In this document: piece by piece, positions 1-64,000 of the stretch
Position numbering within the stretch: position 1 is the first letter of the stretch
Layout: each line of letters opens with the position of its first letter
Assembly: GCA_020049775.1 (NCBI GenBank)
Contig: JAGVLO010000008.1
Coordinates: 83,790-147,789 of the forward strand
DNA length: 64,000 nucleotides
Direction of reading: 5' to 3'
Source: Alphaproteobacteria bacterium
GTDB taxonomy: Bacteria; Pseudomonadota; Alphaproteobacteria; Rickettsiales; SXRF01
Made by a program: the position numbers and the translations under genes
Notes under the pieces: generated by a model
Databases searched by the model: none
What the model was told of the DNA's origin: nothing
Seen by the model: only the letters and a program-made list of their open reading frames with translations

Positions 1-561
1 CTTGGCAATGCGCTGGTTGCACCCGTTATTGCTTATGTACCCGAGGGAAAGATTTCACCACCGGAAGGCAATATGCGTTTTTCCGGTACTATTTCCCTGC
101 GTGAAGAAGGATTCGCCATGCTTTTGGAAGACGCAGCGCGCAGCTTCAAACAGGCGGGTTTTAGAACAATATGTTTCATCGGTGATAATGGCGCAAACCA
201 GAAAATACAGTCAGACATAGCCCAGAAGCTTTCAGTTGAATGGCAAAAAGAGGGAATAACAGTGCTGCATGTCAGTGACTACTACGCCAATAACGGTTCT
301 GAACAATGGGTGGCATCAACATTGCCCATGACAAAAGAACCCGCAGCACACGGCGGCTTCATGGATACAGCTGAGACTATGGCCATAAATAGCAGCGCCA
401 TAAGATTGGGAAAGCTCAAGCCTTACGATGCAAAAGACTTTGAGGCCACGGGAGCGATGGGCAGCCCTGTTGATGCGAATGCCAATTATGGGAAACAGTT
501 GCTGTTATTTAAAATCAATGCAGCCGTCGCACAAATCCAGAAACACCTGCCAAAAAACTAG
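1..561 (+). CDS. creatininase (creatinine amidohydrolase) family protein, 5' end cut by window edge
   Basis: Frame 1 is open from base 1 (LGNALVAPVIAYVPEGKISPPEGNMRFSGTISL...) and continues into the listed 73..561 ORF. FIGDNGAN and AAHGGFMDTAET resemble the creatininase-family metal-site segments. Confidence 0.7.
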   Translation, partial: LGNALVAPVIAYVPEGKISPPEGNMRFSGTISLREEGFAMLLEDAARSFKQAGFRTICFIGDNGANQKIQSDIAQKLSVEWQKEGITVLHVSDYYANNGSEQWVASTLPMTKEPAAHGGFMDTAETMAINSSAIRLGKLKPYDAKDFEATGAMGSPVDANANYGKQLLLFKINAAVAQIQKHLPKN

Positions 562-1607
562 CTGCACCAGCGCAGCGTCTTTTCCGGCAGCCGGTTTTCA
601 AATGGCATGTTGTTTTGCTGCGCCTCAAGGAAATCTTTTTTCAGGCGGTAATACCAGAGCGCCTGCGCATCAGCATCACCAAGCAGCATCAGGCTCGGGT
701 GGTCACCGCTCAGTCCTTCCTGCTGTTTTTTGACAATTTCCAGATCCTGCCTGATAAAAGCCTTGCCGAATAATACCAGCAACGGCTTGAGGATGTTGAC
801 CAGCGGTATGGTCGAATACATGAACTGGTGCAACTCGGTTGTATCGGCATCAATCGGCGTCAGCGCCGTCAGCAGTACAATATGATGTTTACCAATGCTG
901 ATATGTTCCGTGCGCAGGCCCGGAAGCTGGAAAGAAATTTCCGTTGTTTTTTCACCGCCACCGAGAATTTTATAGGCGCGTGAATTCGATGAAGGCTTGT
1001 GATTTACCATCTTGAAGCCATACCCCACCGGAGCGAATTTCTTTTCCTTCAGATGCATCGAACGCTGGCTGCGCCACCACCATGACGCATGCACAAACGG
1101 CCCATGCGACGGATCCATCAGGCCAATAACAGCGTGGTCGATATTGCACGGGAACGTTACGGAATCGACCCAGCTGAATTTTGTCATTGTGATTGGGCTG
1201 GACGGTATTTCCGGCAATTGTTCAGGCACACGTGATTTTGGCGGCGGCACAAACACCCAGATATTGCCGTCCACCTCACGACAGGGGAATGATTGTGTTT
1301 TAATGCGTGAAATATCTGTCTTGTCTTCAGGCGTCAGCGAAGGAATCTTAGTGCATTTACCCTCGCTGTTAAAGCACCAGCCATGATAACAGCACTCAAT
1401 TTCCTTGCCATCAAATTTGCCATAGCGCAGGGGTACGCCCCGGTGCGGGCAAAAATCACGCAGCGCAAAAACTTTGCCTTCCTGGGTGCGCCCCAACAAC
1501 ACATCCTGTCCCAGTATTTTTTTTGCAAGCATCTTGCCAACGCGCAGTTGATGACCAGGCAGCGCTACATACCAGAGATTGTGAAGCAGTTCTTTATCGT
1601 TTTGCAT
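558..1607 (-). CDS. Rieske [2Fe-2S] non-heme iron oxygenase (PaO/Tic55-like)
   Basis: Rieske motif CPHRGVPL...CCYHGW near the N-terminus, followed by a catalytic domain of about 230 aa. The 349-aa length is typical. Confidence 0.8.
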   Translation of the reverse strand: MQNDKELLHNLWYVALPGHQLRVGKMLAKKILGQDVLLGRTQEGKVFALRDFCPHRGVPLRYGKFDGKEIECCYHGWCFNSEGKCTKIPSLTPEDKTDISRIKTQSFPCREVDGNIWVFVPPPKSRVPEQLPEIPSSPITMTKFSWVDSVTFPCNIDHAVIGLMDPSHGPFVHASWWWRSQRSMHLKEKKFAPVGYGFKMVNHKPSSNSRAYKILGGGEKTTEISFQLPGLRTEHISIGKHHIVLLTALTPIDADTTELHQFMYSTIPLVNILKPLLVLFGKAFIRQDLEIVKKQQEGLSGDHPSLMLLGDADAQALWYYRLKKDFLEAQQNNMPFENRLPEKTLRWCS

Positions 1608-1856
1608 GGGTTACCTAGTGTTTCCCAGCATCAGTAACCGCTTGCAAGGCTAACGTCAAATAATAGCTTATACATTCCTAAGCGTAATATTTTATATATT
1701 ATTGAGATATATTGATAAAATTACAATGCCTACCTAGAATCATGCATTATTTTTCCTTGGCCTTATTAACTCTAATTTTATGTATTGCTATCATATTCAT
1801 AACTATTAGTTTTCTAATTACGCTAAATATCCCTGCAACATAATTCTATAACGTAG

Positions 1857-3311
1857 ATGCGCTCTAAATCTCAGATTAAAGTACTGTGCTACATAGTTAC
1901 CTATAACGCCTCTCGCTTTATTGAAGAGGTCTTGAACCGCATTCCAGAAGAATGTTGGGCCAATGACCGTTATCAATTTGATGTACTCATTTCTGATGAC
2001 TGCTCACCTGACGATACCGTTGACGTATGTAAGCGTTATATTGATGGGTCAAAACACTCCATCAAAGTCTCGAGGACAAAGCATAATCTGGGATATGGCG
2101 GAAATCAGAAATTAGGCTACGACCATGCCATACACAATGGCTATGATGCCGTCGTGCTGCTTCATGGCGATGCACAATATGGCCCCGAATATTTACCGGC
2201 ATTGATTGATCCCATACTTGATGGAAAAGCTGATGTCATGTTGGGGTCGCGGATGATGCATAAGAAAGATGCACTCAAGGGCCGGATGCCATGGTATAAA
2301 TTTATTGGCAATATAACGCTTACCCAGTTCCAAAATTACATGCTCGGTAGTAAGCTGGCAGAATTCCATACGGGGTTACGGGCCTACTCGACAAAAAGTT
2401 TGTCTAACATAAACTATCGCTACAATAGCGATGGATACGTATTTGATACCGAAATACTTATACAGCATATAAATGCAGAACATCCCATCGGTGAAATTCC
2501 TATTGCGACCCGTTACGGCGATGAAGAATGCAACGTTAATGGCATCAAATATGCACTTCGGGTAGTCAGGAAAACCCTTGCATTCAGAATGCATAAGCTT
2601 GGTTTTTGCTACCTTCGGCAATATGACAAGGGGTATGGTGAATATCAATCAAAGACAGACTTCTATAGCAGCCATCGTTTTGCAATTGAACAGTCACAAA
2701 GCAGTGACCTATTACTGGATATAGGCGGCGGAAGCGGACATGTTGCCGGAGTATTGCATGAACAAGGCAAAAAAGTGCATGGTTTGGACAGTCGGGAAGC
2801 AGATGATCTAACCAGAAAAAATTATACTCATTATGTAAAAGTAGATCTGGATAGTTTTGCTGACTTTACTTCACTGAATATAAAACCCGATACTGTATTA
2901 TTGCTCGATATACTTGAACATCTCAAGCAGCCTGAGCGCCTTATTCACCATCTGCGTGATATATTGCGCCCCGAATCCAGACTAATAATTACTTTGCCAA
3001 ACGTAGCTTTTTTCAGTGTCCGTGTAAAATTACTCTTTGGTTTCTTCAACTATGGATCCAGAGGTACCATGGATCACACACACCTACGGTTCTTTACATT
3101 TTCGTCTATAGTAGCCATGCTTAAGAGTGAAGGGTATAAAATTACCCATGTGCGGGGTATTCCTGCGCCATTCCCGCTGGTAATCAAATGGAGGAGCTTA
3201 GCAACGCTCTGTATCAATATAAACAGCTTGCTGATAGCTATCCATAAAGGCTTGTTTGCCTATCAGATTGCAGTTATCGCACAGCCAAAGATTATTTCTC
3301 ACGACAGCTAA
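1857..3311 (+). CDS. bifunctional glycosyltransferase family 2 / class I SAM-dependent methyltransferase
   Basis: N-terminal GT2 signature (VTYNASRFIEEVL...ISDDCSPDDT...HGDAQY). The C-terminal half has a methyltransferase motif I (LLDIGGGSGHVAG) and LLLDILEHL. Confidence 0.8.
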   Translation: MRSKSQIKVLCYIVTYNASRFIEEVLNRIPEECWANDRYQFDVLISDDCSPDDTVDVCKRYIDGSKHSIKVSRTKHNLGYGGNQKLGYDHAIHNGYDAVVLLHGDAQYGPEYLPALIDPILDGKADVMLGSRMMHKKDALKGRMPWYKFIGNITLTQFQNYMLGSKLAEFHTGLRAYSTKSLSNINYRYNSDGYVFDTEILIQHINAEHPIGEIPIATRYGDEECNVNGIKYALRVVRKTLAFRMHKLGFCYLRQYDKGYGEYQSKTDFYSSHRFAIEQSQSSDLLLDIGGGSGHVAGVLHEQGKKVHGLDSREADDLTRKNYTHYVKVDLDSFADFTSLNIKPDTVLLLDILEHLKQPERLIHHLRDILRPESRLIITLPNVAFFSVRVKLLFGFFNYGSRGTMDHTHLRFFTFSSIVAMLKSEGYKITHVRGIPAPFPLVIKWRSLATLCININSLLIAIHKGLFAYQIAVIAQPKIISHDS

Positions 3312-4062
3312 AAAACCCGTCCACTATCCAGTGTGATAGCCAGCCCTGCACCCCGGCAGCTATGGGTTCAACCATGTCGGAATGGCTTTCCACCACCGCG
3401 TCAAGCGCATCACCAACACTCTTTCCACTGATAATTTCCTGCAACAGATAATAGGACGGCTCCTGCAACATGGTGCGCTGCACTTCATTGTTGTGGCGAT
3501 AGACATATACATAACTCGCCTGTTTCAATGGCGCATCTACTATTCCGTTCGTACGCTGCCTGTCCAACCATTCGCTTACCGGATAGGAAAACGCAATCAG
3601 TTGGGAAGCCGCTCGCGGCTTCAGCACTAGTCCAGCGAGGCCTTCTATGGTCAGCCCTTCCAGTGCAGCGGGCAAAAGTGGTGTACTTTCCTCCATCATG
3701 AATACACGCGAAATCGTCCGTTCAAGCTGTGCCACCTCGCGAGCAAAATCCGGCTGCTGACTTATTGCCACGAAATCCGCAAAACCATGCGGGTAAAAAT
3801 CGAGATTGTAATATACTGACGGCGTCTGCCGGACGTATTCCTGTGCCAGCCCATCAAACGCAGGCGCCCCCAGCAATGCCAGCAACGCCGGATAATCCGC
3901 ACGTATGGCACCTAGCAGACGCAATATGTAACCGTCGCTGTAAATGGCCAGCTGCTGTTCTGGTGTAAGCCTTGGGTGTTTTTTTACCGATGTAACAACT
4001 GGTGACGTATCGCCGGTAATGACAGTGTGGTGAAATTTCTCCAGCAGCTTTTGCATGGTCAC
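3292..4062 (-). CDS. bufC: DUF2063 protein, BufC-like partner of the MNIO enzyme
   Basis: Start overlaps the stop of the DUF692 gene (ATGA). N-terminal FHHTVITGD...QLAIYSDGY matches the DUF2063 pattern. It has the operon position expected of bufC. Confidence 0.75.
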   Translation of the reverse strand: MTMQKLLEKFHHTVITGDTSPVVTSVKKHPRLTPEQQLAIYSDGYILRLLGAIRADYPALLALLGAPAFDGLAQEYVRQTPSVYYNLDFYPHGFADFVAISQQPDFAREVAQLERTISRVFMMEESTPLLPAALEGLTIEGLAGLVLKPRAASQLIAFSYPVSEWLDRQRTNGIVDAPLKQASYVYVYRHNNEVQRTMLQEPSYYLLQEIISGKSVGDALDAVVESHSDMVEPIAAGVQGWLSHWIVDGFFSCREK

Positions 4063-4916
4063 GCCGCCTGCGTTGCTGATTGACGTGCAAGCTGACGTGC
4101 TTTTCCAATCTCCTGCTGCAGCACATCAAAAGCAGGGATGTGATCATCCCATTCCACCATGGTGGTTTTCATGCCTTTTGTGCGTACCAGATAGGCGTAC
4201 AAATCCCACACCTCAGGTATTACGTGGTGGTCATGCGTATCTATGATATATGTACCCAGATTGAGGTGTCCCGCCAGATGCACCTGCACAATGCGCTCAG
4301 CTGGCAGCGCATCAATATAACGTTTTGGGTCATATCCGTGATTGAATGAGCTGACATAGACATTGTTTACGTCCAGCAACAGAGCGCAATCAGCTTCTTC
4401 GGAAAGGCGAGCGAGAAAATCCCACTCCGACAGTGTTGATTCATTAAACTCGAGGTAGCTTGAGGGATTTTCCAACACTAGGGGGCGCTGCAAAATATCC
4501 TGCACCTGTTTTACCCTTGATACAATATGGGTAAGCATTTCTTCCGTATATGGCACAGGCAATAAATCATGGGTGTTTTTACCCTGTACGCCCGTCCAGC
4601 ATAAATGGTCAGAGACCCATGGAGGTTGCAGGAAATCTGCCAGTGCTTTCAGCTTCTTTAAATAATCTTTGTTCAAATCATCGCTGGATCCAATCGACAG
4701 CGACACACCGTGCATCACGATGGGATAATGCTTGCGCACGTCTCCCAGAAATTCCCAGTACCCCTTGTGCGCCTCCAGAAAATTTTCTGAAATCACCTCA
4801 AACCAATCAACAGTGGATGACTTGCCCTCGCGCATCATAGACAATACGCAGTCATAATGATCGGCTCTCAGCCCAAGCCCGAATCCCAGCTGTGGTAGTC
4901 TAAATCGGTTTGACAT
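4059..4916 (-). CDS. bufB: DUF692 / MNIO (multinuclear non-heme iron oxidative) family RiPP maturase, BufB-like
   Basis: PQLGFGLGLR...DWFEVISENF...HGVSLSIGS...VSDHLCW...LENPSSY...QVHLAGH are DUF692 (TIM-barrel) hallmarks. I prefer the ATG at 4916 (GGAGA 5 nt upstream) over the TTG at 4934 used by the ORF track. Confidence 0.85.
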   Translation of the reverse strand: MSNRFRLPQLGFGLGLRADHYDCVLSMMREGKSSTVDWFEVISENFLEAHKGYWEFLGDVRKHYPIVMHGVSLSIGSSDDLNKDYLKKLKALADFLQPPWVSDHLCWTGVQGKNTHDLLPVPYTEEMLTHIVSRVKQVQDILQRPLVLENPSSYLEFNESTLSEWDFLARLSEEADCALLLDVNNVYVSSFNHGYDPKRYIDALPAERIVQVHLAGHLNLGTYIIDTHDHHVIPEVWDLYAYLVRTKGMKTTMVEWDDHIPAFDVLQQEIGKARQLARQSATQAA

Positions 4917-4933
4917 AAGGTCTCCAAAAAGCA

Positions 4934-4959
4934 AGAGGCCCGCCTCACGGCGGGCCTCT
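4934..4959 (-). terminator. intercistronic stem-loop (attenuator or partial terminator) between bufA and bufB
   Basis: Perfect 11-bp stem AGAGGCCCGCC / GGCGGGCCTCT with a 4-nt loop. On the minus-strand transcript it is followed by UGCUUUUU, 15 nt after the bufA stop. Confidence 0.5.
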
Positions 4960-4974
4960 CCATCTCAAAAACTA

Positions 4975-5238
4975 TTAGCCTTTGGTCTTTGGCTCTAACT
5001 TGCCACCTTCTTTTTCGCAAGTACCCTTAGCTACATACTTCCATTCATCAGCATCGCCATCCTGCTTTGCCTGGCCAGCGCATGCATGCGAGCCATTGGC
5101 TGCTTTGCAGTCATTCTTACCAGCCTTGGCAATGCCATAGCACTTTTCTTTTTCAGCAGCAGCTGCATGATTATCGGCCTGAGCAATACCAGCCGCCAGA
5201 ACGCCCGCGAGAGCAACGGAAAGAAGCAGTTTATTCAT
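4975..5238 (-). CDS. bufA: DUF2282 / BufA1-type bufferin precursor peptide (secreted, 4 Cys)
   Basis: Sec signal peptide ([21 protein letters not shown]). The core has Cys at residues 33, 44, 53 and 74 in the pattern [12 protein letters not shown]...HACAG...KGTC typical of DUF2282. It lies directly upstream of the DUF692 and DUF2063 genes. Confidence 0.8.
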
Positions 5239-5470
5239 AAAATTATCTCCATAGAAGTTATATAGTTTTCAAGAGTTACGGGTGTTAACTACCCAACCCG
5301 CGACGATATTCGTATCACCAAACCAAAAAAGTTACATCTTTAAATTTTGTAATGTTTCAAAGCCTAACCTATATTAACGGGAAAAATAAATAGCGGTGGC
5401 GATTTATGCATTTATCGCCTATAAACATATTGTAATTGAATAGAAATTAACAACAAACAAGCGACTGGGC

Positions 5471-6442
5471 ATGAAAGTATTACTAACCGGTGGCGCCGGA
5501 TATGTTGGCAGCCATGTGCTAAGAAAATTATGTGATCAAAAAATATCGACACTGGTATTTGATGACCTTTCCAGCGGCCATAAGGAATTTATTGGCGACA
5601 ACCCTTTCATGCAAGGCGATATCAGCAAGATTGAGTCTGTAGACGGCGCATTTGCACAATTCAGGCCAGACATGGTGTTTCATATTGCAGCGCTGGCGAC
5701 TTTAAGTGAATGCAGCAAACGACCTGATGACTGCCACCGTGTCAATGTTACCGGCACACGCAATATCCTTGATGCCATGCGCAAACATGGAGTCAAGCAC
5801 ATGGTTTTCGCCAGCAGCTGTGCCGTGTATGCTAACGCCAGGACAATGACTGCACTGCGAGAAACCGATGAAATTGGGCCAATAAGTCCCTACGCAGAAT
5901 CCAAACGCGATTGCGAGGTGCTGCTGCGCGAATATGATAGTAAATACGGCATACGCTCTGTGGCATTCCGTATATTTAATGTATCAGGCGCACATCCCGA
6001 GGCCAACATTGGCGAACGCCATAATCCTGAAACGCATCTGCTTCCGCTTGTCATAGACACCATGCTCGGGCGCAGGCCGGCCATTTATATTTATGGTAAC
6101 GACTACCCCACCCCTGACGGCACCGCCGTGCGCGATTATGTACATGTGTGGGACATCGCCGAGGCATTCTTTCGTGCCGGCAAATTGCTGGGGGAAGGAA
6201 GCCCGTCACATATCCTGAACCTAGGTTCAGGCGTAGCAACCTCTGTCTATGACCTAATAAATGCTGTGAAAATTCAGGCAAAAATGGATGTTCCCTCTTC
6301 GCTGCAATCGCGTCGCGAAGGCGATTCCGCCTGGCTGTTTGCGGATGCTGCACTGCTTGAAAAAACATTACGATGGAAACCTGAGTGGTCAAATATGCAG
6401 GCCATTATCCAGACAGCTTTGAAATGGCACCAAAACCAGTAG
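5471..6442 (+). CDS. galE: UDP-glucose 4-epimerase
   Basis: N-terminal GGAGYVGSH Rossmann motif, a YxxxK catalytic motif (PYAESK), 323 aa, and a GalE-like C-terminus. Confidence 0.85.
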   Translation: MKVLLTGGAGYVGSHVLRKLCDQKISTLVFDDLSSGHKEFIGDNPFMQGDISKIESVDGAFAQFRPDMVFHIAALATLSECSKRPDDCHRVNVTGTRNILDAMRKHGVKHMVFASSCAVYANARTMTALRETDEIGPISPYAESKRDCEVLLREYDSKYGIRSVAFRIFNVSGAHPEANIGERHNPETHLLPLVIDTMLGRRPAIYIYGNDYPTPDGTAVRDYVHVWDIAEAFFRAGKLLGEGSPSHILNLGSGVATSVYDLINAVKIQAKMDVPSSLQSRREGDSAWLFADAALLEKTLRWKPEWSNMQAIIQTALKWHQNQ

Positions 6443-8250
6443 CTATTATTTCATCTATAGAGCTAAAGCATTGCCTGTTCCTGCTATGTACGCTGGTCCT
6501 AGCGATGCACTGGTTTGCATTACCTAAAATGGAACTGGTTGAGAAACAGATTAATGGCAAAGTTGTAGACACACTTACGCTGATGCCTGCTGATATTGGA
6601 GTAACCAATAATAACAGTGTCGCTGCATATGGCGAAGTAACTTATAAATACGCAATAGAACACCGTTCAGGCCAGCAAACAAATTTTCACTTCTATCCCA
6701 AAGGCTGCCTGTCACGTGTCACGCTCAATGGCTACCCAATACCATACCCTATGGTTTCTCACTGTAGCTTTGAGATGGGGCTGACTATTGACCTGGAAGA
6801 CTACCTTCAGGAAGGAAAGAATACACTTATTGTTGTCAAAGATGGCTGGAAGCTGGTGTTGGGACCCTTGATATTTGGGGAGGATTTTGGCTTATCTAGC
6901 ATATTGGGCGGCCTTCTTATTGCCGTAGCTTTTCTGACTATTATACGTTTTGTAGAAAAGCTTACACATGATCATATTGCAGCGTGCATCATTGCATGTG
7001 GATTTCTTCTGTATCTTTACATACTGAATAATACCACGTTTATGTGGAAAAAATATGATATGCCGCAGCATCTCGATTATGCGGCGTTTATAGCTAATCA
7101 CCTTAGATGGCCAAGCACTACACAGGGATTCCTGACCTATCACCCCCCTCTGTACTATACGCTTCAGGCGATAGTAATCTTATTAGCAAATTTTTTAGGT
7201 AGTTTTGAGGTGGTTTCTGTAATGCGTATGTTTAATGTCGCGTGCTTTATGGCGTTTCTGATTTTCGCAAGTGCAACATTAAGAAAATATATCAAAAATA
7301 ATATAGCGTATTATACAGCACTCATATTTCTTGTGTTTTACCCGGGCAGTGGCGTCATTTCTGTCCGCATGGACAGCAATTTGCTATTCTACCCTTTGTA
7401 TATGGGGTGTATTTATTTTACTGTCTGCTGGCTAGAGAATAGGCAATACCGACAATTAGGCTATGCGCTTGCCATGTGTGGCCTTGCAATGGCTACACGA
7501 TCTAACGCACTTCTATTACTACCCATTATAGGTATAGCCGCTTTATATCAATGGAAGAGGGTAAATTTTTGGTACCTGTTTTCCTGCCTGAGGTCACGTG
7601 CAGTACTGATAGGAATACTTGTGCTTCTGATTGGCACCGCTGCAAATTTTGGCCGTCCAGCCTATGAGCATATGGGTAGCAAGCGCAATCATGATTATAT
7701 CGTTGCCAATGCCGGTTATCTTGCTTCCATTGCACGAGGGTTGCGCATAACCAATACATTGGATCATTACGTCAGCTTTGATTTTAATGAGTACATTGCA
7801 CCGCCTTATTTCAATGTCTGGTGGGATAAAGGTGGGCGCCATTACTTCTGGATAACTGCAATCAAATCTTCTATGTACGGCGAATTTTCTTTCCCTAATG
7901 GATGGATTGCCGTGTATCTAAACATAATTATATTGGCTATTATTGCCTATATTGCTACAACAATAGCTATGGGATACCGGCATCTGCCCAGAGAGGCAGA
8001 ATGGCTGATATTCCTGATTACGCTCATAATACCCTTGGCCGGATTAGCCGCTAACCGCATTCTCCACCCTATCGCCTGCTCGCAGGACTTTCGTTATGTC
8101 TATCCGGCGATTGCTTCATTCTGCGGGCTAATTGGCTTTGCCATCCAGCAAAACCTAGCCCAAAACAGAATGCTCATGGCTGCCACCGGCATCGTGGCAG
8201 CAGGAATATTCGCCCTGTTCTCGTTATTGTTTTTCCTGAAGATGTTCTAG
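6424..8250 (+). CDS. polytopic membrane protein, GT-C-like (ArnT/PMT_2-type) putative glycosyltransferase with an N-terminal extracytoplasmic domain
   Basis: More than 10 predicted TM helices after a soluble domain of about 120 aa. The architecture resembles ArnT/PMT_2 proteins. Start is ambiguous (GTG 6385, ATG 6424, ATG 6505). No sequence search was run. Confidence 0.5.
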   Translation: MAPKPVAIISSIELKHCLFLLCTLVLAMHWFALPKMELVEKQINGKVVDTLTLMPADIGVTNNNSVAAYGEVTYKYAIEHRSGQQTNFHFYPKGCLSRVTLNGYPIPYPMVSHCSFEMGLTIDLEDYLQEGKNTLIVVKDGWKLVLGPLIFGEDFGLSSILGGLLIAVAFLTIIRFVEKLTHDHIAACIIACGFLLYLYILNNTTFMWKKYDMPQHLDYAAFIANHLRWPSTTQGFLTYHPPLYYTLQAIVILLANFLGSFEVVSVMRMFNVACFMAFLIFASATLRKYIKNNIAYYTALIFLVFYPGSGVISVRMDSNLLFYPLYMGCIYFTVCWLENRQYRQLGYALAMCGLAMATRSNALLLLPIIGIAALYQWKRVNFWYLFSCLRSRAVLIGILVLLIGTAANFGRPAYEHMGSKRNHDYIVANAGYLASIARGLRITNTLDHYVSFDFNEYIAPPYFNVWWDKGGRHYFWITAIKSSMYGEFSFPNGWIAVYLNIIILAIIAYIATTIAMGYRHLPREAEWLIFLITLIIPLAGLAANRILHPIACSQDFRYVYPAIASFCGLIGFAIQQNLAQNRMLMAATGIVAAGIFALFSLLFFLKMF

Positions 8251-8254
8251 AAGC

Positions 8255-9730
8255 CTACTTCACCTGTGAAGGAACAAGCCGCTCACCTGTTGCGCCGCTG
8301 CTTCCGGCTTCATGATATTCCGCATCCTGATTGACGCACCACACATCGTATTTTGTTTCACCGGCAATAATATTTTTTACTGCCAGCATGGCGGTCATCA
8401 TTGAGTGGTCCTGATTGTTATATTTATGCATACCGTTGCGGCCAACAATCTGCAGGTTGGGACACGCAGCAGCCAACCAATCGCGGATAATATCCACATA
8501 GTCCTGATATTCCTGATCATACACCGGATAGGCCTTCGGTTGGCGCACTACGTAGCCTTTGCGCACATCAGAAGCTGAGCCAAGACCGATTTGCTCGAGT
8601 TCCTTCGTAGCAAGCTTTACCAGATCACTATCAGACGAGTTCCATAAACCATCACCTTCAAAGCAGAAATACTCCAGGCCGTAGCAGGTCAATGATTGGT
8701 CAGGCACCATTTCCGGTGACCATGATTTGAAATTCTGTATGCGGCCTACTTTCACTTCCGGAGAATGGATATAAATCCAGTTGTCATCAAATCTTTCGCG
8801 GTCAACAATAGCGAGCGCGACTGTCAGGAAGTCACGGTATCTAAGTTTATTTGCTGCTGCGCGTACTTTCTCTGGCGCATCCTTTACCGCATGCACCAGT
8901 TCACGCAACGGCATGGTGCTGATAACGTGCGTTGCGTGTACTATGGCCGTACTTCCGTTCTTGATATCGCGGTATTGCACTTCCCACAATTTCGCATCCT
9001 TATCGTAGGAAAGTGACGTCACGGCACGGCCGAGCTCCACGCGTCCATTACGCTGGCGTATTTGCTCGGCGGCTGCTTCCCACATCATACCCGGGCCTTT
9101 GCGCGGATAGAGAAATTCTTCAATCAGCGTTTTTATCTTATTGCCTTTGCTTTTAATTCCCAGCATACGCATGAATGCGTTTTTGAGCGCGGAGAACAAT
9201 GACAGGTTCTTGATGCGCTGCGCCGCCCAGTCTGCCGATATTTCCTTGCACGACATACCCCAGACTTTTTCCGTATAGGTCTTGAAGAAAATATTGAACA
9301 GCCGTGCGCCAAACTGGTTGGTTACCCATTCCTCAAATGTTTTCGGGTCACGCTTTGGGAAACATTTGGCATACACATATGACAAGCCGCCTAGTGCAGA
9401 TTCTACGAAACCAAGATTTACCAGCGTCTGCTTCAGGTCGAGCGGGTAGGGATAAAACTTACCGCCGTAAAATATACGCGACTTGCGCGGGCGTGTTATC
9501 ATCTGCGGCCCAAGTATCTCATTCCACAGCGCTACCACTTCCTGCGATTTGGAAAAAAAGCGGTGGCCGCCAATATCAAAGCAGAATCCATCAACCTGAA
9601 TGGTGCGCGAGATACCGCCCACATAGTCCGGATCTGCCTCCATCACCAGTACGTCGCGCCCCTGCTTACTGAGTTCATATGCTGCGGTCAGACCGGCAGG
9701 TCCACCACCTATGCAAATGACTTCTGTCAT
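8255..9730 (-). CDS. NAD(P)/FAD-dependent oxidoreductase (amine-oxidase / UDP-galactopyranose-mutase-like fold)
   Basis: N-terminal dinucleotide motif ICIGGGPAGLTAAYEL...VLVMEA. 491 aa. Start overlaps the HIT gene stop by 4 nt. Confidence 0.75.
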   Translation of the reverse strand: MTEVICIGGGPAGLTAAYELSKQGRDVLVMEADPDYVGGISRTIQVDGFCFDIGGHRFFSKSQEVVALWNEILGPQMITRPRKSRIFYGGKFYPYPLDLKQTLVNLGFVESALGGLSYVYAKCFPKRDPKTFEEWVTNQFGARLFNIFFKTYTEKVWGMSCKEISADWAAQRIKNLSLFSALKNAFMRMLGIKSKGNKIKTLIEEFLYPRKGPGMMWEAAAEQIRQRNGRVELGRAVTSLSYDKDAKLWEVQYRDIKNGSTAIVHATHVISTMPLRELVHAVKDAPEKVRAAANKLRYRDFLTVALAIVDRERFDDNWIYIHSPEVKVGRIQNFKSWSPEMVPDQSLTCYGLEYFCFEGDGLWNSSDSDLVKLATKELEQIGLGSASDVRKGYVVRQPKAYPVYDQEYQDYVDIIRDWLAAACPNLQIVGRNGMHKYNNQDHSMMTAMLAVKNIIAGETKYDVWCVNQDAEYHEAGSSGATGERLVPSQVK

Positions 9731-10083
9731 GGTAATAATCCCCCAAGGCTGCGCCCGCCTAAAATATGTATGTGAAAATGATGTACTGTCTGCGATGCGT
9801 CCGCACCATGGTTACTAATAATACGATAGCCATTGTCGGCTAAGCCCATTTTTACCGCGACCGCCTGAACAGCCGCAAAAAAACCTTTCATCAGCGGTGC
9901 GGGAGCATTGGCAGAAAAATCATCAAACGATTTATATTCGCCCTTAGGCACAACCAGAACATGTACGGGGGCGGCGGGAGCAATGTCTTCGAACGCAAAT
10001 GCAAACTCGTCCTCGTACAATTTCTTGCAGGGAATCTCTCCGCGCATGATTTTTGCAAAAATATTATTTTTGTCGTAAGCCAT
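9727..10083 (-). CDS. HIT (histidine triad) family protein
   Basis: Histidine triad HHFHIHILGG near the C-terminus. 118 aa. Confidence 0.85.
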   Translation of the reverse strand: MAYDKNNIFAKIMRGEIPCKKLYEDEFAFAFEDIAPAAPVHVLVVPKGEYKSFDDFSANAPAPLMKGFFAAVQAVAVKMGLADNGYRIISNHGADASQTVHHFHIHILGGRSLGGLLP

Positions 10084-10086
10084 TAC

Positions 10087-10704
10087 CTACTCAATCCTGC
10101 ATGCTTCGGCAAACTCGAATCGCGGGCTGCGTGGGAAAAGTTTGGACGCATCACCATAACCTAGATTGCACAGGAAATTCGATTTGATTTTTGTGCTTGC
10201 AAAAAATGCCGCATCTACCTTGGCATTATCAAAGCCAGACATCGGGCCGCAATCCAGCCCAAGCGCGCGCGCTGCCAGCATGAAATAAGCGCCCTGAAGC
10301 GATCCGTTGCGAAACGCCGTCGTCTGGATTACAGCATCATTACCGGCAAACCAGCTGCGCGCATCGGTATGCGGGAACAGTTTGGGCAGTTTTTCATAGA
10401 ACTCCATGTCATGCGCGATAATGGCGGTAACCGGTGCGGCCATGGTTTTTTCCATGTTGCCCTCTGAAAGGCATGGCTTTAGCTTTTCTTTGGCTGCCTT
10501 GGATTTGACAAATACAACGCGCATAGGCGAACAGTTAGCGCTGGTCGGCCCCATTTTTGCGAGGTCAAATGCGCGCATCAGAAGCGCATCATCGACCTGC
10601 TTATCCAGCCACGCGCTGTGCGTACGGGCGTTGCGGAACATCATATCAAGGCTCTTGTCATCAGCAATGGCCATTTCGTTGTTTCCTTTTATAGCGGTGG
10701 ACAT
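10087..10704 (-). CDS. nitroreductase family protein, RutE-like malonic semialdehyde reductase
   Basis: [15 protein letters not shown]...[11 protein letters not shown]...NLGYGD pattern of RutE/YdjA-type nitroreductases. About 200 aa. Confidence 0.7.
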
Positions 10705-10705
10705 A

Positions 10706-11044
10706 TCAGCCTTCCTTTTTCAGTTTACGGTTTGCTTTTTCATCCAGACCGGAAATACCTTCGCGGCGTTCCAGCTCCGCCATAACATCGGCAGGCGGTA
10801 CACCAGCATCCGCCAACAGTATTAGCCAGTGGAACAACAGGTCGGCGCTTTCGCCAATCAGTTCTTTTTTATCTTTACGCATGGCGGCAATCACAGTTTC
10901 CACCGCCTCTTCGCCTACTTTTTGCGCAATTTTAGCCGTACCCTGCTGCAGGCGGCGGGCGATGTACGATTTATCCGGATCTGCCTTGCGACGTTCCAGT
11001 ACGAGTTTATAAAGGCGTTCTAAAGTATCATTAGCAGCTGCCAT
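10706..11044 (-). CDS. hisE: phosphoribosyl-ATP pyrophosphatase
   Basis: [50 protein letters not shown] is classic HisE. It lies at the end of the his operon. Confidence 0.85.
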
Positions 11045-11048
11045 AGGC

Positions 11049-11807
11049 TTATATCCTTACCGGAATTCCGGCTGTTTTTAAAGCATCTTTTACCTGTGCC
11101 ACGCTGTAAGTACCAAAATGGAAGACGGAGGCAGCCAGTACCGCGTCTGCCTTGCCTTCCACTATTGCATCAACAAAATGCTCAAGCGTGCCAATGCCGC
11201 CCGAAGCAATCACCGGTATGCGTACAGCTTCCGATACCGCTCGCGTCAGCTCGAGGTTGCTGCCCTGTTTGGTGCCGTCACGGTCCATGGAGGTAAGCAA
11301 TATCTCCCCTGCTCCGAGCTTTTCCATTTTTTTGGCCCATTCTACCGCGTCTATGCCTGTGGGATTGCGGCCGCCATGGGTAAATATCTCAAACTTGCCA
11401 GGCGCGATCTGCTTGGCGTCAATCGCCACCACAATGCACTGCGACCCGAATTTCTCCGCCGCTTCCGCTACAAACTCCGGACGGCGCACCGCTTCCGTAT
11501 TGATAGAAACCTTATCCGCGCCCGCCAGCAGCAAAGCGCGAATGTCCGCCAGCGTGCGCACGCCACCGCCAACAGTAAGCGGCATGAAGCATACGTCTGC
11601 CACGCGGCTTATCACATCACAGAGGATGGAGCGGTTATCGCTGGAGGCAGTAATGTCGAGAAAGCAAAGCTCATCCGCACCCTGCGCGTCATAAATCTTG
11701 GCCTGATCCACCGGATCACCGGCATCGCGCAACTCAACGAAATTGATACCCTTGACCACGCGGCCGTCTTTGACGTCAAGGCAGGGAATGATGCGGGTTT
11801 TCAGCAT
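11049..11807 (-). CDS. hisF: imidazole glycerol phosphate synthase, cyclase subunit
   Basis: [16 protein letters not shown]...[11 protein letters not shown]...GGGVR are HisF signatures. Confidence 0.95.
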
Positions 11808-12523
11808 AGTTTCAGCGCATCCGCCGGTTTGATAGCGCCGTCATAGAGGGCGCGGCCAATGATAATGCCCTCGATGCCCGAAGCTTCCACTTCCTTATAG
11901 CGGCGGATGTCATCAAGCGTACTCATGCCGCCCGACGCAATCACCGGCGTGGTGATTTCTTCGGCCAGCCTTACCGTTTCTTCGACATTAGGGCCTTCCA
12001 TGGCACCGTCACGGTTGATGTCGGTATAGATAATCGCGGCCGCGCCCACATCTTCCAGTTTCTTGGCAAAATCGGTGGCCAGCTGGTCCGACACTTCCGC
12101 CCAGCCATTGATGGCCACGCGCCCGCCCTTGGCATCAATGCCGACCGCTATCTGGCCGGGGAACTGGCGGCAGGCTTCTTTCACCAGCACGGGATTACGA
12201 AGTGCTGCCGTGCCCAGAATCACACGTGATACGCCCGCGTTCAGCCAGTCGCCAATCATCTGCATATTGCGTATGCCGCCACCCAGCTGCACCTGCATGT
12301 TTTTTACACGCGCCAGAATCGATTTCACCGCTGATTCATTCACCGGCCTGCCTTCAAACGCACCGTTCAAATCCACAATGTGCAGCCATGAGAAGCCTGC
12401 GTTTTCAAAAGCGGAAGCCTGATCGGCGGGTGACTCGGAAAACACGGTGGCCTTGTCCATCTCACCGCGTAGCAGGCGCACACATTTTCCGTCTTTCAGG
12501 TCTATGGCAGGGTAGAGGATCAT
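11801..12523 (-). CDS. hisA: ProFAR isomerase (1-(5-phosphoribosyl)-5-[(5-phosphoribosylamino)methylideneamino]imidazole-4-carboxamide isomerase)
   Basis: [17 protein letters not shown]...LHIVDLNGA...QLGGGIR are HisA signatures. Confidence 0.95.
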
Positions 12524-12533
12524 ATGTGTTTCA

Positions 12534-13073
12534 TCAAATCAGCGATGTAATCGGGTCAAGGTTTTTATAATAGAAATGGCCGCCAATCATCTGCGCGTTG
12601 ACGAATTCATAGTAAGGCAAATCGCCCCATTTAATGTAACCATGCTCTTCGTAAATTTTTATGGCGCGGTCCTGTGTTTCGCGCACGCTCAACTTTACGA
12701 TGGAAAAGCCCTGCGCGCGCGCCTCACGCTCTGCCGCTTCCAGCAACATTTTCGCCAGCCCATGCCCGCGCGCCCACGGCGCTACGAAATGCGCTTCCAT
12801 CGATGCGGCAAAAGATGATGTTTCTTTGCTTGGGCCGGGCTTGAGCAGCTGAATGCTGCCCGACAACGTGCCGTCCAGCCGCGCGACAAAAAGCACGCGC
12901 TCCGGCACCACCAGCACGCCTTTCCAGTAAGTTTCCAGTATATCCTTACCCGGCGGCAGCACCCAATTGAAACCGATGCCTTCCTTGATGGCATCCTCGG
13001 TGGCCTGCACCAGTTCGGTGAGGTCGGCATGGCGGAATTCCGTCATACGTTCAACGCGTGCAGCCATAATCAA
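12534..13073 (-). CDS. GNAT family N-acetyltransferase
   Basis: Acetyl-CoA binding motif ([26 protein letters not shown]). 179 aa. Embedded between hisH and hisA. Confidence 0.8.
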
Positions 13074-13690
13074 AACCCCAGAAAATTTTTAAGCAATTGC
13101 AGCCCCGTTGCCTGACTTTTTTCAGGATGGAACTGTGTACCCATGATATTGTCCTGCCCTACCACTGCTGCGAGGCTTTGTCCATAGTCCACACTGGCCA
13201 GAAGGTCGGAAGCATTGCTGCAGCGTGCATGGTAACTATGCACAAAATAGGCGTGGTCGCCTTTGCCAATCCCGTGAAACAGCGGGTGAGCAGACCTGAT
13301 ATCCAGCTCGTTCCATCCCATGTGCATGACCCTAAGCGGCGGCGCGCATTTTATCGGCACGACTTCACCCTTTAGCCATCCCAGACCTTCATGGATTCCG
13401 TGTTCATGTCCGCGCTCAAACAACATCTGCATACCCACACAGATACCAAGAAAGGGTTTTTTGCGTTCCAGCACCTGTTCGCAAAGCGCCGGTATCATGC
13501 CGGACAGGGCCTTCAAGCCGCGCATGCAATCGCCATAAGAACCTACGCCGGGCAGCACGATATGGCTTGCCTCTGCCAGCGGCTGCGGCGTATCGGTGAT
13601 ATGCACTTTTTTTGCATCCGCAACATGCTCGAAGGCTTTTGCAACCGAGCGCAGATTGCCAGAACCGTAATCAATGATGGCAACGGTCAT
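13070..13690 (-). CDS. hisH: imidazole glycerol phosphate synthase, glutamine amidotransferase subunit
   Basis: IIDYGSGNLRSV...LPGVGS...GICVGMQ...HSY...QFHPEKS contains the class I GATase triad. Confidence 0.95.
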   Translation of the reverse strand: MTVAIIDYGSGNLRSVAKAFEHVADAKKVHITDTPQPLAEASHIVLPGVGSYGDCMRGLKALSGMIPALCEQVLERKKPFLGICVGMQMLFERGHEHGIHEGLGWLKGEVVPIKCAPPLRVMHMGWNELDIRSAHPLFHGIGKGDHAYFVHSYHARCSNASDLLASVDYGQSLAAVVGQDNIMGTQFHPEKSQATGLQLLKNFLGF

Positions 13691-13700
13691 CGCGGCGTAA

Positions 13701-14102
13701 TCACTGGGGGGATGCCGCCAGCATCCGTTCGAAATAGCGCTGTTCCGCTTTCAGTATATGGTCTGCCGCCGAGATATCAGCAAGGATATAACCATCTTTT
13801 GTCAGCTTGGTTTGCATCCAGTCGCAGGCCATAAAACCCACCACCACCTGAAAAGCAAGCTGCACCATAGCAAGGCTAGGCTGCGTAAACAGCTGCATGT
13901 TGTTTGCCGTTACCAGCGCAATATTAAAAGCCGAAATATAAAATAACGGTTTCCACATGCGGTGATACAGCGCCCAGAAAAACGTAAGCGCAAAAGCAAA
14001 AATATTGAAGCCTTCCCTGACCATAATAGGGCGTTCCTGCGCATGTGCCGTACCCGCGCGGATGAACACCAGATAGATTTTCATGGGCGAAAAAAAATTC
14101 AT
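13701..14102 (-). CDS. DUF2628 domain membrane protein
   Basis: [20 protein letters not shown] motif and two TM helices. Its position between hisB and hisH is common in alphaproteobacterial his operons. Confidence 0.65.
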
Positions 14103-14698
14103 GCCTTACCCCCGAGCGTTCCCTTGGTAGATGGAATGTCGTCGCTCTTGCGTGGGTCAATGGCAATAGCCATGCGCAATGCCTTAGCTAAGCCCTTGTA
14201 GCAGGATTCAACGATATGGTGATTATTGACGCCGTAGAGGTTTTCTATATGCAACGTCGCACCTGCGGCAAAAGCAAAAGCCTGAAACCATTCACGGAAA
14301 AGTTCCGTATCCATTTCGCCCAATTTGGGTTTGGTGAATTCCACATTCCACACAAAATACGGACGGCCGGATAAATCAATCACTACGCGTGTCAGCGTTT
14401 CATCCATAGGGATGTAAGCATGGCCGTAACGTATAATACCTTTGCGCTCACCCAGTGCCTTGGTGAAAGCCTCGCCGATGGTGATGCCAGTATCTTCGGT
14501 GGTGTGGTGAAAATCAATGTGTAAATCACCCTTGGCGCTTAAGGCTAAATCCATGAGGCTGTGGCGTGAGAGCTGTTCCATCATATGGTCGAGAAAGCCA
14601 ATGCCGGTGGACACTTTGTATTGTCCGGTACCATCCAGTGCAAGTTCTGCGGTGATGCTGGTTTCCTTGGTTTTACGTTCTACTTTGGCGCTGCGCAT
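14099..14698 (-). CDS. hisB: imidazoleglycerol-phosphate dehydratase
   Basis: RKTKETSI...GIGFLDHML...HHTTED..I..G...NNHH..ES.FK are IGPD signatures. Confidence 0.95.
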
Positions 14699-14854
14699 AA
14701 TGAAGTGTGATACCTGTACTATCGATTCGGCAATATCAGTATTGCCTCAGGCATCCTTCATAGCATTACACTAAACCTCTGTAAACCTTGGCGATTGGTA
14801 TCGGGTTAAAAATGGCCATTGTATAATATACTGATTTATATAAATTTTTTATAC

Positions 14855-15961
14855 CTAGCCGTCTTCCAGGTGCAGCAATAATGCCGCTCCTATCATACTG
14901 ACCACAACCGCCGGTGACCATGCCGCCAACATAATGGGCAGCGTGCCTGCCGAACCGAGCGCAAAAATAATGTCGGTAAAGAAATGCAGCAAAAACCCGC
15001 TGACAATACCCGCCACCACCAACACGCCGATTTTGCCACGCCGCGGCAGGCGCAGCGAAAACACTGCCGCAACCAGCACCGTACCCGCCAACAGGAACGG
15101 AGCAGAAAGCAAGCTATGCCAATATAATCTATGGTGCAGGGCTGAAAAACCTGCATTCTCAAGCATGGTAATAAACGAAGGCAACCGCCAGAACGACATG
15201 GTCTCTGGCGAGGCAAAGCTATCCTGAATGCGCGACAAGGTAAGTGTTGTGGGCAACCTTACCTCATTAATAGCTTCCGCAGGCTTGCCTGGAACAGAGC
15301 GCGTTACTTTATGCAAATGCAAACTGCCAGGATCGAGTACTGCTTTCTCGGCATCCAGTCTTTCTACAAACTTCTTGGCCTTGTCAAAACTGAAAACAAT
15401 GATGTTGGAGAACTGCATGGTGTTCTGCGAGATATGCATGGTATAGATGATATGCTCGCTGATATCGCCTTCATCGGCTTCTATCTGGCGCAACCACAGA
15501 CCTGACGAGGAAATCGAAAGCAGGCTGGGACGACCCGTCAGATACTTCCCCTCAACATGCTCATAACGCAGCAGCAGAACCGCCGCCAGCGGGTTAAAAA
15601 CCGTGGTGATGAATATGCCCAGCGCCATCACCATCGCCACCGCTGGCGCAAGGAACTGCCACACGGACACACCTGCCGAACGCGCCACCACCAGTTCATG
15701 CGTGCGCGTCAGGCGCGTCAGCGCCATCATGCTGCCAATCAGCACCGCATAGGGCGCGAGCTTGGTGGCAAGGAAAGGAATGCGCAGCGCCGCCAACTCA
15801 ATCACCACCGACAGCGGTACATTGCTTTTGCCAGATGCGCGTCGTATCAGCTCTACAACATCAATCAGCGTGGTAATCGCCATTAGGCCAGCCAGCGCAA
15901 TCAGGAAAGAGAGGAGGAAATGGCGCACAATATACATCGACAGAGTCCACGGCAGCCTCAT
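14855..15961 (-). CDS. lptG: LPS export ABC transporter permease LptG
   Basis: YjgP/YjgQ permease family. It is the second gene of a pair divergent from pepA (the conserved pepA/lptF-lptG arrangement) and overlaps lptF by 4 nt. Confidence 0.85.
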   Translation of the reverse strand: MRLPWTLSMYIVRHFLLSFLIALAGLMAITTLIDVVELIRRASGKSNVPLSVVIELAALRIPFLATKLAPYAVLIGSMMALTRLTRTHELVVARSAGVSVWQFLAPAVAMVMALGIFITTVFNPLAAVLLLRYEHVEGKYLTGRPSLLSISSSGLWLRQIEADEGDISEHIIYTMHISQNTMQFSNIIVFSFDKAKKFVERLDAEKAVLDPGSLHLHKVTRSVPGKPAEAINEVRLPTTLTLSRIQDSFASPETMSFWRLPSFITMLENAGFSALHHRLYWHSLLSAPFLLAGTVLVAAVFSLRLPRRGKIGVLVVAGIVSGFLLHFFTDIIFALGSAGTLPIMLAAWSPAVVVSMIGAALLLHLEDG

Positions 15962-17079
15962 ATTGCCTGACCTTCCAGCGCTTCTGTTTTATGCATTTCT
16001 CGCTGCCTGCGTATATGGTCGCTTAAGACCCATGCCGCCGCAGCCATTGGTACCAGCAGGTTGAGATAGGCGAGCGGAATGGTCATGGGATGTATAGCCA
16101 TCATCCCACGCAGGCCTACGGCGCTAAATAAAATCACCGCACCGATGACAGCCGCCAACAATATGCGTTTCCAGTGGCCGCGGCGGTTGAATTCACCCAG
16201 CAACATGACGGCCAGACCCACCAGAGTGAGACAAAATACATAGGCGGGCCAGATGATACGCTGGTTGGCTTCGGCAAAGCGTTTCTGGTTTTCTTCTTTG
16301 GAAAGCGATTCATTATGGGCTAGCAATTCACCGAGATACAGTTCCTGCACGTCGATATTTGTACGGGCAATCGACTTGGCGTAAAGCGATAAATCAAGTG
16401 TGTAGCTTTCGAAATTCAGGAAGGCCATCCTGCTGTTGCGCATTTCCTGCCGGTTGCCGGTGTAAAGCAGAAAACGTGGCCCTTGCGGCGTTTCCACCAG
16501 CTTGCCCTGCTCCGCCATCATGGTCACCGGCGCCAGCAGGTTACGGTTGTCATGCACCAAAATGCCGTGCAACGTGCCATCCTTGTCGCGCTCGCGGATA
16601 AATACAGTCAGCCCCTGCACCGGACTACTAAACACGCCTTCCTGTAGCAGAATAGAGGCATAATTATTGCGCAAAAATGCCTGCATTTCCTTGAAGCGGT
16701 TATAGCTGACCGGCTGCAGATACATGGAAATCAGATAAGCCAGCGCCATCATCCCCATCCCCACCTGTATAGCGGGCAAGCTCAGGCGCCAATAGCTTAG
16801 GCCCGCCGCCTGCAACACCACCAGTTCGCTATCACTTTTAAGCTTGTTATACACAAACAGGATTGAGCAGAACATGGCTGCAGGCAGTATCATCAAAAGC
16901 AAAGACGGCACCAGCAGCAAGGTGAGCTTCAGGAAAACGATGATAGAAATGCCCTGGTTAACGATAAAATCGATAAAGCGCAGCGCTTGCGTCAGCCAAA
17001 CGATACTGGTAAGGCTAAACGTAATCAGCAGCGTCGAATGCACCAAGTGCTTGGCTATATATTTGCTGTAGCGATACAT
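15958..17079 (-). CDS. lptF: LPS export ABC transporter permease LptF
   Basis: YjgP/YjgQ family permease with 6 TM helices and a periplasmic beta-jellyroll insert. First gene divergent from pepA. Confidence 0.85.
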   Translation of the reverse strand: MYRYSKYIAKHLVHSTLLITFSLTSIVWLTQALRFIDFIVNQGISIIVFLKLTLLLVPSLLLMILPAAMFCSILFVYNKLKSDSELVVLQAAGLSYWRLSLPAIQVGMGMMALAYLISMYLQPVSYNRFKEMQAFLRNNYASILLQEGVFSSPVQGLTVFIRERDKDGTLHGILVHDNRNLLAPVTMMAEQGKLVETPQGPRFLLYTGNRQEMRNSRMAFLNFESYTLDLSLYAKSIARTNIDVQELYLGELLAHNESLSKEENQKRFAEANQRIIWPAYVFCLTLVGLAVMLLGEFNRRGHWKRILLAAVIGAVILFSAVGLRGMMAIHPMTIPLAYLNLLVPMAAAAWVLSDHIRRQREMHKTEALEGQAI

Positions 17080-17122
17080 AACAATTACTGATAGCGCCTA
17101 ACGAAGACAAAGGGAAGCCCAT

Positions 17123-18649
17123 ATGAAGATTCAGTTTCAGGAAATAACTGCCGCCCAAACCACCCTTAAAGGCTCAAAACCTGATGCTGCCATCGTCTTT
17201 CTGGTAGGTGAAGACAAAAAGCTGGGCGCGACCGCCCAGGCCGTAAACAAACAGGCAAACGGCGCGCTCGCCAAGGCATTATTTGCCGGTAAATTCGCAG
17301 GTAAACGCGGGCAGTGCGTGACGGTTATCGCCCCCGCCAGCATGAAAAGCAACCACATCATCCTCGCCGGCATCGGCAGCGCCAAAAGCCTTGATGCCAA
17401 AGCACTGGAAAACATTGGCGGCAGCATCGTGCCGCACCTCAACGCCGCCCGCACCGGAACCGCTACGGTTGTTTTCGAAACCATCAAGGGTATGCCGATG
17501 GGCATGGCAGAAGCCGCCGCCCATATGGGCCACGGCGCTTACCTGCGCAGCTACCGTTTTGACAAATACCACACCAAGAAAACTGCCGACGAAAAACCGA
17601 CATTGCATACACTGACCGTTGCAGTGGCCAATGCCAAGGCCGTTGCCAAACCTTATGCCGATCTGGAAAAACTGGCGGACGGCGTATTTTTCACCCGTGA
17701 TTTGGTGTCGGAACCTGCCAACATCATCAATCCGGAAACGCTGGCACAACAATGCCTTGAGCTGGAAAAACTGGGCGTGGACGTGCAGATTCTCGGCGAA
17801 GAAGATATGTATGAGTTGGGCTTTGGCGCACTCCTTGGCGTCGGGCAAGGCTCAACCAAGGAATCGCAGATGGTCATCATGCGCTGGAACGGACTTGGCA
17901 AAAGTTCCAAAACGCCGCCGCTCGCTTTTGTCGGCAAGGGTGTGACGTTTGACACAGGCGGCATCAGCATCAAACCCGCTGGCGGCATGGAAGAAATGAA
18001 ATGGGACATGGGCGGCGCAGGCACTGTCATCGGCCTAATGAAAGCCCTCGCCGGACGCAAGGCAAAAGCCAATGTCGTGGGTGTGGCGGGGCTGGTGGAA
18101 AACATGCCGGGCGGCAACGCGCAGCGTCCAGGCGACGTGGTTACTTCATACTCCGGCCAGACCATCGAAGTACTCAACACCGACGCCGAAGGCCGACTCG
18201 TGCTGGCCGACGCACTGTGGTACACACAGAAACATTTCAAGCCGCGCTTCATCATCGACCTTGCAACGCTTACAGGCGCTATCATCGTGGCGCTTGGCAC
18301 GTCGCGCGCAGGCCTGTTTTCCAATAACGACAAATTATCAGAACAGCTTTATAAAACCGGTGAAAAAACCGGCGAGGAAGTATGGCGTCTGCCGCTCGGT
18401 GATGTCTATGACAAGCAAATCAACTCCGACATCGCGGACATGCAAAATATCGGCAAAGACCGCGAAGCGGGCAGCATCACCGCCGCCCAGTTCCTGCAAC
18501 GCTTTGTCAACAAAACACCATGGGTGCATCTTGACATCGCCGGTGTGGCGTGGAGCAAAAAAGACGCCGATACCGTACCCAAAGGCGCGACCGCGTTTGG
18601 CGTGCGCCTGCTAAACCAGCTGGTCGCTGATTATTATGAGATGAAGTAA
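17123..18649 (+). CDS. pepA: leucyl aminopeptidase (M17)
   Basis: M17 catalytic signature VGKGVTFDTGGISIKP...NTDAEGRLVLAD. Confidence 0.9.
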   Translation: MKIQFQEITAAQTTLKGSKPDAAIVFLVGEDKKLGATAQAVNKQANGALAKALFAGKFAGKRGQCVTVIAPASMKSNHIILAGIGSAKSLDAKALENIGGSIVPHLNAARTGTATVVFETIKGMPMGMAEAAAHMGHGAYLRSYRFDKYHTKKTADEKPTLHTLTVAVANAKAVAKPYADLEKLADGVFFTRDLVSEPANIINPETLAQQCLELEKLGVDVQILGEEDMYELGFGALLGVGQGSTKESQMVIMRWNGLGKSSKTPPLAFVGKGVTFDTGGISIKPAGGMEEMKWDMGGAGTVIGLMKALAGRKAKANVVGVAGLVENMPGGNAQRPGDVVTSYSGQTIEVLNTDAEGRLVLADALWYTQKHFKPRFIIDLATLTGAIIVALGTSRAGLFSNNDKLSEQLYKTGEKTGEEVWRLPLGDVYDKQINSDIADMQNIGKDREAGSITAAQFLQRFVNKTPWVHLDIAGVAWSKKDADTVPKGATAFGVRLLNQLVADYYEMK

Positions 18650-18654
18650 GGGCA

Positions 18655-19422
18655 ATGCCGTCCATTGAACACTTGCTGAAAAGGCCTATCCAGAAGCGCC
18701 CTGACGCCGTGCTGTTCGATTGGGATGATACGCTGTTTGATCATGCGCATTATGTTCATGAACTTTCGATAAAACTAATGGATGCTATTGGGGAAAAACC
18801 ACATCCAAGCGTCGAAGAAATGAATGCACTTTGGCACAAAAACAAAGATTTGTGCTGCAAAACCTATTTTCCTGGTCATACGCCTGATGATGTTTTAAAA
18901 GTCTGGGGCAAGTTCATGAAAGAAATGCCGCAAGAAAGACTGGTGTTGTTTCCCGACACCATCGAAGTGCTGGAGAGCCTTAAAAGCAAAGGGATTCCAA
19001 TATTGATGGTCAGCAATAAAGGACCGGAGATACTCCATCGGGAATTAGAGCATTTCGGACTTAGCCACTATTTTGAAGCAATTGTCGGGGGACATGACGA
19101 ACGTAAAAACAGGAAACCCAGCTTCTATCCTATCGAAAAGGCACTCAATGAAGCAAATAATAGAAGACTGGCGCGCGGTGAAAAAAAGTTGATGCTTGGT
19201 AATTTATGGTATGTCGGCGACCATTCGGATGATGCCGGAGCCGCCCGTAGCGACGGCATACAACGTTTTATCGTTGGCGAAAAAAATCATGACATAATTA
19301 AAAATCACCACGATGACAATGATCCGCTGGGAGGTATTGTGTATCTTAAAGGACTAAATGAATTTAAGGATATATTAAATAGCATACCGGACGAAAAAAG
19401 AGAAAATGTGATAAGCCGATGA
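18655..19422 (+). CDS. HAD-superfamily hydrolase (phosphoglycolate-phosphatase-like)
   Basis: HAD motif I (AVLFDWDDTLFD), motif II (MVSNK) and motif IV (GDHSDD). Lies between pepA and holC. Confidence 0.7.
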   Translation: MPSIEHLLKRPIQKRPDAVLFDWDDTLFDHAHYVHELSIKLMDAIGEKPHPSVEEMNALWHKNKDLCCKTYFPGHTPDDVLKVWGKFMKEMPQERLVLFPDTIEVLESLKSKGIPILMVSNKGPEILHRELEHFGLSHYFEAIVGGHDERKNRKPSFYPIEKALNEANNRRLARGEKKLMLGNLWYVGDHSDDAGAARSDGIQRFIVGEKNHDIIKNHHDDNDPLGGIVYLKGLNEFKDILNSIPDEKRENVISR

Positions 19423-19874
19423 CCGCTGTACAATTTTATCATTTGCTGACTTCCCCGCTCGATCGTGCGCTGCCAAAGCTGCTCGAAAAAGCCTATGGCG
19501 CTGGCTTCAGGGTGTTGTTGGTAACCAGCTCCGAGGAACATGCAGAGCATTTAAACCAACTGCTATGGACCTATAATCAGGATAGCTTCCTGCCACACGG
19601 CAGCGCCAAGGACGGGCATGGCGAATCCCAGCCGATTTTTATCTCCACTACCAGCGAATCGCCCAATAATGCGCGCGTACTGGTGATCACCGACGGCAGC
19701 ACGCCGGAGAATGCCGAATCGTTCGAGCGCATTCTCGACATGTTCGACGGTAATAACGCGGAAGCGCTGGCCAAGGCACGCCAACGCTGGGTTTTATATA
19801 AAAATAATGGCCATTCAGTTACTTATATGCGCCAGACGGAAAGCGGCGGCTGGGAACAAAAAGCGGTTGCATGA
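19419..19874 (+). CDS. holC: DNA polymerase III chi subunit
   Basis: FYHL......LP.LLEKA...G.RVL......E....L...LWTY...SFLPHG pattern. Conserved position downstream of pepA. Confidence 0.8.
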   Translation: MTAVQFYHLLTSPLDRALPKLLEKAYGAGFRVLLVTSSEEHAEHLNQLLWTYNQDSFLPHGSAKDGHGESQPIFISTTSESPNNARVLVITDGSTPENAESFERILDMFDGNNAEALAKARQRWVLYKNNGHSVTYMRQTESGGWEQKAVA

Positions 19875-19900
19875 GCAGCTATAACAGCTATTAACCCAGC

Positions 19901-21499
19901 ATGTCCGCACTAACCGCCACATCGCCCGCACCCATCGCCCAGCGCCGTACCTTTGCGATTATCTCGCATCCCGACGCCGGTAAAACCACGCTGACCGAAA
20001 AGCTGTTGCTGTTCGGCGGCGCGATTCATTTAGCGGGCGCGGTAAAAGCAAAAAAAGGCGGCCAGTCTGCCCGCTCCGACTGGATGGCGATTGAACAGCA
20101 GCGCGGTATTTCCGTCACCGCCTCGGTGATGACGTTTGAATATAACAACCACACCATCAACCTGCTCGATACACCCGGCCACAAAGACTTCTCGGAAGAC
20201 ACGTACCGCACACTGACGGCTGTCGATTCTGCCGTTATGGTACTCGACGGCGCCAAGGGCATCGAGGAACAGACGCTTAAATTGTTCGAGGTCTGCCGCC
20301 TGCGCGACACGCCGGTGATTACTTTCATCAACAAGATGGACCGCGACACCAAAGAACCCTTCGAACTGCTCGACGAAATCGAAAAAACGCTGGCGCTCGA
20401 TGTCTGCCCCATCACATGGCCGATTGGCATGGGCGGGCGCTTCCGTGGCTGTTTTAACGTGATGACAGACACGCTCTATTTATTCGATGACAATAGCGGC
20501 GCACGCATTGTCGAAGCCATTCAGTTCAAGGGTGCAGACGACCCAACGCTCGATGAACATATTCCCGCTGCCGAGCTGGCTAAGTTCCGCGAGGAAGTGG
20601 CCATGGTCAAAGCCATTTATCCGGACTTCAATAAACAGTCCTATCTGGAGGGGCATTTAACGCCTGTGTTTTTCGGCAGCGCCATCAATAATTTCGGTGT
20701 GCGCGAATTGCTGGAAGCATTGTGCGACCTCGCGCCGCCGCCGCGTGTGCAAGCCGCCGACCCGCGCGCCATTAAGCCTGAAGAGCCTAAATTCACCGGC
20801 TTCGTGTTCAAGATTCAGGCCAACATGGACAAGAACCACCGCGACCGTATTGCTTTCGTGCGCATCTGCTCCGGCAAATATACGCGTGGCATGAAAGTGT
20901 TGCATGTGCGCTCCGGCAAAACGCTTGCGCTCAATAATCCGGTATTGTTCCTTGCACGTGAGCGCGAACTGGCAGAAGAGGCATGGCCGGGCGATATTCT
21001 CGGCATTCCCGGCCACGGCCATCTGCATATCGGCGATGCGCTAACCGAAGGCGAACAGCTTTACTTCACTGGCATCCCCAATTTCGCGCCTGAACTGTTT
21101 CAGCGCGTGCGTCTGGATGACCCGCTGAAATCCAAGCAGCTGAAGGCAGCGCTTGAGCAATTATCAGAAGAAGGCGCATCACAGATTTTCAAGCCGCTTG
21201 ATGGCTCAAGCTGGATTATCGGCGTAGTCGGCGCGTTGCAGTTCGACGTAATTGCCTCGCGCCTTGCCAGCGAATATGGCGTGAAGGGCAGCTTTGAAGC
21301 CGTGCAATACACCACAGCACGCTGGCTCAAATGCGCCAACAAAAATAAATTGCAGGAATTTTGCGACAAAAATAAATACAACACCGCCGAAGACGCCAGC
21401 GGCCAGCTCGCTTACCTCGCACCCAACGCATGGCATCTTCAACGCATCCAGCAGGACTGGCCGGATATCGAATTCCTGAAAACACGCGAAAACCGCTAA
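19901..21499 (+). CDS. prfC: peptide chain release factor 3
   Basis: RRTFAIISHPDAGKTTLTEKLLLFGGAI...DWM..E..RGIS...DTPGH is the translational GTPase RF3 signature. 532 aa. Confidence 0.95.
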   Translation: MSALTATSPAPIAQRRTFAIISHPDAGKTTLTEKLLLFGGAIHLAGAVKAKKGGQSARSDWMAIEQQRGISVTASVMTFEYNNHTINLLDTPGHKDFSEDTYRTLTAVDSAVMVLDGAKGIEEQTLKLFEVCRLRDTPVITFINKMDRDTKEPFELLDEIEKTLALDVCPITWPIGMGGRFRGCFNVMTDTLYLFDDNSGARIVEAIQFKGADDPTLDEHIPAAELAKFREEVAMVKAIYPDFNKQSYLEGHLTPVFFGSAINNFGVRELLEALCDLAPPPRVQAADPRAIKPEEPKFTGFVFKIQANMDKNHRDRIAFVRICSGKYTRGMKVLHVRSGKTLALNNPVLFLARERELAEEAWPGDILGIPGHGHLHIGDALTEGEQLYFTGIPNFAPELFQRVRLDDPLKSKQLKAALEQLSEEGASQIFKPLDGSSWIIGVVGALQFDVIASRLASEYGVKGSFEAVQYTTARWLKCANKNKLQEFCDKNKYNTAEDASGQLAYLAPNAWHLQRIQQDWPDIEFLKTRENR

Positions 21500-21541
21500 G
21501 CATTTACCCCTTCCGGTGCATGCCTGCCTGTCCCATACTGA

Positions 21542-21967
21542 GTGCCTATGTCTGCATGGCCCTTACTGATTGACCCCGTTTCGCGACTGCTCGATAAGAT
21601 CATCCCCGATCCGGATGCGCGTGTCCGCGCGCAAGCAGAGTTGCTAAAATCCGAGCGCGAAAGCGATCTTGAATCGCTGCGGCTTGCACTTAGCGCCGAC
21701 CAGCTACAAACCGCCATCAACACGCAGGAAGCCGGACATGCTAACCTGTTTGTCAGCGGTTGGCGGCCTTTTATCGGCTGGGTGTGCGGCGTGGCCTTTG
21801 CCTATCATTTTATATTGCAGCCCCTGCTTGCATTTATTATCGACAATAGCGGCGGTAATGCCAAACTACCCACATTCGAGATGCAGGAGCTATCTACGGT
21901 ATTGATGGGTATGCTGGGGTTGGGCGGATTAAGAACGATTGAAAAACTTCGCACATCTGCTAAATAA
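21542..21967 (+). CDS. 3TM-type holin (GTA_holin_3TM / DUF3154 family)
   Basis: N-terminal IPDPDARVRAQAELLK... coiled segment, then QTAINTQEA......SGWRPFIGWVCG and further TM helices. This matches the family described for gene-transfer-agent release holins. From memory of the family, not searched. Confidence 0.6.
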   Translation: MPMSAWPLLIDPVSRLLDKIIPDPDARVRAQAELLKSERESDLESLRLALSADQLQTAINTQEAGHANLFVSGWRPFIGWVCGVAFAYHFILQPLLAFIIDNSGGNAKLPTFEMQELSTVLMGMLGLGGLRTIEKLRTSAK

Positions 21968-22129
21968 GCCCTATGAAATCACTGCTTCAATTCTTTACCC
22001 GCCTGTTTCGCCGCGAAAGTACATGGGACAGCTATGATTATGGCAAGCCCAGCGCGGCGAACGACGATTTTCGTAAAAATAACGAAGTATAGGCTTTACT
22101 GCGCAGTGCTGATTATGTTCAGGCGCGGG

Positions 22130-22261
22130 TGTAGGAGTAATGTATAAGCCTAGCCCTCGTACTTCAGTGTCGTAGAAGTAGATTCTGGTTCTACTTTTGG
22201 CATTGGAATTGGTTAGATTGGAAATAGTTTTGATTGTGAAATTAAAGCGGTTTTTGGTCAT
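22130..22261 (-). pseudogene. tyrosine integrase N-terminal (DUF4102 arm-binding) fragment
   Basis: The first ~43 aa (FTIKTISNL...RIYFYDTEVRGLGLYITPT) match the N-terminus of P4-type integrases. Similarity stops at an 11-bp copy of the tRNA 5' end, and the rest of the 88-aa ORF is unrelated. Confidence 0.5.
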
Positions 22262-22361
22262 AAGCTGGTTCTACTCTGGTTCTACTTTTGGACAAAAAAT
22301 CCTAAGTAAAACCTCCAGCCTTGCCTTCTTAGACCAACCTAACCCTTTGTACTTTAGATAC

Positions 22362-22435
22362 GCGGGTGTAGTTCAATGGTAGAACGGCAGCTTCCCAAGC
22401 TGCATACGAGGGTTCGATTCCCTTCACCCGCTCCA
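22362..22435 (+). tRNA. tRNA-Gly (anticodon CCC), CCA encoded
   Basis: Cloverleaf readable by eye: acceptor GCGGGTG/CACCCGC, D-arm TAGTTCAATGGTAGAAC, anticodon stem GCAGC/GCTGC with loop TTCCCAA, T-arm GAGGGTTCGATTCCCTT, then discriminator T and CCA. Confidence 0.9.
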
Positions 22436-22585
22436 TTAATCAAAGCCATTTTTTGGCTTGGGTTAATGGAATGAGTGGAAAGAACCCGGAAAGAGGGTTC
22501 GTAATTTTTGCAGGAAGCAAAAATTGACGGCGCAGCGCAAGGCGCGAGCCGCCGCTTGACGGCGTGAAGCCAGCAGGCGAACGTC

Positions 22586-22604
22586 ATTCCCTTCACCCGC
22601 TCCA
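22586..22604 (+). repeat. 19-bp direct repeat of the tRNA-Gly 3' end (att-like scar)
   Basis: ATTCCCTTCACCCGCTCCA at 22417-22435 (tRNA 3' end) is repeated exactly at 22586-22604. Confidence 0.65.
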
Positions 22605-22659
22605 CCTACACAAATATATAGTTGCCTAATAATATTCACATTGTATTTTGCTGCACAAG

Positions 22660-23076
22660 ATGAAGTGTCGCTATAAATACGTTACCTGCGTTGTATTGCT
22701 TGCGTTCCTGCTGAACCTAGCGCTGCCTTTTCTCGCTGTTTATAATGTCAAGGCAGAACATTCCTACGCCAAACAGATGTCGGAAATGTTTGGCGAGAAG
22801 GTGCTTATCTGCACAGCCACCGGCTTCAAATGGGTTACATGGCAGGACCTGCAGAACGGCAAAGAAGATCAGACACCGCACCCTGACTATAAATGCGCGC
22901 TTTGTTATCTGGCGGCGCATGGCCTCAAATATGTTACCGCGCCAAATACCATTGCGGTTGGTTATGGTTTTCTGCAAGGCAATACAGGTGTGCTGCCCTA
23001 CTCCTATCACCCGCCTGCCTTCCACCGGCAATCATCCCTTCATACACGCGCTCCACCCCATTCCATTATTGGCTAA
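22660..23076 (+). CDS. DUF2946 family protein
   Basis: N-terminal TM/signal segment, an internal LICTATG and a paired-Cys motif (KCALCYLAAHG) are typical of DUF2946. ATG at 22660 preferred over TTG at 22648. Confidence 0.55.
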   Translation: MKCRYKYVTCVVLLAFLLNLALPFLAVYNVKAEHSYAKQMSEMFGEKVLICTATGFKWVTWQDLQNGKEDQTPHPDYKCALCYLAAHGLKYVTAPNTIAVGYGFLQGNTGVLPYSYHPPAFHRQSSLHTRAPPHSIIG

Positions 23077-23150
23077 TTCTTAAATTCCAATGTTCCTGCC
23101 ATGCATTTGCGCGCGGCGGGCTGTTGTCATGTCAATAATGGAGTCTGATA

Positions 23151-24119
23151 ATGTATGTTTTTACTACAGGCGGATACCGCCTGCCTGCAGCTATTATGGC
23201 TGTTTTCTTTATATTTTCTTCACCAGCTCATGCCAGTTGCGGAGCAGCCTACTGCCCGGTAAACACCCAGTGGAATACCCAGGGCATTTGGACTGAGCCG
23301 GGCTGGCGCGCTGACCTGCGCTACGAATTTGTTCCACAAACGCAACCACGTACACAGGACAGTCGTATTGCTGTCGGCCAAATCCGGCGGCACCACGATG
23401 AAGTCCGTACTATCAATCAAAATCTATTGGCCACTTTGGACTATGGATTTTCTAACCGCTGGGGCGTAAGTGTTGCTTTGCCATTTTCTAAACGTGAGCA
23501 TACGCATATTCATAACCATGGGGGAAGCCAGTTTATTGAGCAATGGGATTTCACAGAAATGGGAGACACACAGCTCATGGGACGCTACCAGCTTCAAGAC
23601 TGGAACAAACCTTATGTGTTTGGGTTGTATTTCGGTACAAAGCTGCCTACAGGTAAGTTCACGATTGAAAATCGCGCGGGAGATCGTGCAGAGCGTACAT
23701 TGCAGCCAGGCACAGGAACGATTGACGGATTAGTCGGTTTTTACCTTCGGCAGAATTTTCCTGAATCGCAATCATCATGGTTTATGCAAGCTATTTTACA
23801 ACAGCCTTTTAATGAACGCGATGAATATAAACCCGGAGAAAGCATATCGCTCGATATCGGATACAGGTATGATATAAGCCAGCGCCTAAGCCTCATGCTA
23901 CAACTCAACAATCAATATAAAGACCATGACAGCGGTCAGGATGCAGAAGCCCGTGACAGCGGTGGCCATAGTATTTCTTTAAGTCCTGGTATCAGTTATG
24001 GCCTTACTGAGACTGTACAGTTATACAGCTTTGTCCAGAAACCGGTATATCAATATGTAAATGGTGTACAGATAACGCCGGAATGGTCGGTAATTACCGG
24101 TATAAGTTTGCATTTCTAA
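23151..24119 (+). CDS. outer-membrane beta-barrel protein (MetA-pathway/transporter-like OMP family)
   Basis: Signal peptide ending AHA. Alternating beta-strand pattern with a C-terminal aromatic residue (ISLHF). A Cys pair (SCGAAYC) sits at the mature N-terminus. Confidence 0.6.
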   Translation: MYVFTTGGYRLPAAIMAVFFIFSSPAHASCGAAYCPVNTQWNTQGIWTEPGWRADLRYEFVPQTQPRTQDSRIAVGQIRRHHDEVRTINQNLLATLDYGFSNRWGVSVALPFSKREHTHIHNHGGSQFIEQWDFTEMGDTQLMGRYQLQDWNKPYVFGLYFGTKLPTGKFTIENRAGDRAERTLQPGTGTIDGLVGFYLRQNFPESQSSWFMQAILQQPFNERDEYKPGESISLDIGYRYDISQRLSLMLQLNNQYKDHDSGQDAEARDSGGHSISLSPGISYGLTETVQLYSFVQKPVYQYVNGVQITPEWSVITGISLHF

Positions 24120-24254
24120 TGCGGCACAAGGCAGGAAGATGGTATGTTATGCTGTCATTTAAATAGTATCTTCCTGCCACAACCCCATATGGATTGCGCC
24201 TTATCATAAATTCCCCTAAATTGTGATGCATCCATTGCATCGAAGGGGAAAAGC

Positions 24255-25718
24255 ATGAAACCAGCAGTCAGCGTACAAGACCCCGTTGCCGGTCAGCTCC
24301 AGGCGCTGTTTGATGTGCTGCAGCAACATCCAGCCAGCGAAGCAGCGCTGTCGGCGTTCCTTGATCTTGGCGTAAAACATAACCGCCTTGATATACTTGA
24401 GCAGCACCTCTCCGCTTTGGCCAAACGCAACAAACCATCGCTGCGGCTATGCGCCATCCTTGCCGATATTTATGAGCGGCAAAGGAACTTTGAGAAAGCC
24501 GCTGCCAATATCCGTGGGCTTTTTCGCTGCGACGGCCATAAGACAGAAGATATGTATAACGCTGCCGGACGTATCCTGCCGCGCACAGAGCAAATAGCGG
24601 ACCTCCAGCTTTGCTGCCAGTTATTAGAAAATGGAATACGCGAATATCCGCAAAGCCCGGGCATTGTGCATAACCTGATAGAATCCATCCAGATGCTTGG
24701 GAGGCACGAAGAGGTGTTACCTATCTATCGCGACGCTATAAAGCGCATGCCCGCTGATGACACGCTTTATTTTGGCCTCGGGCTGGTAGAAATGGTGACC
24801 TCTAACCTTTCGTCGGGTTTTGAGCCATACAAACACCGGTTCAACCTTCCCCGATTCAAGGCCGAAACACCATACATCCCATGGCCACAGTGGAAAGGTG
24901 AGCCACTGGCGGGCAAAAAAATCTACGTCTGGGCGGAGCAAGGCGTGGGCGACATCACCATGTGGGGGGGACTTTTACCATGGCTGGTTGAACAGGGCGC
25001 AAATGTCACCTGTGCCGTATCGCGCCGGATGATGCCGCTTTTTGTGCGCAGCTTCCCTGCTATTGCTATTGTTGAAAAATCACTGGCCTTGACCAAGACG
25101 ACCCATGAAGCGGGATACGATTACCAATGCCCCATGGGTAATTTGATGGAATATACCCTGCCCCACTATAAGCCCTCATCGCGACCTGCTTACCTGATTG
25201 CCGATAAAGAAGCCGTAGCCCGAAAAAGAGCTGAATATCTCGCGCTAAAACCCACCGCAAAAAAAATTGTCGGCCTGTCGTGGCATAGTGTGGTCGAAAC
25301 CGGATGGCGAAGGAATATCCCCATTGAACTTTTCCACCCGCTGATAAACGACCCGGAAGTTGTATGCATCGCCTTGCAATATAACCAGCAACTGGGAGAC
25401 ACAGGTCATTTCAACCAACAGAACACCCAGCAAATCCATACCGATTTTTCATTTATTCCCATTGATGACATCGACCTTTGGGCCACCCAGCACGCCGCCA
25501 TGGACGAAGTACTTACCATCCAGAATTCCAGCACTCATCTTGCGGGAGCGCTTGGTACTCCCACTTCACTTTTCCTTTCCACCTATGGCGCATGGCACTG
25601 GGGCAATGGCAGCACGTCTAACTATTGGTATAACAGCGTTACGGTTTACAGACAGCAACCGGGACAAAAATGGAAATCACTAATCAGGGAATCGCAGCTA
25701 ATACAGAAAGATATCTAG
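24255..25718 (+). CDS. TPR-repeat protein with C-terminal glycosyltransferase family 9-like domain
   Basis: The N-terminal half is helical and repeat-rich. The C-terminal half (GKKIYVWAEQGVGDITMWGGLLPWL...IVGLSWHS) resembles the GT9-like domain fused to TPRs in many alphaproteobacteria. Confidence 0.5.
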   Translation: MKPAVSVQDPVAGQLQALFDVLQQHPASEAALSAFLDLGVKHNRLDILEQHLSALAKRNKPSLRLCAILADIYERQRNFEKAAANIRGLFRCDGHKTEDMYNAAGRILPRTEQIADLQLCCQLLENGIREYPQSPGIVHNLIESIQMLGRHEEVLPIYRDAIKRMPADDTLYFGLGLVEMVTSNLSSGFEPYKHRFNLPRFKAETPYIPWPQWKGEPLAGKKIYVWAEQGVGDITMWGGLLPWLVEQGANVTCAVSRRMMPLFVRSFPAIAIVEKSLALTKTTHEAGYDYQCPMGNLMEYTLPHYKPSSRPAYLIADKEAVARKRAEYLALKPTAKKIVGLSWHSVVETGWRRNIPIELFHPLINDPEVVCIALQYNQQLGDTGHFNQQNTQQIHTDFSFIPIDDIDLWATQHAAMDEVLTIQNSSTHLAGALGTPTSLFLSTYGAWHWGNGSTSNYWYNSVTVYRQQPGQKWKSLIRESQLIQKDI

Positions 25719-25868
25719 TTTTTCCTAAATTAGGCGATTGGTTAACACGAATATTCAGCATGTAATAAAACTAGCAAGCACGCTGTTTTCCGTCAGGCAT
25801 TTACTGTTTATTAGATATTTGCGCCCTAAATTCTATCTTGGTGTCTAACTCATTCTCCACGAGCTCAT

Positions 25869-28244
25869 ATGAACAAACTTTCCATCCGCACGCGCATGCT
25901 GCTGGTGCTGATTATCCTAGGCATGCCTATTTTTATCATTGGCGGCCAGTTCGGTCTTAGCCTGTATGAGGATATAAAATTCCTTAAAAAGGAGCAGGCA
26001 GGTGTTGCCTACACCAAGCCATTAATGACATTGCTGGATGAGGTGGCTGACTACCAAATAACTGCAATGAAAGCACGCGACGGCAACAGAAACGCAGCCG
26101 ACGACATGAAAGAGGGAGAGCAGGCAATAAATGCTGCACTGGCAGATCTTGCAGTCCTAGACAAGCAATATAGTGAAATGCTCGCCACCTCTACAGAAGC
26201 CATGGCCAAAAATAATGTTCAGACACCAACAGTTGATGCAATAGCAAAGCAATGGACGTCTATTGCCGCATCGCCTGAAAATAGTGAAGCTTATGTAAAA
26301 ATATTAGGTGGAATTACCGCACTCATCGCACATGCGGGCAACAGCTCCAATCTCATTCTGGACCCTGTGCTTGACAGCTATTATCTCGTCGATGTAGGCA
26401 TCGCGGCAATGCCCAGTGTCTTGCACAAAATTGCTACCATCAAATCTTATGTTTACGCCGCATTACGTAACAACGACAATATGCTTCCTGCAGATGAAAG
26501 CCTCAAAGCAAAAATAATTTCTGATGTGTATGATGTTGAAAATAACATGGTGGCGCGTGTAAAAGCCAGCATCGGGACCTCAATTGGAAGTGATGCGGCT
26601 TTCAACGGCGTAAGTCCTAGCCTTAAGCCAACGCTTGAGCCGATGACCGCCGAGTACGAGAAACATGCCCTTGCTATGCTGACGGCCATGAAAAGCCTCA
26701 CCCATGGACAAACCATGACGCCTGCGCAATTTATTGAGGTTGCGGATGTATTCCACGATGGCACGGCTGACTTCGCACGTTCCACTCTGGACGAGTTGGA
26801 TAAACTTCTAAAAATGCGTGAAGCCGACCTGATAAACGAGATTTTGCTTAGCCTTGCCGCCAACACAGTACTGGTAGGATTTGCACTGATTGCATTTATG
26901 CTTGTTTCCAACAGTATTGCATCACCCATGCGCGAACTTTCGACCAAGCTTGGTAAGCTCGCCGACGGCGACACATTGGTTGATATCGACGAAAAGTCCG
27001 GCAAAGATGAAATCAGCACGCTGTTTAACATCGCCGTAAAGCTCAAGGATAGTTTTACCAAAGCCTTCCTCTTACAGCAGATGGTGCAGGACATGCCCAC
27101 AAGCGTGGTAACCGTTGATGTAAAGGATAACTTTAAAATCAACTATGTGAACGGTGCCGCCAAGAATACCCTTGTTTCTCTGGAGCAGTTTCTTTCAACC
27201 AAAGCTGTAAACATTCTGGGTGCGCCTATGGACAAAATACACAGCACATTTGAAGACGAGCGTCATATTGTATCCGACCCCAGCAAGCTGCCACACCGCT
27301 CAAAAATTCTCATTGGCTCTGAAACACTTGATATGATGTCATCGCCTATCCGCTCCAAGGGCGGTGATTATATCGGCGCCATGCTTACGTGGAATATTAT
27401 TTCGGCAAAAGAGCAGCTGGCGCATGACTTTGAACGTGATGTCAAAGGCATTGTGAACATGGTCGCCGCAGCCGCAACACAGCTATCGCAAACGGCGCGG
27501 GCAATGGCAGGTTCTGTGCAGAAAAGCGCCGACCTTGCATCCACCGCAACCGATGCGGCAACACAAACCACTGCGAACGTACAATCTGTTGCCTCCGCAT
27601 CAGAAGAATTGTCAGCATCCATTCGCGATATTTCTGCCCAGTTGCAGCGCACCTCCGACCTTGTGAACCAGTCTAACGAAAAAGCATCTAATGCAGACAG
27701 GCTGGCCACATCGCTCAAAACTGCCACTGCCCGCGTTAATGACGTGATGGAATTGATTTCAAGCATTGCAGGCCAGATCAACTTGCTGGCACTTAACGCC
27801 ACCATTGAATCTGCACGCGCCGGTGAAGCAGGTAAAGGCTTTGCTGTTGTGGCAAGCGAAGTCAAAAGTCTCGCCAGCCAAACGGATAAATCAATAGCAG
27901 AAATTCAAACAGTAATGGGTGAAATGCGCAGCGCCTCTGAAGATATCGCCCGGGCGCTGGCAGATATCAGCGGTTCCGTAAGCGATATTTCAGGCGCCAC
28001 CACCATGGTCGCCTCGGCAGTGGAAGAACAGTCCGCGACGACCAATGACATTGCCCGAAACATGCAAACGGCAGCCTCGGGTACTCAGCTCATTGTAGAT
28101 AATCTTGGTTCAGTCAATACCTCATCTACCGAAGCTTCGGGCGCGGCATCACAAATGCTCGCTGCGTCAGAGGAACTCTCGCGCCAGGCCGAGAAATTGA
28201 ATGCACAGGTAGATGCGTTCATGGAAAGAATTGCCGCGGCCTAA
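25869..28244 (+). CDS. methyl-accepting chemotaxis protein
   Basis: N-terminal TM, large periplasmic domain, second TM, HAMP, PAS-like segment, and the highly conserved MA signalling hairpin ([37 protein letters not shown]). Confidence 0.9.
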
Positions 28245-28265
28245 TTACTGAAAAGCAGAAAGCGC

Positions 28266-29720
28266 CTATAGTTGAGGAGGCGTTTCTTTAGGTACACGGT
28301 TCTTGCGCAGCCTGTCCGCATGATTTTCAATAGCTCCGCTTTCCTCTTTTTTTCCAGCGGCGTTTACCAAGCGCGGACTTTCAAACCCCAGCTTTTTCAT
28401 GCCGGCCTGCACCTCCGGACAACTCATGAACAATGACCACAAAAGGCCGGAGCGGTGATTTTCGATCATTCCAACTATCGGCCCCTGATCGATTGCCAGA
28501 TATTCTTTTGAATACCAGCTACCATCTGAGCGAAAGGCGTCATAAAATCCAGACTCCCCCCAGATTTTGTCGCGCGGGCGCTCTTCATACAGGTGCCTCA
28601 GCACTTCCATGGAATATTCCGGCGTATAGGGAAATGACGACAACGCCGCCGTAGGCGCAATAATGCCCCGGTCATTGGTCGGTGAATGGTCGCTGTAGCT
28701 AATGTCACCCTTGCTTGATGTCAGCCCCCAGCATTTCGGGCCGTAACCTGTATGACCTTTCGGGTTGCGAATGCAATAAGCACGGTTGATGAGCGTGTGG
28801 TTTTTATTCTGTTCCAGATAATCGGCATATTTATCCTTGAGGCCATTGGGATCTAATCCCATAAAAGAATACTGCGACAGGAAAAGCGGGCCGCCCATAC
28901 GTGGGCCAAGCGGAAGCTTTATGCCTTCACAGGTTTGCGCAGTCGTGAAATCATTACCCGTGGCCCAGCCCTCATGATACACATCCGGCGACACGGGATG
29001 CGTGGGCGAGGACGCCGCCAGCACATGCGTAACCAGACTCTCGTTCCAACCCTTGATGGGTACGTTCATGCCCCATTCGTGATTCGGACTCCAGTGCCAG
29101 TACAGTTCTTTCGACTTCCCGTCCTTGGTGTGCCGCTGCCAGTTGACACGCTCCCATAGCTGGTTGATGTCATCGCGCAGCGCCTTCTCTTCAGGAGTTT
29201 GGCCGGAGAAATATTGCCGTGCCGTAAGCAGCCCCATCATCAGGAATGATGTTTCCACCAGATCCGCACCATCGTCTTTTGACCCGGGGTAGGCAAACGT
29301 CTTTCCGCTATTGCCATCCAGCCAGTGCGCAAACACGCCGTGGTAATGTTCAGCGCCTTTGAGAAAACCGACTATTTTTGCAATACGTTTCTGTACTTCC
29401 TCACGTCCAATCCACCCACGTGAAGCACCGGCAACCATGGCCATGACACCAAAACCGGTGCCGCCGGTGGTGACTATGTTTTTCCCGTAAACAGAATTGT
29501 CATCGCTGGTTTCGCGTGCCATGCCGCTCGCCGCCTGGCCATGCTCCCAGAAATACCGCAACGTCTGCTGCTGTACCTTGTCGAGCAATTGCGCATCGGT
29601 TAAACGTACTTCATCTGCCCGAGCGCCACCAATACCGACAGCAGTAAATGCTGCAAGACCCGCTGCCATGTCTTTTAAAAAGTCACGCCTGTTTTTTAAG
29701 GGGTTATTTGGTTCCGTCAT
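28266..29720 (-). CDS. Tat-secreted glucoamylase-like family protein (PF10091/GH144-like beta-glucanase candidate)
   Basis: Twin-arginine signal (NRRDFLKDMAAGLAAF). (alpha/alpha)6-type segments FWEHGQAASGMARE and GGTGFGVMAMV. Confidence 0.55.
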   Translation of the reverse strand: MTEPNNPLKNRRDFLKDMAAGLAAFTAVGIGGARADEVRLTDAQLLDKVQQQTLRYFWEHGQAASGMARETSDDNSVYGKNIVTTGGTGFGVMAMVAGASRGWIGREEVQKRIAKIVGFLKGAEHYHGVFAHWLDGNSGKTFAYPGSKDDGADLVETSFLMMGLLTARQYFSGQTPEEKALRDDINQLWERVNWQRHTKDGKSKELYWHWSPNHEWGMNVPIKGWNESLVTHVLAASSPTHPVSPDVYHEGWATGNDFTTAQTCEGIKLPLGPRMGGPLFLSQYSFMGLDPNGLKDKYADYLEQNKNHTLINRAYCIRNPKGHTGYGPKCWGLTSSKGDISYSDHSPTNDRGIIAPTAALSSFPYTPEYSMEVLRHLYEERPRDKIWGESGFYDAFRSDGSWYSKEYLAIDQGPIVGMIENHRSGLLWSLFMSCPEVQAGMKKLGFESPRLVNAAGKKEESGAIENHADRLRKNRVPKETPPQL

Positions 29721-29948
29721 GCGTCCCTGTTCTTATTGTCCGGTATGCCCCATGGGGGCATCAGACTTATTGTTTTTTAATTTTCATAGCATCTTGTGGT
29801 TGCACGATAAAGATTTTCACGTTATTAAGACAAAATTAATACTCCCAATGCAATATCTTGTAGGCTTTTAGAAATTAATGCACTATCGGTAAGGTCCTTG
29901 ACCGAATATAGTGCAATGCAGAAAAGATGATTTGTTAGGATATAACTT

Positions 29949-30476
29949 ATGTTGAACGCTAAAAACTCACTTGTTGGACTGTTCGCCCTGCTGGCTTCCG
30001 CCGCGGCAGCATTGCCCGCCCATGCCGGTGATTATATGTCCATTAACATCGGCAAGTTCGATGCCTTTGATGACACACATGACGCCACCCAGTTTGGCGC
30101 GGAATACCGTGGTGAATATCTCGGTTATAATATCCGCCCCATCGCTGGCGGTTTTTTCACCAGCGAAGGCAGTGTTTATGGTTATGCCGGCCTTAACTGG
30201 GATGTAGAAATACTCCCGCAGCAGCTCTACATTATCCCCAACTTTGCGATCGGCGCCTATAGTGAAGGTGATGACGGCAAAGACCTTGGCGGCACTCTTG
30301 AATTCCGTTCGGGCATCGAACTGGCCTACCAGTTCCCCAATGCCCACCAGCTTGGCGTGGCACTGAACCACATTTCAAACGCCAGCATATATGATCGCAA
30401 CCCCGGTGAGGAAACCCTGATGATTACGTATTCAGTACCGCTGAATACCGTCAGCAACCTTATCGGCGGTCACTGA
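29949..30476 (+). CDS. acyloxyacyl hydrolase (PagL-like lipid A deacylase)
   Basis: Signal peptide on a small beta-barrel of 175 aa. HISNAS and a C-terminal segment match the PagL His/Ser active-site pattern. Confidence 0.65.
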   Translation: MLNAKNSLVGLFALLASAAAALPAHAGDYMSINIGKFDAFDDTHDATQFGAEYRGEYLGYNIRPIAGGFFTSEGSVYGYAGLNWDVEILPQQLYIIPNFAIGAYSEGDDGKDLGGTLEFRSGIELAYQFPNAHQLGVALNHISNASIYDRNPGEETLMITYSVPLNTVSNLIGGH

Positions 30477-30502
30477 GTTTACCCCTCCCGCTCTAAACTC
30501 AA

Positions 30503-30532
30503 ATGCCCGGGTAACTCCGGGCATTTTTTTTA
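30503..30532. terminator. bidirectional intrinsic terminator between the pagL-like gene and aceB
   Basis: ATGCCCGG-GTAACT-CCGGGCAT stem-loop, flanked by an A-run upstream and T8 downstream. Sits between convergent genes. Confidence 0.6.
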
Positions 30533-30534
30533 AC

Positions 30535-32169
30535 TCAGGCCAGTTGCTGGTAGCCCGAGAGCGTCAGAAATTCGGCAAACTCATCTTTTGACACCAGCTC
30601 CGTTACCATCGCCGCCGCCTTGTCATATGGCAGTGCTTTGCCGTGCTGGTCATGTATTTTCTTCAGCTCTTCAGCAAGCAGCTGCTTATAGAGGTCCGTC
30701 GTCACCTGACGACCATCATCCAGCTTGCAGCCATGGTGAATCCACTGCCAGATTTGCGAACGTGCAATTTCCGCCGTCGCCGCATCTTCCATCAGGTTGA
30801 AGATAGGCACGCAGCCCTGCCCGTTCAGCCATGATGCCATATATTGCACCGACACGCTGATATTGTTGCGCAGGCCTGCTTCCGTAATGCTGCCCTGCGG
30901 CACGGCCAGCAAGTCTTTGGCCGTCACGTTCACATCATCGCGCTGGCGTGCCACCTGGTTAGGGCCTTTCATCAGGCGGTCGAACACTTCCATCGCCACC
31001 GGCACCAGCGCCGGATGTGCCACCCATGTGCCGTCATGACCGTCACCGGCTTCGCGCTCTTTGTCCGTGCGCACAGCCATAAATGCCTTGTCATTGGCTG
31101 CTTCATCGCCTTTTACAGGAATGAAGGCCGCCATTCCGCCCATGGCAAATGCGCCGCGGCGGTGGCAGGTTTTGATAAGTAGCTGTGAATAGCTGCGCAG
31201 GAAATGCGTGGTCATAGTAACCTGCGCGCGTTCCGGCATGGCAAAAGCCTTATGCTTGTGGAATTTTTTGATGAAGCTGAAAATATAATCCCAGCGGCCG
31301 CAATTCAGGCCCACACAGTAGTCTTTCAGAGCATGTAGTATTTCATCCATCTCGAAAGTGGCTAGAATCGTTTCAATCAATACGGTTGCCTTAATCGTGC
31401 CTTTGGGCAGGCCTACGCGTTCTTCCGAGAACGCGAAAACGTCTGCCCACAGCGCTGCCTCTTCGTGGCTTTCCAGTTTGGGAATGTAAAAATATGGGCC
31501 GCTGCCACGCGCAAGCAGCTGCTTGCTGTTGAGGTAAAAATAAATACCAAAATCAAACAACGAACCGGATATCGGCTTGCCCTTGTAAAGCACGTGCTTT
31601 TCTTCCAAATGCCAGCCGCGCGGGCGTACAATGAGTGTGGCGATGGTTTTGTTCAGCGCGTATTGTTTTCCTTCCGGACTGGTGTAGCTAATGTTGCCGT
31701 TGGCATAGTCGCGCATGTTGACCTGCCCATCCATGATGCCATCCCATGTCGGCGACTGCGAATCCTCAAAATCGGCCATAAATACCTTGGCACCGGAATT
31801 CAGCGCGTTGATGACCATCTTGCGGTCCACCGGCCCTGTGATTTCCACGCGGCGGTCTTGCAGTGCTGCTGGAATCGGCGCAACTTTCCAGTCAGCTTCG
31901 CGGATGGATTTTGTCTGCGGCAGGAAATCGGGGAATTCGCCTGCATCAATACGCTTTTGACGGTCACGGCGCTTTGCCAGTAGTGTGCTGCGGTGTTCTG
32001 AAAAACGCTCGATCAAATCCCCTACAAACGCGGTAACTTCCGGCGTTAATATTGCTTCATATTCCGGCTTCATGTTGCCAGTGATTTTAAGGGTGTCGTT
32101 CACTGCGCGTGCGGCTTCTGCCATAACCACTCCTGATTGTGTTTGGGACATGCATATTGGCACAGTCAT
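30535..32169 (-). CDS. aceB: malate synthase A
   Basis: A-type length (about 540 aa). Conserved VEITGP, MADFEDS, IRPRGWHL, YFYIPKLE and LNCGRWDY segments. Confidence 0.9.
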   Translation of the reverse strand: MTVPICMSQTQSGVVMAEAARAVNDTLKITGNMKPEYEAILTPEVTAFVGDLIERFSEHRSTLLAKRRDRQKRIDAGEFPDFLPQTKSIREADWKVAPIPAALQDRRVEITGPVDRKMVINALNSGAKVFMADFEDSQSPTWDGIMDGQVNMRDYANGNISYTSPEGKQYALNKTIATLIVRPRGWHLEEKHVLYKGKPISGSLFDFGIYFYLNSKQLLARGSGPYFYIPKLESHEEAALWADVFAFSEERVGLPKGTIKATVLIETILATFEMDEILHALKDYCVGLNCGRWDYIFSFIKKFHKHKAFAMPERAQVTMTTHFLRSYSQLLIKTCHRRGAFAMGGMAAFIPVKGDEAANDKAFMAVRTDKEREAGDGHDGTWVAHPALVPVAMEVFDRLMKGPNQVARQRDDVNVTAKDLLAVPQGSITEAGLRNNISVSVQYMASWLNGQGCVPIFNLMEDAATAEIARSQIWQWIHHGCKLDDGRQVTTDLYKQLLAEELKKIHDQHGKALPYDKAAAMVTELVSKDEFAEFLTLSGYQQLA

Positions 32170-32252
32170 AGCGGATTTACCTGCTATTGCGCAATTCTTA
32201 AAATTTCTCTGTAAATCGCTAATTACGCTAGGCCGCCGCAGTCTTGTAGTAA

Positions 32253-33119
32253 TTAGTTGAAGCGGAAACGCAGGATACAGGCCGGAGCATTACCGCCTGT
32301 ATTAAGACCGCGGTTATAGGTATTGACCGGGTCAACACCGCTAGAGCCGGTGGTTGCGCAATCGCCGGGCTGCGGATTGCTGGAAGAGGACCATGTCGTG
32401 CCGTCAGTAAAGGCGGAAGTGCCGCTGGCCGCCGTGCCGCGCGCCTGCACCGTGCCGGTGAGTGGCAAGCCGTCATCCAGCTTAACGTCAATATTATAGG
32501 CCTGAATCGGCGTCAGGTTCATGTTCAACTGATACGCGCCGGACGATGCGGAAGTGCCGGTGATACCGGCCAGAAGATAGTAGTTGAGGCCACCGGTTGA
32601 ACCTACCGTTATATAATTGCCGCGACCAAGCTTGGCCGGCGGCATAACCGTGGACACAGTGCTGGTAGTAGTCGCTATGGGCGACGCGGAATCGATGCCG
32701 GTAAAGCTGCCATCCACCAGATTGGCGACAGAAAGATCATTCCAGAACAGCGCCGGTTCCTGCCCAAACACAGTACCCGAGCCTGTGGAAGTATCAATCA
32801 ACCCGTTGCCGTCACCGCGGCCGGGGCTGCCTGTGCGCGTAACAAAGCCAAAGGCATTGGCATTATCAGCCGTAAGATCGCCGGGCATACCGTTATATTT
32901 GGTGCGGAAGGTATTGACCGATGCATTGTATTTTTCCACCTGGCTGATGGTGGCGCGGATCTCCGCTGCTTTAATCAAATCCTGCCCCACGAGGACGCCA
33001 CCGACGATAAGGCCGATAATCACCAGCACGATGGATAATTCGATGAGGGTAAAACCCTGCTGACGGCGCTTTGATTGGGTGCGGAATTTCATAGGCACAA
33101 ACAGCTCCTGATTTTTCAT
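32253..33119 (-). CDS. prepilin-type N-terminal cleavage/methylation domain protein (pilin/pseudopilin-like)
   Basis: KRRQQG|FTLIELSIVLVIIGLIVGG class III signal. Gly/Thr/Ser-rich body with a C-terminal Cys pair. Start is either 33119 or 33092. Confidence 0.75.
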   Translation of the reverse strand: MKNQELFVPMKFRTQSKRRQQGFTLIELSIVLVIIGLIVGGVLVGQDLIKAAEIRATISQVEKYNASVNTFRTKYNGMPGDLTADNANAFGFVTRTGSPGRGDGNGLIDTSTGSGTVFGQEPALFWNDLSVANLVDGSFTGIDSASPIATTTSTVSTVMPPAKLGRGNYITVGSTGGLNYYLLAGITGTSASSGAYQLNMNLTPIQAYNIDVKLDDGLPLTGTVQARGTAASGTSAFTDGTTWSSSSNPQPGDCATTGSSGVDPVNTYNRGLNTGGNAPACILRFRFN

Positions 33120-33186
33120 AGCTACAACCTGCGAAGACTAGCAAGCAAACCTTACTAAAAGGTTACAAACCAGTTTTTGCAATGGC

Positions 33187-33750
33187 TTAATTTGAAGCCG
33201 CTTCTTTGCTCTGCGCGTCTGACTTTTCAGCTTCCTGCTTGATGGAGACAGTCGCGGCGTCAAGATGTGTCTGCGTGCATAGACCAAGCAGCACAGGATC
33301 ACGCGGTTTGATATTGCCGCTGTTCCAGTGTGTTTTGGTGCGCACCGCCTGAATGGTGTTTTTGGTTGTGCCAATCAGCTTGGCAATCTGCGCATCGGTC
33401 ATGGTAGGGAAGTTTTTGATAAGCCATGCAATCGCGTCCGGCTTGTCCTGACGGCGTGCCACTGGAGTGTAACGGCTGCCTTTGGTTTTCTGCATGATGT
33501 ACTGTTTTGCTGTACTCTTTATTTCGAGCGACAGTTTGGCGTCTGCCTCGCAACGCTTGATTTCGTCCATGGTCAGCTGGCCGCTGGCAACCGGGTCAAC
33601 GCCACGGATACCGCCGGATACTTCACCATCGGCAATACCCTGTACTTCCAGCGGGTGCAGGCCGCAGAACTGGGCAATCTGTTCAAAGCTCAGTGCCGTA
33701 TTTTCAACCAGCCATACTGCGGTTGCTTTAGGCATCAATGGCAATGTCAT
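33187..33750 (-). CDS. trcR: DUF1013 protein (TrcR-type cell-cycle transcriptional regulator)
   Basis: MTLPLMPKATAVWLVENTALSFEQIAQFCGLHPLEVQGIADGEV is the conserved DUF1013 N-terminus. I use the ATG at 33750 rather than the track's upstream start at 33882. Confidence 0.8.
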   Translation of the reverse strand: MTLPLMPKATAVWLVENTALSFEQIAQFCGLHPLEVQGIADGEVSGGIRGVDPVASGQLTMDEIKRCEADAKLSLEIKSTAKQYIMQKTKGSRYTPVARRQDKPDAIAWLIKNFPTMTDAQIAKLIGTTKNTIQAVRTKTHWNSGNIKPRDPVLLGLCTQTHLDAATVSIKQEAEKSDAQSKEAASN

Positions 33751-34063
33751 GGGCGTAATCCTTGTGATTCGTAAATAATGCAGGAGGACTGGTTTAGTGG
33801 TTTTGCGCGAATATTCAAGCCTTTTCCGCCCCAAAACAGCAAAAATGCCGTTTTTCACAGGGTTAAGAACACCCTCTGCCATAGAACTTAAGATATTGAT
33901 TATAAATTATTATGCCTATATTAAATTTTTGTTTCACAAGGTCGCAAGCCTTGTTGCACTTCCAATTTTGCGCTATATTTATAGTGATTTACCTTTCTGC
34001 GGTTATTTCTGTAACCCCAGCAAGGTTACAGACTGCCGAAAGGAAGTCGTTAGGAGGACAGCA

Positions 34064-34363
34064 ATGTCCCTCGAACAGACCAAGGCGCTGTACATCAGCA
34101 TCGAGAACGCCGCGAGCCAGCTGGGGATCGACCTCGGCAAGCTCAAGGCGCAGCTCCAGACGCAGCACATCCACACCTCGCGGAAGAAGTTCTTCGAGGG
34201 CGGTCAGGAGGTGATGCGCTGGGCGATCCTGCGCTCCGACTTCCAGAAGATGGTGGCGGCGCAGCAGGCGGAGAAGTACTCGATGAAGACGGGGTTCGAG
34301 AAGCCCCCCACCCGCCAGACGAAGAACGGCGTCAAGCCGAGCACGAAACTGACGGGCGAGTGA
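34064..34363 (+). CDS. 99-aa excisionase/AlpA-like HTH protein with a basic tail, encoded with foreign (very high GC3) codon usage
   Basis: AGGAGG at 34052-34057, 6 nt before the ATG. 96 of 99 sense codons end in G/C. HTH-like YISIENAASQLGIDLGKLKAQL plus RWAILRSDFQKMV wing-like segment. A terminator follows at 34391-34442. Confidence 0.6.
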   Translation: MSLEQTKALYISIENAASQLGIDLGKLKAQLQTQHIHTSRKKFFEGGQEVMRWAILRSDFQKMVAAQQAEKYSMKTGFEKPPTRQTKNGVKPSTKLTGE

Positions 34364-34390
34364 TGTAACAGTCGCGTCTGAATCGTAAAA

Positions 34391-34442
34391 ACACCTGCCC
34401 AGCGGCGCGCGCAAGCGTAGCCTCTGGGCGGGTGTTTTATTT
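34391..34442 (+). terminator. intrinsic terminator of the 34064..34363 mini-gene
   Basis: 11-bp stem ACACCTGCCCA / TGGGCGGGTGT (one G-U pair) with a GC-rich 23-nt loop, followed by TTTATTT. Confidence 0.5.
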
Positions 34443-34483
34443 AGGGCTTCTTTTTTCATCGCCGTTTACATACACTCTCCGCC

Positions 34484-35266
34484 ATGACCACATCCTACGA
34501 AACATTACTCGTCAGCCAGCCGGAAAAATTCATTACGTTGGTGACGCTCAATCGCCCCGACGCCGCCAATGCGCTGAATAAGCGCATGGGAATGGATTTG
34601 ATGGCCTGTTTTTCCTCGCTGCCTGTTGATTGCCGCGCGGTCATTATCACCGGACAAGGCAAACATTTTTGCGCTGGCGCCGACCTCAAGGAACGCAAAG
34701 GCATGACCGAAGCGCAATGGCACGAACAGCACCATGCGTTTGAAGCAGCGCTCTACGCCATACTCGGATGCTCCGTACCAGTGATTGCCGCCGTAAACGG
34801 TGCAGCCTTCGGCGGCGGACTGGAACTCGCGCTGGCCTGCGATTTTATTTATGCGTCCGACACGGCACGTTTTGCACTCACCGAAACCACACTGGGCATC
34901 ATCCCCGGCATGGGCGGCACACAAAACCTGCCACGCGCCATTGGTATCCGCCGCGCCAAGGAATTACTATTTACCGGAAAAGCACTCAGCGCAGCCGAGG
35001 CCCATGGCTGGGGCATGGTCAATAAATTGTGCAGTGCGGAATCATTGATGACGGATGCCACTGCCTGCGCACGCACTATCTCCACCAACGCGCCACTGGC
35101 GGTCAGAGCCACTAAACAGGCAGCGCAGCAAGGCCTTAACCTGCCCCTGCCAGAGGCCATAAAATGTGAGTTGACGTATTACAATAAACTTCTTACAACC
35201 AACGATAGGTATGAGGGCATTAACGCTTTCAATGAAAAACGAAAACCGACCTTTACCGGAGAATAG
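34484..35266 (+). CDS. enoyl-CoA hydratase/isomerase (crotonase) family protein
   Basis: FCAGADLKE...AAVNGAAFGGGLELALACDF...E..LGIIPG.GGTQ are crotonase signatures. Confidence 0.85.
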   Translation: MTTSYETLLVSQPEKFITLVTLNRPDAANALNKRMGMDLMACFSSLPVDCRAVIITGQGKHFCAGADLKERKGMTEAQWHEQHHAFEAALYAILGCSVPVIAAVNGAAFGGGLELALACDFIYASDTARFALTETTLGIIPGMGGTQNLPRAIGIRRAKELLFTGKALSAAEAHGWGMVNKLCSAESLMTDATACARTISTNAPLAVRATKQAAQQGLNLPLPEAIKCELTYYNKLLTTNDRYEGINAFNEKRKPTFTGE

Positions 35267-35316
35267 AAAACAGGGATAATATAACTTCGGCCTTTTGAAA
35301 TACATGGTGCAGCACA

Positions 35317-36357
35317 ATGCCACAAAAACCGGCTTCCGGAAGTAAGAACAGTTCAGGTAACAAGTCCATCTCGCTCGCCCTGCAGGGCGGCGGTGCCCAT
35401 GCTGCATTTACATGGGGTGTCGTTGACCAGCTGCTGCTCGACGGACGGCTGGACATCAAAGCCATCAGCGCCACCAGCAGCGGCGCTATTCTTGCTGCCG
35501 TACTCGCACAAGGCCTGCATGACGGCGGCAACGAAGGCGCGCGTGACGCATTGCTGAAATTCTGGCGCAAGATAAGTATTGCCTCCAGCCTGATGCCGCT
35601 GCGCATGAATGTTGTGGATAAGTTCCTCGGCCATGTCGGTATCGATTTGTCAGCCTCGTCCATGGCGCTCGATTACCTGACCAAGATTTTTTCGCCCTAC
35701 CAGTTCAACCTGTTCGACATCAACCCGCTGCGCGGCATTGTCGAAGAGGTGGTGGATTTTAATGTACTGAATAAAAAAAGCCCTGTGGGGCTGTATATCA
35801 ACGCTACCAATGCCCGCACCGGCAAAAGCAGGATCTTTGAGCCCGGTGATTTGTCGCTGGATGCGTTGATGGCGTCGTCCTGCCTGCCCTTTATTTTTAA
35901 GACAGTAGAAATTGACGGCGAACCCTACTGGGATGGCAGCTTCTCCGGCTGCCCAGCGCTGGCCCCGCTCATCAACCATGATGAACCGGGTGATATTGTG
36001 CTGATACAAATCCACCCGTCATTTGTCGATGAAACGCCGACCACTGCGGCAGACATTCTTGACCGCGCTACCGAAATAAGTTTTCACTCCGTGCTACTGC
36101 ATGAAATGAAAACCATCGAACTCTATAACGGTATGATTGAAAGCGGCGCGCTCGACCAGAATCCGGTATTCCTGCACCGCATCGAGGCGCAGGACATGCT
36201 GACGAGCCTGGGCCGCGCCAGCAAGCTGAAAGCCGACTGGGACTTCCTTATCTACCTGCATGACATCGGCGTGCAGACAGCCACTGACTGGCTGAACAAC
36301 AACTTTGACCAGTTAGGAAAAAGTTCGTCGCTGGATATCCGCGCACTCGTCGCCTAA
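35317..36357 (+). CDS. patatin-like phospholipase family protein
   Basis: LALQGGGAHAAFTWGVV oxyanion motif, GTSSG-like nucleophile elbow (SATSSGA), and the DGS/DGG Asp of the dyad (WDGSF). Confidence 0.85.
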   Translation: MPQKPASGSKNSSGNKSISLALQGGGAHAAFTWGVVDQLLLDGRLDIKAISATSSGAILAAVLAQGLHDGGNEGARDALLKFWRKISIASSLMPLRMNVVDKFLGHVGIDLSASSMALDYLTKIFSPYQFNLFDINPLRGIVEEVVDFNVLNKKSPVGLYINATNARTGKSRIFEPGDLSLDALMASSCLPFIFKTVEIDGEPYWDGSFSGCPALAPLINHDEPGDIVLIQIHPSFVDETPTTAADILDRATEISFHSVLLHEMKTIELYNGMIESGALDQNPVFLHRIEAQDMLTSLGRASKLKADWDFLIYLHDIGVQTATDWLNNNFDQLGKSSSLDIRALVA

Positions 36358-36362
36358 AATTA

Positions 36363-36944
36363 TTACTGCTGCTCTACCGGCACCGGTACCGGCAGGTGGA
36401 TTTTGCAATCCAGTTTTTCTATTTTCGCAGAACCACTGAAATTAAGCTTCACTTCGCACACCGCTTCATACAAAAAACGTACGCGCATCTGCTTGGCCAC
36501 AAAGCGCGACTCGCCCTCGGCACTGCCCACCGACGCCAGCACAACATCTGCCGACTGCCAGTCGTCACTCATCTTGAAGTCCGAAACACCCACGCCAAAA
36601 TTATATTTCTTCAACGAGTAAAGAATATTGCCGAGATACGAAGTAAATAGGGGCTTTCCGAATTCATGCACCACCGCTGTTTTCTTGGTGAGATACTCCA
36701 CCTTGTCTTCTTCTTCCGGTTGCGCATAGCTGACATCGAGCTTTATGTGTGCATTATCTGCAAAATACGACATCACATTATCGCGTATCTGCAAATAATC
36801 GGCAGTGGCAACAAGGTTGGCGATATCCTGCAACCGCGACTCCATGTTGCGGCGCTGTACACCCGGCGGGTAACCGAAATAAAAATACAGGGCAACCAGC
36901 ACAACGATGCCTGCGAATAATTTAATCCAGAGTGGTTTCATCAA
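36363..36944 (-). CDS. hypothetical N-terminally membrane-anchored protein
   Basis: Single N-terminal TM helix ([19 protein letters not shown]). Start overlaps the gcdH stop by 4 nt, which suggests co-transcription. No family recognised. Confidence 0.5.
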
Positions 36945-38131
36945 TCGCTCTTGAAGGCTTGCAGGCCGGTGATGGCACGGCCGATGATGAGTGCATGAAT
37001 GTCATGCGTGCCTTCATAGGTATTGACGCTCTCTAAATTCATGACATGGCGAATGACATGGTATTCGTCGGCAATGCCGTTGCCGCCGTGCATATCACGC
37101 GCTACACGCGCAATGTCGAGCGCCTTGCCTGCCGAGTTGCGCTTGATGATGGAAATCATTTCCGGCACGGATTTATTTTCGTCAATCAGCCTGCCCACGC
37201 GCAGGCATGCCTGCATGCCCAGCGCAATGTCCACCAGCATGTCGGCGAGTTTTTTCTGGATAAGCTGGTTTGCAGCAAGGGGCTTGCCGAATTGTTTGCG
37301 TTCCATGGTGTAGTTACGTGCCGCCTGCAGGCAGAATTCCGCCGCGCCCAGCGCGCCCCAGCCAATGCCGTAGCGTGCCTTGTTCAGGCAGGAAAACGGG
37401 CCTTTCAGGCCAGCCACTGTCGGCAGCATATTTTCCAACGGCACCGGTACTTCATCCATCATTATCATGCCGGTGATGGATGCACGCAGGCTGAATTTGC
37501 CTTCAATCTTTGGCGCAGCAAGCCCCTTCATGCCCTTTTCCAGAATGAAGCCCTTGATAGTGCCGTCTTCTACACCCTCAAGACCGTACACTTTTGCCCA
37601 TACCACAAACACATCAGCTACCGGCGAGTTGGTAATCCAGTTTTTGGAGCCGCTGAGAAGGAATCCGTCTTTGGTTTTTTTGGCCCGCGTTACCATGCTG
37701 CCGGGGTCGGAGCCATGGTCAGGCTCGGTCAGGCCGAAACAGCCAATCCATTCGCCGCGTGCCAGCTTGGGCAGGTATTTATCTTTCTGCGCCTGCGAGC
37801 CAAACGCATAAATCGGGTGCATCACCAAACTGGACTGCACGGAAAGTGCCGAGCGGTAGCCGCTGTCCACCCATTCGATTTCGCGGCATATCAGGCCGCT
37901 GGCCACATGGCTTGCACCCGCGCAACCGTAACCTTCGATGGTGGCGCCGAACAATCCCAACTCGCCCATCTCACGCATGATGGCGGTATCAAAATGTTCT
38001 TTTCGGTTGGCTTCAATGACGCGCGGCATCAGTTTTTCACGAGCATAGGTACGCGCCGTTTCCTGAATCATGCGCTCATCTTCGGTTAATTGCTCCGCAA
38101 GCAGGAGGGGGTCTTCCCAGTTCATTGGCAT
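36941..38131 (-). CDS. gcdH: glutaryl-CoA dehydrogenase (acyl-CoA dehydrogenase family)
   Basis: [18 protein letters not shown]...[14 protein letters not shown]...[10 protein letters not shown]. The length and N-terminus are typical of GcdH. Confidence 0.85.
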
Positions 38132-38160
38132 GGAATTACCTATCTATATAACAAGGGGAG

Positions 38161-38394
38161 TTAGGCCAGCAGGTTGAGGATAGTGCCACGATCCCATATC
38201 ACACCGCGGCGAAAAGCTTCAAGAGCGCTATTGACAAGCGTTTGCAGCGATTCCGGGCCGGGTATGTAGTTGACATCGGCACGTTTAGGAATAATAACGT
38301 CACCACGTTCAGCCGTTTGCTGGCGGCGGCGGCCAGTTTTATCTGTACCGCCCGAAGATACGCTGACGCGGTTTGGATTGATTTGGATGGTCAT
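38161..38394 (-). CDS. hypothetical small protein (77 aa)
   Basis: An ORF only. No clear RBS and no family recognised. Its coding-like composition and position in an otherwise unexplained gap are the only support. Confidence 0.3.
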   Translation of the reverse strand: MTIQINPNRVSVSSGGTDKTGRRRQQTAERGDVIIPKRADVNYIPGPESLQTLVNSALEAFRRGVIWDRGTILNLLA

Positions 38395-38428
38395 AGCAAC
38401 ACTCTATTAGGTAACGATTTGCTGTATT

Positions 38429-39265
38429 ATGTCTTTTGTTGTCGCTACATTCTACCATTTTTTCGATTTCGCGGGCTTTGCGCAGGCCCGCCAGCCAATT
38501 CTTAACGAAATGATGCGCCTAAACATTAAAGGTTCTTTACTTATTGCGCCGGAAGGCATCAACGGAACGCTGGCTGGCACGCGCAGCGCCATCGACAGCA
38601 TCCTTGGCTACCTCAACCGTGAAATCATCAAAGCACCACTGCGGCACAAAGAGTCACTGTGTGAAACCCAGCCTTTTGCGCGCACCAAAGTAAGACTGAA
38701 AAAAGAGATTATCGGGCTGGGCGAACCAGTGTCGCCGCAGCATGTTTCATCTCCAAAGACAGGCCATTATGTAGAGGCCAAAGAATGGAATGCTATTATT
38801 TCAGATCCGGACACGATAGTGCTGGACACGCGCAACAGCTACGAAGTGCATCTGGGTACGTTTGACCGCGCCATCGATCCGGACATACGCATCTTCAAAC
38901 AATTACCCGAGTATGTGCGCACGCATCTTGACCCGAAGAAGCACAAAAAAATCGCCACTTTCTGCACCGGCGGCATACGCTGCGAAAAATTCTCGGCATG
39001 GATGTTGGATCAAGGATTCGAGCATGTTTACCAACTCAAGGGCGGCATATTAAAATACCTCGAAGACATGCCCGCGTCCGAAAGCAAATGGCACGGCGAA
39101 TGTTATGTGTTTGACGATCGCATAGCCGTAGGACACGGCCTTGCCGCGTCGCAAAGTGCAAGCCAGTGTCCCGCCTGCGGCCATGCCCTCACGCCGGAGG
39201 ACCGCGCGCATCCCGATTATATAGAGCAGACCTGCTGCCCTTACTGCGAAAGCAAGTGGCGCTAA
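38429..39265 (+). CDS. trhO: rhodanese-domain tRNA uridine(34) hydroxylase (UPF0176/YceA family)
   Basis: VATFYHF......L......G..L.A.EGINGT N-terminus, rhodanese active-site loop FCTGGIRCEK, and a C-terminal Cys cluster (CPACGH...CCPYC). Confidence 0.85.
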   Translation: MSFVVATFYHFFDFAGFAQARQPILNEMMRLNIKGSLLIAPEGINGTLAGTRSAIDSILGYLNREIIKAPLRHKESLCETQPFARTKVRLKKEIIGLGEPVSPQHVSSPKTGHYVEAKEWNAIISDPDTIVLDTRNSYEVHLGTFDRAIDPDIRIFKQLPEYVRTHLDPKKHKKIATFCTGGIRCEKFSAWMLDQGFEHVYQLKGGILKYLEDMPASESKWHGECYVFDDRIAVGHGLAASQSASQCPACGHALTPEDRAHPDYIEQTCCPYCESKWR

Positions 39266-39307
39266 AAAATCACCCGCCACAAAAAAATTGCGCAAGTTAT
39301 TCACTGT

Positions 39308-39417
39308 TTATCCAACTGTATTATCCACAGGCCGGCATGCGTACTGCACCATATTTTGTGTTGCGCCCAGTTTTTATCCCCAGTTTTCACAGGGCTGGTA
39401 GCTGTAACATATCCACA
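39308..39417 (+). promoter_or_regulatory. cluster of four co-oriented DnaA-box-like 9-mers upstream of nrdJ
   Basis: TTATCCAAC (39308-16), TTATCCACA (39321-29, perfect consensus), TTATCCCCA (39374-82) and ATATCCACA (39409-17). Confidence 0.45.
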
Positions 39418-39460
39418 GGATGTAGTGGTAAGAACAGTGTCAAGCACAATATCTAGTTGT
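39346..39460 (+). promoter_or_regulatory. NrdR-box-like palindromes upstream of nrdJ
   Basis: GCACCATATTTTGTGT (39346-61), CCACAGGATGTAGTGG (39413-28) and GCACAATATCTAGTTGT (39444-60), compared with the NrdR consensus acaCwAtATaTwGtgt. The last two have centres about 31-32 bp apart, the usual tandem spacing. Confidence 0.4.
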
Positions 39461-39688
39461 CATTACAAATTTGTAATGTTAGATTTTTTGTAAGGAGCGT
39501 TTCATACAAACCGTAGAAAATTTCGCCCTGCCTTAGAAAAATAGACTGCAAACTTTGAGCTATACATATAGCACCGGAATGCGGGTTGCGTTTTAAGGGG
39601 GTAGGATTTTTACGCTGATTTTTTGGGACACACCTGAAGTTGAATATTTTCAGTTAATAATACTTAGTTATAAACAGGGGCAGATAGC

Positions 39689-42600
39689 ATGCATATTGAG
39701 CGTCATTTCACCAAAGCGGATTTAAAGAATATCGAAGCGGTCTATAATGCTATTCCTTTCCGCAAGGTAGACGTGGTGATGAAAAATCCCGATGGCTCTA
39801 TCGTGTTCGAAGCCCGCGGCACCGAAGTGCCTGAAAGTTGGTCACAGGTCGCTTGCGACGTCATCTCACAGAAATATTTCCGTAAGGCAGGTATTGCCGC
39901 CCGCCTGAAAAAAGTCGAGGAAGCCACCATCCCGTCATGGCTGTGGCGCTGCGTGCCAGACGAAGACGCACTGGAAAAACTTCCGGCGGCGGAACGTTAT
40001 GTCGGCGAAACATCCGCCAAGCAGGTGTTCAACCGCTTAGCCGGCGCATGGACCTACTGGGGCTGGAAAGGCGGCTATTTCGATACCGAAGCCGATGCCC
40101 GCACCTTCTATGATGAAATGCGCATGATGCTGGCGCTGCAGATGGCGGCACCGAATTCCCCGCAATGGTTTAATACCGGCCTGCACTGGGCGTACGGCAT
40201 CGACGGCCCGAGCCAGGGACATTATTATGTTGACCCCGACACCAAAAAACTGACCAAGTCCAAGAGCGCCTATGAGCGCCCGCAGCCCCACGCCTGCTTT
40301 ATTCAAGGCGTGCGTGACGACCTCGTCAACGAAGGCGGCATCATGAATCTGTGGGAGCGCGAAGCGCGCCTCTTTAAATATGGTTCCGGCACCGGAAGTA
40401 ATTTTTCCGACCTGCGGCGGTGGTGAAAACCTCTCCGGCGGCGGCAAATCTTCGGGCCTGATGAGCTTCCTCAAAATCGGCGACCGTGCCGCAGGTGCTA
40501 TCAAATCCGGTGGCACTACCCGTCGCGCCGCCAAGATGGTGGTAGTGGATATCGACCATCCGGATATTGAGGAATTTATTACATGGAAAGTGATTGAGGA
40601 GCAGAAAGTAGCAGCGCTGGTCACCGGATCCAAGGTGTGCAGCAAGCACTTAAGCGCCATCATGGCCGCCTGCAAACAAGGTGAAAGTGAATCGCGCTTT
40701 TCACCCTCCGATAACCCGACCTTGAAAAAAGCTGTGCGTGAAGCGCGCAAGGCGCTGGTGCCGGAAAATTATGTGCTGCGCGTCATTGAATTCGCAAAAC
40801 AGGGTTTCACCGATATCGAATTCCCCGAATACGACACCGACTGGGACTCCGAAGCTTACCTCACCGTTTCCGGACAGAACTCCAATAACTCGGTGCGCGT
40901 GACCAACGAATTTCTGGATGCAGTGGCGGCAGACAAGCCATGGCACCTGCTTAACCGCACCAACGGCAAGGTATCAAAAACCATTCCTGCCCGCGAACTG
41001 TGGGACGAAATCGGCTATGCCGCGTGGGCATGTGCTGACCCCGGATTGCAATACGACACCACTATCAATGAGTGGCACACCTGCCCTGAGTCCGGCCGTA
41101 TCCGTGCATCCAACCCTTGCTCGGAATACATGTTCCTCGACGACACGGCGTGCAACCTCGCCTCCATCAACCTGCTGAAGTTCAAGCGCGACAATGGCAC
41201 GTTTGACGTCACCTCGTTTGAATATGCCACACGCCTGTGGACAGTAGTGCTGGAAGTATCTGTGCTGATGGCGCAATTCCCGTCCAAGGAAATTGCCCAG
41301 CTATCTTATGACTTCCGCACGCTCGGGCTTGGCTATGCTAATATCGGCGGCCTGCTGATGGCAACCGGCGTACCTTACGACAGCGCAGAAGGCCGCGCCA
41401 TAGCCGGTGCTATCACTGCTGTCATGACCGGTGTCGCTTACGCCACTTCCGCTGAAATGGCGAAGGAACTCGGCGCGTTCGACGGCTACGACAAAAATCG
41501 CCACCATATGATGCGCGTTATCCGCAACCACAGCCGCGCTGCACGCGGCGAAGCCACAGGCTACGAAGATCTTTCGATACTGCCGGTATCGCTGGATATC
41601 GTAAACTGCCATGACAAGGAAATAGTCAAGGCAGCAAAAAAAGCGTGGGAAACGGCTATCATGCTCGGTGAAAAATATGGTTTCCGCAATGCGCAGACCA
41701 CCTGCATCGCCCCCACGGGAACGATTGGTCTGGTTATGGATTGCGACACCACCGGCATCGAACCGGACTTTGCGATTGTGAAGTTCAAGAAGCTCGCTGG
41801 CGGCGGCTATTTCAAAATCATCAACCAGCAAGTACCCGAAGCACTCAAGACGCTGGGCTACACGCAAAAGCAGATTCAGGATATCGTGGATTACGCAGTG
41901 GGCCGAGGCACACTGAAAGATTCGCCGCGTGTCAATCATGCGGCGCTCCGCGCCAAAGGCTTTGATGATGATACGCTGGCCAAGATTGAAAAATCGCTGG
42001 CCGCAGCGTTTGAAATCAAGTTCGCTTTCAACAAATGGACGCTGGGTGAAGAGTTCTGCCAGAAGAAACTCGGCTTCACCGATGCGCAGCTGAATGACTA
42101 CAGCTTTGACATCCTGTCCGCCCTTGGCTTCTCCAGAGCCGACATCGATGCCGCCAACGAATATTGCTGCGGCACCATGACGGTGGAAGGCGCACCGCAC
42201 CTGAAGGAAATCCATCTTCCGGTGTTTGATTGCGCCAACCCGTGCGGCAAAACCGGAAAGCGTTATCTTTCCGCTGAAAGCCATATCCACATGATGGCCG
42301 CCACGCAGCCCTACATCTCCGGCGCTATTTCCAAAACCATCAATATGCCCAACACGGCAACGGTGGAAGAATGCAAAAGCGCCTACCTTCTGTCATGGAA
42401 GCTCTGCCTGAAAGCCAATGCATTGTACCGTGACGGTTCCAAGCTGTCACAACCACTCAATGCGGCCATCGCTGCAGAACTGGATGTAGCCGACGACGAT
42501 GATGACAAACAGACCCAGATGCAGGCACTTCGCCAGCCGCAGGTCATTGCCGAGCGCATCGTGGAACGCTTCATCGCCCAACAGAGACGCAAGCTGCCGG

Positions 42601-43385
42601 AACGCCGCAAGGGTTACACCCAGAAAGCATCTGTCGGTGGCCACAAGGTTTACCTGCGCACAGGTGAATATGAAGATGGCGAGCTGGGTGAAATCTTCAT
42701 CGACATGTACAAAGAAGGCGCAGCCTTCCGCTCGCTGATGAATAATTTCGCCATCGCAGTGTCCATCGGCCTGCAGTACGGCGTGCCGCTGGAAGAATTC
42801 GTGGACGCATTCACCTTCACCCGCTTCGAGCCGTCGGGTATGGTGGAAGGCAACGAAGCCATCAAGATGTCCACATCCATCCTAGACTACATCTTCCGCG
42901 AGCTGGCTATTTCCTACCTTGGCCGCAACGACCTCGCGCATGTGGAAATGGGCGATGTGCGCTCCGATACCATTGGCCGCGGCGCAGGTGATTCCACCCG
43001 CCCTACCGACCAGCCGGAGCTGCCCCAGCTGTTCAATAAAGTGACCAGCACTGGCTTTGTACGCGGCAAGCTTTATGTCGTGTCCAACAACAAACCCGCC
43101 GCAGGAACGCCGCAGAATATGATTTCGCATGGTGCGCTGGCCGTAGCCACGGGCAGCGTTACGGAAACCAAGGCATACCTGCAAACCGAAACTGACGGAG
43201 TCACCGTCAAGGTCGGCGTGTCGGTACAGGGCAATGAAAATGTCGTAATCAGTGAGCGCATCCGCGAAGCCAAAGCCAAAGGCTATGAAGGCGATGCATG
43301 CACCGAGTGCGGTAATTTCACGCTGGTGCGCAACGGCACCTGCATGAAGTGCGATACATGCGGCGGCACGAGTGGCTGCTCATAA
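39689..43385 (+). pseudogene. nrdJ: vitamin B12-dependent (class II) ribonucleotide reductase, reading frame broken at ~40412-40426
   Basis: ORFs 39689..40426 (245 aa) and 40380..43385 (1001 aa) are consecutive parts of one long alphaproteobacterial NrdJ. The first ends ...[18 protein letters not shown]. The second continues in the +1 frame with [41 protein letters not shown]. The C-terminal Cys-rich tail (CTECGN...CMKCDTCG) is present. Confidence 0.9.
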
Positions 43386-43887
43386 CAGTTCCCCTTTGGG
43401 CTGGTTAAGGCGGAGAGCAATCTCCGCCTTTCTTTTTACTGCCCTGTTTCTGCCCGCACCCGCCCTGTCGCTGGAGCCGACGGCACACGACACCTTCAAG
43501 CTCCTGCGCACATGCATCAAGTCGGAAACCTTGCACCAGTGCCGCGAGGACATTACCGCCGATTCGGTAACGCTCTATGACCGTTTCGACGACTACGGAC
43601 TGGTCAATTGCCTGCCAGACGATATTACTTTTGTGTCGGAAAAACGCTCCAAGGAACAGGCGATTGTTCGCGCCAAAACTACCATCAACAAGCAAATGCG
43701 CTTCCTGCGGCTGGTGTTCAGCGATGAAGAAGGCCGCTGGAAATTTGATATCCCCAGCTCACTGAAACAAGCCGTTGGGGACGATTGGGAAAGCAAGGTC
43801 AAGGGTACCGAACAGCTCTACCTTGCCCTTCGAAAACAGTTTGGCAACAAGCTCGACTGCGCGTCGGTGCAGGCGCTGGTGGAATAA
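43372..43887 (+). CDS. hypothetical secreted protein
   Basis: N-terminal signal-like segment ([18 protein letters not shown]). 171 aa. No family recognised. Start overlaps the nrdJ end. Confidence 0.45.
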
Positions 43888-43903
43888 TTTTAACTTGGTA
43901 TAT

Positions 43904-43932
43904 TTGACATAGCCTATTTAATGAGTTAGATT
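43904..43932 (+). promoter_or_regulatory. sigma70-type promoter candidate (TTGACA-N17-TAGATT)
   Basis: Perfect -35 TTGACA (43904-09), exactly 17 bp of spacer, then -10 TAGATT (43927-32). Confidence 0.45.
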
Positions 43933-43938
43933 ATTACT

Positions 43939-44122
43939 TGAGTGTCATTCGAAGAGAAATATAGACCGCCAAACAATTTGCTAGAAGCAAGCAGAACTTG
44001 GAAAACGTCTAGAGTAGATGGAGACATTCATAGAGAAATAGGTTTGTGTGTCCACAGCACAGGCTGAAGTTCAATTCATGAGTTGAAAAGGCAGCGAACG
44101 CGTCGCTGCCTTTCTCTTTTTT
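43939..44122 (+). ncRNA. candidate ~180-nt leader RNA / riboswitch / sRNA ending in an intrinsic terminator
   Basis: Bounded by the promoter candidate and the terminator. No ORF. Contains a 16-nt imperfect direct repeat, CATTC(ga/at)AGAGAAATA, at 43946-61 and 44025-40. Confidence 0.3.
44090..44122 (+). terminator. intrinsic terminator 15 nt upstream of the BASS transporter start codon
   Basis: GGCAGCGA-ACGCG-TCGCTGCC (8-bp stem, 5-nt loop) followed by TTTCTCTTTTTT. Confidence 0.65.
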
Positions 44123-44136
44123 AGGTTTCATTTTGT

Positions 44137-45069
44137 ATGTTTGAATACTTACGACTGCTGATAGAAAAGCATTTCAGCCTTGTGCTGCTGCTATCGAGTG
44201 TCGCAGGTCTGGTAGTCCCCGGCCTGCCGCTGCTGCCGAATGAAACAGCGATTATCACACTGGCGCTGCTCATGTTCGTATCCTGCTACCGCCTGCGCGA
44301 CGGTGATTTCAAGGCCATACGCTGGAGCAGTGTCACGGCGTTTTATGTGCTGCGTTATGTGCTGCTACCCTTTGTGCTGTGGCTTATCACGTATCTTATC
44401 GCCCCGAATTACGCCATCTGCGTGCTTTTGCTCACGGCGCTACCCGCTGCCACGTCCAGCCCCGCCATCACCAATATCTACGGCGGCGGCGTGGCTTCGG
44501 CTTTTGTGGTGGTCATCCTCAGCCAGATGGCAACGCCCTTCATGCTGCCCCTGCAATTCGCATGGCTGAGAGAGGCAGGCTTTGTGCCGGAAACACAAGT
44601 TATCCCGCCGCCGATAAATTTATTCATCACTATGGTGTGGTGCATTTTCGTGCCGATGGCGATCTATATGGTAACGCGCTATCACAAGCGCAGCGCCGAT
44701 TACATCTACGCACAGACCAAGTGGCTTTCTACGTTGCTGGTTGCGTTCATCATTGCGCTCGCCATCGCCAAGCAGCGCGACGTCATACTCAGCGACGGCA
44801 CAGGCTTTCTAATCGCGTTCCTTGTATCGCTTGGCTGTTATGTGATTTACATGCTGTTCGGCTGGCATTTCTCGCGCAAGCTGCCGGATATAAAACGCAT
44901 CACCTTTACCACCTGCTCCACTTTCAACAACGCCATTCTCGGCGTAAGTTTAGCGCTGATGCATTTTGGGCCGGACGTGGTGCTGTTTGTAGCGGTAAGC
45001 GAAATGGCATGGTCCACACTTCCCGCCATGGTAGGGTTTTTCCTGCGCAGAAAAAAACTGCTGGCTTAA
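44137..45069 (+). CDS. bile acid:sodium symporter (BASS/SBF-like) family transporter
   Basis: About 10 TM helices in 310 aa. N-terminal LLLSSVAGLVVPG....L..ALLMF and the overall pattern resemble SBF-like transporters. Confidence 0.7.
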   Translation: MFEYLRLLIEKHFSLVLLLSSVAGLVVPGLPLLPNETAIITLALLMFVSCYRLRDGDFKAIRWSSVTAFYVLRYVLLPFVLWLITYLIAPNYAICVLLLTALPAATSSPAITNIYGGGVASAFVVVILSQMATPFMLPLQFAWLREAGFVPETQVIPPPINLFITMVWCIFVPMAIYMVTRYHKRSADYIYAQTKWLSTLLVAFIIALAIAKQRDVILSDGTGFLIAFLVSLGCYVIYMLFGWHFSRKLPDIKRITFTTCSTFNNAILGVSLALMHFGPDVVLFVAVSEMAWSTLPAMVGFFLRRKKLLA

Positions 45070-45812
45070 CCGCGTTGGCGCAGCTTGCCAGCCGATGCTT
45101 TCAGCCGCTCGCTGTGAAGATTCGGATCCGTCAATTCACGATAAGCCTGCATCTTGGAAGCAAGGAATGTTTTGGGTTGCTGCTCCAGCTTGCCCATCAG
45201 TTTTTCATAGGACTGCGCCATCAGGCGCACCTGACGCGCCACTTCATTCAGCTCGGCAACGCCCGCCCATAATTTATCTTGGCGGGCATAGGGATTGAAT
45301 GCTTCTTGCACCTCTGCACCTGCCATTATCGGTTTTTTGTCCACAACTTCCGGCAGGAGTTTTTGCTTGCGCTGCGCTTCTTCTTCAAACCAGCGCTCCA
45401 ATTTTTGTAGCGTGCGCTTCTGCGCCTGCAGCTGCGCCGGTGTCAGCTTTGCAGGTACGCCACCGCTTTTTTGTATGGCCTGATCATCATAATCGGCATC
45501 TGTATCACCTTTGAAATCGGCCATGGAGCGTGCCTTGGACAGCGCCTTTACCACCACTGACATATCGGCAAGGTCTTTTTGCAATTCGTGGATACTGGCC
45601 TGCGCCATGGCATAGGGTGCTTTATCCTGCGTGAACCTCTCGCTGTCTTTGAACTGCTGATTGGCTTTGTCGGCGCGCGCAAGGCGGGCGGGCATGTGGC
45701 GCAAAAGGAAGCTCTCATAGGTCATTTCCTGTCCACCCACATAAATGGGATTACTCAGGAAAGCTTCCACCGGCGATGCCGCCACGCCGAACTTGCGGCT
45801 GAGTTTACTCAT
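45066..45812 (-). CDS. hypothetical soluble, coiled-coil-rich protein
   Basis: 248-aa ORF with no TM helix or signal peptide. Rich in charged, helical residues. No family recognised. Confidence 0.45.
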   Translation of the reverse strand: MSKLSRKFGVAASPVEAFLSNPIYVGGQEMTYESFLLRHMPARLARADKANQQFKDSERFTQDKAPYAMAQASIHELQKDLADMSVVVKALSKARSMADFKGDTDADYDDQAIQKSGGVPAKLTPAQLQAQKRTLQKLERWFEEEAQRKQKLLPEVVDKKPIMAGAEVQEAFNPYARQDKLWAGVAELNEVARQVRLMAQSYEKLMGKLEQQPKTFLASKMQAYRELTDPNLHSERLKASAGKLRQRG

Positions 45813-45908
45813 GGTCTTCGCTCTGCATAAATTTATTAAGCTTTATTAATTTTTAGTCGCCCAAACGCGTGCTGACAAGTGCTTTTTAGGAAGGCAGGCA
45901 TGCCCTGT

Positions 45909-46880
45909 TCAAATTTTTGTTTTTTGCCGTGCAAGCGGATGATTTTCCTGAACGAGTTTTTTCAAACGCTCCCCTGCCACATGGGTATAGATCTGGGTGG
46001 TGGAAATGTCGGCATGGCCGAGCAATTCCTGAATGACACGCAAGTCCGCACCACCTTCCAGCAAATGGCTGGCAAATGAATGGCGCAACGTGTGCGGCGA
46101 CAGACTTTCAGGGTCAAGCCCTGCTTTGATTGCAAGTTCCTTGAGCATGACACCGAACTGCTGACGCGTAACATAGCCTTCCGCGCGGTGATAGGGAAAT
46201 AGCCACGGCGTGGGCTGGTTGTCACTCAAGAACACCTGCCGGAAGGCAAGGTAGCGGTTAAGCGCCTCGCGCGCCTTGCCATGCAGCGGCACGAGGCGTT
46301 CTTTGTTGCCTTTACCGCGCACTAGTAGAAAATCCACTTCTACGGACTTACTGCCTTCTTTTATCTGCAGAGCCGAGAATTTCAGCGTCACCAGTTCCGA
46401 CACGCGCAGCCCCGCGCCATAGACCATCTCCAGCATGGCAAGCAGGCGCAGGCTTTTGGGCGAATCGTCGGCACGCGCCGCCTCGAGCAGGCGGCTGACA
46501 TCATCCACACTGAGCGTACCGGGAAGGCGCTTGGCACGGCGCGGCGTTTCCAGCGTAGCCGTGGGGTTATCAGCGCGCATTTTTTCGCTATAGAGGAACT
46601 GAAATAACTGCCGAAGGGCGGAAAGCTTTCGTGCAGCCGTCTGCGGACTCATGCCTGCCTTGCCGATGGTGGCAAGAAACGCCTCTATCTGAGCGCGGCC
46701 AACTCCAAGGACCGTATGGCCCGTACGCTGTAAAAACACCATAAAATCAGCTAAATCACGGCGATAAGCGGCCAGCGTATTGGCTGATGCGCCCCGTTCA
46801 GCGGCCATCATTTCCATGAACTGGTCAATACAGGGATTGTCGCTATTGCGCAGGCTTGGATTCAAGGAACGTTTTGGCAT
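45909..46880 (-). CDS. xerD: site-specific tyrosine recombinase XerD
   Basis: FMEMMAAERGASANTLAAYRRDL N-terminus. Catalytic R...HxxR...Y motifs (LGHADISTTQIYTHV). Confidence 0.9.
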   Translation of the reverse strand: MPKRSLNPSLRNSDNPCIDQFMEMMAAERGASANTLAAYRRDLADFMVFLQRTGHTVLGVGRAQIEAFLATIGKAGMSPQTAARKLSALRQLFQFLYSEKMRADNPTATLETPRRAKRLPGTLSVDDVSRLLEAARADDSPKSLRLLAMLEMVYGAGLRVSELVTLKFSALQIKEGSKSVEVDFLLVRGKGNKERLVPLHGKAREALNRYLAFRQVFLSDNQPTPWLFPYHRAEGYVTRQQFGVMLKELAIKAGLDPESLSPHTLRHSFASHLLEGGADLRVIQELLGHADISTTQIYTHVAGERLKKLVQENHPLARQKTKI

Positions 46881-47091
46881 CGAGCACCTGCTCCACCGGC
46901 TTGGAATCAGCTGGAATATCCACCATCATCAGCGCCACCATACCCCCTAACAGTAGGATAACAGGCACCAGCCATACTATTTGGCTGCTTGAACGGCGTC
47001 GCTTCTGTTGCATTATTCCGTATTTCCTTTACTTATGTACTCTTGAATTATGTAAGTATCGTAATCGCCTGCAAGGATAATACAAGAAAAA

Positions 47092-47652
47092 ATGACGGCC
47101 GGACCCGCCATCAATGCCTCTGCCCTTCCCCTCACCAAACCAATTGTACTGGTGGGATTGATGGGCGCTGGCAAATCCACCATTGGCCGCCGCCTTGCCT
47201 CCACCCTCAATCTTTCCTTTATCGATTCCGATCAGGAAATCGTGGAAGCGGCCGGTTGCAGCATTTCCGATATTTTTGAAAGCTACGGCGAAACGATTTT
47301 CCGCGACCTTGAACAGCGCGTACTCACGCGCCTTGTCGGCAGCAAGCCGTGTGTGGTTGCCACCGGCGGCGGCGCATTTATTAACCCAGCGGTGCGCGAA
47401 ATCATCAAAGAAAAAAGCATTTCCATCTGGCTGAAGGCCGACCTTGAAGTGCTGCTGGAGCGCGTCTCGCGCCGTGACACACGGCCACTGCTTAAAAGCG
47501 GCGACAAAGGCGTTATCCTTAGGAAGTTGATGGAAGAACGTTACCCCGTTTACGCACAGGCCGACCTCACCATCGACAGCAACGCTGGCGTGCATGACGT
47601 GGTGGTGGAATATATATTGCAATCCCTTAAGCAAAAGCTGGGCCATGGCTGA
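47092..47652 (+). CDS. aroK: shikimate kinase
   Basis: P-loop LVGLMGAGKSTIGRRLA, DSD motif, and GGG (ATGGGAF). Confidence 0.9.
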   Translation: MTAGPAINASALPLTKPIVLVGLMGAGKSTIGRRLASTLNLSFIDSDQEIVEAAGCSISDIFESYGETIFRDLEQRVLTRLVGSKPCVVATGGGAFINPAVREIIKEKSISIWLKADLEVLLERVSRRDTRPLLKSGDKGVILRKLMEERYPVYAQADLTIDSNAGVHDVVVEYILQSLKQKLGHG

Positions 47653-48751
47653 AACGCTACGCGTAGAGCTGGGTGAGCGCAGCTATGATATTCTTGTGGG
47701 TGAACGGCTTCTGGCAAAAGCGGGCGCACATATCGCCCATTTGCTCAAACGCAAGCAGGTCATCATCATAACCGACGACAAGGTGTCGCGCTTCTACCTG
47801 CACCGCCTGACCAATGCGCTGGAAGAACAAGGCATCGGCTATCGCTGCGTGATTGTGAAATCCGGCGAAGGCACCAAAAGCTTCGAGTCTTTCGGACAAC
47901 TCATGGATAATATCCTTGAGTTTAAACCCGACCGAAACACTACGCTGGTGGCGCTTGGCGGCGGTGTGGTTGGCGACATCACAGGCTTTGCCGCAAGCGT
48001 GCTGCTGCGCGGTGTAGAATTTATACAGATACCTACCACCCTGCTCGCGCAGGTTGACAGTTCCGTGGGTGGAAAAACCGGCATCAATTCGCGCTGGGGC
48101 AAAAACCTTATCGGCAGCTTCCACCAGCCGGTAATGGTGCTGGCTGACGTCTCCACACTCACCACTCTGCCTAAACGTGAATTACTGGCAGGTTATGCAG
48201 AGACCGTAAAATACGGGCTGATTGACGATACCACCTTTTTCGAATGGCTGGAAAAAAATGGCGCAGCGATGCTGGCGGGTAATGCCAGCCTGCAGGCACA
48301 GGCGATCCTCACCAGCTGCAAAGCCAAGGCTTCCATTGTTGCCGAAGATGAAAAGGAACAAGGCAGGCGCGCGCTGCTTAATTTCGGCCACACGTTCGCC
48401 CATGCGCTGGAAGCCGAAACCGGCTACGGCGATACATTGCTGCACGGCGAGGCTGTCGCCATCGGCATGGTAATGGCACTGCATACTTCCGTGGCCATGG
48501 GTCTATGCCCGCAAAAAGACGTGGACCGAGTGCTGGTGCATTACGCGGCCACCGGCCTGCCATCAGCGCCCGCCAGCCTGCCTGTAAAATGGGATATAGA
48601 CCGGCTGATGGACCATTTCACGCGTGATAAAAAGGCCAAAGACGGAAAGCTAACCTTCATACTAACGCACGGCATAGGAAAAGCATTTGTGACCCAAGAT
48701 GTTAATCCGGATATCATACGCGATGTGCTTGCGAAGGCGTGCCGTGCGTAA
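47645..48751 (+). CDS. aroB: 3-dehydroquinate synthase
   Basis: ALGGGVVGDITGFAA, DSSVGGKTGIN and FGHTFAHALE motifs. ATG at 47645 overlaps the aroK stop (ATGGCTGA). Confidence 0.9.
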   Translation: MAETLRVELGERSYDILVGERLLAKAGAHIAHLLKRKQVIIITDDKVSRFYLHRLTNALEEQGIGYRCVIVKSGEGTKSFESFGQLMDNILEFKPDRNTTLVALGGGVVGDITGFAASVLLRGVEFIQIPTTLLAQVDSSVGGKTGINSRWGKNLIGSFHQPVMVLADVSTLTTLPKRELLAGYAETVKYGLIDDTTFFEWLEKNGAAMLAGNASLQAQAILTSCKAKASIVAEDEKEQGRRALLNFGHTFAHALEAETGYGDTLLHGEAVAIGMVMALHTSVAMGLCPQKDVDRVLVHYAATGLPSAPASLPVKWDIDRLMDHFTRDKKAKDGKLTFILTHGIGKAFVTQDVNPDIIRDVLAKACRA

Positions 48752-48768
48752 TATACTGCCAGCCGCGA

Positions 48769-48963
48769 ATGACAGATGACAGCCAAGAGGGATACATCAT
48801 TGAATTTATTGTTGTGGGGAAGTCCGTCAAAGTGACTGCCATGGACCCTGTCACCCTAAGAGAAGTATCGATTATTGGCGCACGGGGGGCATCCCGCAGA
48901 GAGCTGGCCGCGCTTGCAGTGCGCAAATTACAGTATGTTATGGCCAAGAAGGGCGATTCGTAA
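48769..48963 (+). CDS. small conserved hypothetical protein (DUF6898-like)
   Basis: EGYIIEFIVVGKSVKVTAMDPVTLREVSIIG...ELAALAVRKLQYVM resembles a small alphaproteobacterial family found near aroB. Recognised from memory only. Confidence 0.45.
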   Translation: MTDDSQEGYIIEFIVVGKSVKVTAMDPVTLREVSIIGARGASRRELAALAVRKLQYVMAKKGDS

Positions 48964-48966
48964 ACC

Positions 48967-51087
48967 ATGTCGTTATGGTCCTCCCTTTTCCGCAAGAAAC
49001 GCCGCAAGGGCAGGCAGCCGCCCGTGCTGGAATCCAAGCGTCACGACAAAAAACACCACCCTACTTTTGGTGGACATACTGCCTCGGCAGATACAAAAAA
49101 ACGCAGCACCAGGGTCAAAAGTAAAATGCCCGTTTACCCCCGTTACCGTAAGGGGAGGCGCGCGAGTTTTTTTGCTTTTATCGGAAGTCTGGTGCGTTAT
49201 GGAATTATTGCCGCTATCGTATTACTAGCATGGTTCTCATGGGGTCTTCCGAATATTGAGGATCTCAATAAATTCACCAAGGCCCCCAGCATCCTTATTA
49301 AAGCTGAAGACGGCCAGATTATTGGCAGTTCCGGCGATATTTACGGCGATTATGTGACCTATGAACAATTACCGGTGTCGCTGATTGATGCCGTAATCGC
49401 GACCGAAGATCGTAATTTCTACTATCATTTCGGCATCGATCCCGTCGGCCTCATCCGCGCAACTGCCGCCAATATCTCTGCAGGCAGAGTGGTACAAGGT
49501 GGCAGCACCATTACGCAACAAGTGGCCAAAAACGTATTCCTCACGCCGGAACGTTCCATGGGGCGCAAAATACGGGAAATGCTGCTGGCCATTAAACTGG
49601 AGTGGCGTTTCAGTAAAAACGACATCCTGAGTATTTACATGAACCGTATTTACCTCGGCGCGGGCAGCTACGGCATAGACGCAGCCTCAAAGCGTTACTT
49701 CGGAAAACCAGCCCATGAAATGACGCTGAGCGATTCGGCTATCATCGCTGGCCTGCTTAAAGCTCCTTCGCGCTTCTCGCCTACCAACAGCCCGACGCTG
49801 GCACGCGAGCGTGCCGACCAGGTGCTGGTGAATATGCATGACGCAGGATACCTGACCAAGGAACAGTCCGACAAGGCGCGTGAAGAGCTAACAAAGTCCA
49901 TGAACTCTGGTAAGAAGAATGCCAAAAGCGCCTTGTATTTCTCTGACTGGATTTTAGACCAGCTGCCGGAATATATCGCCAATGTCGAAGAAGATATTGT
50001 CGTCACCACCACGCTGCGCACCGACTGGCAACTGCTGGCGGAAAAATCCATCAGTGAGGCGCTGGAAAAAGAAGGCGAAACATATAACATACAGCAAGCT
50101 GCCCTGCTCTCGCTTACACCTGACGGTGCCATACGCGCCATGATAGGCGGCAAATCTTACGGCGAAAGCCAGTTCAACCGTGCCACCCAGTCGCTGCGAC
50201 AGCCCGGCTCTTCCTTCAAATTATTTGTCTATCTGGCAGGACTGGAAGCCGGACTTACACCGAACTCGCTGGTGGAAGACGCGCCGATTTCCATTCCCGT
50301 CCATCGCGGCACATGGCAGCCGAAAAACTATACAGGCCGACACCTCGGCACTATCACATTGCGCGAAGCCGTGACTGATTCCATTAACACCGTTGCCGTA
50401 CAGGTCAGCGAAATGGCAGGCGTTGACCGCGTTATCAATGTGGCGCGGCGCCTTGGCATCACCAGTAACTTAGACCCCGTACCCAGTATTGCACTTGGCG
50501 CCACCGAAGTATCGCTGCTGGAACTAACCACAGCCTATGCCCATCTTGCGGCCAACGGCGCGCTGGTTACACCTTACGGTATTTCCGAAATCACCAATAC
50601 CGATGGTAAATTATTGTTCCGCTACCAGCCCACACGCACAGGCCGCGCGCTCAGCGGTGGCGTAGTCAGTATGATGAATGATATGCTGATGAGCGTGGTC
50701 ACCAGCGGCACCGGCCGCGGCGCACAATTTGGCAGGCCGGTCGCCGGTAAGACTGGAACCACCTCTGATTACAAAGACGCATGGTTCATGGGCTATACCC
50801 CTAACCTGATTACCGGTGTATGGGTCGGCAACGACGACAACACACCGATGAAAAAAGTCACCGGCGGCATGATACCTGCGCGCATATGGAAAAGTTTCAT
50901 GGCTGAAGCCATGGTCAATATGCCAGCACAAGGCATCCCAACTCAAGACATTGATACGGGTGACGCTCCTCTGCCATGGCAGGGTTCTGCGCCAGAATAC
51001 CCGCAGCAGCCTTCACAGCCCATCAGGCAAGGGCAGGGCAATGAACTCAAACTTGGCCCTTCTTTTTGGGACAAACTCCTAAGATAA
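48967..51087 (+). CDS. mrcA: penicillin-binding protein 1A family (bifunctional transglycosylase/transpeptidase)
   Basis: GT51 motifs (ATEDRNFYYHFGIDP, GGSTITQQ, RKIREM). Transpeptidase SxxK (GSSFK), SxN and KTGT motifs. Confidence 0.9.
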   Translation: MSLWSSLFRKKRRKGRQPPVLESKRHDKKHHPTFGGHTASADTKKRSTRVKSKMPVYPRYRKGRRASFFAFIGSLVRYGIIAAIVLLAWFSWGLPNIEDLNKFTKAPSILIKAEDGQIIGSSGDIYGDYVTYEQLPVSLIDAVIATEDRNFYYHFGIDPVGLIRATAANISAGRVVQGGSTITQQVAKNVFLTPERSMGRKIREMLLAIKLEWRFSKNDILSIYMNRIYLGAGSYGIDAASKRYFGKPAHEMTLSDSAIIAGLLKAPSRFSPTNSPTLARERADQVLVNMHDAGYLTKEQSDKAREELTKSMNSGKKNAKSALYFSDWILDQLPEYIANVEEDIVVTTTLRTDWQLLAEKSISEALEKEGETYNIQQAALLSLTPDGAIRAMIGGKSYGESQFNRATQSLRQPGSSFKLFVYLAGLEAGLTPNSLVEDAPISIPVHRGTWQPKNYTGRHLGTITLREAVTDSINTVAVQVSEMAGVDRVINVARRLGITSNLDPVPSIALGATEVSLLELTTAYAHLAANGALVTPYGISEITNTDGKLLFRYQPTRTGRALSGGVVSMMNDMLMSVVTSGTGRGAQFGRPVAGKTGTTSDYKDAWFMGYTPNLITGVWVGNDDNTPMKKVTGGMIPARIWKSFMAEAMVNMPAQGIPTQDIDTGDAPLPWQGSAPEYPQQPSQPIRQGQGNELKLGPSFWDKLLR

Positions 51088-51216
51088 ACATATAATACAA
51101 TATGTTGTTTTGTTATTGACCATTCCTCTGCGTGTCGCTCACCGATTGACATAAACCCAATAGAAATGTTAGGGTTATATATCTACCATGGTATATAGCA
51201 GTTGTTAGGGAATGTT

Positions 51217-51489
51217 ATGGCAAAGGGTAAATTTCGCAGGTATCTGAGAGTAACCGTCCGCACAGGATTGGTATGCGCTTTGATGGCTGTTTGTTTTCTT
51301 CCTGGTATCGGGCCACAAGGTTCCCTTAACAAGGGTGAGGCGCAAGCCTTTACCGCTTCGACTGCTACCACTACGGTTGTAGTACCGGAACTTCCGGTAA
51401 TACTTGTGCCTGCTTTATTGCTGATTGCAGGACGCATGGGTGCATCTGCCCGTAAACGTGCGAAAGAGAGCCTAAAAATCATATCATAG
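51217..51489 (+). CDS. tiny secreted protein with a PEP-CTERM-like (VPELP-TM-basic) exosortase sorting signal
   Basis: N-terminal signal peptide (KFRRYLRVTVRTGLVCALMAVCFL), a short Thr-rich linker (FTASTATTTVV), then VPELP + VILVPALLLIAG + RMGASARKRAK. Lies convergent to the exosortase-family gene, 15 bp away. Confidence 0.55.
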   Translation: MAKGKFRRYLRVTVRTGLVCALMAVCFLPGIGPQGSLNKGEAQAFTASTATTTVVVPELPVILVPALLLIAGRMGASARKRAKESLKIIS

Positions 51490-51504
51490 TTATTGTGTAA
51501 GGCC

Positions 51505-52473
51505 TTAGGCTTGGTCGGCTGCTTTTTTACGGCTGGTCCATGCATAAAGGCACCAAAGAAATAGTGCTATTGCTATTGTATCAAAAACAAACCCTACGTT
51601 TGAATGAAACATAGCCATTGTTTTTTCTACTACCGCCCTTTCGCTTTCATGCCTGAGCAAATATTCGCCATAAAGAAAGATAGTGGACATACGAAGCACA
51701 TTCACAAAAAGCATGTAGAATATGCCGATCAGGTACCATTCCAGCAACGGTTTGCCGGCAAATAATTTCCAGTCAATAAGAAGAAATAGCGAGAATAGGT
51801 AGAACAAAAGGAAAACGCCTTCTATTCCGCTGCATTCCGGATAAATATTCATGGCGAATGTATTGGACATCAATACACCAATACCATCTTTGAAACCTGC
51901 CCACGCCTGGATGTCGAATAGCTGCAAAATCATCCGCAACGAAAATACGGTTGCCCCATACAACCGTACCCAGATGATTTCTGCAAATATCATATAGGCC
52001 GCAGGACTGATGGTTGCAATCAGCGCAATCACCGCCGGAATCGGATATTTCCGCAAGCGCTTTACAAACGATTGGTAAGGCACAAGAACAAAAAACGAAG
52101 CCATCATCGCAAGTATGGCAAGTAGGCATGCCACCGGCCCCACCCCGTGCCTTCCCGCCAGCAATACCCCCAACAGCAACAGCATAGTGATAATATAAGG
52201 CTTCAGCCGGTGCCTCATGACAAAAGGTATGCTATATTCGCGGTCCAGCAGCCGGATAAATAATGCCATCGGCAATATAAGCGTCACTAGCAATACCATC
52301 AACCGGTTGCTGAGCGACACTTCATTGCGCTCACCTCCGACAATAATGCCTGTTAGCCTCGTATCACCCCAGAATCCTTCATACACCCCATATAAAATTA
52401 CGGCAAGGAAGCCCAGTACGGTAAGCGGAAACAGCATCAACCACCAAAACCGCCTGTCCTGCAGGCATTCCAT
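51505..52473 (-). CDS. exosortase/archaeosortase family transpeptidase
   Basis: Polytopic membrane protein carrying the three family catalytic motifs in order: Cys (NIYPECSGIEG), Arg (FVNVLRMS) and His (FHSNVGF). Start is ambiguous (52602, 52557 or 52473). Confidence 0.7.
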   Translation of the reverse strand: MECLQDRRFWWLMLFPLTVLGFLAVILYGVYEGFWGDTRLTGIIVGGERNEVSLSNRLMVLLVTLILPMALFIRLLDREYSIPFVMRHRLKPYIITMLLLLGVLLAGRHGVGPVACLLAILAMMASFFVLVPYQSFVKRLRKYPIPAVIALIATISPAAYMIFAEIIWVRLYGATVFSLRMILQLFDIQAWAGFKDGIGVLMSNTFAMNIYPECSGIEGVFLLFYLFSLFLLIDWKLFAGKPLLEWYLIGIFYMLFVNVLRMSTIFLYGEYLLRHESERAVVEKTMAMFHSNVGFVFDTIAIALFLWCLYAWTSRKKAADQA

Positions 52474-52528
52474 AGGCACAAGCCAGACTAGTGCTTTCTG
52501 AATTACGCTGAAAATCGAATTCACTGCA

Positions 52529-53266
52529 TTAGTCACTACTACTGCTCCCGTATCCATAGAGTATGTGGCCGTTGCTACCCAACCAGTCGCGCCACTGCAC
52601 ATGTCCCGGCGACAATTGTTCTACCACGCTCCAAAACGTATCGCTGTGGTTGAACTCTTTCAGGTGCGCAACCTCATGACTAACTACATAATCAAGTACG
52701 GGATAGGGCGCAAGCACAAGACGCCATGAGAAAGAAAGATTGCCGTCATAGCTGCAACTACCCCAGCGCGAAATCGTATCACGCACCGTAACCTGCCTAA
52801 CCTGCTTGCCTATTATCTGCGCCTTGCTGCGGGCAAGCCCATTGAGATGTTCGCGCGCGCAGCGCCTGAGCCAGTCCTGCACGCGGCGGCTCATGAATTC
52901 CGCTTCGCCGGGAACAAGCATGTCACTGCCGCTAAGTGTAATAACGCCCCTTCCCCCGACATGGCGCAAACACACTTCCTTGCCCAGCAGGGGTAATAAC
53001 TGGCCATCGACAAAGGGAAAGTGTTGCACAGTTTCATCAATTTGTTTTTCAATCCACTTTCTTTTCTCTTCTATGAAATGTAATCCTTGCTTGATACTCA
53101 CATATCGGGGTAAGGTGAGCAGCAAATGTTGCTGCAAGGGTTGATACCGTAGCGTCATGCGCCTCGATGACCTGTGCCGGCGGATAACAATGGGCATACG
53201 GCGGGTGTTTTCGCCCGCACAAAGCTCAATAAAATGGGATGTAACATGCAATGGCTGTTTTTTCAT
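52529..53266 (-). CDS. DUF45/YgjP-like M48-family metal-dependent hydrolase
   Basis: C-terminal HEVAHLKEFNHS (HExxH...H) motif and WGSCS segment are typical of DUF45. ATG at 53266 avoids overlap with dnaG. Confidence 0.75.
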   Translation of the reverse strand: MKKQPLHVTSHFIELCAGENTRRMPIVIRRHRSSRRMTLRYQPLQQHLLLTLPRYVSIKQGLHFIEEKRKWIEKQIDETVQHFPFVDGQLLPLLGKEVCLRHVGGRGVITLSGSDMLVPGEAEFMSRRVQDWLRRCAREHLNGLARSKAQIIGKQVRQVTVRDTISRWGSCSYDGNLSFSWRLVLAPYPVLDYVVSHEVAHLKEFNHSDTFWSVVEQLSPGHVQWRDWLGSNGHILYGYGSSSSD

Positions 53267-53278
53267 AAAGTGTAATAT

Positions 53279-55129
53279 ATGAGATTTCCGCCTTCTTTCA
53301 TAGAACGTCTTCGCTCCCACTTCCTGATGTCAGAAGTAGTAGGCAAGCGCGTGTCTCTCAAGAAGCATGGCCGCGAATATCAGGGGCTGTGTCCTTTCCA
53401 CAAGGAAAAATCTCCTTCTTTTACTGTCAATAACGAAAAGAATTTTTTCCATTGCTTCGGTTGCGGCGCGCATGGAGATGCCATCGAATTCGTACGCCGC
53501 TTTGAAAAATTATCCTATGCGGAAACCATCGAAAGCCTGGCGCGTGATGCTGGGATACCGCTGCCGGAAGTTTCGCCTGAACAGGCACGCAAGGCCGAAG
53601 TAGAAAAAACATTATACGACGTGCTGGAGGCCGCCACCCAGTGGTTTGAGCGCCAGCTCATGGGTTCTTCAGGAACAGTGGCACGCGACTATCTCGAAAA
53701 ACGCGGCCTGAAATCAGAGACCATACGCACTTTCCGCGCCGGATACGCTCCGGACGAGCGCACTGCGCTCAATCAGTATCTGACCACCGCTGGTTTTTCT
53801 CCGGCGCTGCAGGCCGAAGCCGGTTTGATTATTGTACCGGAGACCGGCCCCACTTACGACCGTTTCCGTGGCCGCGTCATGTTCCCCATCCGCAATGCCA
53901 ATGGCAGGGTGGTGGCGTTCGGGGGACGCCTGATTGCCTCCAATACCCACAACAAAAGCCTGCCTAAATACCTCAACTCACCCGAAACGCCGGTCTTCAG
54001 GAAGGGTGAGCTGCTCTATAACCTCGACCTTGCCAAAAAATCCGCCCGCGACGGCAATGTCGTGGTGGTCATGGAAGGTTACATGGACGTAGTTTCCACC
54101 GCGCAGGCGGGCGTACCCTATGCCGTGGCCACGCTGGGTACCGCCGTCACACCTGAGCATCTGAGGCTTTTGTGGCAACTTGCTAAAGAACCTGTCATCT
54201 GCCTGGATGGTGACGAAGCCGGAAAGCGCGCCATGATGCGCGCCGCCGAAGTAGCGTTGCCGCTACTCAAACCCGGCTTCAGCTTACGCTTTGCGCGCCT
54301 GCCACAAGGCGAAGATCCTGATTCCTATATCCAGAAAAATGGCAAAACCAGCTTTGAAAAAATCCTGCTCACCTCACGCAGGCTGTCACAAGTGCTATGG
54401 GAAGATCTGTCGCCACAGTACAATACCGAACTACCCGAGGGCCGGGCCGAGCTGGAAAATATCCTCAAAAACCTTGCGGAAAAAATACCAGATACCACCG
54501 TCAAACAGCACTATCTCTCCTATTTCCGGCGCCAATTGTGGGCGCGCCCTCTCAAGACCACCATGCCTGGGAAGACCTCAACGGCCGCACGCGCCGCAAC
54601 ACAGGAGCGCTCGCCGCAGGTGGAGCATCTCATCAATCGCAATCACTCCGTTGCCCTTGAAATGCTTGTGCAGCGCCTGCTGACCATTTTGCTCAAATTT
54701 CCCCAGCTTCTGCATAAGAGCCATGTGGAAGAAACACTGTCGCGCCTCGACATCCAGAGCAATGTCTTAAGCGCCCTGCGCAACGCCATGATTGCGGCCA
54801 TTACCCAGTCGAATATCGACCAGCCGGAACAGTTCATCGCATATCTTGAGCAGCATTTCCATGGCTCACTTCCCATTTCAGCCTCGGGCAACGGCCTCAA
54901 ATTGCCGTATGCCAATACCTTAACCGGTGACGATGCCGCACTGCTATGGAGCGAAACCGTGTCCGCCTATGAGGTGGCGCATTTGCAGTTTGAGATAGAA
55001 GAAGTGCAGGAAAGCCTTGGCCAGTCTATGAATGAGGCCTCCCTGCAGCGCCTGACCGAGTTGCAGCAAGCCTTGTGGAAAGCACAGGACAACCGCCAGT
55101 TTGCACGTTCCGAACCCGATATGGCATAG
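53279..55129 (+). CDS. dnaG: DNA primase
   Basis: Zn-ribbon CPFHKEKSPSFTVN....FHCFGCGAHGD, followed by a TOPRIM domain (VVVMEGYMDV...DGDEAG). Confidence 0.95.
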   Translation: MRFPPSFIERLRSHFLMSEVVGKRVSLKKHGREYQGLCPFHKEKSPSFTVNNEKNFFHCFGCGAHGDAIEFVRRFEKLSYAETIESLARDAGIPLPEVSPEQARKAEVEKTLYDVLEAATQWFERQLMGSSGTVARDYLEKRGLKSETIRTFRAGYAPDERTALNQYLTTAGFSPALQAEAGLIIVPETGPTYDRFRGRVMFPIRNANGRVVAFGGRLIASNTHNKSLPKYLNSPETPVFRKGELLYNLDLAKKSARDGNVVVVMEGYMDVVSTAQAGVPYAVATLGTAVTPEHLRLLWQLAKEPVICLDGDEAGKRAMMRAAEVALPLLKPGFSLRFARLPQGEDPDSYIQKNGKTSFEKILLTSRRLSQVLWEDLSPQYNTELPEGRAELENILKNLAEKIPDTTVKQHYLSYFRRQLWARPLKTTMPGKTSTAARAATQERSPQVEHLINRNHSVALEMLVQRLLTILLKFPQLLHKSHVEETLSRLDIQSNVLSALRNAMIAAITQSNIDQPEQFIAYLEQHFHGSLPISASGNGLKLPYANTLTGDDAALLWSETVSAYEVAHLQFEIEEVQESLGQSMNEASLQRLTELQQALWKAQDNRQFARSEPDMA

Positions 55130-55316
55130 CTATGTGTGGCTACCCTGCCTTTTTCAGGCAGATTTTCCTAGGAAAACCCTAATAAAAGCCATTGAAAAAA
55201 TTAAAAAATGCCTTATCTCTAGCATATCGGTAGGGCAGCCTGTAGGGCTTGCGACCAAAAATCCTTCTTTGTCATTGGGTTATCCTAAGGCAAGGTGGGC
55301 TTTTTGACATCAAAAA

Positions 55317-57596
55317 ATGAAAGGTACGGCGACAATGGCACAAAAACGCGGCACAAAATCGGCAAAACCAGCAAAAGCATCTGCAAAAAACAAGGGTCGT
55401 GAAAAGAAAGTCAAGGCGAAGATAGCGCCCGCAAAAAAAGCAGCACCCGCAAAAACAAAGCAGGCACCCGCTAAAACGCCAAAATCATCTGCTTTTAAAA
55501 CCTCGGTGAGAAAGCCTGAACTAAAAGCCGCGCCCGCTAAAAAAGCCGTCGTGCCTGTCCCGCAAAAACAGGATAAAAAAAGCGCCGCTATTGAAAAAAA
55601 AGCTGCCGCCAAAGGAGCTAAAAATACTAAAAAGGAAGACGCCGCCACCAGCAAGGAAGACGCGCAGGTACAGCAGGCCATTGTCCGCAAACTGCTCGCT
55701 ATGGGCAAGGCTCGCGGCTACATCACCTATGATGAATTAAACGCCATCTTGCCAGCCGAAGAATTCTCGCCAGAAGTGATTGATGCCGCAATTGGTGCGC
55801 TGGCATCGGCCGACATCAGCGTAGTAGAAGAAGAAACGCCCATGGATCCGGTGGAAAGCCCGGAAGGTTTTGTCGCTGAAGAAACAGAAAATGTTGGCCG
55901 TTCCGACGACCCTGTTCGCATGTACTTGCGCGAAATGGGCAATGTTGAACTGTTATCGCGCGAAGGCGAAATCGAGATAGCCAAGCGTATCGAGGCAGGC
56001 CGCGAAACCGTTATCAGCGCCCTGTGCGAAAGCCCGCTGGTGATGAAAGAAATTCTGTCATGGCGCGATGAGCTGGATGCCGGCACGTTGTTGCTGCGCG
56101 AAATCATCGACCTCGACGCCACCTACGGCGCAGGCAATGAAAATGGCGAGTTCTCCGGCGTAGGCATGCCGATTGCCAGCGACCGCCCCGTTGCCAAAAT
56201 AGAAGAAAAAATTGAAGCGGCGGAAGAAGAAGAGGAAAGCAAAGAAGGCAAAGACGGTGAGGAAGGCGAAGAGGGTGAAGAAGGCACTACCGCCGAAGCA
56301 GAAGAAGATCCAGAAGAAGACGATGGTTCTATCTCCTTGCTCGCGATGGAAAATGCGCTTAAGCCACAAATTCTGGAAACACTCGACCAGTTCGCCAAGA
56401 TCAGCAAAAAAATGCGCATCCTGCAGGAAAAACGCCTGACACGCTCATTTGGTGAAGGCCGCTACAGCAAAGATGATGAAAAGGCCTACCAGAAACTTCA
56501 CCGCGAACTGGTGGAGCTGATGATGGGCATGCGTTTCACTATCTACCGTGTGGAGCTGCTGATTCTTAAACTCTACGACATCAACAAGCGCCTGATGACA
56601 CTGGAAGGCCGCCTGATGCGCCTTGCCGAAAACCGTAAAGTAAACCGCAAAATATTTCTGGAAAACTATATTGGCAATGAACTTGATCCAACATGGCTCA
56701 AGCGCATGGAAGAACGCACCGATAAGGGTTGGAAAGAATTTGTTACCAAAGATAAGCCAGAGATTGACGAAATCCGCGCTGAAATCGCACAGATGGCCGG
56801 CGCCGCCGGCCTCGATATCGGCGAATTCAAGCGCATGATCATGGCCGTGCAAAAAGGTGAACGCGAAACCAACCGCGCCAAGAAAGAAATGATCGAGGCC
56901 AACCTGCGCCTCGTAATTTCTATCGCCAAAAAATATACCAATCGCGGCCTGCAGTTCCTCGACCTGATTCAGGAAGGCAATATCGGCCTGATGAAGGCGG
57001 TGGATAAATTCGAATACCGCCGTGGCTATAAATTCTCCACCTATGCAACATGGTGGATTCGCCAGGCGATTACCCGCTCTATCGCCGATCAGGCGCGCAC
57101 CATCCGCATCCCTGTCCACATGATCGAAACCATCAACAAGATTGTGCGCACCAGCCGCCAGATGCTGCATGAAATGGGCCGCGAGCCAACGCCGGAAGAA
57201 CTGGCGGAACGCCTTGTCATGCCGCTGGATAAAGTACGCAAAGTGATGAAAATCGCCAAGGAACCGGTATCGCTCGAAACCCCCATCGGCGACGAAGAAG
57301 ACTCGCATCTCGGCGATTTTATCGAAGACAAGAACGCCGTATTGCCGCTGGATGCCGCCATTCAGTCTAACCTGCGCGAAACCACCACCCGCATTCTGGC
57401 CTCCCTCACCCCGCGTGAGGAACGCGTGCTGCGTATGCGTTTTGGCATCGGCATGAACACCGACCATACGCTGGAAGAAGTCGGCCAGCAATTCTCGGTA
57501 ACGCGTGAACGTATCCGCCAGATTGAAGCCAAGGCACTGCGCAAGCTGAAGCATCCAAGCCGCTCGCGCAAACTACGCAGCTTCCTCGACTACTAA
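55317..57596 (+). CDS. rpoD: RNA polymerase sigma factor RpoD with a Lys/Ala/Pro-rich N-terminal extension
   Basis: Regions 1.2-4.2 are present (YLREMG, region 2 [58 protein letters not shown], and region 4 [20 protein letters not shown]). Conserved dnaG-rpoD linkage. Confidence 0.95.
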
Positions 57597-57604
57597 GGCC
57601 ACAC

Positions 57605-57958
57605 ATGACCATCACCACACGCCTATATACATGGTTTTCCGGCAAGCTGGTCGGCTGTGACCAGTTCGGTAACCAGTATTATATGGAAAAGAAAAAGCCT
57701 AAGGACCACCGCCGCAAGCGCTGGGTGATTTATAAGGGCATGGCTGAACCTTCCAAAGTACCCCCGCAATGGCACGGCTGGCTGCATTACACGCTGGAAA
57801 CCCCGCCTACCGAGCGCTCGGCACCCCCGCATGCGTGGGAACAGATGCACACACCCAACCTGACCGGCACCAGCGGTGCTTATGTGCCACCCGGCCATTT
57901 GATAAAAGGCGGACAGCGTTCTCCTGCCACCGCTGACTACGAGGCATGGAAGCCGTAA
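57605..57958 (+). CDS. NADH:ubiquinone oxidoreductase subunit NDUFA12-like protein
   Basis: G..VG.D.FGN.YY......RRWV.Y......S.VP..WH.WLH is the signature of the NDUFA12/B17.2 family. Confidence 0.85.
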   Translation: MTITTRLYTWFSGKLVGCDQFGNQYYMEKKKPKDHRRKRWVIYKGMAEPSKVPPQWHGWLHYTLETPPTERSAPPHAWEQMHTPNLTGTSGAYVPPGHLIKGGQRSPATADYEAWKP

Positions 57959-58005
57959 TCGTCTAAAATGCAATCGCAGGGCTTTGCCCGAGATTTATTT
58001 TGACT

Positions 58006-58857
58006 TCAGGAAATAATTGCCAGCGTCACACCTAGCCACAGCAGCACATTAACCAGCTGCCAGCGGTCTTTGAGTATCACGCTTTCCGGCTCCCCGCCCT
58101 GATCATACACGTAAATCATCTGCAGGTAGCGGAACAGGCCGAACGCCACAAACGCCAGCGTATAAACAATTTCGACGCGCCCAAGCTGCTGCGCAATCTC
58201 AGTGGTGTAAATAGCATAGGCCATCAATGCCGACCCGCCGGTAATCACCACCAGCTTGTCCAGCAGTGGGCGGCTGTATTGCTGGAGATTGGCCTTGTTG
58301 CTGACATATTCTTCAAAACCCATCTCATGATAGCGCTTGCCAAAGCCAAGGAACAACGCCAGCAGGAACGTAGTCAGGATAATCCACGGTGACACAGTCA
58401 CCTGCAGGGCATAACAGCCCATAAGCACACGCAGCACGTAGCAGGAGGCAATAAAGAAAATATCGAGCAGCGCGATATGCTTGAGTACCAGCGTGTAGAA
58501 AAAATTCAGCACAAGATAGACAGCCACGATAACCATACATTCAAATGGCAAAAGCGTAAGCAGCGCCGCACCACCAGCTGCAATAACAACTGCCATGACC
58601 AGCGCCTGCGAAACCGTCATTTCACCTGCGGCCAGCGGACGTTTGGATTTTTTGGGATGTAGCTTGTCTTCCTCAATGTCGCGTATGTCATTGATGATAT
58701 ACACCACGCAGGAAACACAAATAAAGGCCATCGCCGCCTCGAACGAGCGAAGCCAGCTTTCATACTGGGTAAATACATGGGCAAAAAACAGCGGCGCGAA
58801 TACAAAGCCGTTCTTTATCCATTGCTTGGGACGAAGCAGGCGAATCGCGGCTAACAT
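58006..58857 (-). CDS. UbiA-family prenyl-phosphate phosphoribosyltransferase (decaprenyl-phosphate 5-phosphoribosyltransferase-like)
   Basis: LLRPKQWIKNGFVFAPLFFA N-terminus and the NDIRDIEEDKLHPKKSKRPLAAG Asp-rich motif are typical of the DPPR-synthase branch of UbiA. Confidence 0.75.
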   Translation of the reverse strand: MLAAIRLLRPKQWIKNGFVFAPLFFAHVFTQYESWLRSFEAAMAFICVSCVVYIINDIRDIEEDKLHPKKSKRPLAAGEMTVSQALVMAVVIAAGGAALLTLLPFECMVIVAVYLVLNFFYTLVLKHIALLDIFFIASCYVLRVLMGCYALQVTVSPWIILTTFLLALFLGFGKRYHEMGFEEYVSNKANLQQYSRPLLDKLVVITGGSALMAYAIYTTEIAQQLGRVEIVYTLAFVAFGLFRYLQMIYVYDQGGEPESVILKDRWQLVNVLLWLGVTLAIIS

Positions 58858-58863
58858 ATGATT

Positions 58864-59997
58864 TTACCTGTTCTCATGGATACTCCTTGCAGACGCAGGT
58901 TGATTAAATAGGCTGGCACGGTCAATACCAGAAGCAGCAACCAGCGTATGCACACCAAGCATCACAAGCAATGGCAATATATCAAAGAAAACACGGTATT
59001 CCCCTGGCATGCCAAATAGCAAGTAGGCCAAATACATAGGCGGCATAAGCCAAAGGCCGCATTTTAGGAAATCGGGCTTGTCCGGCCATTTATAGGACAA
59101 CATAATAAAAATGAAAGACAATGTCAGTATCCGGTCATATTTCGATATACTCATCAAATCACCTGGTAACACCCTGAACAGATGGTTCCTTAGATATTCA
59201 CCGCCATTGTCTATGTATTCATAAAGCAGAAAAATACGCACAATGGTGTAAATAAGATATTGTACTACCCAGAAATTTACATACATCTTCCATTCCATCT
59301 TTCGAAAAAACCAGATGGTGGAAAACAGGAATATAAAGATCGCGGTTTCCTTATTTACGCATGCCAGAAAGAAAAATACAAAATAGGTCTTCCACTTGCG
59401 GGCAGCCAAACAGTAATAACAAGCGGTAGATAGAAAAAGCACTGCAATATCATAAATATACTGAAACGGAAAGCTGAATGAAGAGATGGCCAGCACCCCA
59501 AATACAGGGGCCATGTATGTAATCGCGGCATTACCCGGAAAAAGTTCAGCCGCCAAGCGCCGCAAGGCCCAGATGTACCCCCACAAGCACCCATAAATAA
59601 TACATGAAGTCACGACACGCTGGTAATGCTCACCTGCATAAGGAAAGGCGCGGGTTATAAAAGTAAGGGCCACCGGTAACTTGGTCATTTCATAATTATA
59701 TTGTATGACTGAAACCCACGTATTCACGCCATCAATTACCGTCTGTGGAGTAAGCCAAACAATGGCACGCGTCAGCGAGGGTACCAGTTGGCGATACACG
59801 AAGGGTTTGACCGTAGTCCCTAAATACATGCCGTCAAAAACAGTCTTGAAATAGCGGTCCCCAAGATAGGAAACCTCCATAAAATGCAGCATGGCATAAA
59901 TAGACAGCAGCACATAAATGCTGATAAAGACAATGTCCAGTTTCCGCCTTTCCCAGAAACTCCGGCACACCTTCAGAGAACCCCGCATATCAGGCAT
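58864..59997 (-). CDS. polytopic membrane protein of unknown function (possible GT-C-type glycosyltransferase)
   Basis: About 10-11 TM helices in 377 aa. Lies immediately upstream of, and is co-oriented with, the UbiA-family gene across a 6-bp gap. No family recognised. Confidence 0.45.
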   Translation of the reverse strand: MPDMRGSLKVCRSFWERRKLDIVFISIYVLLSIYAMLHFMEVSYLGDRYFKTVFDGMYLGTTVKPFVYRQLVPSLTRAIVWLTPQTVIDGVNTWVSVIQYNYEMTKLPVALTFITRAFPYAGEHYQRVVTSCIIYGCLWGYIWALRRLAAELFPGNAAITYMAPVFGVLAISSFSFPFQYIYDIAVLFLSTACYYCLAARKWKTYFVFFFLACVNKETAIFIFLFSTIWFFRKMEWKMYVNFWVVQYLIYTIVRIFLLYEYIDNGGEYLRNHLFRVLPGDLMSISKYDRILTLSFIFIMLSYKWPDKPDFLKCGLWLMPPMYLAYLLFGMPGEYRVFFDILPLLVMLGVHTLVAASGIDRASLFNQPASARSIHENR

Positions 59998-60092
59998 AAT
60001 ACTGCCAATCTGTTTTTTTATTTCAGAAACTGTTCTTTTTTGCTATTGAATGGCTTTGGACACAAGTAAAAAAGAAAGATAGGACTGCTATT

Positions 60093-60572
60093 ATGGAAAA
60101 AAACATCCTTGAAACATTAATGGGCGCAGTAGTCCTGATCGTTGCCGCAGCCTTCCTCTACTTTGCCTATGAGGGTAGCCAGATGCGCGTGGAATCAGGA
60201 TATACGGTCAGCGCGCGCTTCAGCGATGCTTCCGGCATCTCGCTGGGCAGCGACGTGCGCGTGGGCGGTATCAAGGTAGGGGTGGTCTCCAGCATGTCCC
60301 TTGACTCCAAAACCTACGACGCTGTTATCAACATGCAGATCCGCCAAGGCACGGCCATGCCAAAAGATTCTTCTGCTTCCATTGTCAGCAGCGGCCTGCT
60401 GGGCGAGAAATATATCCAGCTCACTCCGGGAGGTGATGAAAAAATGCTGTCAGAAGGTGGAAGGATTGAATTCACCCAGTCTGCTGTTAATCTTGAAGAA
60501 CTAATCGGTAAATTCATGTTCAGCGGCGGCGGCGTAGATAAAAAAAACGACGCAAAAACCGGCAGCAACTAA
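60093..60572 (+). CDS. mlaD: outer-membrane lipid asymmetry maintenance protein MlaD
   Basis: N-terminal TM helix and an MCE domain (GSDVRVGGIKVGVV...GLLGEKYIQLTPG). 159 aa. Confidence 0.85.
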   Translation: MEKNILETLMGAVVLIVAAAFLYFAYEGSQMRVESGYTVSARFSDASGISLGSDVRVGGIKVGVVSSMSLDSKTYDAVINMQIRQGTAMPKDSSASIVSSGLLGEKYIQLTPGGDEKMLSEGGRIEFTQSAVNLEELIGKFMFSGGGVDKKNDAKTGSN

Positions 60573-60587
60573 CGCTGGCGGCCTCTG

Positions 60588-61259
60588 ATGCCACTTCCTG
60601 TCCGTGTCCCACTTTTCCTTGCTGCTTCCCTGCTGGCAGGCGTAGCATTGGCCACCGACAACAGTTCGATTACCATTACCGAACCGCCGCCGGTAGCCGT
60701 TGAAGCAACGCCCGTAGCACCTATAGAAACATTGCCACCTCAGGCATTGCCGGACATTCCCGCTACAGACGCCGACACTAGCAATACACAGGCAGAAACG
60801 ACCACGCCAATAGATGAACCCGACGAGCGACCGGCACCAAACACCGTCACACTGCAAGGACTGAACAAGGTTACAGGCCGGATTTCACGGCTGGAGGCGC
60901 CACTGGGTACAGTCATGCGTTTTGGTAAAATCGAGCTTATTGCACGCCGCTGCTGGCGTTCGCCTATTGATGAACGGCCGGAAAATGCCGGATTGATAGA
61001 AGTGTGGGAAATGAAGCCTGGTGAAAGCCCCCAGCAAATATTCCTTGGCTGGATATTTTCCTCAAGCCCCGGCCTTTCTGGCCTGGAACATCCGGTCTAT
61101 GATATTACCATGCTGTCCTGTGACTTCTACGCCGATCCGGAAGTACACATAACCGACGATGTGCATGAAAAGTCTCCCCCTGCAGAAAGAAAGCCGGGTG
61201 CGGCAGCACCCGCCGATAAAGAAAAGAATGCCAAGAAGCCCGCTACAAAAGCGCCCTGA
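60588..61259 (+). CDS. DUF2155 domain protein
   Basis: Signal peptide and Pro-rich linker. The C-terminal LQGLNKVTGR...FG.IELIARRCW...PE..A.IEVWE matches DUF2155. Conserved partner of mlaD in alphaproteobacteria. Confidence 0.7.
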   Translation: MPLPVRVPLFLAASLLAGVALATDNSSITITEPPPVAVEATPVAPIETLPPQALPDIPATDADTSNTQAETTTPIDEPDERPAPNTVTLQGLNKVTGRISRLEAPLGTVMRFGKIELIARRCWRSPIDERPENAGLIEVWEMKPGESPQQIFLGWIFSSSPGLSGLEHPVYDITMLSCDFYADPEVHITDDVHEKSPPAERKPGAAAPADKEKNAKKPATKAP

Positions 61260-61260
61260 T

Positions 61261-62340
61261 TTATTTTACGTCGGCGCCGACCGCCTGCCGGATGTTGGAA
61301 AAACCGTCTTTCGCCAAAAGCGCAGGCAAGCCGTCGCATATGCGGCGCACCACACCAAAACCCTGATAGACCAGCACCGTATATAATTGTACAAGGCTCG
61401 CACCTGCGCGTATTTTTTCATATGCATCCTGCGCAGACGAAATTCCGCCGACGCCAACCAGCGGTATTTTGTTTCCAAGCAGCCGGTAAAACTGGCGCAG
61501 ATTATCGGTGGAGAGCGCAAATAGCGGTTTGCCACTTAAGCCCCCCTGCTCAGCGCAATAGGCGCTTTTGAGTGATGACGGGCGTGATATTGTGGTGTTG
61601 CTGACAATAATACCGTCAATGCCGTGTGCTAGTACAGCTTCTGCAATATCTTCCCGGCCTTGCTGTTCAAGATCCGGTGCTATTTTAAGCAACAGCGGCA
61701 CGCGACGGTTATGTGATTTTTGACTCTCATTACGCGCCGTATTCAACGCCGCAAGCAAGCCGCCCAGCACCTCTTTTTGCTGGAGCGCGCGCAGTCCTTG
61801 CGTGTTAGGCGAAGAAATATTGACAGTGATATAATCAGCATACGGATAGACGGCCCGAAGACCCGCCACATAATCCGCCGACGCGTCCTCCGTATCCTTG
61901 TTTTTTCCGATATTGGCACCGGCAATACCCATATGCAGGCTGCGGCGGTTGAAATTCTGTATGAAATGAAACAGCCCGCCATTGTTAAAGCCAAGGCGGT
62001 TAATCACGGCTTCATCTTCCGGCAGACGAAAAATCCGCGGTTTTGCATTGCCTGCTTGCGGACGCGGAGTCACCGTACCCGTTTCTACAAATCCGAAGCC
62101 ATGCGCCAGCAGCCCGTCAACCGCTACCGCATTCTTGTCAAATCCTGCCGCAAGACCCACAGGATTGGAAAAGCGCAGACCAAATATTTCTGTTTCCAGC
62201 TCCGGACGTATAGGCATGGTTACACGCGGCCACAAACGGTAGTGCAGGGTAAGCAGGCCGAGATTATGCGCAGCCTCGGGAGGCAGCAAATGCAACAGCG
62301 GGCGCAGATACGGGTAGATGTCAGCCATGGGTTCAGTCAT
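61261..62340 (-). CDS. pyrD: dihydroorotate dehydrogenase (quinone), class 2
   Basis: PE.AH......L, GLAAGFDKN, GFVE.GTVTP..Q.GN..PR.FRL, NISSPNT and GGISS motifs. Confidence 0.95.
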   Translation of the reverse strand: MTEPMADIYPYLRPLLHLLPPEAAHNLGLLTLHYRLWPRVTMPIRPELETEIFGLRFSNPVGLAAGFDKNAVAVDGLLAHGFGFVETGTVTPRPQAGNAKPRIFRLPEDEAVINRLGFNNGGLFHFIQNFNRRSLHMGIAGANIGKNKDTEDASADYVAGLRAVYPYADYITVNISSPNTQGLRALQQKEVLGGLLAALNTARNESQKSHNRRVPLLLKIAPDLEQQGREDIAEAVLAHGIDGIIVSNTTISRPSSLKSAYCAEQGGLSGKPLFALSTDNLRQFYRLLGNKIPLVGVGGISSAQDAYEKIRAGASLVQLYTVLVYQGFGVVRRICDGLPALLAKDGFSNIRQAVGADVK

Positions 62341-62355
62341 TCGTGGTGTACCACT

Positions 62356-62754
62356 TTAGCGCTGGGCGCCATAAATAGAAAGTATTTGCTGGGCCTGTTC
62401 TGATGACATGACTGAAGATGAGCTACGCTGGGCAGGTATTGGCGGCGGTTTATTCCCGTCACGGTTGTCCACCCGCGGGGTCGCTGCTTGCAGCCCGAAG
62501 GCAACAGCGGTTTTTCTCTGTAGCGGCAAGCCCCCCTCACGAGGTTTTAACGGAAAAAACTGCGTAGCACCTATTTTCATGGGTGAATTGTGGCGATATT
62601 TATCCAAAGCCATAAATACGGGAGTGTCGCCGGCACTTTCCACAATATGTTGCGGTTTATCCGATGCTTTTAATGAAGAAGCATAAACGGAAATTAAAAG
62701 AAAAGAAATAAACAGGTAAAAACGCATTAATACACTCGCACTGATTTTATCCAT
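62356..62754 (-). CDS. hypothetical secreted protein
   Basis: Signal peptide (FYLFISFLLISVYASSLKA). 132 aa. No family recognised. Confidence 0.45.
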   Translation of the reverse strand: MDKISASVLMRFYLFISFLLISVYASSLKASDKPQHIVESAGDTPVFMALDKYRHNSPMKIGATQFFPLKPREGGLPLQRKTAVAFGLQAATPRVDNRDGNKPPPIPAQRSSSSVMSSEQAQQILSIYGAQR

Positions 62755-62905
62755 TCTTTAGCAATTCGCAGACCACAAAAACGTAGGCTTTGCGCCGCTT
62801 TTTTATCTCTTTCTTAATCTCTGTAGCGTAGGTTTTGAGTATGGAATGTTGGAATATTACACAAAAAAATACTTTGTTAACACGTTAACCACTAAGCAGT
62901 CTTAT

Positions 62906-64000
62906 ATGAGAGACAAGGTTATTATAAACAAGATCAGCAAGCTTCACAACTGCGCAGCAACTTTTGCTTTTTGCGGCGCATTCACTTTGCTGATTACCGC
63001 TCCCGTACATGCAGACTCTGCCCGCTTCCCTGGAAGCAAGCAGGGTTCCGGCCTTGGCACCACGCTGAATAGCGCTCCGCAGGCTGCAATTGAAACGCAG
63101 GCGCCCACACAAGCCGCTGCTGCAGAAGACAATCAAGATTCTTCCGTTAAAAGTTCTTCCGGCCATTTCTTCTCTGGTGTCTTTTCCGGTATCGCAAATG
63201 CTGTACAGCCTTCCGCTCCAGCCGCAGCGCCTGCCCAGCAAGTAGCTCAGGAATCCGCCAGCGCCGGACACACCATCACCGAACATGATCTGGGCGATCC
63301 TGACAGCAGCCCTGCGCTTTTTGCCGCCCGTCAGGAACTTGACATCGAGCCACCAGCCAAAACAGCAGAGATGCCCGCTAATAACCAGCAGGCCATTGCT
63401 ACACCGTTGACGCACCCAGTTGACGCACCACAAGCCCAGCAGGCAGCCCCGCAATGGGTTGCACCTGAAGCTACGGCATCTGCGGCTGCGCCGGTTGCAC
63501 CCGTTGCCACCGCAACAGCAGAACCCGCACATATCGATCCGGTGCATGGTGAACCCGACAACAGTCCAGCCCTTTATGCCAAACGCCGCGAACTCGACCC
63601 CGTACAAAACCCGAACAGACTCACTTCTGTCCTGACCCAGTTGATGAAGCCGCTGGCCGAAGGCGAAGGTGACAAGAGCGTGGCCGGCGAACCCGTTGCC
63701 GCCTATGAATCACCAGGCGTAGTCATTAAGAGGGAATCATTTCGCCAGGAAACACTCCAACCCAACCTGACTGAAACAGAAATCAAGCTGGCATCTCTTA
63801 ATCCATCTAGTGGCACCGGTGGCCCACTGATTCAGTTGCCTGATGTGCCACCACCGGTACTGCCTGCACAGAACGCGGCGCCTGCTGATAAAAAAGCTGA
63901 AACAAAACCCGCTATTCCTGCCGCTGACGTAAAGGCACTGGTGCAAACACCTCCTGCCAAGCCTGCGGCAGCTCCTGTCATTACCACAACTCCGGCGCCT
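62906..64000 (+). CDS. secreted Pro/Ala/Gln-rich protein, 3' end beyond window (absent from the ORF track because it has no stop in the window)
   Basis: I translated from the ATG at 62906 to base 64000 without meeting a stop. Signal peptide MRDKVIINKISKLHNCAATFAFCGAFTLLITAPVHA. The long minus-strand ORF 62885..63607 is its shadow. Confidence 0.6.
   Translation, partial: MRDKVIINKISKLHNCAATFAFCGAFTLLITAPVHADSARFPGSKQGSGLGTTLNSAPQAAIETQAPTQAAAAEDNQDSSVKSSSGHFFSGVFSGIANAVQPSAPAAAPAQQVAQESASAGHTITEHDLGDPDSSPALFAARQELDIEPPAKTAEMPANNQQAIATPLTHPVDAPQAQQAAPQWVAPEATASAAAPVAPVATATAEPAHIDPVHGEPDNSPALYAKRRELDPVQNPNRLTSVLTQLMKPLAEGEGDKSVAGEPVAAYESPGVVIKRESFRQETLQPNLTETEIKLASLNPSSGTGGPLIQLPDVPPPVLPAQNAAPADKKAETKPAIPAADVKALVQTPPAKPAAAPVITTTPAP

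Follow-up and report, generated by a model that had tools for sequence, protein, structure and literature searches.

Organization of the locus

Three intact, co-oriented and tightly coupled genes, bufA, bufB and bufC, are located on the minus strand of the window, the 64-kb stretch of DNA that was analysed (Table 1). Open reading frames were found at the coordinates that an earlier note on this DNA had assigned to them. The window comes from an uncultured alphaproteobacterium, judging by a GTA holin and by the nearest MAGs, whose labels are Rickettsiales or Alphaproteobacteria. bufA (4975..5238) encodes 87 residues, with cysteines at positions 33, 44, 53 and 74 and a 66-residue core past an AQA↓D site. 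The ATG start of bufB is backed by its homologues; a longer TTG open reading frame, reaching 4934, would begin within the hairpin that lies between bufA and bufB. The overlap between bufB and bufC was only partly borne out: an overlap is possible, although the junction is GTGA, from a GTG start at 4062, rather than the ATGA that had been reported. The public gene call for bufC (P0243) starts at an ATG at 4056 and gives a protein of 254 residues with no overlap, leaving a 2-nt gap.

Table 1. Coordinates of the bufABC operon, its candidate regulatory elements and the adjoining indel segment.
Feature	Position	Strand	Basis
bufA signal-peptide codons, residues 1-21	5176..5238	-	read from sequence
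bufA core, 66 aa and stop codon; Cys I-IV = residues 33, 44, 53, 74	4975..5175	-	
Intercistronic hairpin and U-run, bufA/bufB	4926..4960	-	terminator-like site prediction, folding
bufB, MNIO (DUF692) maturase	4059..4916	-	PF05114, NF050167
bufB ribosome-binding site GGAG	4922..4925	-	
bufC, DUF2063 partner with RRE-like C-terminal domain	3292..4062	-	PF09836, predicted fold
Candidate ECF sigma-F-type promoter GTAACT-N17-CGAA	5309..5335	-	published SigF box match
Low-GC indel segment, outside operon	1669..3304	+	alignment to L001
GT2/methyltransferase gene, outside operon	1857..3311	+	within indel segment

Strong purifying selection acts on each of the three genes, with dN/dS values of 0.06-0.07 for bufA, 0.05 for bufB and 0.12-0.14 for bufC (0.05-0.14 overall, at dS 0.8-1.6). 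The operon occupies a chromosomal position common to four related lineages, none of which has DoxX there.

The 20-bp convergent overlap between the 3' end of bufC and a GT2/methyltransferase gene, noted previously, is real. The window is collinear with the related locus L001 at 80-83% identity save for the indel segment of about 1.6 kb, in place of which L001 has 62 bp; the GC content of the segment is 0.42, and that of the flanking spacer 0.305. The same 20-bp overlap is found in L167 and L168, and the gene is missing from L001 and from a 337-kb contig; being a presence/absence polymorphism among close relatives, it gives the overlap no significance. The glycan-modification neighbourhood, remarked on earlier, proved to be lineage-specific synteny. 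Homologues of the galE-like, PMT_2 and GT2/methyltransferase genes adjoin buf genes only within the same genus-level lineage, and a general association of buf with glycan genes was rejected; outside that lineage, L006 has a weak epimerase match and the cluster in L002 is of the unrelated ArnT type. Nor did the copper link proposed for a DUF2946 gene stand, as that gene lies 17.4 kb away and scores 21.4 bits, under the Pfam cut-off of 23.7.

The precursor and its predicted maturation proteins

Profile searches confirmed the families that had been named for all three products. BufA scored 83.3 bits against PF10048 (DUF2282/BufA1; cut-off 22.4, E 1.1e-23). By inspection its N terminus has the features of a Sec signal peptide, namely a basic n-region (MNK), a hydrophobic h-region and the cleavage motif, and this pattern is kept in 68 homologues; in the alignment of these homologues, as in close relatives, C33, C44, C53 and C74 are invariant. 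A PDB sequence search with BufA returned no match. The AF2 model is of moderate confidence (pLDDT 69), with confident strands at 30-34 and 66-70 and a less certain Cys44/Cys53 loop. The core has a calculated monoisotopic mass of 6849.24 Da when unmodified, and of 6839.16 Da in the predicted mature form.

BufB scored 356 bits against the DUF692 profile PF05114 and 352.8 bits against the NCBIfam equivalog NF050167 (MNIO_BufB; cut-off 310); in the same equivalog comparison it fell under the cut-offs of the HvfB, ApyH, MbnB and ChrH models. When aligned with MbnB, all nine iron ligands (listed for MbnB in PMC9060507) are kept and in order: H69, H104, E149, D182, N185, H213, D226, H228 and E255 of BufB correspond to H54, H90, E133, D163, N166, H192, D208, H210 and E239 of MbnB, and the nine are invariant in 16 homologues. 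Outside its own clade, BufB has its highest identity (51-59%) to MNIOs adjoining Buf2-type precursors.

BufC is DUF2063-like (PF09836, 59.3 bits; cut-off 27.2) and scored 22.1 bits on NGO1945_C, under the cut-off of 27. A PDB sequence search with BufC gave no match; Foldseek searches with its AF2 model (pLDDT 87.9) retrieved TglI (8hi7_A, E 2.8e-6), NGO1945 (3DEE, E 1.5e-4, TM 0.71) and the RRE TbiB1, with MbnC as a weak match (E 0.38).

Assignment to bufferin 1

The earlier assignment to bufferin 1 (Buf1) holds: every sequence-level membership test that was run came out for Buf1, DoxX not being counted as defining. The founding system, buf1ABCD of Caulobacter vibrioides (CCNA_03363-03366; PMC11626156), likewise has a DUF2282 precursor with a Sec signal peptide and four cysteines, Cys II at core position 23, the gene order precursor, MNIO, DUF2063 partner, and a SigF-type box 5' of bufA. 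The locus differs from it in having neither bufD (DoxX) nor an adjacent sigF-nrsF pair. Three genes without DoxX are also the arrangement of C. vibrioides buf2ABC and other Buf2 (Buf_6/12Cys) clusters; Buf2 precursors carry 6 or 12 cysteines in CKGxN-type repeats, whereas BufA has four cysteines and the DUF2282 motif, and competing profiles favoured Buf1, which excludes a Buf2 identity.

The oxazolin/Hvf family was rejected on the HvfB (254 bits; cut-off 360) and HvfC (39 bits; cut-off 142) equivalog scores and on the absence of the EGKCG motif from BufA. These hvf-type clusters (oxazolin/fontiphorin/gonophorin, 'captophorins'; bioRxiv 10.1101/2025.11.18.689057) share the MNIO and the DUF2063 partner, a Sec-exported, Cys-containing precursor and copper-binding products, but their precursors carry the EGKCG repeats. 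A methanobactin MbnABC system was likewise discarded: BufB reached 65.8 bits on the MbnB model TIGR04159 (cut-off 325), and the partner is a DUF2063 protein with weak structural likeness to MbnC. The gig operons of Cupriavidus metallidurans and Legionella pneumophila, which are nowadays counted as bufferin clusters (PMC12452194), contain the same DUF2282, DUF692 and DUF2063 families; they are induced by metals and carry a DoxX-family gene (PMC5413113, PMC10304878), which the present locus does not have.

The absence of DoxX reported earlier was confirmed for the whole window by a six-frame HMM search (best E 0.16). It is not, as had been suggested, unusual. In a sample of 26 complete Buf1-type bufABC loci from metagenomes, sorted by precursor type, 13 have no nearby DoxX, and 8 of the 11 loci in the clade to which this one belongs likewise lack it; an initial tally over 87 loci, with DoxX at about 14%, relied on a profile that mixed Buf1 and Buf2 precursors and is not Buf1-specific. 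DoxX is moreover dispensable for post-translational modification and copper protection in published genetics (PMC11626156). Because the gene is missing from so many loci, within Buf1 and within the clade, and is experimentally dispensable, it does not define Buf1 membership, and its absence was dropped as a distinguishing feature. As about half of such operons lack the fourth gene, the locus is, judged by its sequence, an ordinary Buf1-type bufferin operon, bufABC, typical and intact.

A hairpin between the precursor and enzyme genes

The transcript between bufA and bufB can fold into a hairpin with the canonical geometry of an intrinsic terminator: a 12-bp stem with 9 G-C pairs, a GUGA loop and a following U-run. 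It is the top terminator-like site of the first 20 kb, and its minimum free energy of -36.4 kcal/mol (z = -5.0) was equalled in none of 200 shuffles. Relative to L001, L167 and L168 the stem shows one compensatory change, from G:C to A:T. The element occurs once in the window, which eliminated a repeated extragenic element, and it recurs in bufferin loci of many phyla; across 66 loci, the hairpin was among the strongest 5% of its own-locus background in 42%, against 2% for a control site after bufC, and a T-run accompanied it in 24 of the 66.

We reasoned that the hairpin is probably a partial terminator or an mRNA-stabilising element, which would raise the precursor mRNA over that of the enzymes. 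Microcin C (PMC6495379) provides a precedent for an intercistronic terminator between precursor and enzyme genes: in its mccA-mccB intercistronic region, a hairpin terminator stands directly 3' of the short precursor gene, and read-through supplies the maturation enzymes; microcin C belongs to an unrelated RiPP class, and the bufferin element is a prediction.

Two other readings, a complete terminator followed by a separate bufBC promoter and a generic stability element that leaves the stoichiometry unchanged, are together unlikely. The terminator geometry itself would suit the former, and the many relatives in which the hairpin has no T-run are compatible with the latter. Against a separate promoter, only 9 nt lie between the U-run and the bufB ATG (17 nt from the stem), and with the ribosome-binding site among them there is no space for it; against complete termination, modification of BufA needs bufB and bufC to be expressed.

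A candidate SigF-type promoter upstream of bufA

A GTAACT-N17-CGAA box ends 70 nt 5' of the bufA ATG. Compared with the published Caulobacter SigF consensus, GTAACC-N16-CGAA (PMC3511200), its -35 block has T in place of C at position 6, and its spacer is 17 rather than 16. The pattern GTAAC-N16-18-CGAA has one match in the window against 0.89 expected by chance, and since a single match in a stretch of this length is close to the chance level, the argument for a promoter rests on the position of the box and its recurrence in relatives. Of 66 genome loci, 10 have such a box 56-107 nt 5' of bufA, against an expectation of 0.47, and it is present at 10 of the 13 loci in which nrsF adjoins bufA. 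In four close lineages neither the -35 nor the -10 block varies, unlike the spacer, although this carries little weight, conservation there extending over the entire bufA-galE intergenic region (65-85%).

No sigma-70-like site was found on the minus strand in 5239..5470, and neither sigF nor nrsF is present in the window. For the conserved 5' UTR, an Rfam search gave no known cis-regulatory RNA, just a chance, sub-threshold snoRNA match. We infer that bufABC is transcribed from the candidate SigF-type ECF promoter 5' of bufA.

Proposed function and alternative explanations

In the characterised Buf1 system, Cys II and III are converted to thiooxazoles and Cys I and IV form a disulfide (PMC11626156); by homology, thiooxazole chemistry and 1:1 copper binding would be expected at this locus as well. 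On the model of C. vibrioides buf1, the cytoplasmic BufC, with its DUF2063 and RRE-like domains, would present the BufA precursor to the multi-iron oxidase BufB, which would turn the central Cys44 and Cys53 into 5-thiooxazoles; the Sec system would export the peptide and the 21-residue signal peptide would be cut off; and, with a disulfide between Cys33 and Cys74, the 66-residue product would bind excess periplasmic copper. The promoter 5' of bufA may be driven by a SigF/NrsF sigma/anti-sigma pair encoded beyond the 64 kb, and the hairpin and U-run may stop or stabilise most transcripts after bufA, so that precursor mRNA would exceed the bufBC read-through mRNA. DoxX would not be needed by the system. 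Taken jointly, a Buf1 operon with thiooxazoles made by BufB, a copper-binding product, a SigF-type promoter, an excess of precursor mRNA set by the hairpin and no need for DoxX is a reading that we consider very probable.

The same enzymology could serve a role other than copper buffering, directed at another soft metal (Au, Hg or Ag) or at oxidative, chlorine or envelope stress. Related gig operons were first reported as gold-induced in Cupriavidus and Legionella (PMC5413113, PMC10304878); chromium and cadmium elicit a response of the SigF regulon in Caulobacter (PMC3511200), MerC-bufferin fusions are known (PMC12452194), and in the relatives L004, L006 and L008 the locus adjoins msrA/msrB and doxX. 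Set against this, the sole biochemically characterised Buf1 was selective for copper when offered several metals together, its KD for Cu(I) being about 7e-20 M (PMC11626156), and the window contains no mer, gol or msr genes; we regard such a role as improbable. Still far less credible is a silent or decaying remnant that has lost sigF-nrsF and DoxX and been invaded at its 3' end by the GT2/methyltransferase gene. It would account for the lack of an ECF sigma gene, NrsF and DoxX from the 64 kb and for the low-GC segment, 1.6 kb long, that abuts and overlaps the end of bufC, but the open reading frames are intact, the catalytic ligands and cysteines are conserved, the dN/dS values are those of strongly constrained genes, and operon, box and hairpin are kept together in four diverged lineages, with or without the GT2/methyltransferase gene.

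Implications

As a discovery, the locus is of low value, being one more uncultured alphaproteobacterial bufferin example: DUF2282 genes occur in 4,072 complete genomes (PMC12452194), a single bufferin/captophorin survey charted 21,424 precursors (bioRxiv 10.1101/2025.11.18.689057), and NCBI and JGI already contain identical, correctly Pfam-labelled copies of the three proteins. Its practical value is modest and lies in a compact bufABC that does not need DoxX, from a lineage in which four diverged orthologues of the locus are known.

The locus does offer a clean test case for two predictions, an intercistronic attenuator and an ECF promoter distant from its sigma gene, neither of which is mentioned in the two bufferin papers searched. 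Tentatively, and with slightly less than even confidence, we propose that the hairpin after bufA is an undescribed, family-wide regulatory element, shared by Buf1 and Buf2 operons, which keeps precursor mRNA high relative to enzyme mRNA, and that this lineage may show how bufferin operons that have lost the neighbouring sigF-nrsF pair and doxX can remain connected, by way of an 'orphan' promoter, with a SigF-type ECF regulon.

Family membership of the bufABC genes

The three co-oriented minus-strand genes reported in the earlier note were located where it had placed them, and its interpretation of the locus as a bufferin operon was upheld by family tests of all three products. The precursor BufA matched PF10048 (DUF2282/BufA1) at 83.3 bits against a cut-off of 22.4, and its four cysteines are invariant in 68 homologues; its signal peptide is typical, with predicted cleavage before an aspartate leaving a core of 66 residues. 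The MNIO enzyme BufB scored 356 bits with PF05114 and exceeded the cut-off of the NCBI BufB equivalog model (NF050167; 352.8 versus 310); the HvfB, ApyH, MbnB and ChrH models all scored under their own cut-offs. The nine iron ligands listed for MbnB (PMC9060507) align with BufB residues H69, H104, E149, D182, N185, H213, D226, H228 and E255, each invariant in 16 homologues. The partner protein BufC scored 59.3 bits with PF09836 (DUF2063); its sequence had no match in the PDB, and its AlphaFold2 model (pLDDT 87.9) matched the MNIO partner TglI (E 2.8e-6), NGO1945 (3DEE; TM 0.71) and lasso-peptide RRE domains, with a weak match to MbnC.

Comparison with two orthologous loci gave dN/dS ratios of 0.06-0.07 for bufA, 0.05 for bufB and 0.12-0.14 for bufC (dS 0.8-1.6); judging from the sequences, selection maintains these genes. 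The locus shows all testable hallmarks of a Buf1 cluster (the four-cysteine DUF2282 bufferins), which supports the predicted assignment to that class; it does not show the defining features of Buf2 systems (whose precursors bear 6/12-Cys CKGxN-type repeats), oxazolin/Hvf systems or methanobactin systems.

Features of the buf operon and its flanks, in window positions
Feature	Position	Strand	Remarks
GT2/methyltransferase gene	1857..3311	plus	20-bp convergent overlap with bufC
bufC	start GTG at 4062 or ATG at 4056	minus	two candidate starts
bufB	start ATG at 4916	minus	best start; GGAG ribosome-binding site 4922..4925, 5 nt before ATG
Intercistronic hairpin	4926..4960		between bufA stop and bufB start; 12-bp stem, 9 G-C pairs, GUGA loop, U-run
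bufA	4975..5238	minus	87 aa; Cys at 33, 44, 53, 74
Candidate SigF-type box	5309..5335	minus (buf strand)	sole GTAAC-N16-18-CGAA match in window

The bufB ATG agrees with homologue N-termini; a longer TTG ORF (to 4934) would have its start within the hairpin. The bufB/bufC junction, given as ATGA in the earlier note, reads GTGA, the GTG candidate overlapping the bufB stop; the public gene call for an identical BufC protein (P0243, 254 aa) starts at the ATG.

Outside its own alphaproteobacterial clade, the MNIOs closest to BufB (51-59% identity; L011-L086, from Acidobacteriota, Planctomycetota, Legionella and Methylotenera) adjoin Buf2-type or no detectable precursors, so precursor type does not simply track the enzyme tree. 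Both types occur together in some clusters: in L010 (1534-2099), a Buf2-like Cys-Lys peptide gene is followed immediately by a Buf1 (DUF2282) gene, and in L039 (7135-7913) a Buf2-type gene precedes bufB and the Buf1-type gene lies on the other strand. In the 'Rickettsiales' MAG GCA_035765535.1 (L002:5904-7622 and L003:3178-4896), bufB-bufC lacks bufA and has just 97 bp upstream, divergent from an ArnT-like PMT / DegT / GT2 / epimerase cluster; so either the precursor gene must lie at another site or the pair is an orphan.

Absence of DoxX

A six-frame HMM search found no DoxX, ECF sigma factor, NrsF or MsrA encoded in the whole 64 kb (the DoxX profile agreed with Pfam on 12/12 positives), and the absence of DoxX claimed from sequence alone is right over that length. 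The same operon occupies the same chromosomal position in four related lineages (his genes ... PMT_2, galE-like, bufABC, Rieske), all of which also lack DoxX. In the surroundings of the 87 BufB loci most similar to the window enzyme, only 12 ORFs were Pfam DoxX; most of these loci carry Buf2-type precursors, and they were therefore split by precursor type. Within the Buf1-type subset, DoxX was not nearby in 8/11, upstream and divergent in 2/11 and after bufC in 1/11. A Buf1-specific metagenome scan, yielding 26 complete bufABC loci followed by 700 nt or more of sequence, gave no DoxX within 3 kb in 13, DoxX after bufC in seven and elsewhere nearby in six. In Caulobacter, deletion of bufD (doxX) left copper protection and modification both unaffected, and the buf2 operon is without doxX (PMC11626156). 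The missing DoxX is not notable; the feature is ordinary.

Relatives that keep sigF-nrsF beside bufA have msrA/msrB and doxX as neighbours (L004:7612-8190; L006:2757-4329; L008:4700-6269), an arrangement suggestive of a common regulon for envelope oxidative or metal stress.

Candidate regulatory elements overlooked previously

The earlier note had overlooked two elements, a hairpin between bufA and bufB and a candidate SigF-type promoter box. Nine nucleotides separate the end of the hairpin's U-run from the bufB ATG. The hairpin is unique in the window, folds at -36.4 kcal/mol (z = -5) and outranks every other terminator-like site in the first 20 kb; in relatives a compensatory change from G:C to A:T leaves its stem intact. 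In a set of 66 bufferin loci drawn from many phyla, the 70 nt following bufA ranked within the top 5% of windows from their own locus in 42% of cases, versus 2% for a control site after bufC, and within the top 10% in 65%; a T-run accompanied the hairpin in 24/66. The bufferin literature searched makes no mention of a terminator, hairpin or promoter; microcin C offers a precedent in its mccA-mccB terminator (PMC6495379). Most likely, the hairpin would act by partial termination or 3'-end stabilisation, yielding more precursor than enzyme mRNA.

Both Caulobacter buf operons are driven by SigF, which binds GTAACC-N16-CGAA (PMC3511200). The candidate box here ends 70 nt ahead of the bufA start codon; because 0.89 matches per 64 kb are expected by chance, the same as the one observed, the evidence lies in its position and recurrence. 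At a distance of 56-107 nt before bufA, the same box recurs in 10/66 genome loci (0.47 expected) and in 6/74 metagenome Buf1 loci. Of the loci with nrsF adjoining bufA, 10/13 have it. In four close lineages its spacer varies between unchanged -35 and -10 blocks, a weak point because the whole intergenic region is well conserved. No sigma-70-like site was found upstream of bufA on the same strand. We infer that transcription of the operon may still depend on a SigF-type ECF sigma factor whose gene lies outside the window.

The 70-nt bufA 5' UTR (5239-5308), highly conserved in the four lineages, contains a second GTAAC and a small hairpin (CGGGT...ACCCG, retained as T-A changes to T-G), and matched no Rfam family.

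The 3' end and neighbourhood

The 20-bp convergent overlap noted previously is real, and L167/L168 have the GT2/methyltransferase gene with the identical overlap. The nearest relative, L001, is collinear with the window at 80-83% DNA identity except at 1669..3304, a low-GC segment (0.42; flanking spacer 0.305) bearing this gene, where L001 has 62 bp instead; the gene is likewise absent from a 337-kb contig. It is thus a presence/absence polymorphism outside the operon. Homologues of the window galE-like, PMT_2 and GT2/MT proteins adjoin buf genes within this lineage only. GC is 0.44-0.47 over positions 1-8000 versus ~0.52 in the remainder, lowest in the GT2/MT gene (0.42), PMT_2 (0.43) and intergenic spacers (0.31-0.33).

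The earlier note mentioned a DUF2946/outer-membrane pair (22648-24119) as being of a kind often linked to copper. The 'DUF2946'-like ORF, 17.4 kb from bufA, scored 21.4 bits, under the Pfam threshold of 23.7, and its neighbour is a Phenol_MetA_deg-type beta-barrel (28.2 bits); no evidence ties the pair to the operon. The window also encodes a gene-transfer-agent 3-TM holin (PF11351, 74 bits; 21542-21967), which indicates an alphaproteobacterial host. A lipid A 3-O-deacylase of the PagL type (63 bits) is encoded at 29949-30476.

Proposed maturation and significance

By homology with Caulobacter Buf1 (PMC11626156), in the cytoplasm BufC would bind the precursor and BufB would oxidatively convert its Cys44 and Cys53 into 5-thiooxazoles; after Sec export and signal-peptide removal, a Cys33-Cys74 disulfide would form and the 66-residue peptide (predicted mass 6849.24 Da unmodified, 6839.16 Da mature) would chelate copper in the periplasm.

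The original observation is confirmed and its interpretation supported, yet the feature that had drawn attention to the locus, the missing DoxX, is ordinary. Bufferins form a very large family, of which recent surveys exist (PMC12452194; bioRxiv 10.1101/2025.11.18.689057), and NCBI and JGI already contain proteins identical to those of the window, from a contig of 252,507 bp. The candidate promoter box and the hairpin are modest additions that bear on the whole family, not specifically on this locus.

Follow-up and report, generated by a model that had tools for sequence, protein, structure and literature searches.

Why do nearly all codons of one small gene, located between trcR and ECH in a bacterium of 51% GC overall, end in G or C? 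The gene (here called the mini-gene, 34064..34363, forward strand) is part of a stretch of 64,000 nucleotides, which was analysed as a whole and is referred to as the window. Translation of the ORF yielded the 99-aa product quoted in a preliminary description of this DNA, and the codon count given there was reproduced: 96 of the 99 sense codons have G or C at the third position, the exceptions being GAA, GGT and AAA, and lysine is encoded 11 times by AAG and once by AAA. GC content at codon positions 1, 2 and 3 is 0.545, 0.384 and 0.970, respectively. All other ORFs of at least 120 aa in the window have GC3 values of 0.42-0.68, compared with 0.97 for the mini-gene, and in a sliding GC3 calculation, which had been proposed as a check, the highest value for any other stretch of 60 codons in the 64 kb was only 0.83. 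Recoding the protein with host codon usage gave a GC3 of 0.605 +/- 0.044; the observed value thus lies about 8 SD above the recoded one. The upstream region is AT-rich, as had been described, with 37% GC in the 180 bp 5' of the mini-gene.

The predicted transcript and its RNA elements

A putative sigma-70-type promoter, read from the sequence as TTGTTG (-35) and TATATT (-10) with a 17-nt spacer, precedes the gene (33951..33979, forward strand). It had been named in the preliminary description; a strict consensus scan did not call it, but the pattern TTGnnn-17-TATATT is conserved in the related loci L081, L082, L101 and L106. Transcription is predicted to start at about 33984-33987. The message would then carry a rod-like stem-loop at its 5' terminus (33986..34048, forward strand), recognised by folding and covariation, which is made up of P1, P2 and an apical hairpin CTGTAACC...GGTTACAG. 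The inverted repeat TCTGTAACC-N7-GGTTACAGA that had been noticed in the leader is indeed present, at 34008-34032, and the rod takes in an invariant 19-mer (ATAGTGATTTACCTTTCTG, 33981-33999). All five leader variants fold independently into the same structure, with predicted energies of -26 to -33 kcal/mol and compensatory changes in P1 and P2, and comparison with shuffled sequences gave z-scores of -5.5, -6.0 and -2.9. The leader sequence occurs once in the 64-kb window. A search of Rfam yielded no match to the leader; the sole hit, STnc370, was at chance level (20.9 bits with a threshold of 54, E = 6) and covered the 3' hairpin. Among metagenome contigs, the 19-mer had 12 matches, none of them orthologous, which is by our estimate about the number found by chance. 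That the leader acts as an anti-SD switch is no more than an idea; in the MFE folds the 5' segment pairs inside the rod and not with the SD.

The Shine-Dalgarno sequence AGGAGG (34052..34057, forward strand) lies 6 nt 5' of the ATG, in agreement with the earlier reading. In the predicted folds, part of it pairs with codons 2-3, and across alleles it is unpaired with a probability of 0.10-0.39. Behind the stop codon follows an A/U-containing, probably single-stranded spacer (e.g. GAAUCGUAAAAAC in the window) and then a long hairpin with the tip CGC-GCAA-GCG and a U-tract (34388..34442, forward strand), which in the window allele is an intrinsic terminator. The stem-loop with T-run proposed earlier could be specified as two 19-nt arms (34388-34406 and 34420-34438, hairpin 34388-34438) followed by TTTTATTT; a strict terminator scan missed it because of the loop definition that the scan uses. 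The predicted energy of the 3' hairpin is -30 to -40 kcal/mol. Its tip is invariant in allele classes 1-3 (the classes are described below) and its lower stems are unrelated between classes, i.e. the hairpin covaries. The combination of a G+C-rich hairpin and a U-tract, as in an intrinsic terminator, is found in the window allele and in allele 3; allele 2 lacks the U-tract. The putative promoter, the covarying 5'-terminal stem-loop leader and the long 3' hairpin are conserved.

For the mini-gene mRNA, folding energy is predicted as -123 kcal/mol, compared with -80 kcal/mol for versions recoded with host codons, and A/T runs of at least 4 nucleotides are absent from the gene, whereas about 22 are expected. 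Selection for a specific fold of the coding sequence was rejected as an explanation; comparisons with synonymous-codon shuffles gave a weak and inconsistent signal (z = -2.6, -2.1 and -0.5).

Allele classes and their exchange between lineages

A mini-gene is found in the slot between TrcR and ECH in six independent assemblies from four sources (NCBI, JGI, ENA and Logan). TrcR, pilin, malate synthase, ECH, patatin and acyl-CoA dehydrogenase are neighbours in all loci. The genes form four allele classes, of which the window gene represents class 1, and protein identity between classes is only 22-43%. Still, GC3 is 0.90-0.97 across all four classes, in carrier genomes of 50-54% GC whose neighbouring genes have a GC3 of 0.46-0.69. 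When the relatives were checked for an orthologue with ordinary codon usage, as had been suggested, the orthologues were seen to share the G/C wobble anomaly. The slot is without a mini-gene in L097/98, L100, L102-104, L002 and L003; it measures only 100-200 bp there, and no deletion remnants were found in these empty slots. The cassette is confined to one small alphaproteobacterial clade. The locus is clearly a genuine, natural and self-contained expression cassette, in which a small ORF with its promoter, structured leader and SD is followed by a 3' hairpin.

All indels between orthologues are multiples of three, variable sites are distributed over codon positions 1, 2 and 3 as 8/8/18, SD and ATG are conserved, and dN/dS within a class is about 0.3. 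By these signs of coding constraint, the ORF is evidently translated in the annotated sense frame. The protein nevertheless evolves 5-10 times faster than those of the neighbouring genes: in two comparisons dN was 0.089 and 0.545 for the mini-gene, versus 0.016-0.06 and 0.07-0.24 for most flanking genes, hyp192 being the sole flanking gene that evolves about as fast. Many codon differences of several nucleotides and TCN<->AGY serine switches occur between alleles; we rejected an exotic mutational process as their source, since they arise when high underlying divergence (flank dS of about 0.85) acts on a subset of unconstrained codons.

The alleles do not follow the genomes in which they are found. 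L081 and L105 differ in their flanks by a dS of 0.06-0.19, but their mini-gene alleles are just 22% identical. Conversely, the cassettes of L101 and L105 are separated by a dS of 0.08, but ECH and patatin by 0.67-0.72. With divergent alleles on near-identical genomes and one allele on divergent backbones, the cassette must recombine between lineages, and a history of a single gain followed by strictly vertical descent was dropped in view of the tree and of this incongruence. The exchanged tract includes an AT-rich, fast-evolving spacer on the left (33859..33950, forward strand; approximate, transferred from the L081 alignment), which is 56-58% identical between L081 and L105, in contrast to their 96-100% identical flanks. 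On the right it comprises a TACACT box and the first approximately 20 ECH codons (34471..34546, forward strand), and the ECH mismatches between L081 and L105 are concentrated in the first approximately 60 nt. Within this otherwise replaced haplotype the leader shows only one mismatch, and similarity between allele classes breaks exactly at the SD AGGAGG. As traced in these alignments, homologous recombination evidently moves the whole haplotype of about 690 bp between lineages, so that near-identical genomes can hold alleles that look unrelated. This exchange, the hypervariability and the conserved structured leader had escaped the preliminary description. Within allele classes dS is low, which is in part a result of recent transfer and not of constraint alone.

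The protein product

The product is a basic, hydrophilic orphan. Size, basic charge, lysine content and hydrophilicity are kept across alleles (pI 9.9-10.3, GRAVY -0.3 to -0.7). Beyond the same-slot genes of the clade, no homologues were found in Pfam, PHROGs, NCBIfam, PADLOC or PDB sequence profiles, and the PADLOC anti-phage defence profiles gave no family at E<=1 for three allele classes. Searches of about 15 billion proteins with allele 1 and a profile of alleles 1 and 3 (word-indexed for 5.8 billion clusters, exhaustive HMMER for 1.84 billion representatives) likewise returned no homologue outside the clade, nor did a pattern scan in which viral contigs were compared with a profile of alleles 1-3, or one tblastn search per allele against phages or plasmids. 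The hits P0004 and P0005 in the protein database search were discarded as repeat-protein noise. Allele 2, itself an entry of the database, escaped a single-sequence search, and the sensitivity of such searches is thus limited.

The preliminary description had proposed an orphan DNA binder of the excisionase/AlpA type, with a winged helix, that regulates via the leader inverted repeat. We consider this improbable. The N-terminal motif LYISIE.AA.QLG does resemble the opening of a helix-turn-helix, the protein is basic and the leader repeat is conserved; residues 10-38 also give HTH-type matches, all below threshold (RWP-RK with E=0.013, HTH_Mga and NUMOD-like), which hint at a helix-turn-helix. 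However, none of six proteins matched HTH_17, AlpA or MerR (Pfam PF12728, PF05930 and MerR-type) even at E<=10, and the PDB profile search was empty. Two AlphaFold models, both of low confidence (pLDDT 58.5 and 46.9), are all-helical without strands or a beta wing, and Foldseek with the first of them gave a best PDB match of E = 1.2; models as weak as these say little against a winged helix. The supposed recognition helix carries in one allele a 9-residue insertion that contains proline, and the Trp of the "RW" wing is missing in allele 4. The repeat itself varies by 1-2 nt in its spacing and appears to act as an RNA helix in the larger covarying rod. As had been stated before, neither an integrase nor an att repeat lies beside the gene; we also found no border repeats at the locus and, by eye, no integron attC cores, and an ORF at 21995-22258 that was considered as integrase-like received no support from Pfam. 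Of the earlier idea of an orphan regulator under unusual constraints, the orphan status and the unusual constraints have held up; the Xis/AlpA winged-helix part is without support. Charge, composition and the sub-threshold HTH-type matches make a small nucleic-acid-binding protein with a helical N-terminal part and a basic tail the most likely product.

Selection on third codon positions

To see what keeps the wobble positions at G/C, changes that alter base composition have to be separated from those that do not. At two-fold synonymous sites, every change toggles G/C with A/T. In deep comparisons between alleles, the differences at such sites amount to 0.06-0.12 in the mini-gene and 0.40 in the flanks, while four-fold sites show G<->C differences of 0.33-0.44 and 0.24-0.26, respectively (only 16-19 sites per class). 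Synonymous change from G/C to A/T is thus 3-7 times rarer than in the flanking genes, and it is still suppressed inside allele classes. In four-fold boxes NNA codons are absent from the window allele, L081 and L082, and allele 2 has a single GCA. Turnover between G and C at four-fold sites that equals or exceeds that of the flanks, together with suppressed change to A/T, means that the composition of the mini-gene is old and actively maintained; the very recent horizontal acquisition that had been offered as an explanation is thereby ruled out.

This constraint does not extend to the surrounding DNA. GC content is 0.47-0.54 at codon positions 1+2 of the mini-gene, 29-37% in the spacer inside the exchanged tract, and 0.46-0.60 in the spacer between stop codon and hairpin, which is not G/C-enriched; the pooled GC3 of ECH codons 2-21 is an ordinary 0.53. 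Since the exchanged haplotype is of ordinary or AT-rich composition both in its adjacent non-coding DNA and over the first 20 codons of ECH, the constraint is specific to the frame of the mini-gene. Judged by these substitution patterns, purifying selection clearly removes A/T from the third positions of this frame only, and G and C are freely interchangeable.

The G/C wobble runs against the codon preference of the host for AAA and GAA. In host genes the share of AAA is 0.62 and that of GAA 0.75, and GGG (0.07) and CGG (0.05) are rare; rpoD, prfC, pepA and trcR have a GAG share of only 0.10-0.25 (rpoD 0.14). The mini-gene encodes six of seven glutamates by GAG and makes use of GGG and CGG as well. 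Whether G or C is chosen varies by allele, GCG being dominant in one and GCC in another.

We read the locus as a natural, recombining, hypervariable cassette of the clade, whose G/C wobble would be held by selection on the translated message; we give this reading a probability of about 0.45, i.e. slightly below even odds. Selection would act on the message as it is translated, not on the DNA or on a match with the tRNA pool. G or C at each third base would remove all A/U runs longer than two as well as all NNA/NNU wobble decoding, and it would add about 40 kcal/mol of predicted mRNA structure. The stem-loop that begins 2 nt from the predicted 5' end and the very stable 3' hairpin may protect the message further. 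Such a message could stay intact and translatable when ordinary A/U-rich messages of the host fail; possible threats are ribonucleases that prefer A/U or depend on codons, or a loss of wobble-base tRNA modifications. However, the idea of mRNA survival is weakened by the spacer between stop codon and hairpin, which contains A/U, is probably single-stranded and has not been enriched in G/C. The allele diversity would point to a part in some kind of recognition or conflict, with diversifying or frequency-dependent selection behind it.

More speculative, and in our view doubtful, is the proposal that the cassette belongs to an undescribed kind, a strain "identity" or conflict determinant that passes between lineages, whose diversity is kept by frequency-dependent selection and whose G/C-wobble message is still translated when translation in general or mRNA stability collapses. 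Such a message might be decoded by pure Watson-Crick pairing with G34/C34 tRNAs, independently of wobble-base modifications, and might escape mRNA nucleases that are A/U-directed or codon-dependent; with both properties, the protein would still be made when phages attack, toxins are activated or nutrients run out. The leader rod, which is invariant, and the 3' hairpin with its GNRA tip could belong to this device of protection or control.

Translational selection in a gene of very high expression would make the codons host-optimal and the mini-gene an extreme case of normal codon adaptation. The strong SD, the 5' stem-loop and the strong terminator are consistent with this, and so is the implied strength of selection, which resembles that on highly expressed genes. 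GCT, GGT and CGT are typical optimal codons in many bacteria, and it is these T-ending codons that the alleles tolerate; host core genes, moreover, mildly favour C-ending codons among the two-fold NNY codons. Yet the lysine and glutamate codons described above are the opposite of those favoured by host core genes (taken from the window, a set without genes of the ribosomal-protein class), and no single codon per amino acid is favoured. Rapid evolution of the protein is likewise the opposite of what highly expressed proteins show, and we thus regard this explanation as unlikely.

GC-biased gene conversion would require a recombination hotspot in which heteroduplex repair is biased to G/C at weakly selected, mainly third positions. 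Bacterial genes that recombine are known to gain in GC3 through biased gene conversion, and this locus demonstrably recombines between lineages. However, the spacer of the same tract has stayed AT-rich at a near-neutral rate of evolution, the ECH codons and the stop-to-hairpin spacer have ordinary composition, and codon positions 1+2 are at host levels despite the highly divergent protein. The present data already point to no excess of A/T-to-G/C change outside the third positions of the ORF, which makes biased conversion quite unlikely.

We rate a foreign origin as very unlikely, in which the slot would repeatedly receive alleles that evolve in some unseen organism, phage or plasmid of high GC. 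The codon usage is like that of high-GC alphaproteobacteria, alleles do move horizontally, and the limited sensitivity seen with allele 2 leaves room for unseen homologues. Against this stand the searches described above, in which proteins, viral contigs, phages and plasmids gave no homologue outside the clade, and the mode of import: a donor for homologous recombination has to share the host-like, AT-rich leader and the ECH flank, and would thus be a member of the clade, with 50-59% GC. Amino-acid composition is also host-like (GC1 0.55-0.66, GC2 0.38-0.42, Lys far above Arg), and synonymous G/C-to-A/T change is still suppressed inside classes.

Dual coding is hardly credible; here the G/C wobble would serve to leave room for a second product in the in-register antisense frame or in the -1 sense frame. 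Both frames are open across the coding sequence in the window and in L082, and the 156-aa antisense ORF noted earlier is present (33989..34459, reverse strand). It is a shadow ORF and not a gene; the lack of TTA, CTA and TCA codons in the mini-gene keeps it open mechanically, and for this just three codons, and not all A/T-ending ones, need to be avoided. It has no conserved start, crosses the 3' hairpin, and in the overlap cannot encode Met, Lys, Asn, Ile, Thr, Ser, Phe, Tyr, Cys or Trp. In L081 the -1 frame is broken by a stop, and the spread of variable sites over codon positions agrees with the sense frame.

An artefact, be it an assembly chimera, contamination, or an insertion that was engineered or codon-optimised (the first and last had been proposed earlier), has nothing in its favour besides the oddity itself. 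It is refuted by the same-slot genes of six assemblies, which come from four sources: their alleles have diverged, synteny is conserved, the homologous flanks are continuous and the regulatory elements covary.

The cassette with selection on its message, our preferred reading, shares features with several known systems. Replacement-type flexible genomic islets and allelic-replacement loci (comQXP, agr, O-antigen, pilin) likewise have a fixed slot, conserved flanks and deeply divergent alleles, are absent from some relatives and are exchanged by homologous recombination, so that alleles are incongruent with the genome backbone. Unlike these, the mini-gene is a single orphan ORF of about 100 codons without a co-varying partner and has an almost invariant leader, and we found no report in the literature of a G/C-wobble rule in every allele of such loci. 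With horizontally transferred codon-usage outliers it shares the deviating GC3, the insertion between housekeeping genes and the patchy distribution, but it is atypical at codon position 3 only, the non-coding DNA of the insert is AT-rich, donor homologues were not found, and the anomaly is kept across saturated divergence instead of decaying. Highly expressed, codon-selected genes are similar in their strong selection on synonymous sites, strong ribosome-binding site and compact expression unit; they differ in that the mini-gene contradicts the host preference for Lys and Glu codons, treats G and C synonyms as interchangeable and encodes a very fast-evolving protein. Excisionase/AlpA/HTH_17 binders are alike in being basic proteins of about 100 aa from stand-alone small genes, with a loosely similar HTH-like N-terminal motif, but the mini-gene protein has no profile match, no predicted wing and no integrase/att partner, and it carries insertions in the supposed recognition helix.

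Stabilised bacterial mRNAs such as those with the ompA-type 5' stabiliser and the long-lived hok-type mRNAs have a 5'-terminal stem-loop and a 3' hairpin. The mini-gene resembles them in its highly structured message, whose stability is here a prediction, with a very stable hairpin at the 3' side and a stem-loop that begins within 2-3 nt of the putative 5' end. To our knowledge, ompA-type and hok-type mRNAs do not force G/C at every wobble position. Products of the hok type are small hydrophobic toxins, in contrast to the hydrophilic, basic mini-gene product; its GRAVY and a pI of about 10 show that the small hydrophobic or membrane-active product of type I toxin-antitoxin systems is absent. 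Borrelia vls, an antigenic-variation locus with GC-rich cassettes in an AT-rich genome, is comparable as a variable coding cassette whose base composition is far from that of the genome. However, the 64-kb window contains no silent cassette array or repeats, mini-gene alleles persist for moderate evolutionary times, and their product looks cytoplasmic and not like a surface lipoprotein. A target of a diversity-generating retroelement is not indicated either: the 64 kb hold no second copy or similar periodic stretch, and differences between alleles span all bases and indels, unlike adenine-specific diversification. We could not match the mini-gene to any described kind of gene.

Synonymous sites are commonly regarded as almost neutral or as adjusted to the tRNA pool. 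At this locus, selection is strong enough to keep 90-97% of the wobble positions of one gene at G/C despite the preference of the host, and the rule persists although the protein sequence is almost entirely replaced and the gene passes from genome to genome. Other targets of selection on synonymous sites thus become directly testable at this locus. The locus also shows that an outlier in composition need not be of foreign origin, a point of importance for the detection of horizontal transfer by codon usage. As a hypervariable, recombining orphan cassette with a covarying, uncatalogued leader RNA, the locus may represent a new system of recognition or conflict in little-studied or uncultured alphaproteobacteria.

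A minor observation concerns the neighbouring gene. The TACACT box lies 7 nt before the ATG of ECH, the arrangement TACACT-N7-ATG is conserved in the window, L081, L082, L101 and L097, and the box is possibly the promoter of a leaderless ECH mRNA.

Codon composition and occurrence of the mini-gene

The mini-gene ORF (34064-34363, forward strand) encodes the 99 residues quoted in the preliminary description, and a codon count confirmed the composition reported there: 96 of the 99 sense codons have G or C in third position (GAA, GGT and AAA do not), and 11 of the 12 lysine codons are AAG. The GC fractions at codon positions 1, 2 and 3 are 0.545, 0.384 and 0.970, respectively; third-position GC (GC3) of all other ORFs of at least 120 aa in the 51%-GC window is 0.42-0.68. 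A scan of all frames of the 64 kb in 60-codon stretches gave only 0.83 as the second-best value, and recoding the protein with host codons gave 0.605 ± 0.044, about 8 SD from the real gene. The other elements described earlier were also present, namely the AT-rich region upstream, the inverted repeat (34008-34032), an AGGAGG six nucleotides upstream of the start codon, the hairpin with T-run (34388-34442) and an antisense ORF of 156 aa, and the neighbours are indeed a TrcR-family gene (trcR) and an enoyl-CoA hydratase gene (ECH).

Related loci were collected by fetching the DNA of relatives from protein searches and the DNA adjoining ECH homologues. A small gene was found in exactly the slot between trcR and ECH in six independent assemblies (NCBI, JGI, ENA and Logan data). 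They fall into four allele classes: class 1 (window and L081; 99 aa), class 2 (L101 and L105, with two further database members without usable DNA; 104 aa), class 3 (L082/83/84; 108 aa) and class 4 (L106; 94 aa). GC3 across the six assemblies is 0.970, 0.899, 0.962, 0.962, 0.926 and 0.904, in genomes of 50-54% GC in which the genes next to the mini-gene have a GC3 of 0.46-0.69. Because six same-slot genes share this high GC3 in mid-GC genomes, an assembly chimera and an engineered or recoded insertion, both considered in the preliminary description, are excluded, as is contamination; by this comparison the mini-gene is a real, natural gene.

The comparison likewise identifies the sense frame as the coding frame: the Shine-Dalgarno sequence (SD) and ATG are conserved in the same-slot relatives, indel lengths are all divisible by three, differences at codon positions 1/2/3 number 8/8/18, and dN/dS within allele classes is about 0.3. 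The in-register antisense frame was rejected as a gene; its start is not conserved, it crosses the hairpin, and it is open simply because TTA, CTA and TCA codons are absent.

Comparing the trcR-crotonase gap among relatives, as had been proposed, also yielded empty sites. In relatives with the same extended synteny, namely L097/98, L100, L102-104 and the more distant L002 and L003, the gap is only 100-200 bp; no cassette remnants were found in any of these sites. A motif upstream of trcR, TTTAGTGGTTTTGCGCGAATATTCAAGCCTTTT (33792-33825), is kept even in the cassette-less distant relatives L001, L002, L097, L100, L102 and L103. Probably a promoter or 5' UTR of trcR, it delimits the insertion site on the left. 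In L099, from a lineage of 59% GC, the contig end leaves 66 nt before ECH (L099 1-66); these open with CGGGCGGTTTTCC, which resembles a terminator tail, and this lineage may carry a further allele cut by the contig end.

Constraint on third codon positions

Between the window and L082, the flanking genes are synonymously saturated (dS 1.1-2.4), but GC3 of the mini-gene is still > 0.9. In deep pairs, for which site counts are small, four-fold sites that carry G or C in both sequences differ (G versus C) at 0.33-0.44 in the mini-gene and at 0.24-0.26 in the flanks. At two-fold synonymous sites, where every change swaps G/C for A/T, the differences are 0.06-0.12 versus 0.40. Exchange between G and C is thus no rarer than in the flanks, so the mini-gene sequences are old, G versus C is neutral, and the constraint read from these pairs is specifically "no A/T at position 3". 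NNA codons in four-fold boxes were absent from the three orthologues first examined; allele 2 has one GCA codon.

Adaptation to the host tRNA pool is ruled out by host codon preference (AAA 0.62, GAA 0.75; GGG and CGG rare), with GAG use of only 0.10-0.25 in rpoD, prfC, pepA and trcR, which are probably better-expressed genes, and by the choice between G- and C-ending synonyms, which varies among alleles. A regional mutation or conversion bias is ruled out by other sites of the same exchanged haplotype: GC is 29-37% in the fast-evolving spacer directly upstream and 0.46-0.60 in the stop-to-hairpin spacer, GC3 is 0.53 in the first 20 ECH codons, and codon positions 1 and 2 of the mini-gene have an ordinary GC of 0.47-0.54. 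Low dS within allele classes is explained in part by recent transfer, and the argument for selection thus rests on the deep comparisons and on frame specificity, which at the sequence level show frame-specific purifying selection against A/T wobble bases.

In population genetics the locus resembles a replacement-type flexible islet, statistically it is like a horizontally acquired outlier, and its architecture recalls a stabilised mRNA. It fails the defining tests of each, as the product does for the protein families considered, and we could not assign it to any described class. The literature searched, coverage of which was incomplete, contained no earlier case of a mid-GC bacterium in which selection maintains a G/C-wobble rule in a single gene. 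The window contains a single tRNA gene, that for tRNA-Gly(CCC) (22362-22435), whose codon is GGG; small ORFs beside it (21995-22605) looked integrase-like by eye, which is unsupported, as they have no Pfam match.

Exchange of alleles between lineages

Proteins of different allele classes are 22-43% identical. L081 (allele 1) and L105 (allele 2) have nearly the same backbone (flank dS 0.06-0.19; most flanking proteins 99-100% identical, ECH 95%), but their mini-gene proteins share 22% identity. The replaced tract is about 690 bp long (roughly 33859-34546 in the window) with the AT-rich spacer at its left end and ECH codon ~20 at its right. L101 and L105 both carry allele 2 (dS 0.08), and their ECH and patatin genes differ with dS 0.67-0.72; low dS within classes is thus partly a sign of recent transfer. 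When L081 and L101 are aligned, the leaders are near-identical and similarity stops exactly at the SD. In a concatenated TrcR, ECH and patatin tree, the empty-site lineage (L097, L100) is nested among carriers of the cassette with 92% bootstrap, and carrier monophyly has 2% support. Carrying or lacking the cassette is accordingly polymorphic, as a result of recombination and perhaps also of loss. These comparisons show a natural, clade-restricted, recombining and hypervariable cassette. A special mutational process for the multi-nucleotide codon differences and serine TCN/AGY switches between the window and L081 is unnecessary, because high background divergence acts on a subset of free codons.

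The first ~20 ECH codons (34484-34546; L081 8422-8484) belong to the divergent exchanged haplotype, and ECH mismatches between the otherwise near-identical L081 and L105 cluster there. The whole ECH evolves faster across the clade (70% identity versus 83-90% for its neighbours). A 192-aa gene without Pfam match (36363-36944, reverse strand) is also very fast-evolving, with 40% identity between the window and L082 versus 84-90% for its neighbours; L001 lacks it.

RNA elements, protein and possible role

The promoter pattern TTGnnn-17-TATATT is conserved upstream of the leader. No part of the locus is better conserved than the ~85-nt leader, which differs at a single base within the otherwise replaced haplotype; the leader occurs once in the window and has no Rfam match. 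Five variants, folded independently, gave the same predicted rod (-26 to -33 kcal/mol; shuffle z-scores -5.5, -6.0 and -2.9), which extends from 2 nt inside the predicted 5' end to ...AGUC. Compensatory changes include GCAGGC:GCUUGC versus GUGGGC:GCUCAC, a bulged A versus an A-U pair, and U-A versus U.G. Every allele has a long 3' hairpin. In classes 1-3 (-30 to -40 kcal/mol) the CGC-GCAA-GCG tip is invariant and the lower stems are unrelated; in allele 4 the tip differs. Comparison of the alleles shows the predicted 5' and 3' structures to be conserved and covarying. As the allele-2 hairpin (L101 572-699, L105 5316-5442) keeps the GCAA tip without a U-tract, the hairpin may have a role beyond termination, and transcription may read through into ECH in these strains.

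ECH has no SD, and a conserved TACACT box lies exactly 7 nt before its ATG (34471-34486, and equivalents in L081, L082, L101 and L097), which suggests a leaderless mRNA with a promoter directly after the mini-gene hairpin; L002 has a TATTTT box 6 nt before the ATG. The exact 19-mer ATAGTGATTTACCTTTCTG occurs in several unrelated AT-rich metagenome contigs (groups L086, L088, L090 and L085, L094) that share further downstream sequence within each group; we estimate the total matches at about chance expectation.

Selection would act on the translated message. G or C at every third base limits A/T runs to two bases; runs of four or more (~22 expected) and RNWUU-type motifs (5-6 expected), the RNase E consensus, are absent from the CDS. 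G/C wobble adds ~40 kcal/mol of predicted structure and would remove all decoding dependent on U34, Q34 or I34 wobble. Together with the 5'-terminal stem-loop and 3' hairpin, these features give the look of a message that would survive and still be translated in adverse conditions. Points against this reading are the A/U present in the stop-to-hairpin spacer and the weak signal that the CDS gives for any particular fold.

Comparison of the protein with Pfam, PHROGs, NCBIfam, PADLOC and PDB sequence profiles gave no match, and protein searches found no relatives beyond the same slot. AlphaFold predicted all-helical models at low confidence, and a structure search gave no match. Residues 10-38 have only sub-threshold matches to HTH-type modules, and the earlier idea of an excisionase/AlpA winged helix did not withstand the profile and genomic-context tests. 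Few residues are invariant across alleles; what the alleles have in common is size (94-108 aa), a pI of 9.9-10.3, 11-13 lysines and hydrophilicity. Hypervariable and basic, the protein resembles a nucleic-acid-binding factor and may act in conflict or recognition. In Caulobacter, TrcR is described as a factor associated with RNA polymerase (Delaby et al. 2021, as cited in PMC12864828); no evidence for a functional link to the mini-gene was found. Among allele-2 proteins, one variant (P0128 versus P0129) lacks four residues, SAKP, amid repeated KP-S/T units, which suggests slippage-type length variation in the basic tail.

Follow-up and report, generated by a model that had tools for sequence, protein, structure and literature searches.

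Two genes meet tail to tail in the 64-kb stretch of DNA analysed here (the window): a minus-strand gene for a polytopic membrane protein, which ends with a stop codon at 51505-51507, and a plus-strand gene for a 90-residue mini-protein (Table 1). A sequence-only reading of this DNA had described them as an exosortase and its single, nearly cargo-less target, convergent and 15 bp apart; the two stop codons are indeed separated by that distance. The neighbouring genes are xerD, aroK, aroB and those for DUF6898, PBP1A, a YgjP-like protein, dnaG and rpoD. The earlier observation that no EPS locus surrounds the pair holds for these flanks and for 30 of the larger ORFs of the window (all >240 aa), none of which is a polysaccharide export or polymerase gene. 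There is also a small glycosyltransferase/epimerase group 43 kb away from the pair. The YgjP-like gene lies directly upstream of the enzyme gene, with its stop codon 4 nt before GTG 52536, and is probably co-transcribed with it. This gene order is kept in L005, L006, L024 and the P0003 genome, but not in distant lineages.

Table 1. Positions of the genes, motifs and upstream elements at the locus, numbered within the window.
Feature	Position	Strand	Remarks
Conserved promoter-like block	51146..51175	+	TTGACA, 15 nt, then TGTTAGGGT; holds the first GTTAGGG (51168-74)
Palindrome TACCATGGTA (51184-93) and second GTTAGGG (51204-10)	51184..51210	+	Second copy overlaps an RBS-like GGGA
Mini-protein gene, 90 aa	51217..51489	+	Basic N-terminus, helix 1, juxtamembrane motif, variable linker, VPELP, helix 2, basic cluster
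CFLPGIGPQGS codons (aa 26-36)	51292..51324	+	End of helix 1 and conserved juxtamembrane motif (alignment A2)
GEAQA (aa 40-44)	51334..51348	+	Small-x-small, possible signal-peptidase I site; fixed spacing from PG motif
Linker FTASTATTTVV (aa 45-55)	51349..51381	+	Variable, the entire 'passenger'; 4% mean identity between lineages
VPELP (aa 56-60)	51382..51396	+	Sorting-signal signature; family form [VAT]-P-E-[LMI]-[PTE]
Helix 2 (VILVPALLLIAG) and basic cluster RMGASARKRAK	51397..51465	+	Hydropathy; tail pN 0.085 / pS 0.67
Exosortase/archaeosortase-family gene	51505..52536	-	343 aa from GTG 52536; TIGR04178 match
H311-S-N-V-G315 codons (H-x-x-x-G motif) in FHSNVG	51592..51606	-	His codon 51604-51606; H311 and G315 invariant in alignment A5
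N279-V-L-R282 codons (N-x-x-R motif)	51691..51702	-	Arg codon 51691-51693; N279 and R282 invariant in alignment A5
Cys235 codon (PECSGIEG)	51832..51834	-	Putative nucleophile; invariant in the 15-sequence alignment A5
WLVPMEC codons (aa 18-24)	52465..52485	-	N-terminal subclade-specific motif; 152 family representatives compared
YgjP-like (DUF45) HExxH metallopeptidase gene	52529..53320	-	PF01863, 1.1e-46

The membrane protein belongs to the exosortase/archaeosortase family. Residues 252-355 of its 365-aa ORF match the superfamily signature TIGR04178 (exo_archaeo) at 28.7 bits, above the curated cut-off of 23, and its relatives (P0018-P0037, L013, L016 and L017) score 27-40 bits. The family is defined by an invariant Cys, then N-x-x-R, then H-x-x-x-G (PMC1569441), and the same defining motifs are given elsewhere (10.1101/2023.06.07.544157); they occur in this order in the window enzyme, as an alignment with 15 diverse relatives (A5) demonstrates. 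The motifs on which the assignment had originally been based, PECSGIEG, NVLR and FHSNVG, are all present in the order and positions reported, and the assignment itself withstands the signature HMM. The proposed typing by Xrt models succeeded only in part: the superfamily signature is passed, but no named subfamily cut-off is reached. The XrtA/EpsH, XrtE, XrtF, XrtH, XrtK, XrtX, ArtC, ArtF and other named Xrt/Art models give no match to the enzyme at E<=10, and its relatives produce faint subfamily matches, such as ArtC at 18-25 bits vs a cut-off of 100, XrtX at 34.5 vs 170 and XrtK at 25 vs 55. Pfam-A likewise contains no exosortase family (Exosortase_EpsH-type) that matches even at E<=10, which we attribute to the divergence of the enzyme and which does not contradict the TIGR04178 result. 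No solved structure is found for the enzyme by sequence, and by fold the best candidate has E 0.18 and a TM of about 0.15. PADLOC returns no defence-system match, and Pfam recognises no domain in the long extensions that related enzymes have at their N-termini.

Identity to the enzyme is 78-80% among orthologues and 30-40% among distant homologues. Word-indexed protein searching recovers four enzyme clusters and four mini-protein clusters; the wider clade is reached only by an exhaustive profile search, which with the enzyme yields 392 representative clusters at E<=1e-3. Scanning GTDB genomes with a protein pattern from the close-clade alignment gave no matches, and a degenerate DNA pattern for CSGxEG...S...L.DW gave three true homologues among 13 matches. 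Judged by its sequence, the enzyme represents a subfamily, divergent and so far uncurated, within the intramembrane cysteine proteases of the exosortase/archaeosortase family.

Neither 52473 nor 52602, the starts originally suggested for the enzyme, is likely. The conserved segment KALVWLVPxEC extends upstream of Met 52473, a position at which relatives have V/A/L, and the start should therefore lie further upstream; database gene calls place it at GTG 52536 or at ATG 52557 (350 aa). Among the 152 family representatives, WLVPxEC is found only in P0001-P0004, P0018 and P0019. Hydropathy gives 8-9 hydrophobic segments, and the AF2 model is helical throughout (pLDDT 71.6, pTM 0.69). An N-in/C-in arrangement of eight transmembrane segments, with the triad outside, would be consistent with the positive-inside rule only with residues 187-206, which include two Arg, as an interfacial helix.

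The mini-protein begins with a basic N-terminus and a hydrophobic segment. At its other end, the tripartite tail recognised earlier (the variant VPELP, a hydrophobic helix and RMGASARKRAK) is present as located and is followed by 7 more residues. Together, these parts comprise the motif, helix, basic cluster and N-terminal hydrophobic anchor or signal that characterise tripartite C-terminal signals (10.1101/2023.06.07.544157). P57 and E58 are invariant in 8/8 aligned targets, and identity over VPELP is 60-66%. Support from curated C-terminal models, by contrast, did not materialise: neither the PEP-CTERM model nor any other curated signal model matches the window mini-protein, which also has no Pfam or NCBIfam family, and the best sub-threshold scores on its homologues are 14.2 bits vs 24 for Heimdall-CTERM and 12.2 vs 50 for FxDxF PEP-CTERM. 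Signal-peptidase cleavage after GEAQA is possible from the residues present; the AxA-like site, however, is separated from the hydrophobic core by 12-14 residues, a long distance for signal peptidase I. The conserved Cys26 might be read as part of a lipobox, a reading we reject because position -1 in the alignment is V/I/L/F, not G/A/S.

Could so small an ORF be a chance frame, or the decayed remnant of a larger PEP-CTERM gene, that happens to adjoin the enzyme? It is very short, lacks a family match and is overlapped by an antisense ORF of 120 aa. However, comparison with the L005 orthologue gives pN 0.19 against pS 0.75, a conserved protein with saturated synonymous sites (pN/pS about 0.25), and thus a real gene. 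In addition, recognisable homologues stand beside enzymes that are only 30-40% identical, in unrelated contexts, and a block upstream of the gene is conserved. These data effectively refute a chance origin and bear out the earlier view of the 90-aa ORF as genuine.

Selection on the mini-protein is strong at the tail, as the values in Table 1 against the L005 orthologue indicate, and relaxed at the linker (pN 0.39, pS 0.63). Its orthologues (P0006-P0008) are 69-75% identical, and distant homologues adjoin the enzyme in L001, L007, L009 and L016. Across four divergent lineages (window, L001, L007 and L009), the best-conserved segment is CF[LI]PGxGxQG, with 65% mean pairwise identity; C26, F27, P29, G30 and G32-S36 are invariant in alignment A2. 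G[DEN][AV]xA follows, aligned without indels in seven sequences, with PG and AxA always the same distance apart. The N-terminal part had been taken for a signal peptide; residues 1-44, which contain the best-conserved motif of the protein, are not a plain one. The targets of L016 and L017 lack this motif, and the enzymes that have WLVPxEC are those paired with CF[LI]PGxGxQG mini-proteins, both motifs being confined to the same set of four lineages. Conservation is lowest in the linker, whose length varies widely; indels between close relatives come in multiples of three. Its Thr-rich composition, from which O-glycosylation had been suggested, is lineage-specific, the counterparts elsewhere being Glu-rich (LPVDEEEIP), a Gly7 run or about 2-3 residues (L009, L016). 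Glycosylation is thus not a conserved feature.

The pairing itself extends well beyond the window. A homologous or same-tailed gene adjoins the enzyme in 6/7 lineages, five times convergently and once co-directionally, among otherwise unrelated neighbours; these lineages are the window clade (four genomes), L001-L004, L007, L008-L010, L016 and L017, with Planctomycetota and Rickettsiales as the NCBI labels of the related MAGs. The seventh, L013, has a homologous enzyme with no adjacent target found within its available DNA. Enzyme and target are the only families common to the seven loci, with no third conserved gene; the YgjP-like protease and PBP1A were considered for that role and rejected, being neighbours only in the window clade. 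Recurrence of the pair in six of the seven lineages, which was the co-occurrence check called for, indicates that enzyme and target form a genuine module, self-contained and not curated before. In the 64 kb of the window, the stretch over which 'orphan' and 'single' substrate can be judged, a VPELP-type tail occurs once among 1234 ORFs, and no other candidate substrates were seen there.

The target in L017, a Fuerstiella MAG, is especially informative. It is a protein with a Sec signal and a Cys-rich domain of ~140 aa, ending in TPELTP-helix-KVRQ, and its stop codon abuts that of the enzyme gene. The Cys-rich domain matches no Pfam domain and is unrelated to the mini-proteins, making this the single example of the tail appended to an otherwise unrelated protein. 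A protein with cargo and the same tail supports the reading of the tail as a sorting signal and of the mini-protein as a target without cargo.

The region upstream of the mini-gene had been described as structured. Both GTTAGGG copies and the palindrome are there, and the first copy falls within a block conserved as CCGATTGACA..AACCC.A.AGAAATGTTAGGGTTATA in the window, L005, L006 and L024, where the flanking intergenic DNA diverges; the palindrome and second copy, however, have no counterpart in the corresponding DNA of L005, L006 and L024, where 10 bp are deleted. Because it is not conserved in these genomes, the GTTAGGG pair with the palindrome was dismissed as an operator. GTTAGGG occurs 5 times in the window vs 4.4 expected. 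The block at 51146..51175 is promoter-like and may be a promoter; a consensus promoter scan made no call there. For the 15 bp between the convergent genes, a terminator or another structured element was also rejected (z-score -0.62; no terminator-like site called).

With moderate confidence, we propose that the locus is a dedicated two-gene sorting module, in which a divergent exosortase-family enzyme and its own cognate target are encoded tail to tail and the target is processed at Pro-Glu. The target would insert into the membrane as a helical hairpin with its basic N- and C-termini in the cytoplasm. In such a hairpin, VPELP would sit at the periplasmic end of helix 2, on the side of the membrane where Cys235, Arg282 and His311 also lie. 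The enzyme would then cut at or just after Pro-Glu, removing helix 2 and the basic tail, and by analogy with sortase and ArtA the new C-terminus could be passed from an acyl-Cys intermediate to an acceptor or to water. The target of the window lineage would have lost any passenger domain, so that one of two products is expected. With an additional signal-peptidase cut after GEAQA, it would be a peptide of ~12 residues; otherwise, helix 1 with CFLPGIGPQGS would continue to anchor a stub of ~58 residues. Comparative genomics lends good support to the original idea of one enzyme with one target and almost no passenger.

We consider it unlikely that the mini-protein is instead a stable two-helix partner, sitting in the active site or gating it as a pseudo-substrate, regulator or subunit of an enzyme whose real substrates are encoded elsewhere. 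BofA, a small membrane protein that holds the intramembrane protease SpoIVFB inactive, would be a parallel. Conservation that peaks at the juxtamembrane end of helix 1, in the supposed signal peptide, is unexpected for a leader and fits a stable partner better than one that is thrown away. The co-occurrence of the helix-1 motif with the enzyme's WLVPxEC, the fixed PG-to-AxA spacing and a passenger dispensable down to 2-3 residues point the same way. The C-terminal module, however, has exactly the architecture of a tripartite sorting signal, the same motif ends the cargo protein of L017, the L016 mini-protein keeps its tail and adjacency without the helix-1 motif, and the window offers no other candidate substrates.

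Peptide maturation is another explanation, one that we find quite improbable. AgrB is a polytopic membrane cysteine protease encoded beside the small precursor AgrD, which has conserved flanks and a variable core. By analogy, and not by homology, a variable core would be excised by signal peptidase and the exosortase, released and possibly cyclised or C-terminally modified, to act as a strain-specific signal or toxin. The adjacent gene for a polytopic cysteine protease, the conserved flanks of the fast-diverging linker (with its indels in multiples of three) and a product of 12-14 residues in the window clade agree with such a scheme. Against it, the core is of low complexity (Thr/Ala, Glu or Gly7), shrinks in L009 and L016 to a length too short for a specific signal and has no cysteine for a thiolactone. 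The enzyme has no AgrB-family match in Pfam at E<=10, and no receptor, sensor, exporter or regulator gene is conserved alongside the pair at the exosortase loci.

In the dedicated sorting module, conservation of the helix-1 motif leads one to ask what purpose a sorting system has when nothing is sorted. A speculative reading, which we regard as doubtful, is that the exosortase fold has been recruited beyond passenger sorting, and that the cargo-less target is the point of the system, not a degenerate remnant. The target could be a micro-protein that works through CF(L/I)PGxGxQG on helix 1, matured by a cut at PE after which the newly exposed C-terminal Glu is covalently linked to a lipid, to a glycan, to peptidoglycan or to the N-terminus of the peptide itself. 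It would end up as a very small peptide, whether anchored, tethered or cyclic. In another version, the hairpin could be a pseudo-substrate gate built into the protease.

Whether exosortases are one-step transpeptidases, and which acceptor they use, is considered open (10.1101/2023.06.07.544157). What makes classic exosortase systems difficult to study is that their substrates, large and glycosylated, number in the dozens and are embedded within EPS loci. Consisting of a single enzyme and a single target, with no further conserved part, the module offers about the simplest possible exosortase assay, and such a self-contained pair could make this chemistry easier to test. In addition, an enzyme subfamily that lacks curation and a PE-x-P variant of the signal are defined by the pair, and both could be converted into annotation models. 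Our literature search found no mention of a PExPT-type signal or of cargo-less exosortase targets.

The closest known system is PEP-CTERM/exosortase (XrtA, EpsH; Haft et al. 2006, PMC1569441), which shares with the window pair a polytopic enzyme with the invariant Cys, N-x-x-R and H-x-x-x-G, and a target tail made of a Pro-Glu motif, a hydrophobic helix and an Arg/Lys cluster at the extreme C-terminus. Unlike it, the window enzyme falls below the XrtA/EpsH and other subfamily cut-offs and matches no Pfam family, and the motif is PE-x-P, not PEP, outside the reach of the PEP-CTERM model. There is one adjacent target in place of many dispersed ones, essentially without a passenger, and neither EPS nor PrsK/PrsR/PrsT genes are nearby. 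Archaeosortase A, which acts on PGF-CTERM proteins in Haloferax volcanii, is a homologue for which experiments support both the loss of the C-terminal helix and the joining of a lipid to the C-terminus so created (10.1101/2023.06.07.544157; PMC7157517). ArtA is the best mechanistic template for the possible events after cleavage. The system is archaeal, with large glycoproteins as its many substrates and a PGF motif; the window enzyme has no ArtA match, and its relatives give only faint ArtC/ArtF matches far below cut-off.

Among sorting enzymes, 'dedicated systems', with enzyme and target one-to-one and adjacent, already form a recognised category (PMC3237569; 10.1101/2023.06.07.544157). In the single-target rhombosortase/GlyGly-CTERM pairs (PMC3237569) and the JDVT-CTERM pairs (10.1101/2023.06.07.544157), an enzyme and its sole target are likewise encoded by neighbouring genes. 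As in Haft's dedicated systems, conserved adjacency, here in 6/7 lineages, stands in for the co-occurrence signal of many-to-one systems. The GlyGly-CTERM and JDVT-CTERM enzymes come from other protease families (rhomboid and Rce1-like), and their targets have real passenger domains, whereas the passenger here is a variable linker, nearly absent in some lineages. As a dedicated exosortase system, the pair is of a known kind, and it is an uncurated variant of that kind.

The enzyme beside the mini-gene belongs to a known superfamily, exosortase/archaeosortase, and has already been auto-annotated as such by one source. It scores 28.7 bits against the NCBIfam superfamily signature TIGR04178 (cut-off 23), and its motifs follow in the order PECSGIEG, NVLR and FHSNVG, which bears out the family assignment of the sequence-only reading. 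C235, N279, R282, H311 and G315 (numbered in the 343-aa form) are among the residues invariant in an alignment of 15 relatives of identity down to 22%. Haft et al. used Cys, Asn-x-x-Arg and His-x-x-x-Gly to define the family (PMC1569441), and its Cys, Arg and His are a suspected triad (10.1101/2023.06.07.544157). The enzyme matches no Xrt or Art subfamily model in NCBIfam, even at E<=10, and no Pfam family; it represents a new, uncurated subfamily within a wider clade of ~390 representative clusters. The start at 52473 assumed earlier is unlikely to be the true one: a KALVWLVPxEC block shared by every aligned full-length relative, near or far, lies upstream of that Met, where relatives carry V, A or L. 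Database gene calls begin at GTG 52536 or ATG 52557.

By hydropathy and by a moderately confident AF2 model (pLDDT 71.6, pTM 0.69), the enzyme is a polytopic, nearly all-helical membrane protein; no solved structure resembles it by sequence or by fold. The positive-inside rule favors eight crossings with both termini inside, provided that residues 187-206, which include two Arg, are not a crossing. Cys235, Arg282 and His311 would then face the periplasm.

Mini-gene and enzyme gene lie as first described. From a basic N-terminus (K3, K5, R7, R8, R11, R15), the mini-protein runs through hydrophobic helix 1 (15-16 residues, ending CFLPGIG), PQGSLNKGEAQA, the linker FTASTATTTVV, VPELP, helix 2 (VILVPALLLIAG) and a C-terminus of RMGASARKRAK plus seven further residues. 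The orthologous mini-proteins (n=4) are 69-75% identical. Comparison with L005, a locus of the window clade, gives pN 0.19 and pS 0.75, with synonymous sites saturated, and constraint is strongest in the tail (pN 0.085) and weakest in the linker (pN 0.39).

Positions of features in the window and, where marked, in locus L017
Feature	Position	Strand	Details
Mini-gene	51217-51489	+	90 aa
Enzyme gene	51505-52536	-	343 aa
YgjP-like (DUF45) HExxH metallopeptidase	52529-53320	-	immediately upstream of enzyme gene
Glycan-related group	1857-8250	+	GT2 glycosyltransferase-methyltransferase fusion, NAD-dependent epimerase, PMT_2/ArnT-like membrane glycosyltransferase
Bufferin-type RiPP operon	3292-5238	-	
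Precursor-like protein of that operon	4975-5238	-	87 aa, signal peptide and Cys motifs
MbnB/TglH/ChrH (DUF692) enzyme of that operon	4059-4934	-	1.4e-106
DUF2063 protein of that operon	3292-4062	-	
tRNA-Gly(CCC)	22362-22435	+	sole RNA-family match in window
Class II ribonucleotide reductase, N-domain	39689-40426	+	
Class II ribonucleotide reductase, barrel and TSCPD	40380-43385	+	
RpoD primary sigma factor	55317-57596	+	Lys/Ala/Pro-rich N-terminal extension of ~110 aa
L017 target	779-1330	+	184 aa
L017 enzyme	1329-2987	-	N-terminal extension of ~300 aa

The pair recurs across lineages. The window, L005/L006, L024 and the P0003/P0006 genome share the identical order aroK-aroB-DUF6898-PBP1A-mini, convergent enzyme-YgjP, dnaG-rpoD. 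A small gene also lies at the 3' end of enzymes that share just 30-40% identity and have very different genomic surroundings: it is convergent and abuts the enzyme stop in L001-L004 (labelled Gemmatales MAG by NCBI), convergent at 12 bp in L007, convergent with a 4-nt overlap in L008-L010, and co-directional, directly downstream, in L016 (an uncultured Rickettsiales MAG). A mini-protein profile recovers each of these small genes, with no further hit in the loci or the window, and by all-against-all BLAST no families other than those of the enzyme and the mini-protein are common to different lineages' loci. The neighbors in L001-L004 are MacAB-TolC-type efflux genes and a giant TPS-domain (two-partner-secretion) protein. 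L013, a Rickettsiales homologue, showed no such neighbor, with 190 bp of upstream DNA covered. On this co-occurrence we regard the pair as a conserved module. The convergent stop codons are 15 bp apart in the window (51490-51504), and 0-29 bp apart or overlapping by 4 nt in other lineages (L001 7005/7006; L009 1496-1499). The window junction holds no terminator-like structure or significant hairpin, so the 3' ends of both transcripts are likely to overlap.

Upstream of the mini-gene, the block CCGATTGACA..AACCC.A.AGAAATGTTAGGGTTATA is kept in the window, L005, L006 and L024, in a spacer that otherwise diverges; it may comprise a -35 TTGACA, 15 nt and TG-T-TAGGGT as an extended -10, although a consensus scan made no call. 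The structured region described earlier is present, with GTTAGGG twice and the palindrome TACCATGGTA, and the first GTTAGGG belongs to the conserved block. The sequence holding the palindrome and second GTTAGGG is missing or divergent in relatives, and the 5 copies of GTTAGGG in the window are close to the 4.4 expected, with no over-representation.

Pro57 and Glu58 are invariant in 8/8 aligned targets, which share [VA]-P-E-[LMI]-[PE], a hydrophobic helix and an Arg-rich end. In L017, a Fuerstiella MAG, the neighbor convergent with the homologous enzyme, stop codons abutting, opens with a conventional Sec signal (AEA|AADW), continues with a Cys-rich domain of ~140 aa that matches nothing in Pfam or NCBIfam, and ends in the tail VTTPELTPMAAAILVGFALLIGWKVRQ. 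The same kind of tail thus sits on unrelated bodies, always beside this kind of enzyme, as would be expected if it were the sorting signal of a dedicated system. The proposed PEP-CTERM-type tripartite architecture holds in its motif, helix and basic end; these tails match no curated C-terminal signal model, PEP-CTERM included, and constitute a new PE-x-P signal variant. The long extension of the L017 enzyme contains no known domain, and P0022 and P0023 carry similar uncharacterised ones.

The linker averages 4% identity between lineages and varies widely in length: the window clade has a Thr/Ala-rich linker, L001 has LPVDEEEIP, that of L007 includes a stretch of Gly7, and the linkers of L009 and L016 are only some three and two residues long. 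Its Thr-rich, possibly O-glycosylated character is therefore not a conserved feature, and, judged from sequence, the passenger is dispensable. The best-conserved segment is instead CF[LI]PGxGx[QE]G[SK], where helix 1 ends (65% vs 60% for VPELP across the four divergent lineages, window, L001, L007 and L009); G[DEN][AV]xA comes after it at a constant distance. Such conservation would not be expected of the plain signal peptide originally read here, and the small-x-small site, 12-14 residues past the hydrophobic core, is far for signal peptidase I. A lipobox at Cys26 was ruled out, position -1 being V, I, L or F. The helix-1 motif occurs only with enzymes having N-terminal WLVPxEC, which form one clade, so that this co-occurrence counts as a single evolutionary event. 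Also new is a target consisting of no more than signal and tag, in which a conserved juxtamembrane motif stands where a passenger would be.

The best supported reading, which we consider reasonably probable, makes the mini-protein a dedicated target of this enzyme, a hairpin cleaved at VPELP. We propose that it would insert with VPELP offered at the periplasmic face, that Cys235 would cut there, and that the C-terminal helix would be discarded. The new C-terminus may be hydrolysed or passed to an acceptor, by analogy with the ArtA system, where lipid is attached (10.1101/2023.06.07.544157). The product would be a peptide of ~12 residues if GEAQA is a signal-peptidase site, and otherwise a ~58-residue stub anchored by helix 1. 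The conservation of helix 1 would also suit a stable pseudo-substrate or regulatory partner, which we think unlikely. An AgrBD-like released peptide is more doubtful still: some cores would have two or three residues, and no receptor genes are linked. The substitution pattern among orthologues identifies the mini-gene as real, and a spurious ORF is effectively excluded.

Housekeeping genes flank the pair, and among 30 of the larger window ORFs (all >240 aa) there are no genes for polysaccharide export or polymerases, in agreement with the reported absence of a surrounding EPS locus, and no sigma-54-type Prs regulators. The glycan-related group lies 43 kb away. The stop codon of the YgjP-like gene precedes GTG 52536 by 4 nt (the gene overlaps ATG 52557 if that is the start), which suggests an operon with the enzyme gene in the window clade only; the order holds in all four window-clade genomes and not in distant lineages. 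A functional link between this protease and the exosortase is possible but unsupported. Elsewhere in the window, the ribonucleotide reductase appears split in two overlapping frames, which could be genuine or could stem from a frameshift or an assembly error, and RpoD has the same 759-aa length in relatives.

We found no paper describing such an enzyme-target pair. The pair is chiefly valuable because it offers a minimal and tractable system in which to work out exosortase chemistry. Dedicated systems have been described before, those of sortases and rhombosortases among them (PMC3237569; 10.1101/2023.06.07.544157), and adjacent enzyme-target pairs are a known concept.
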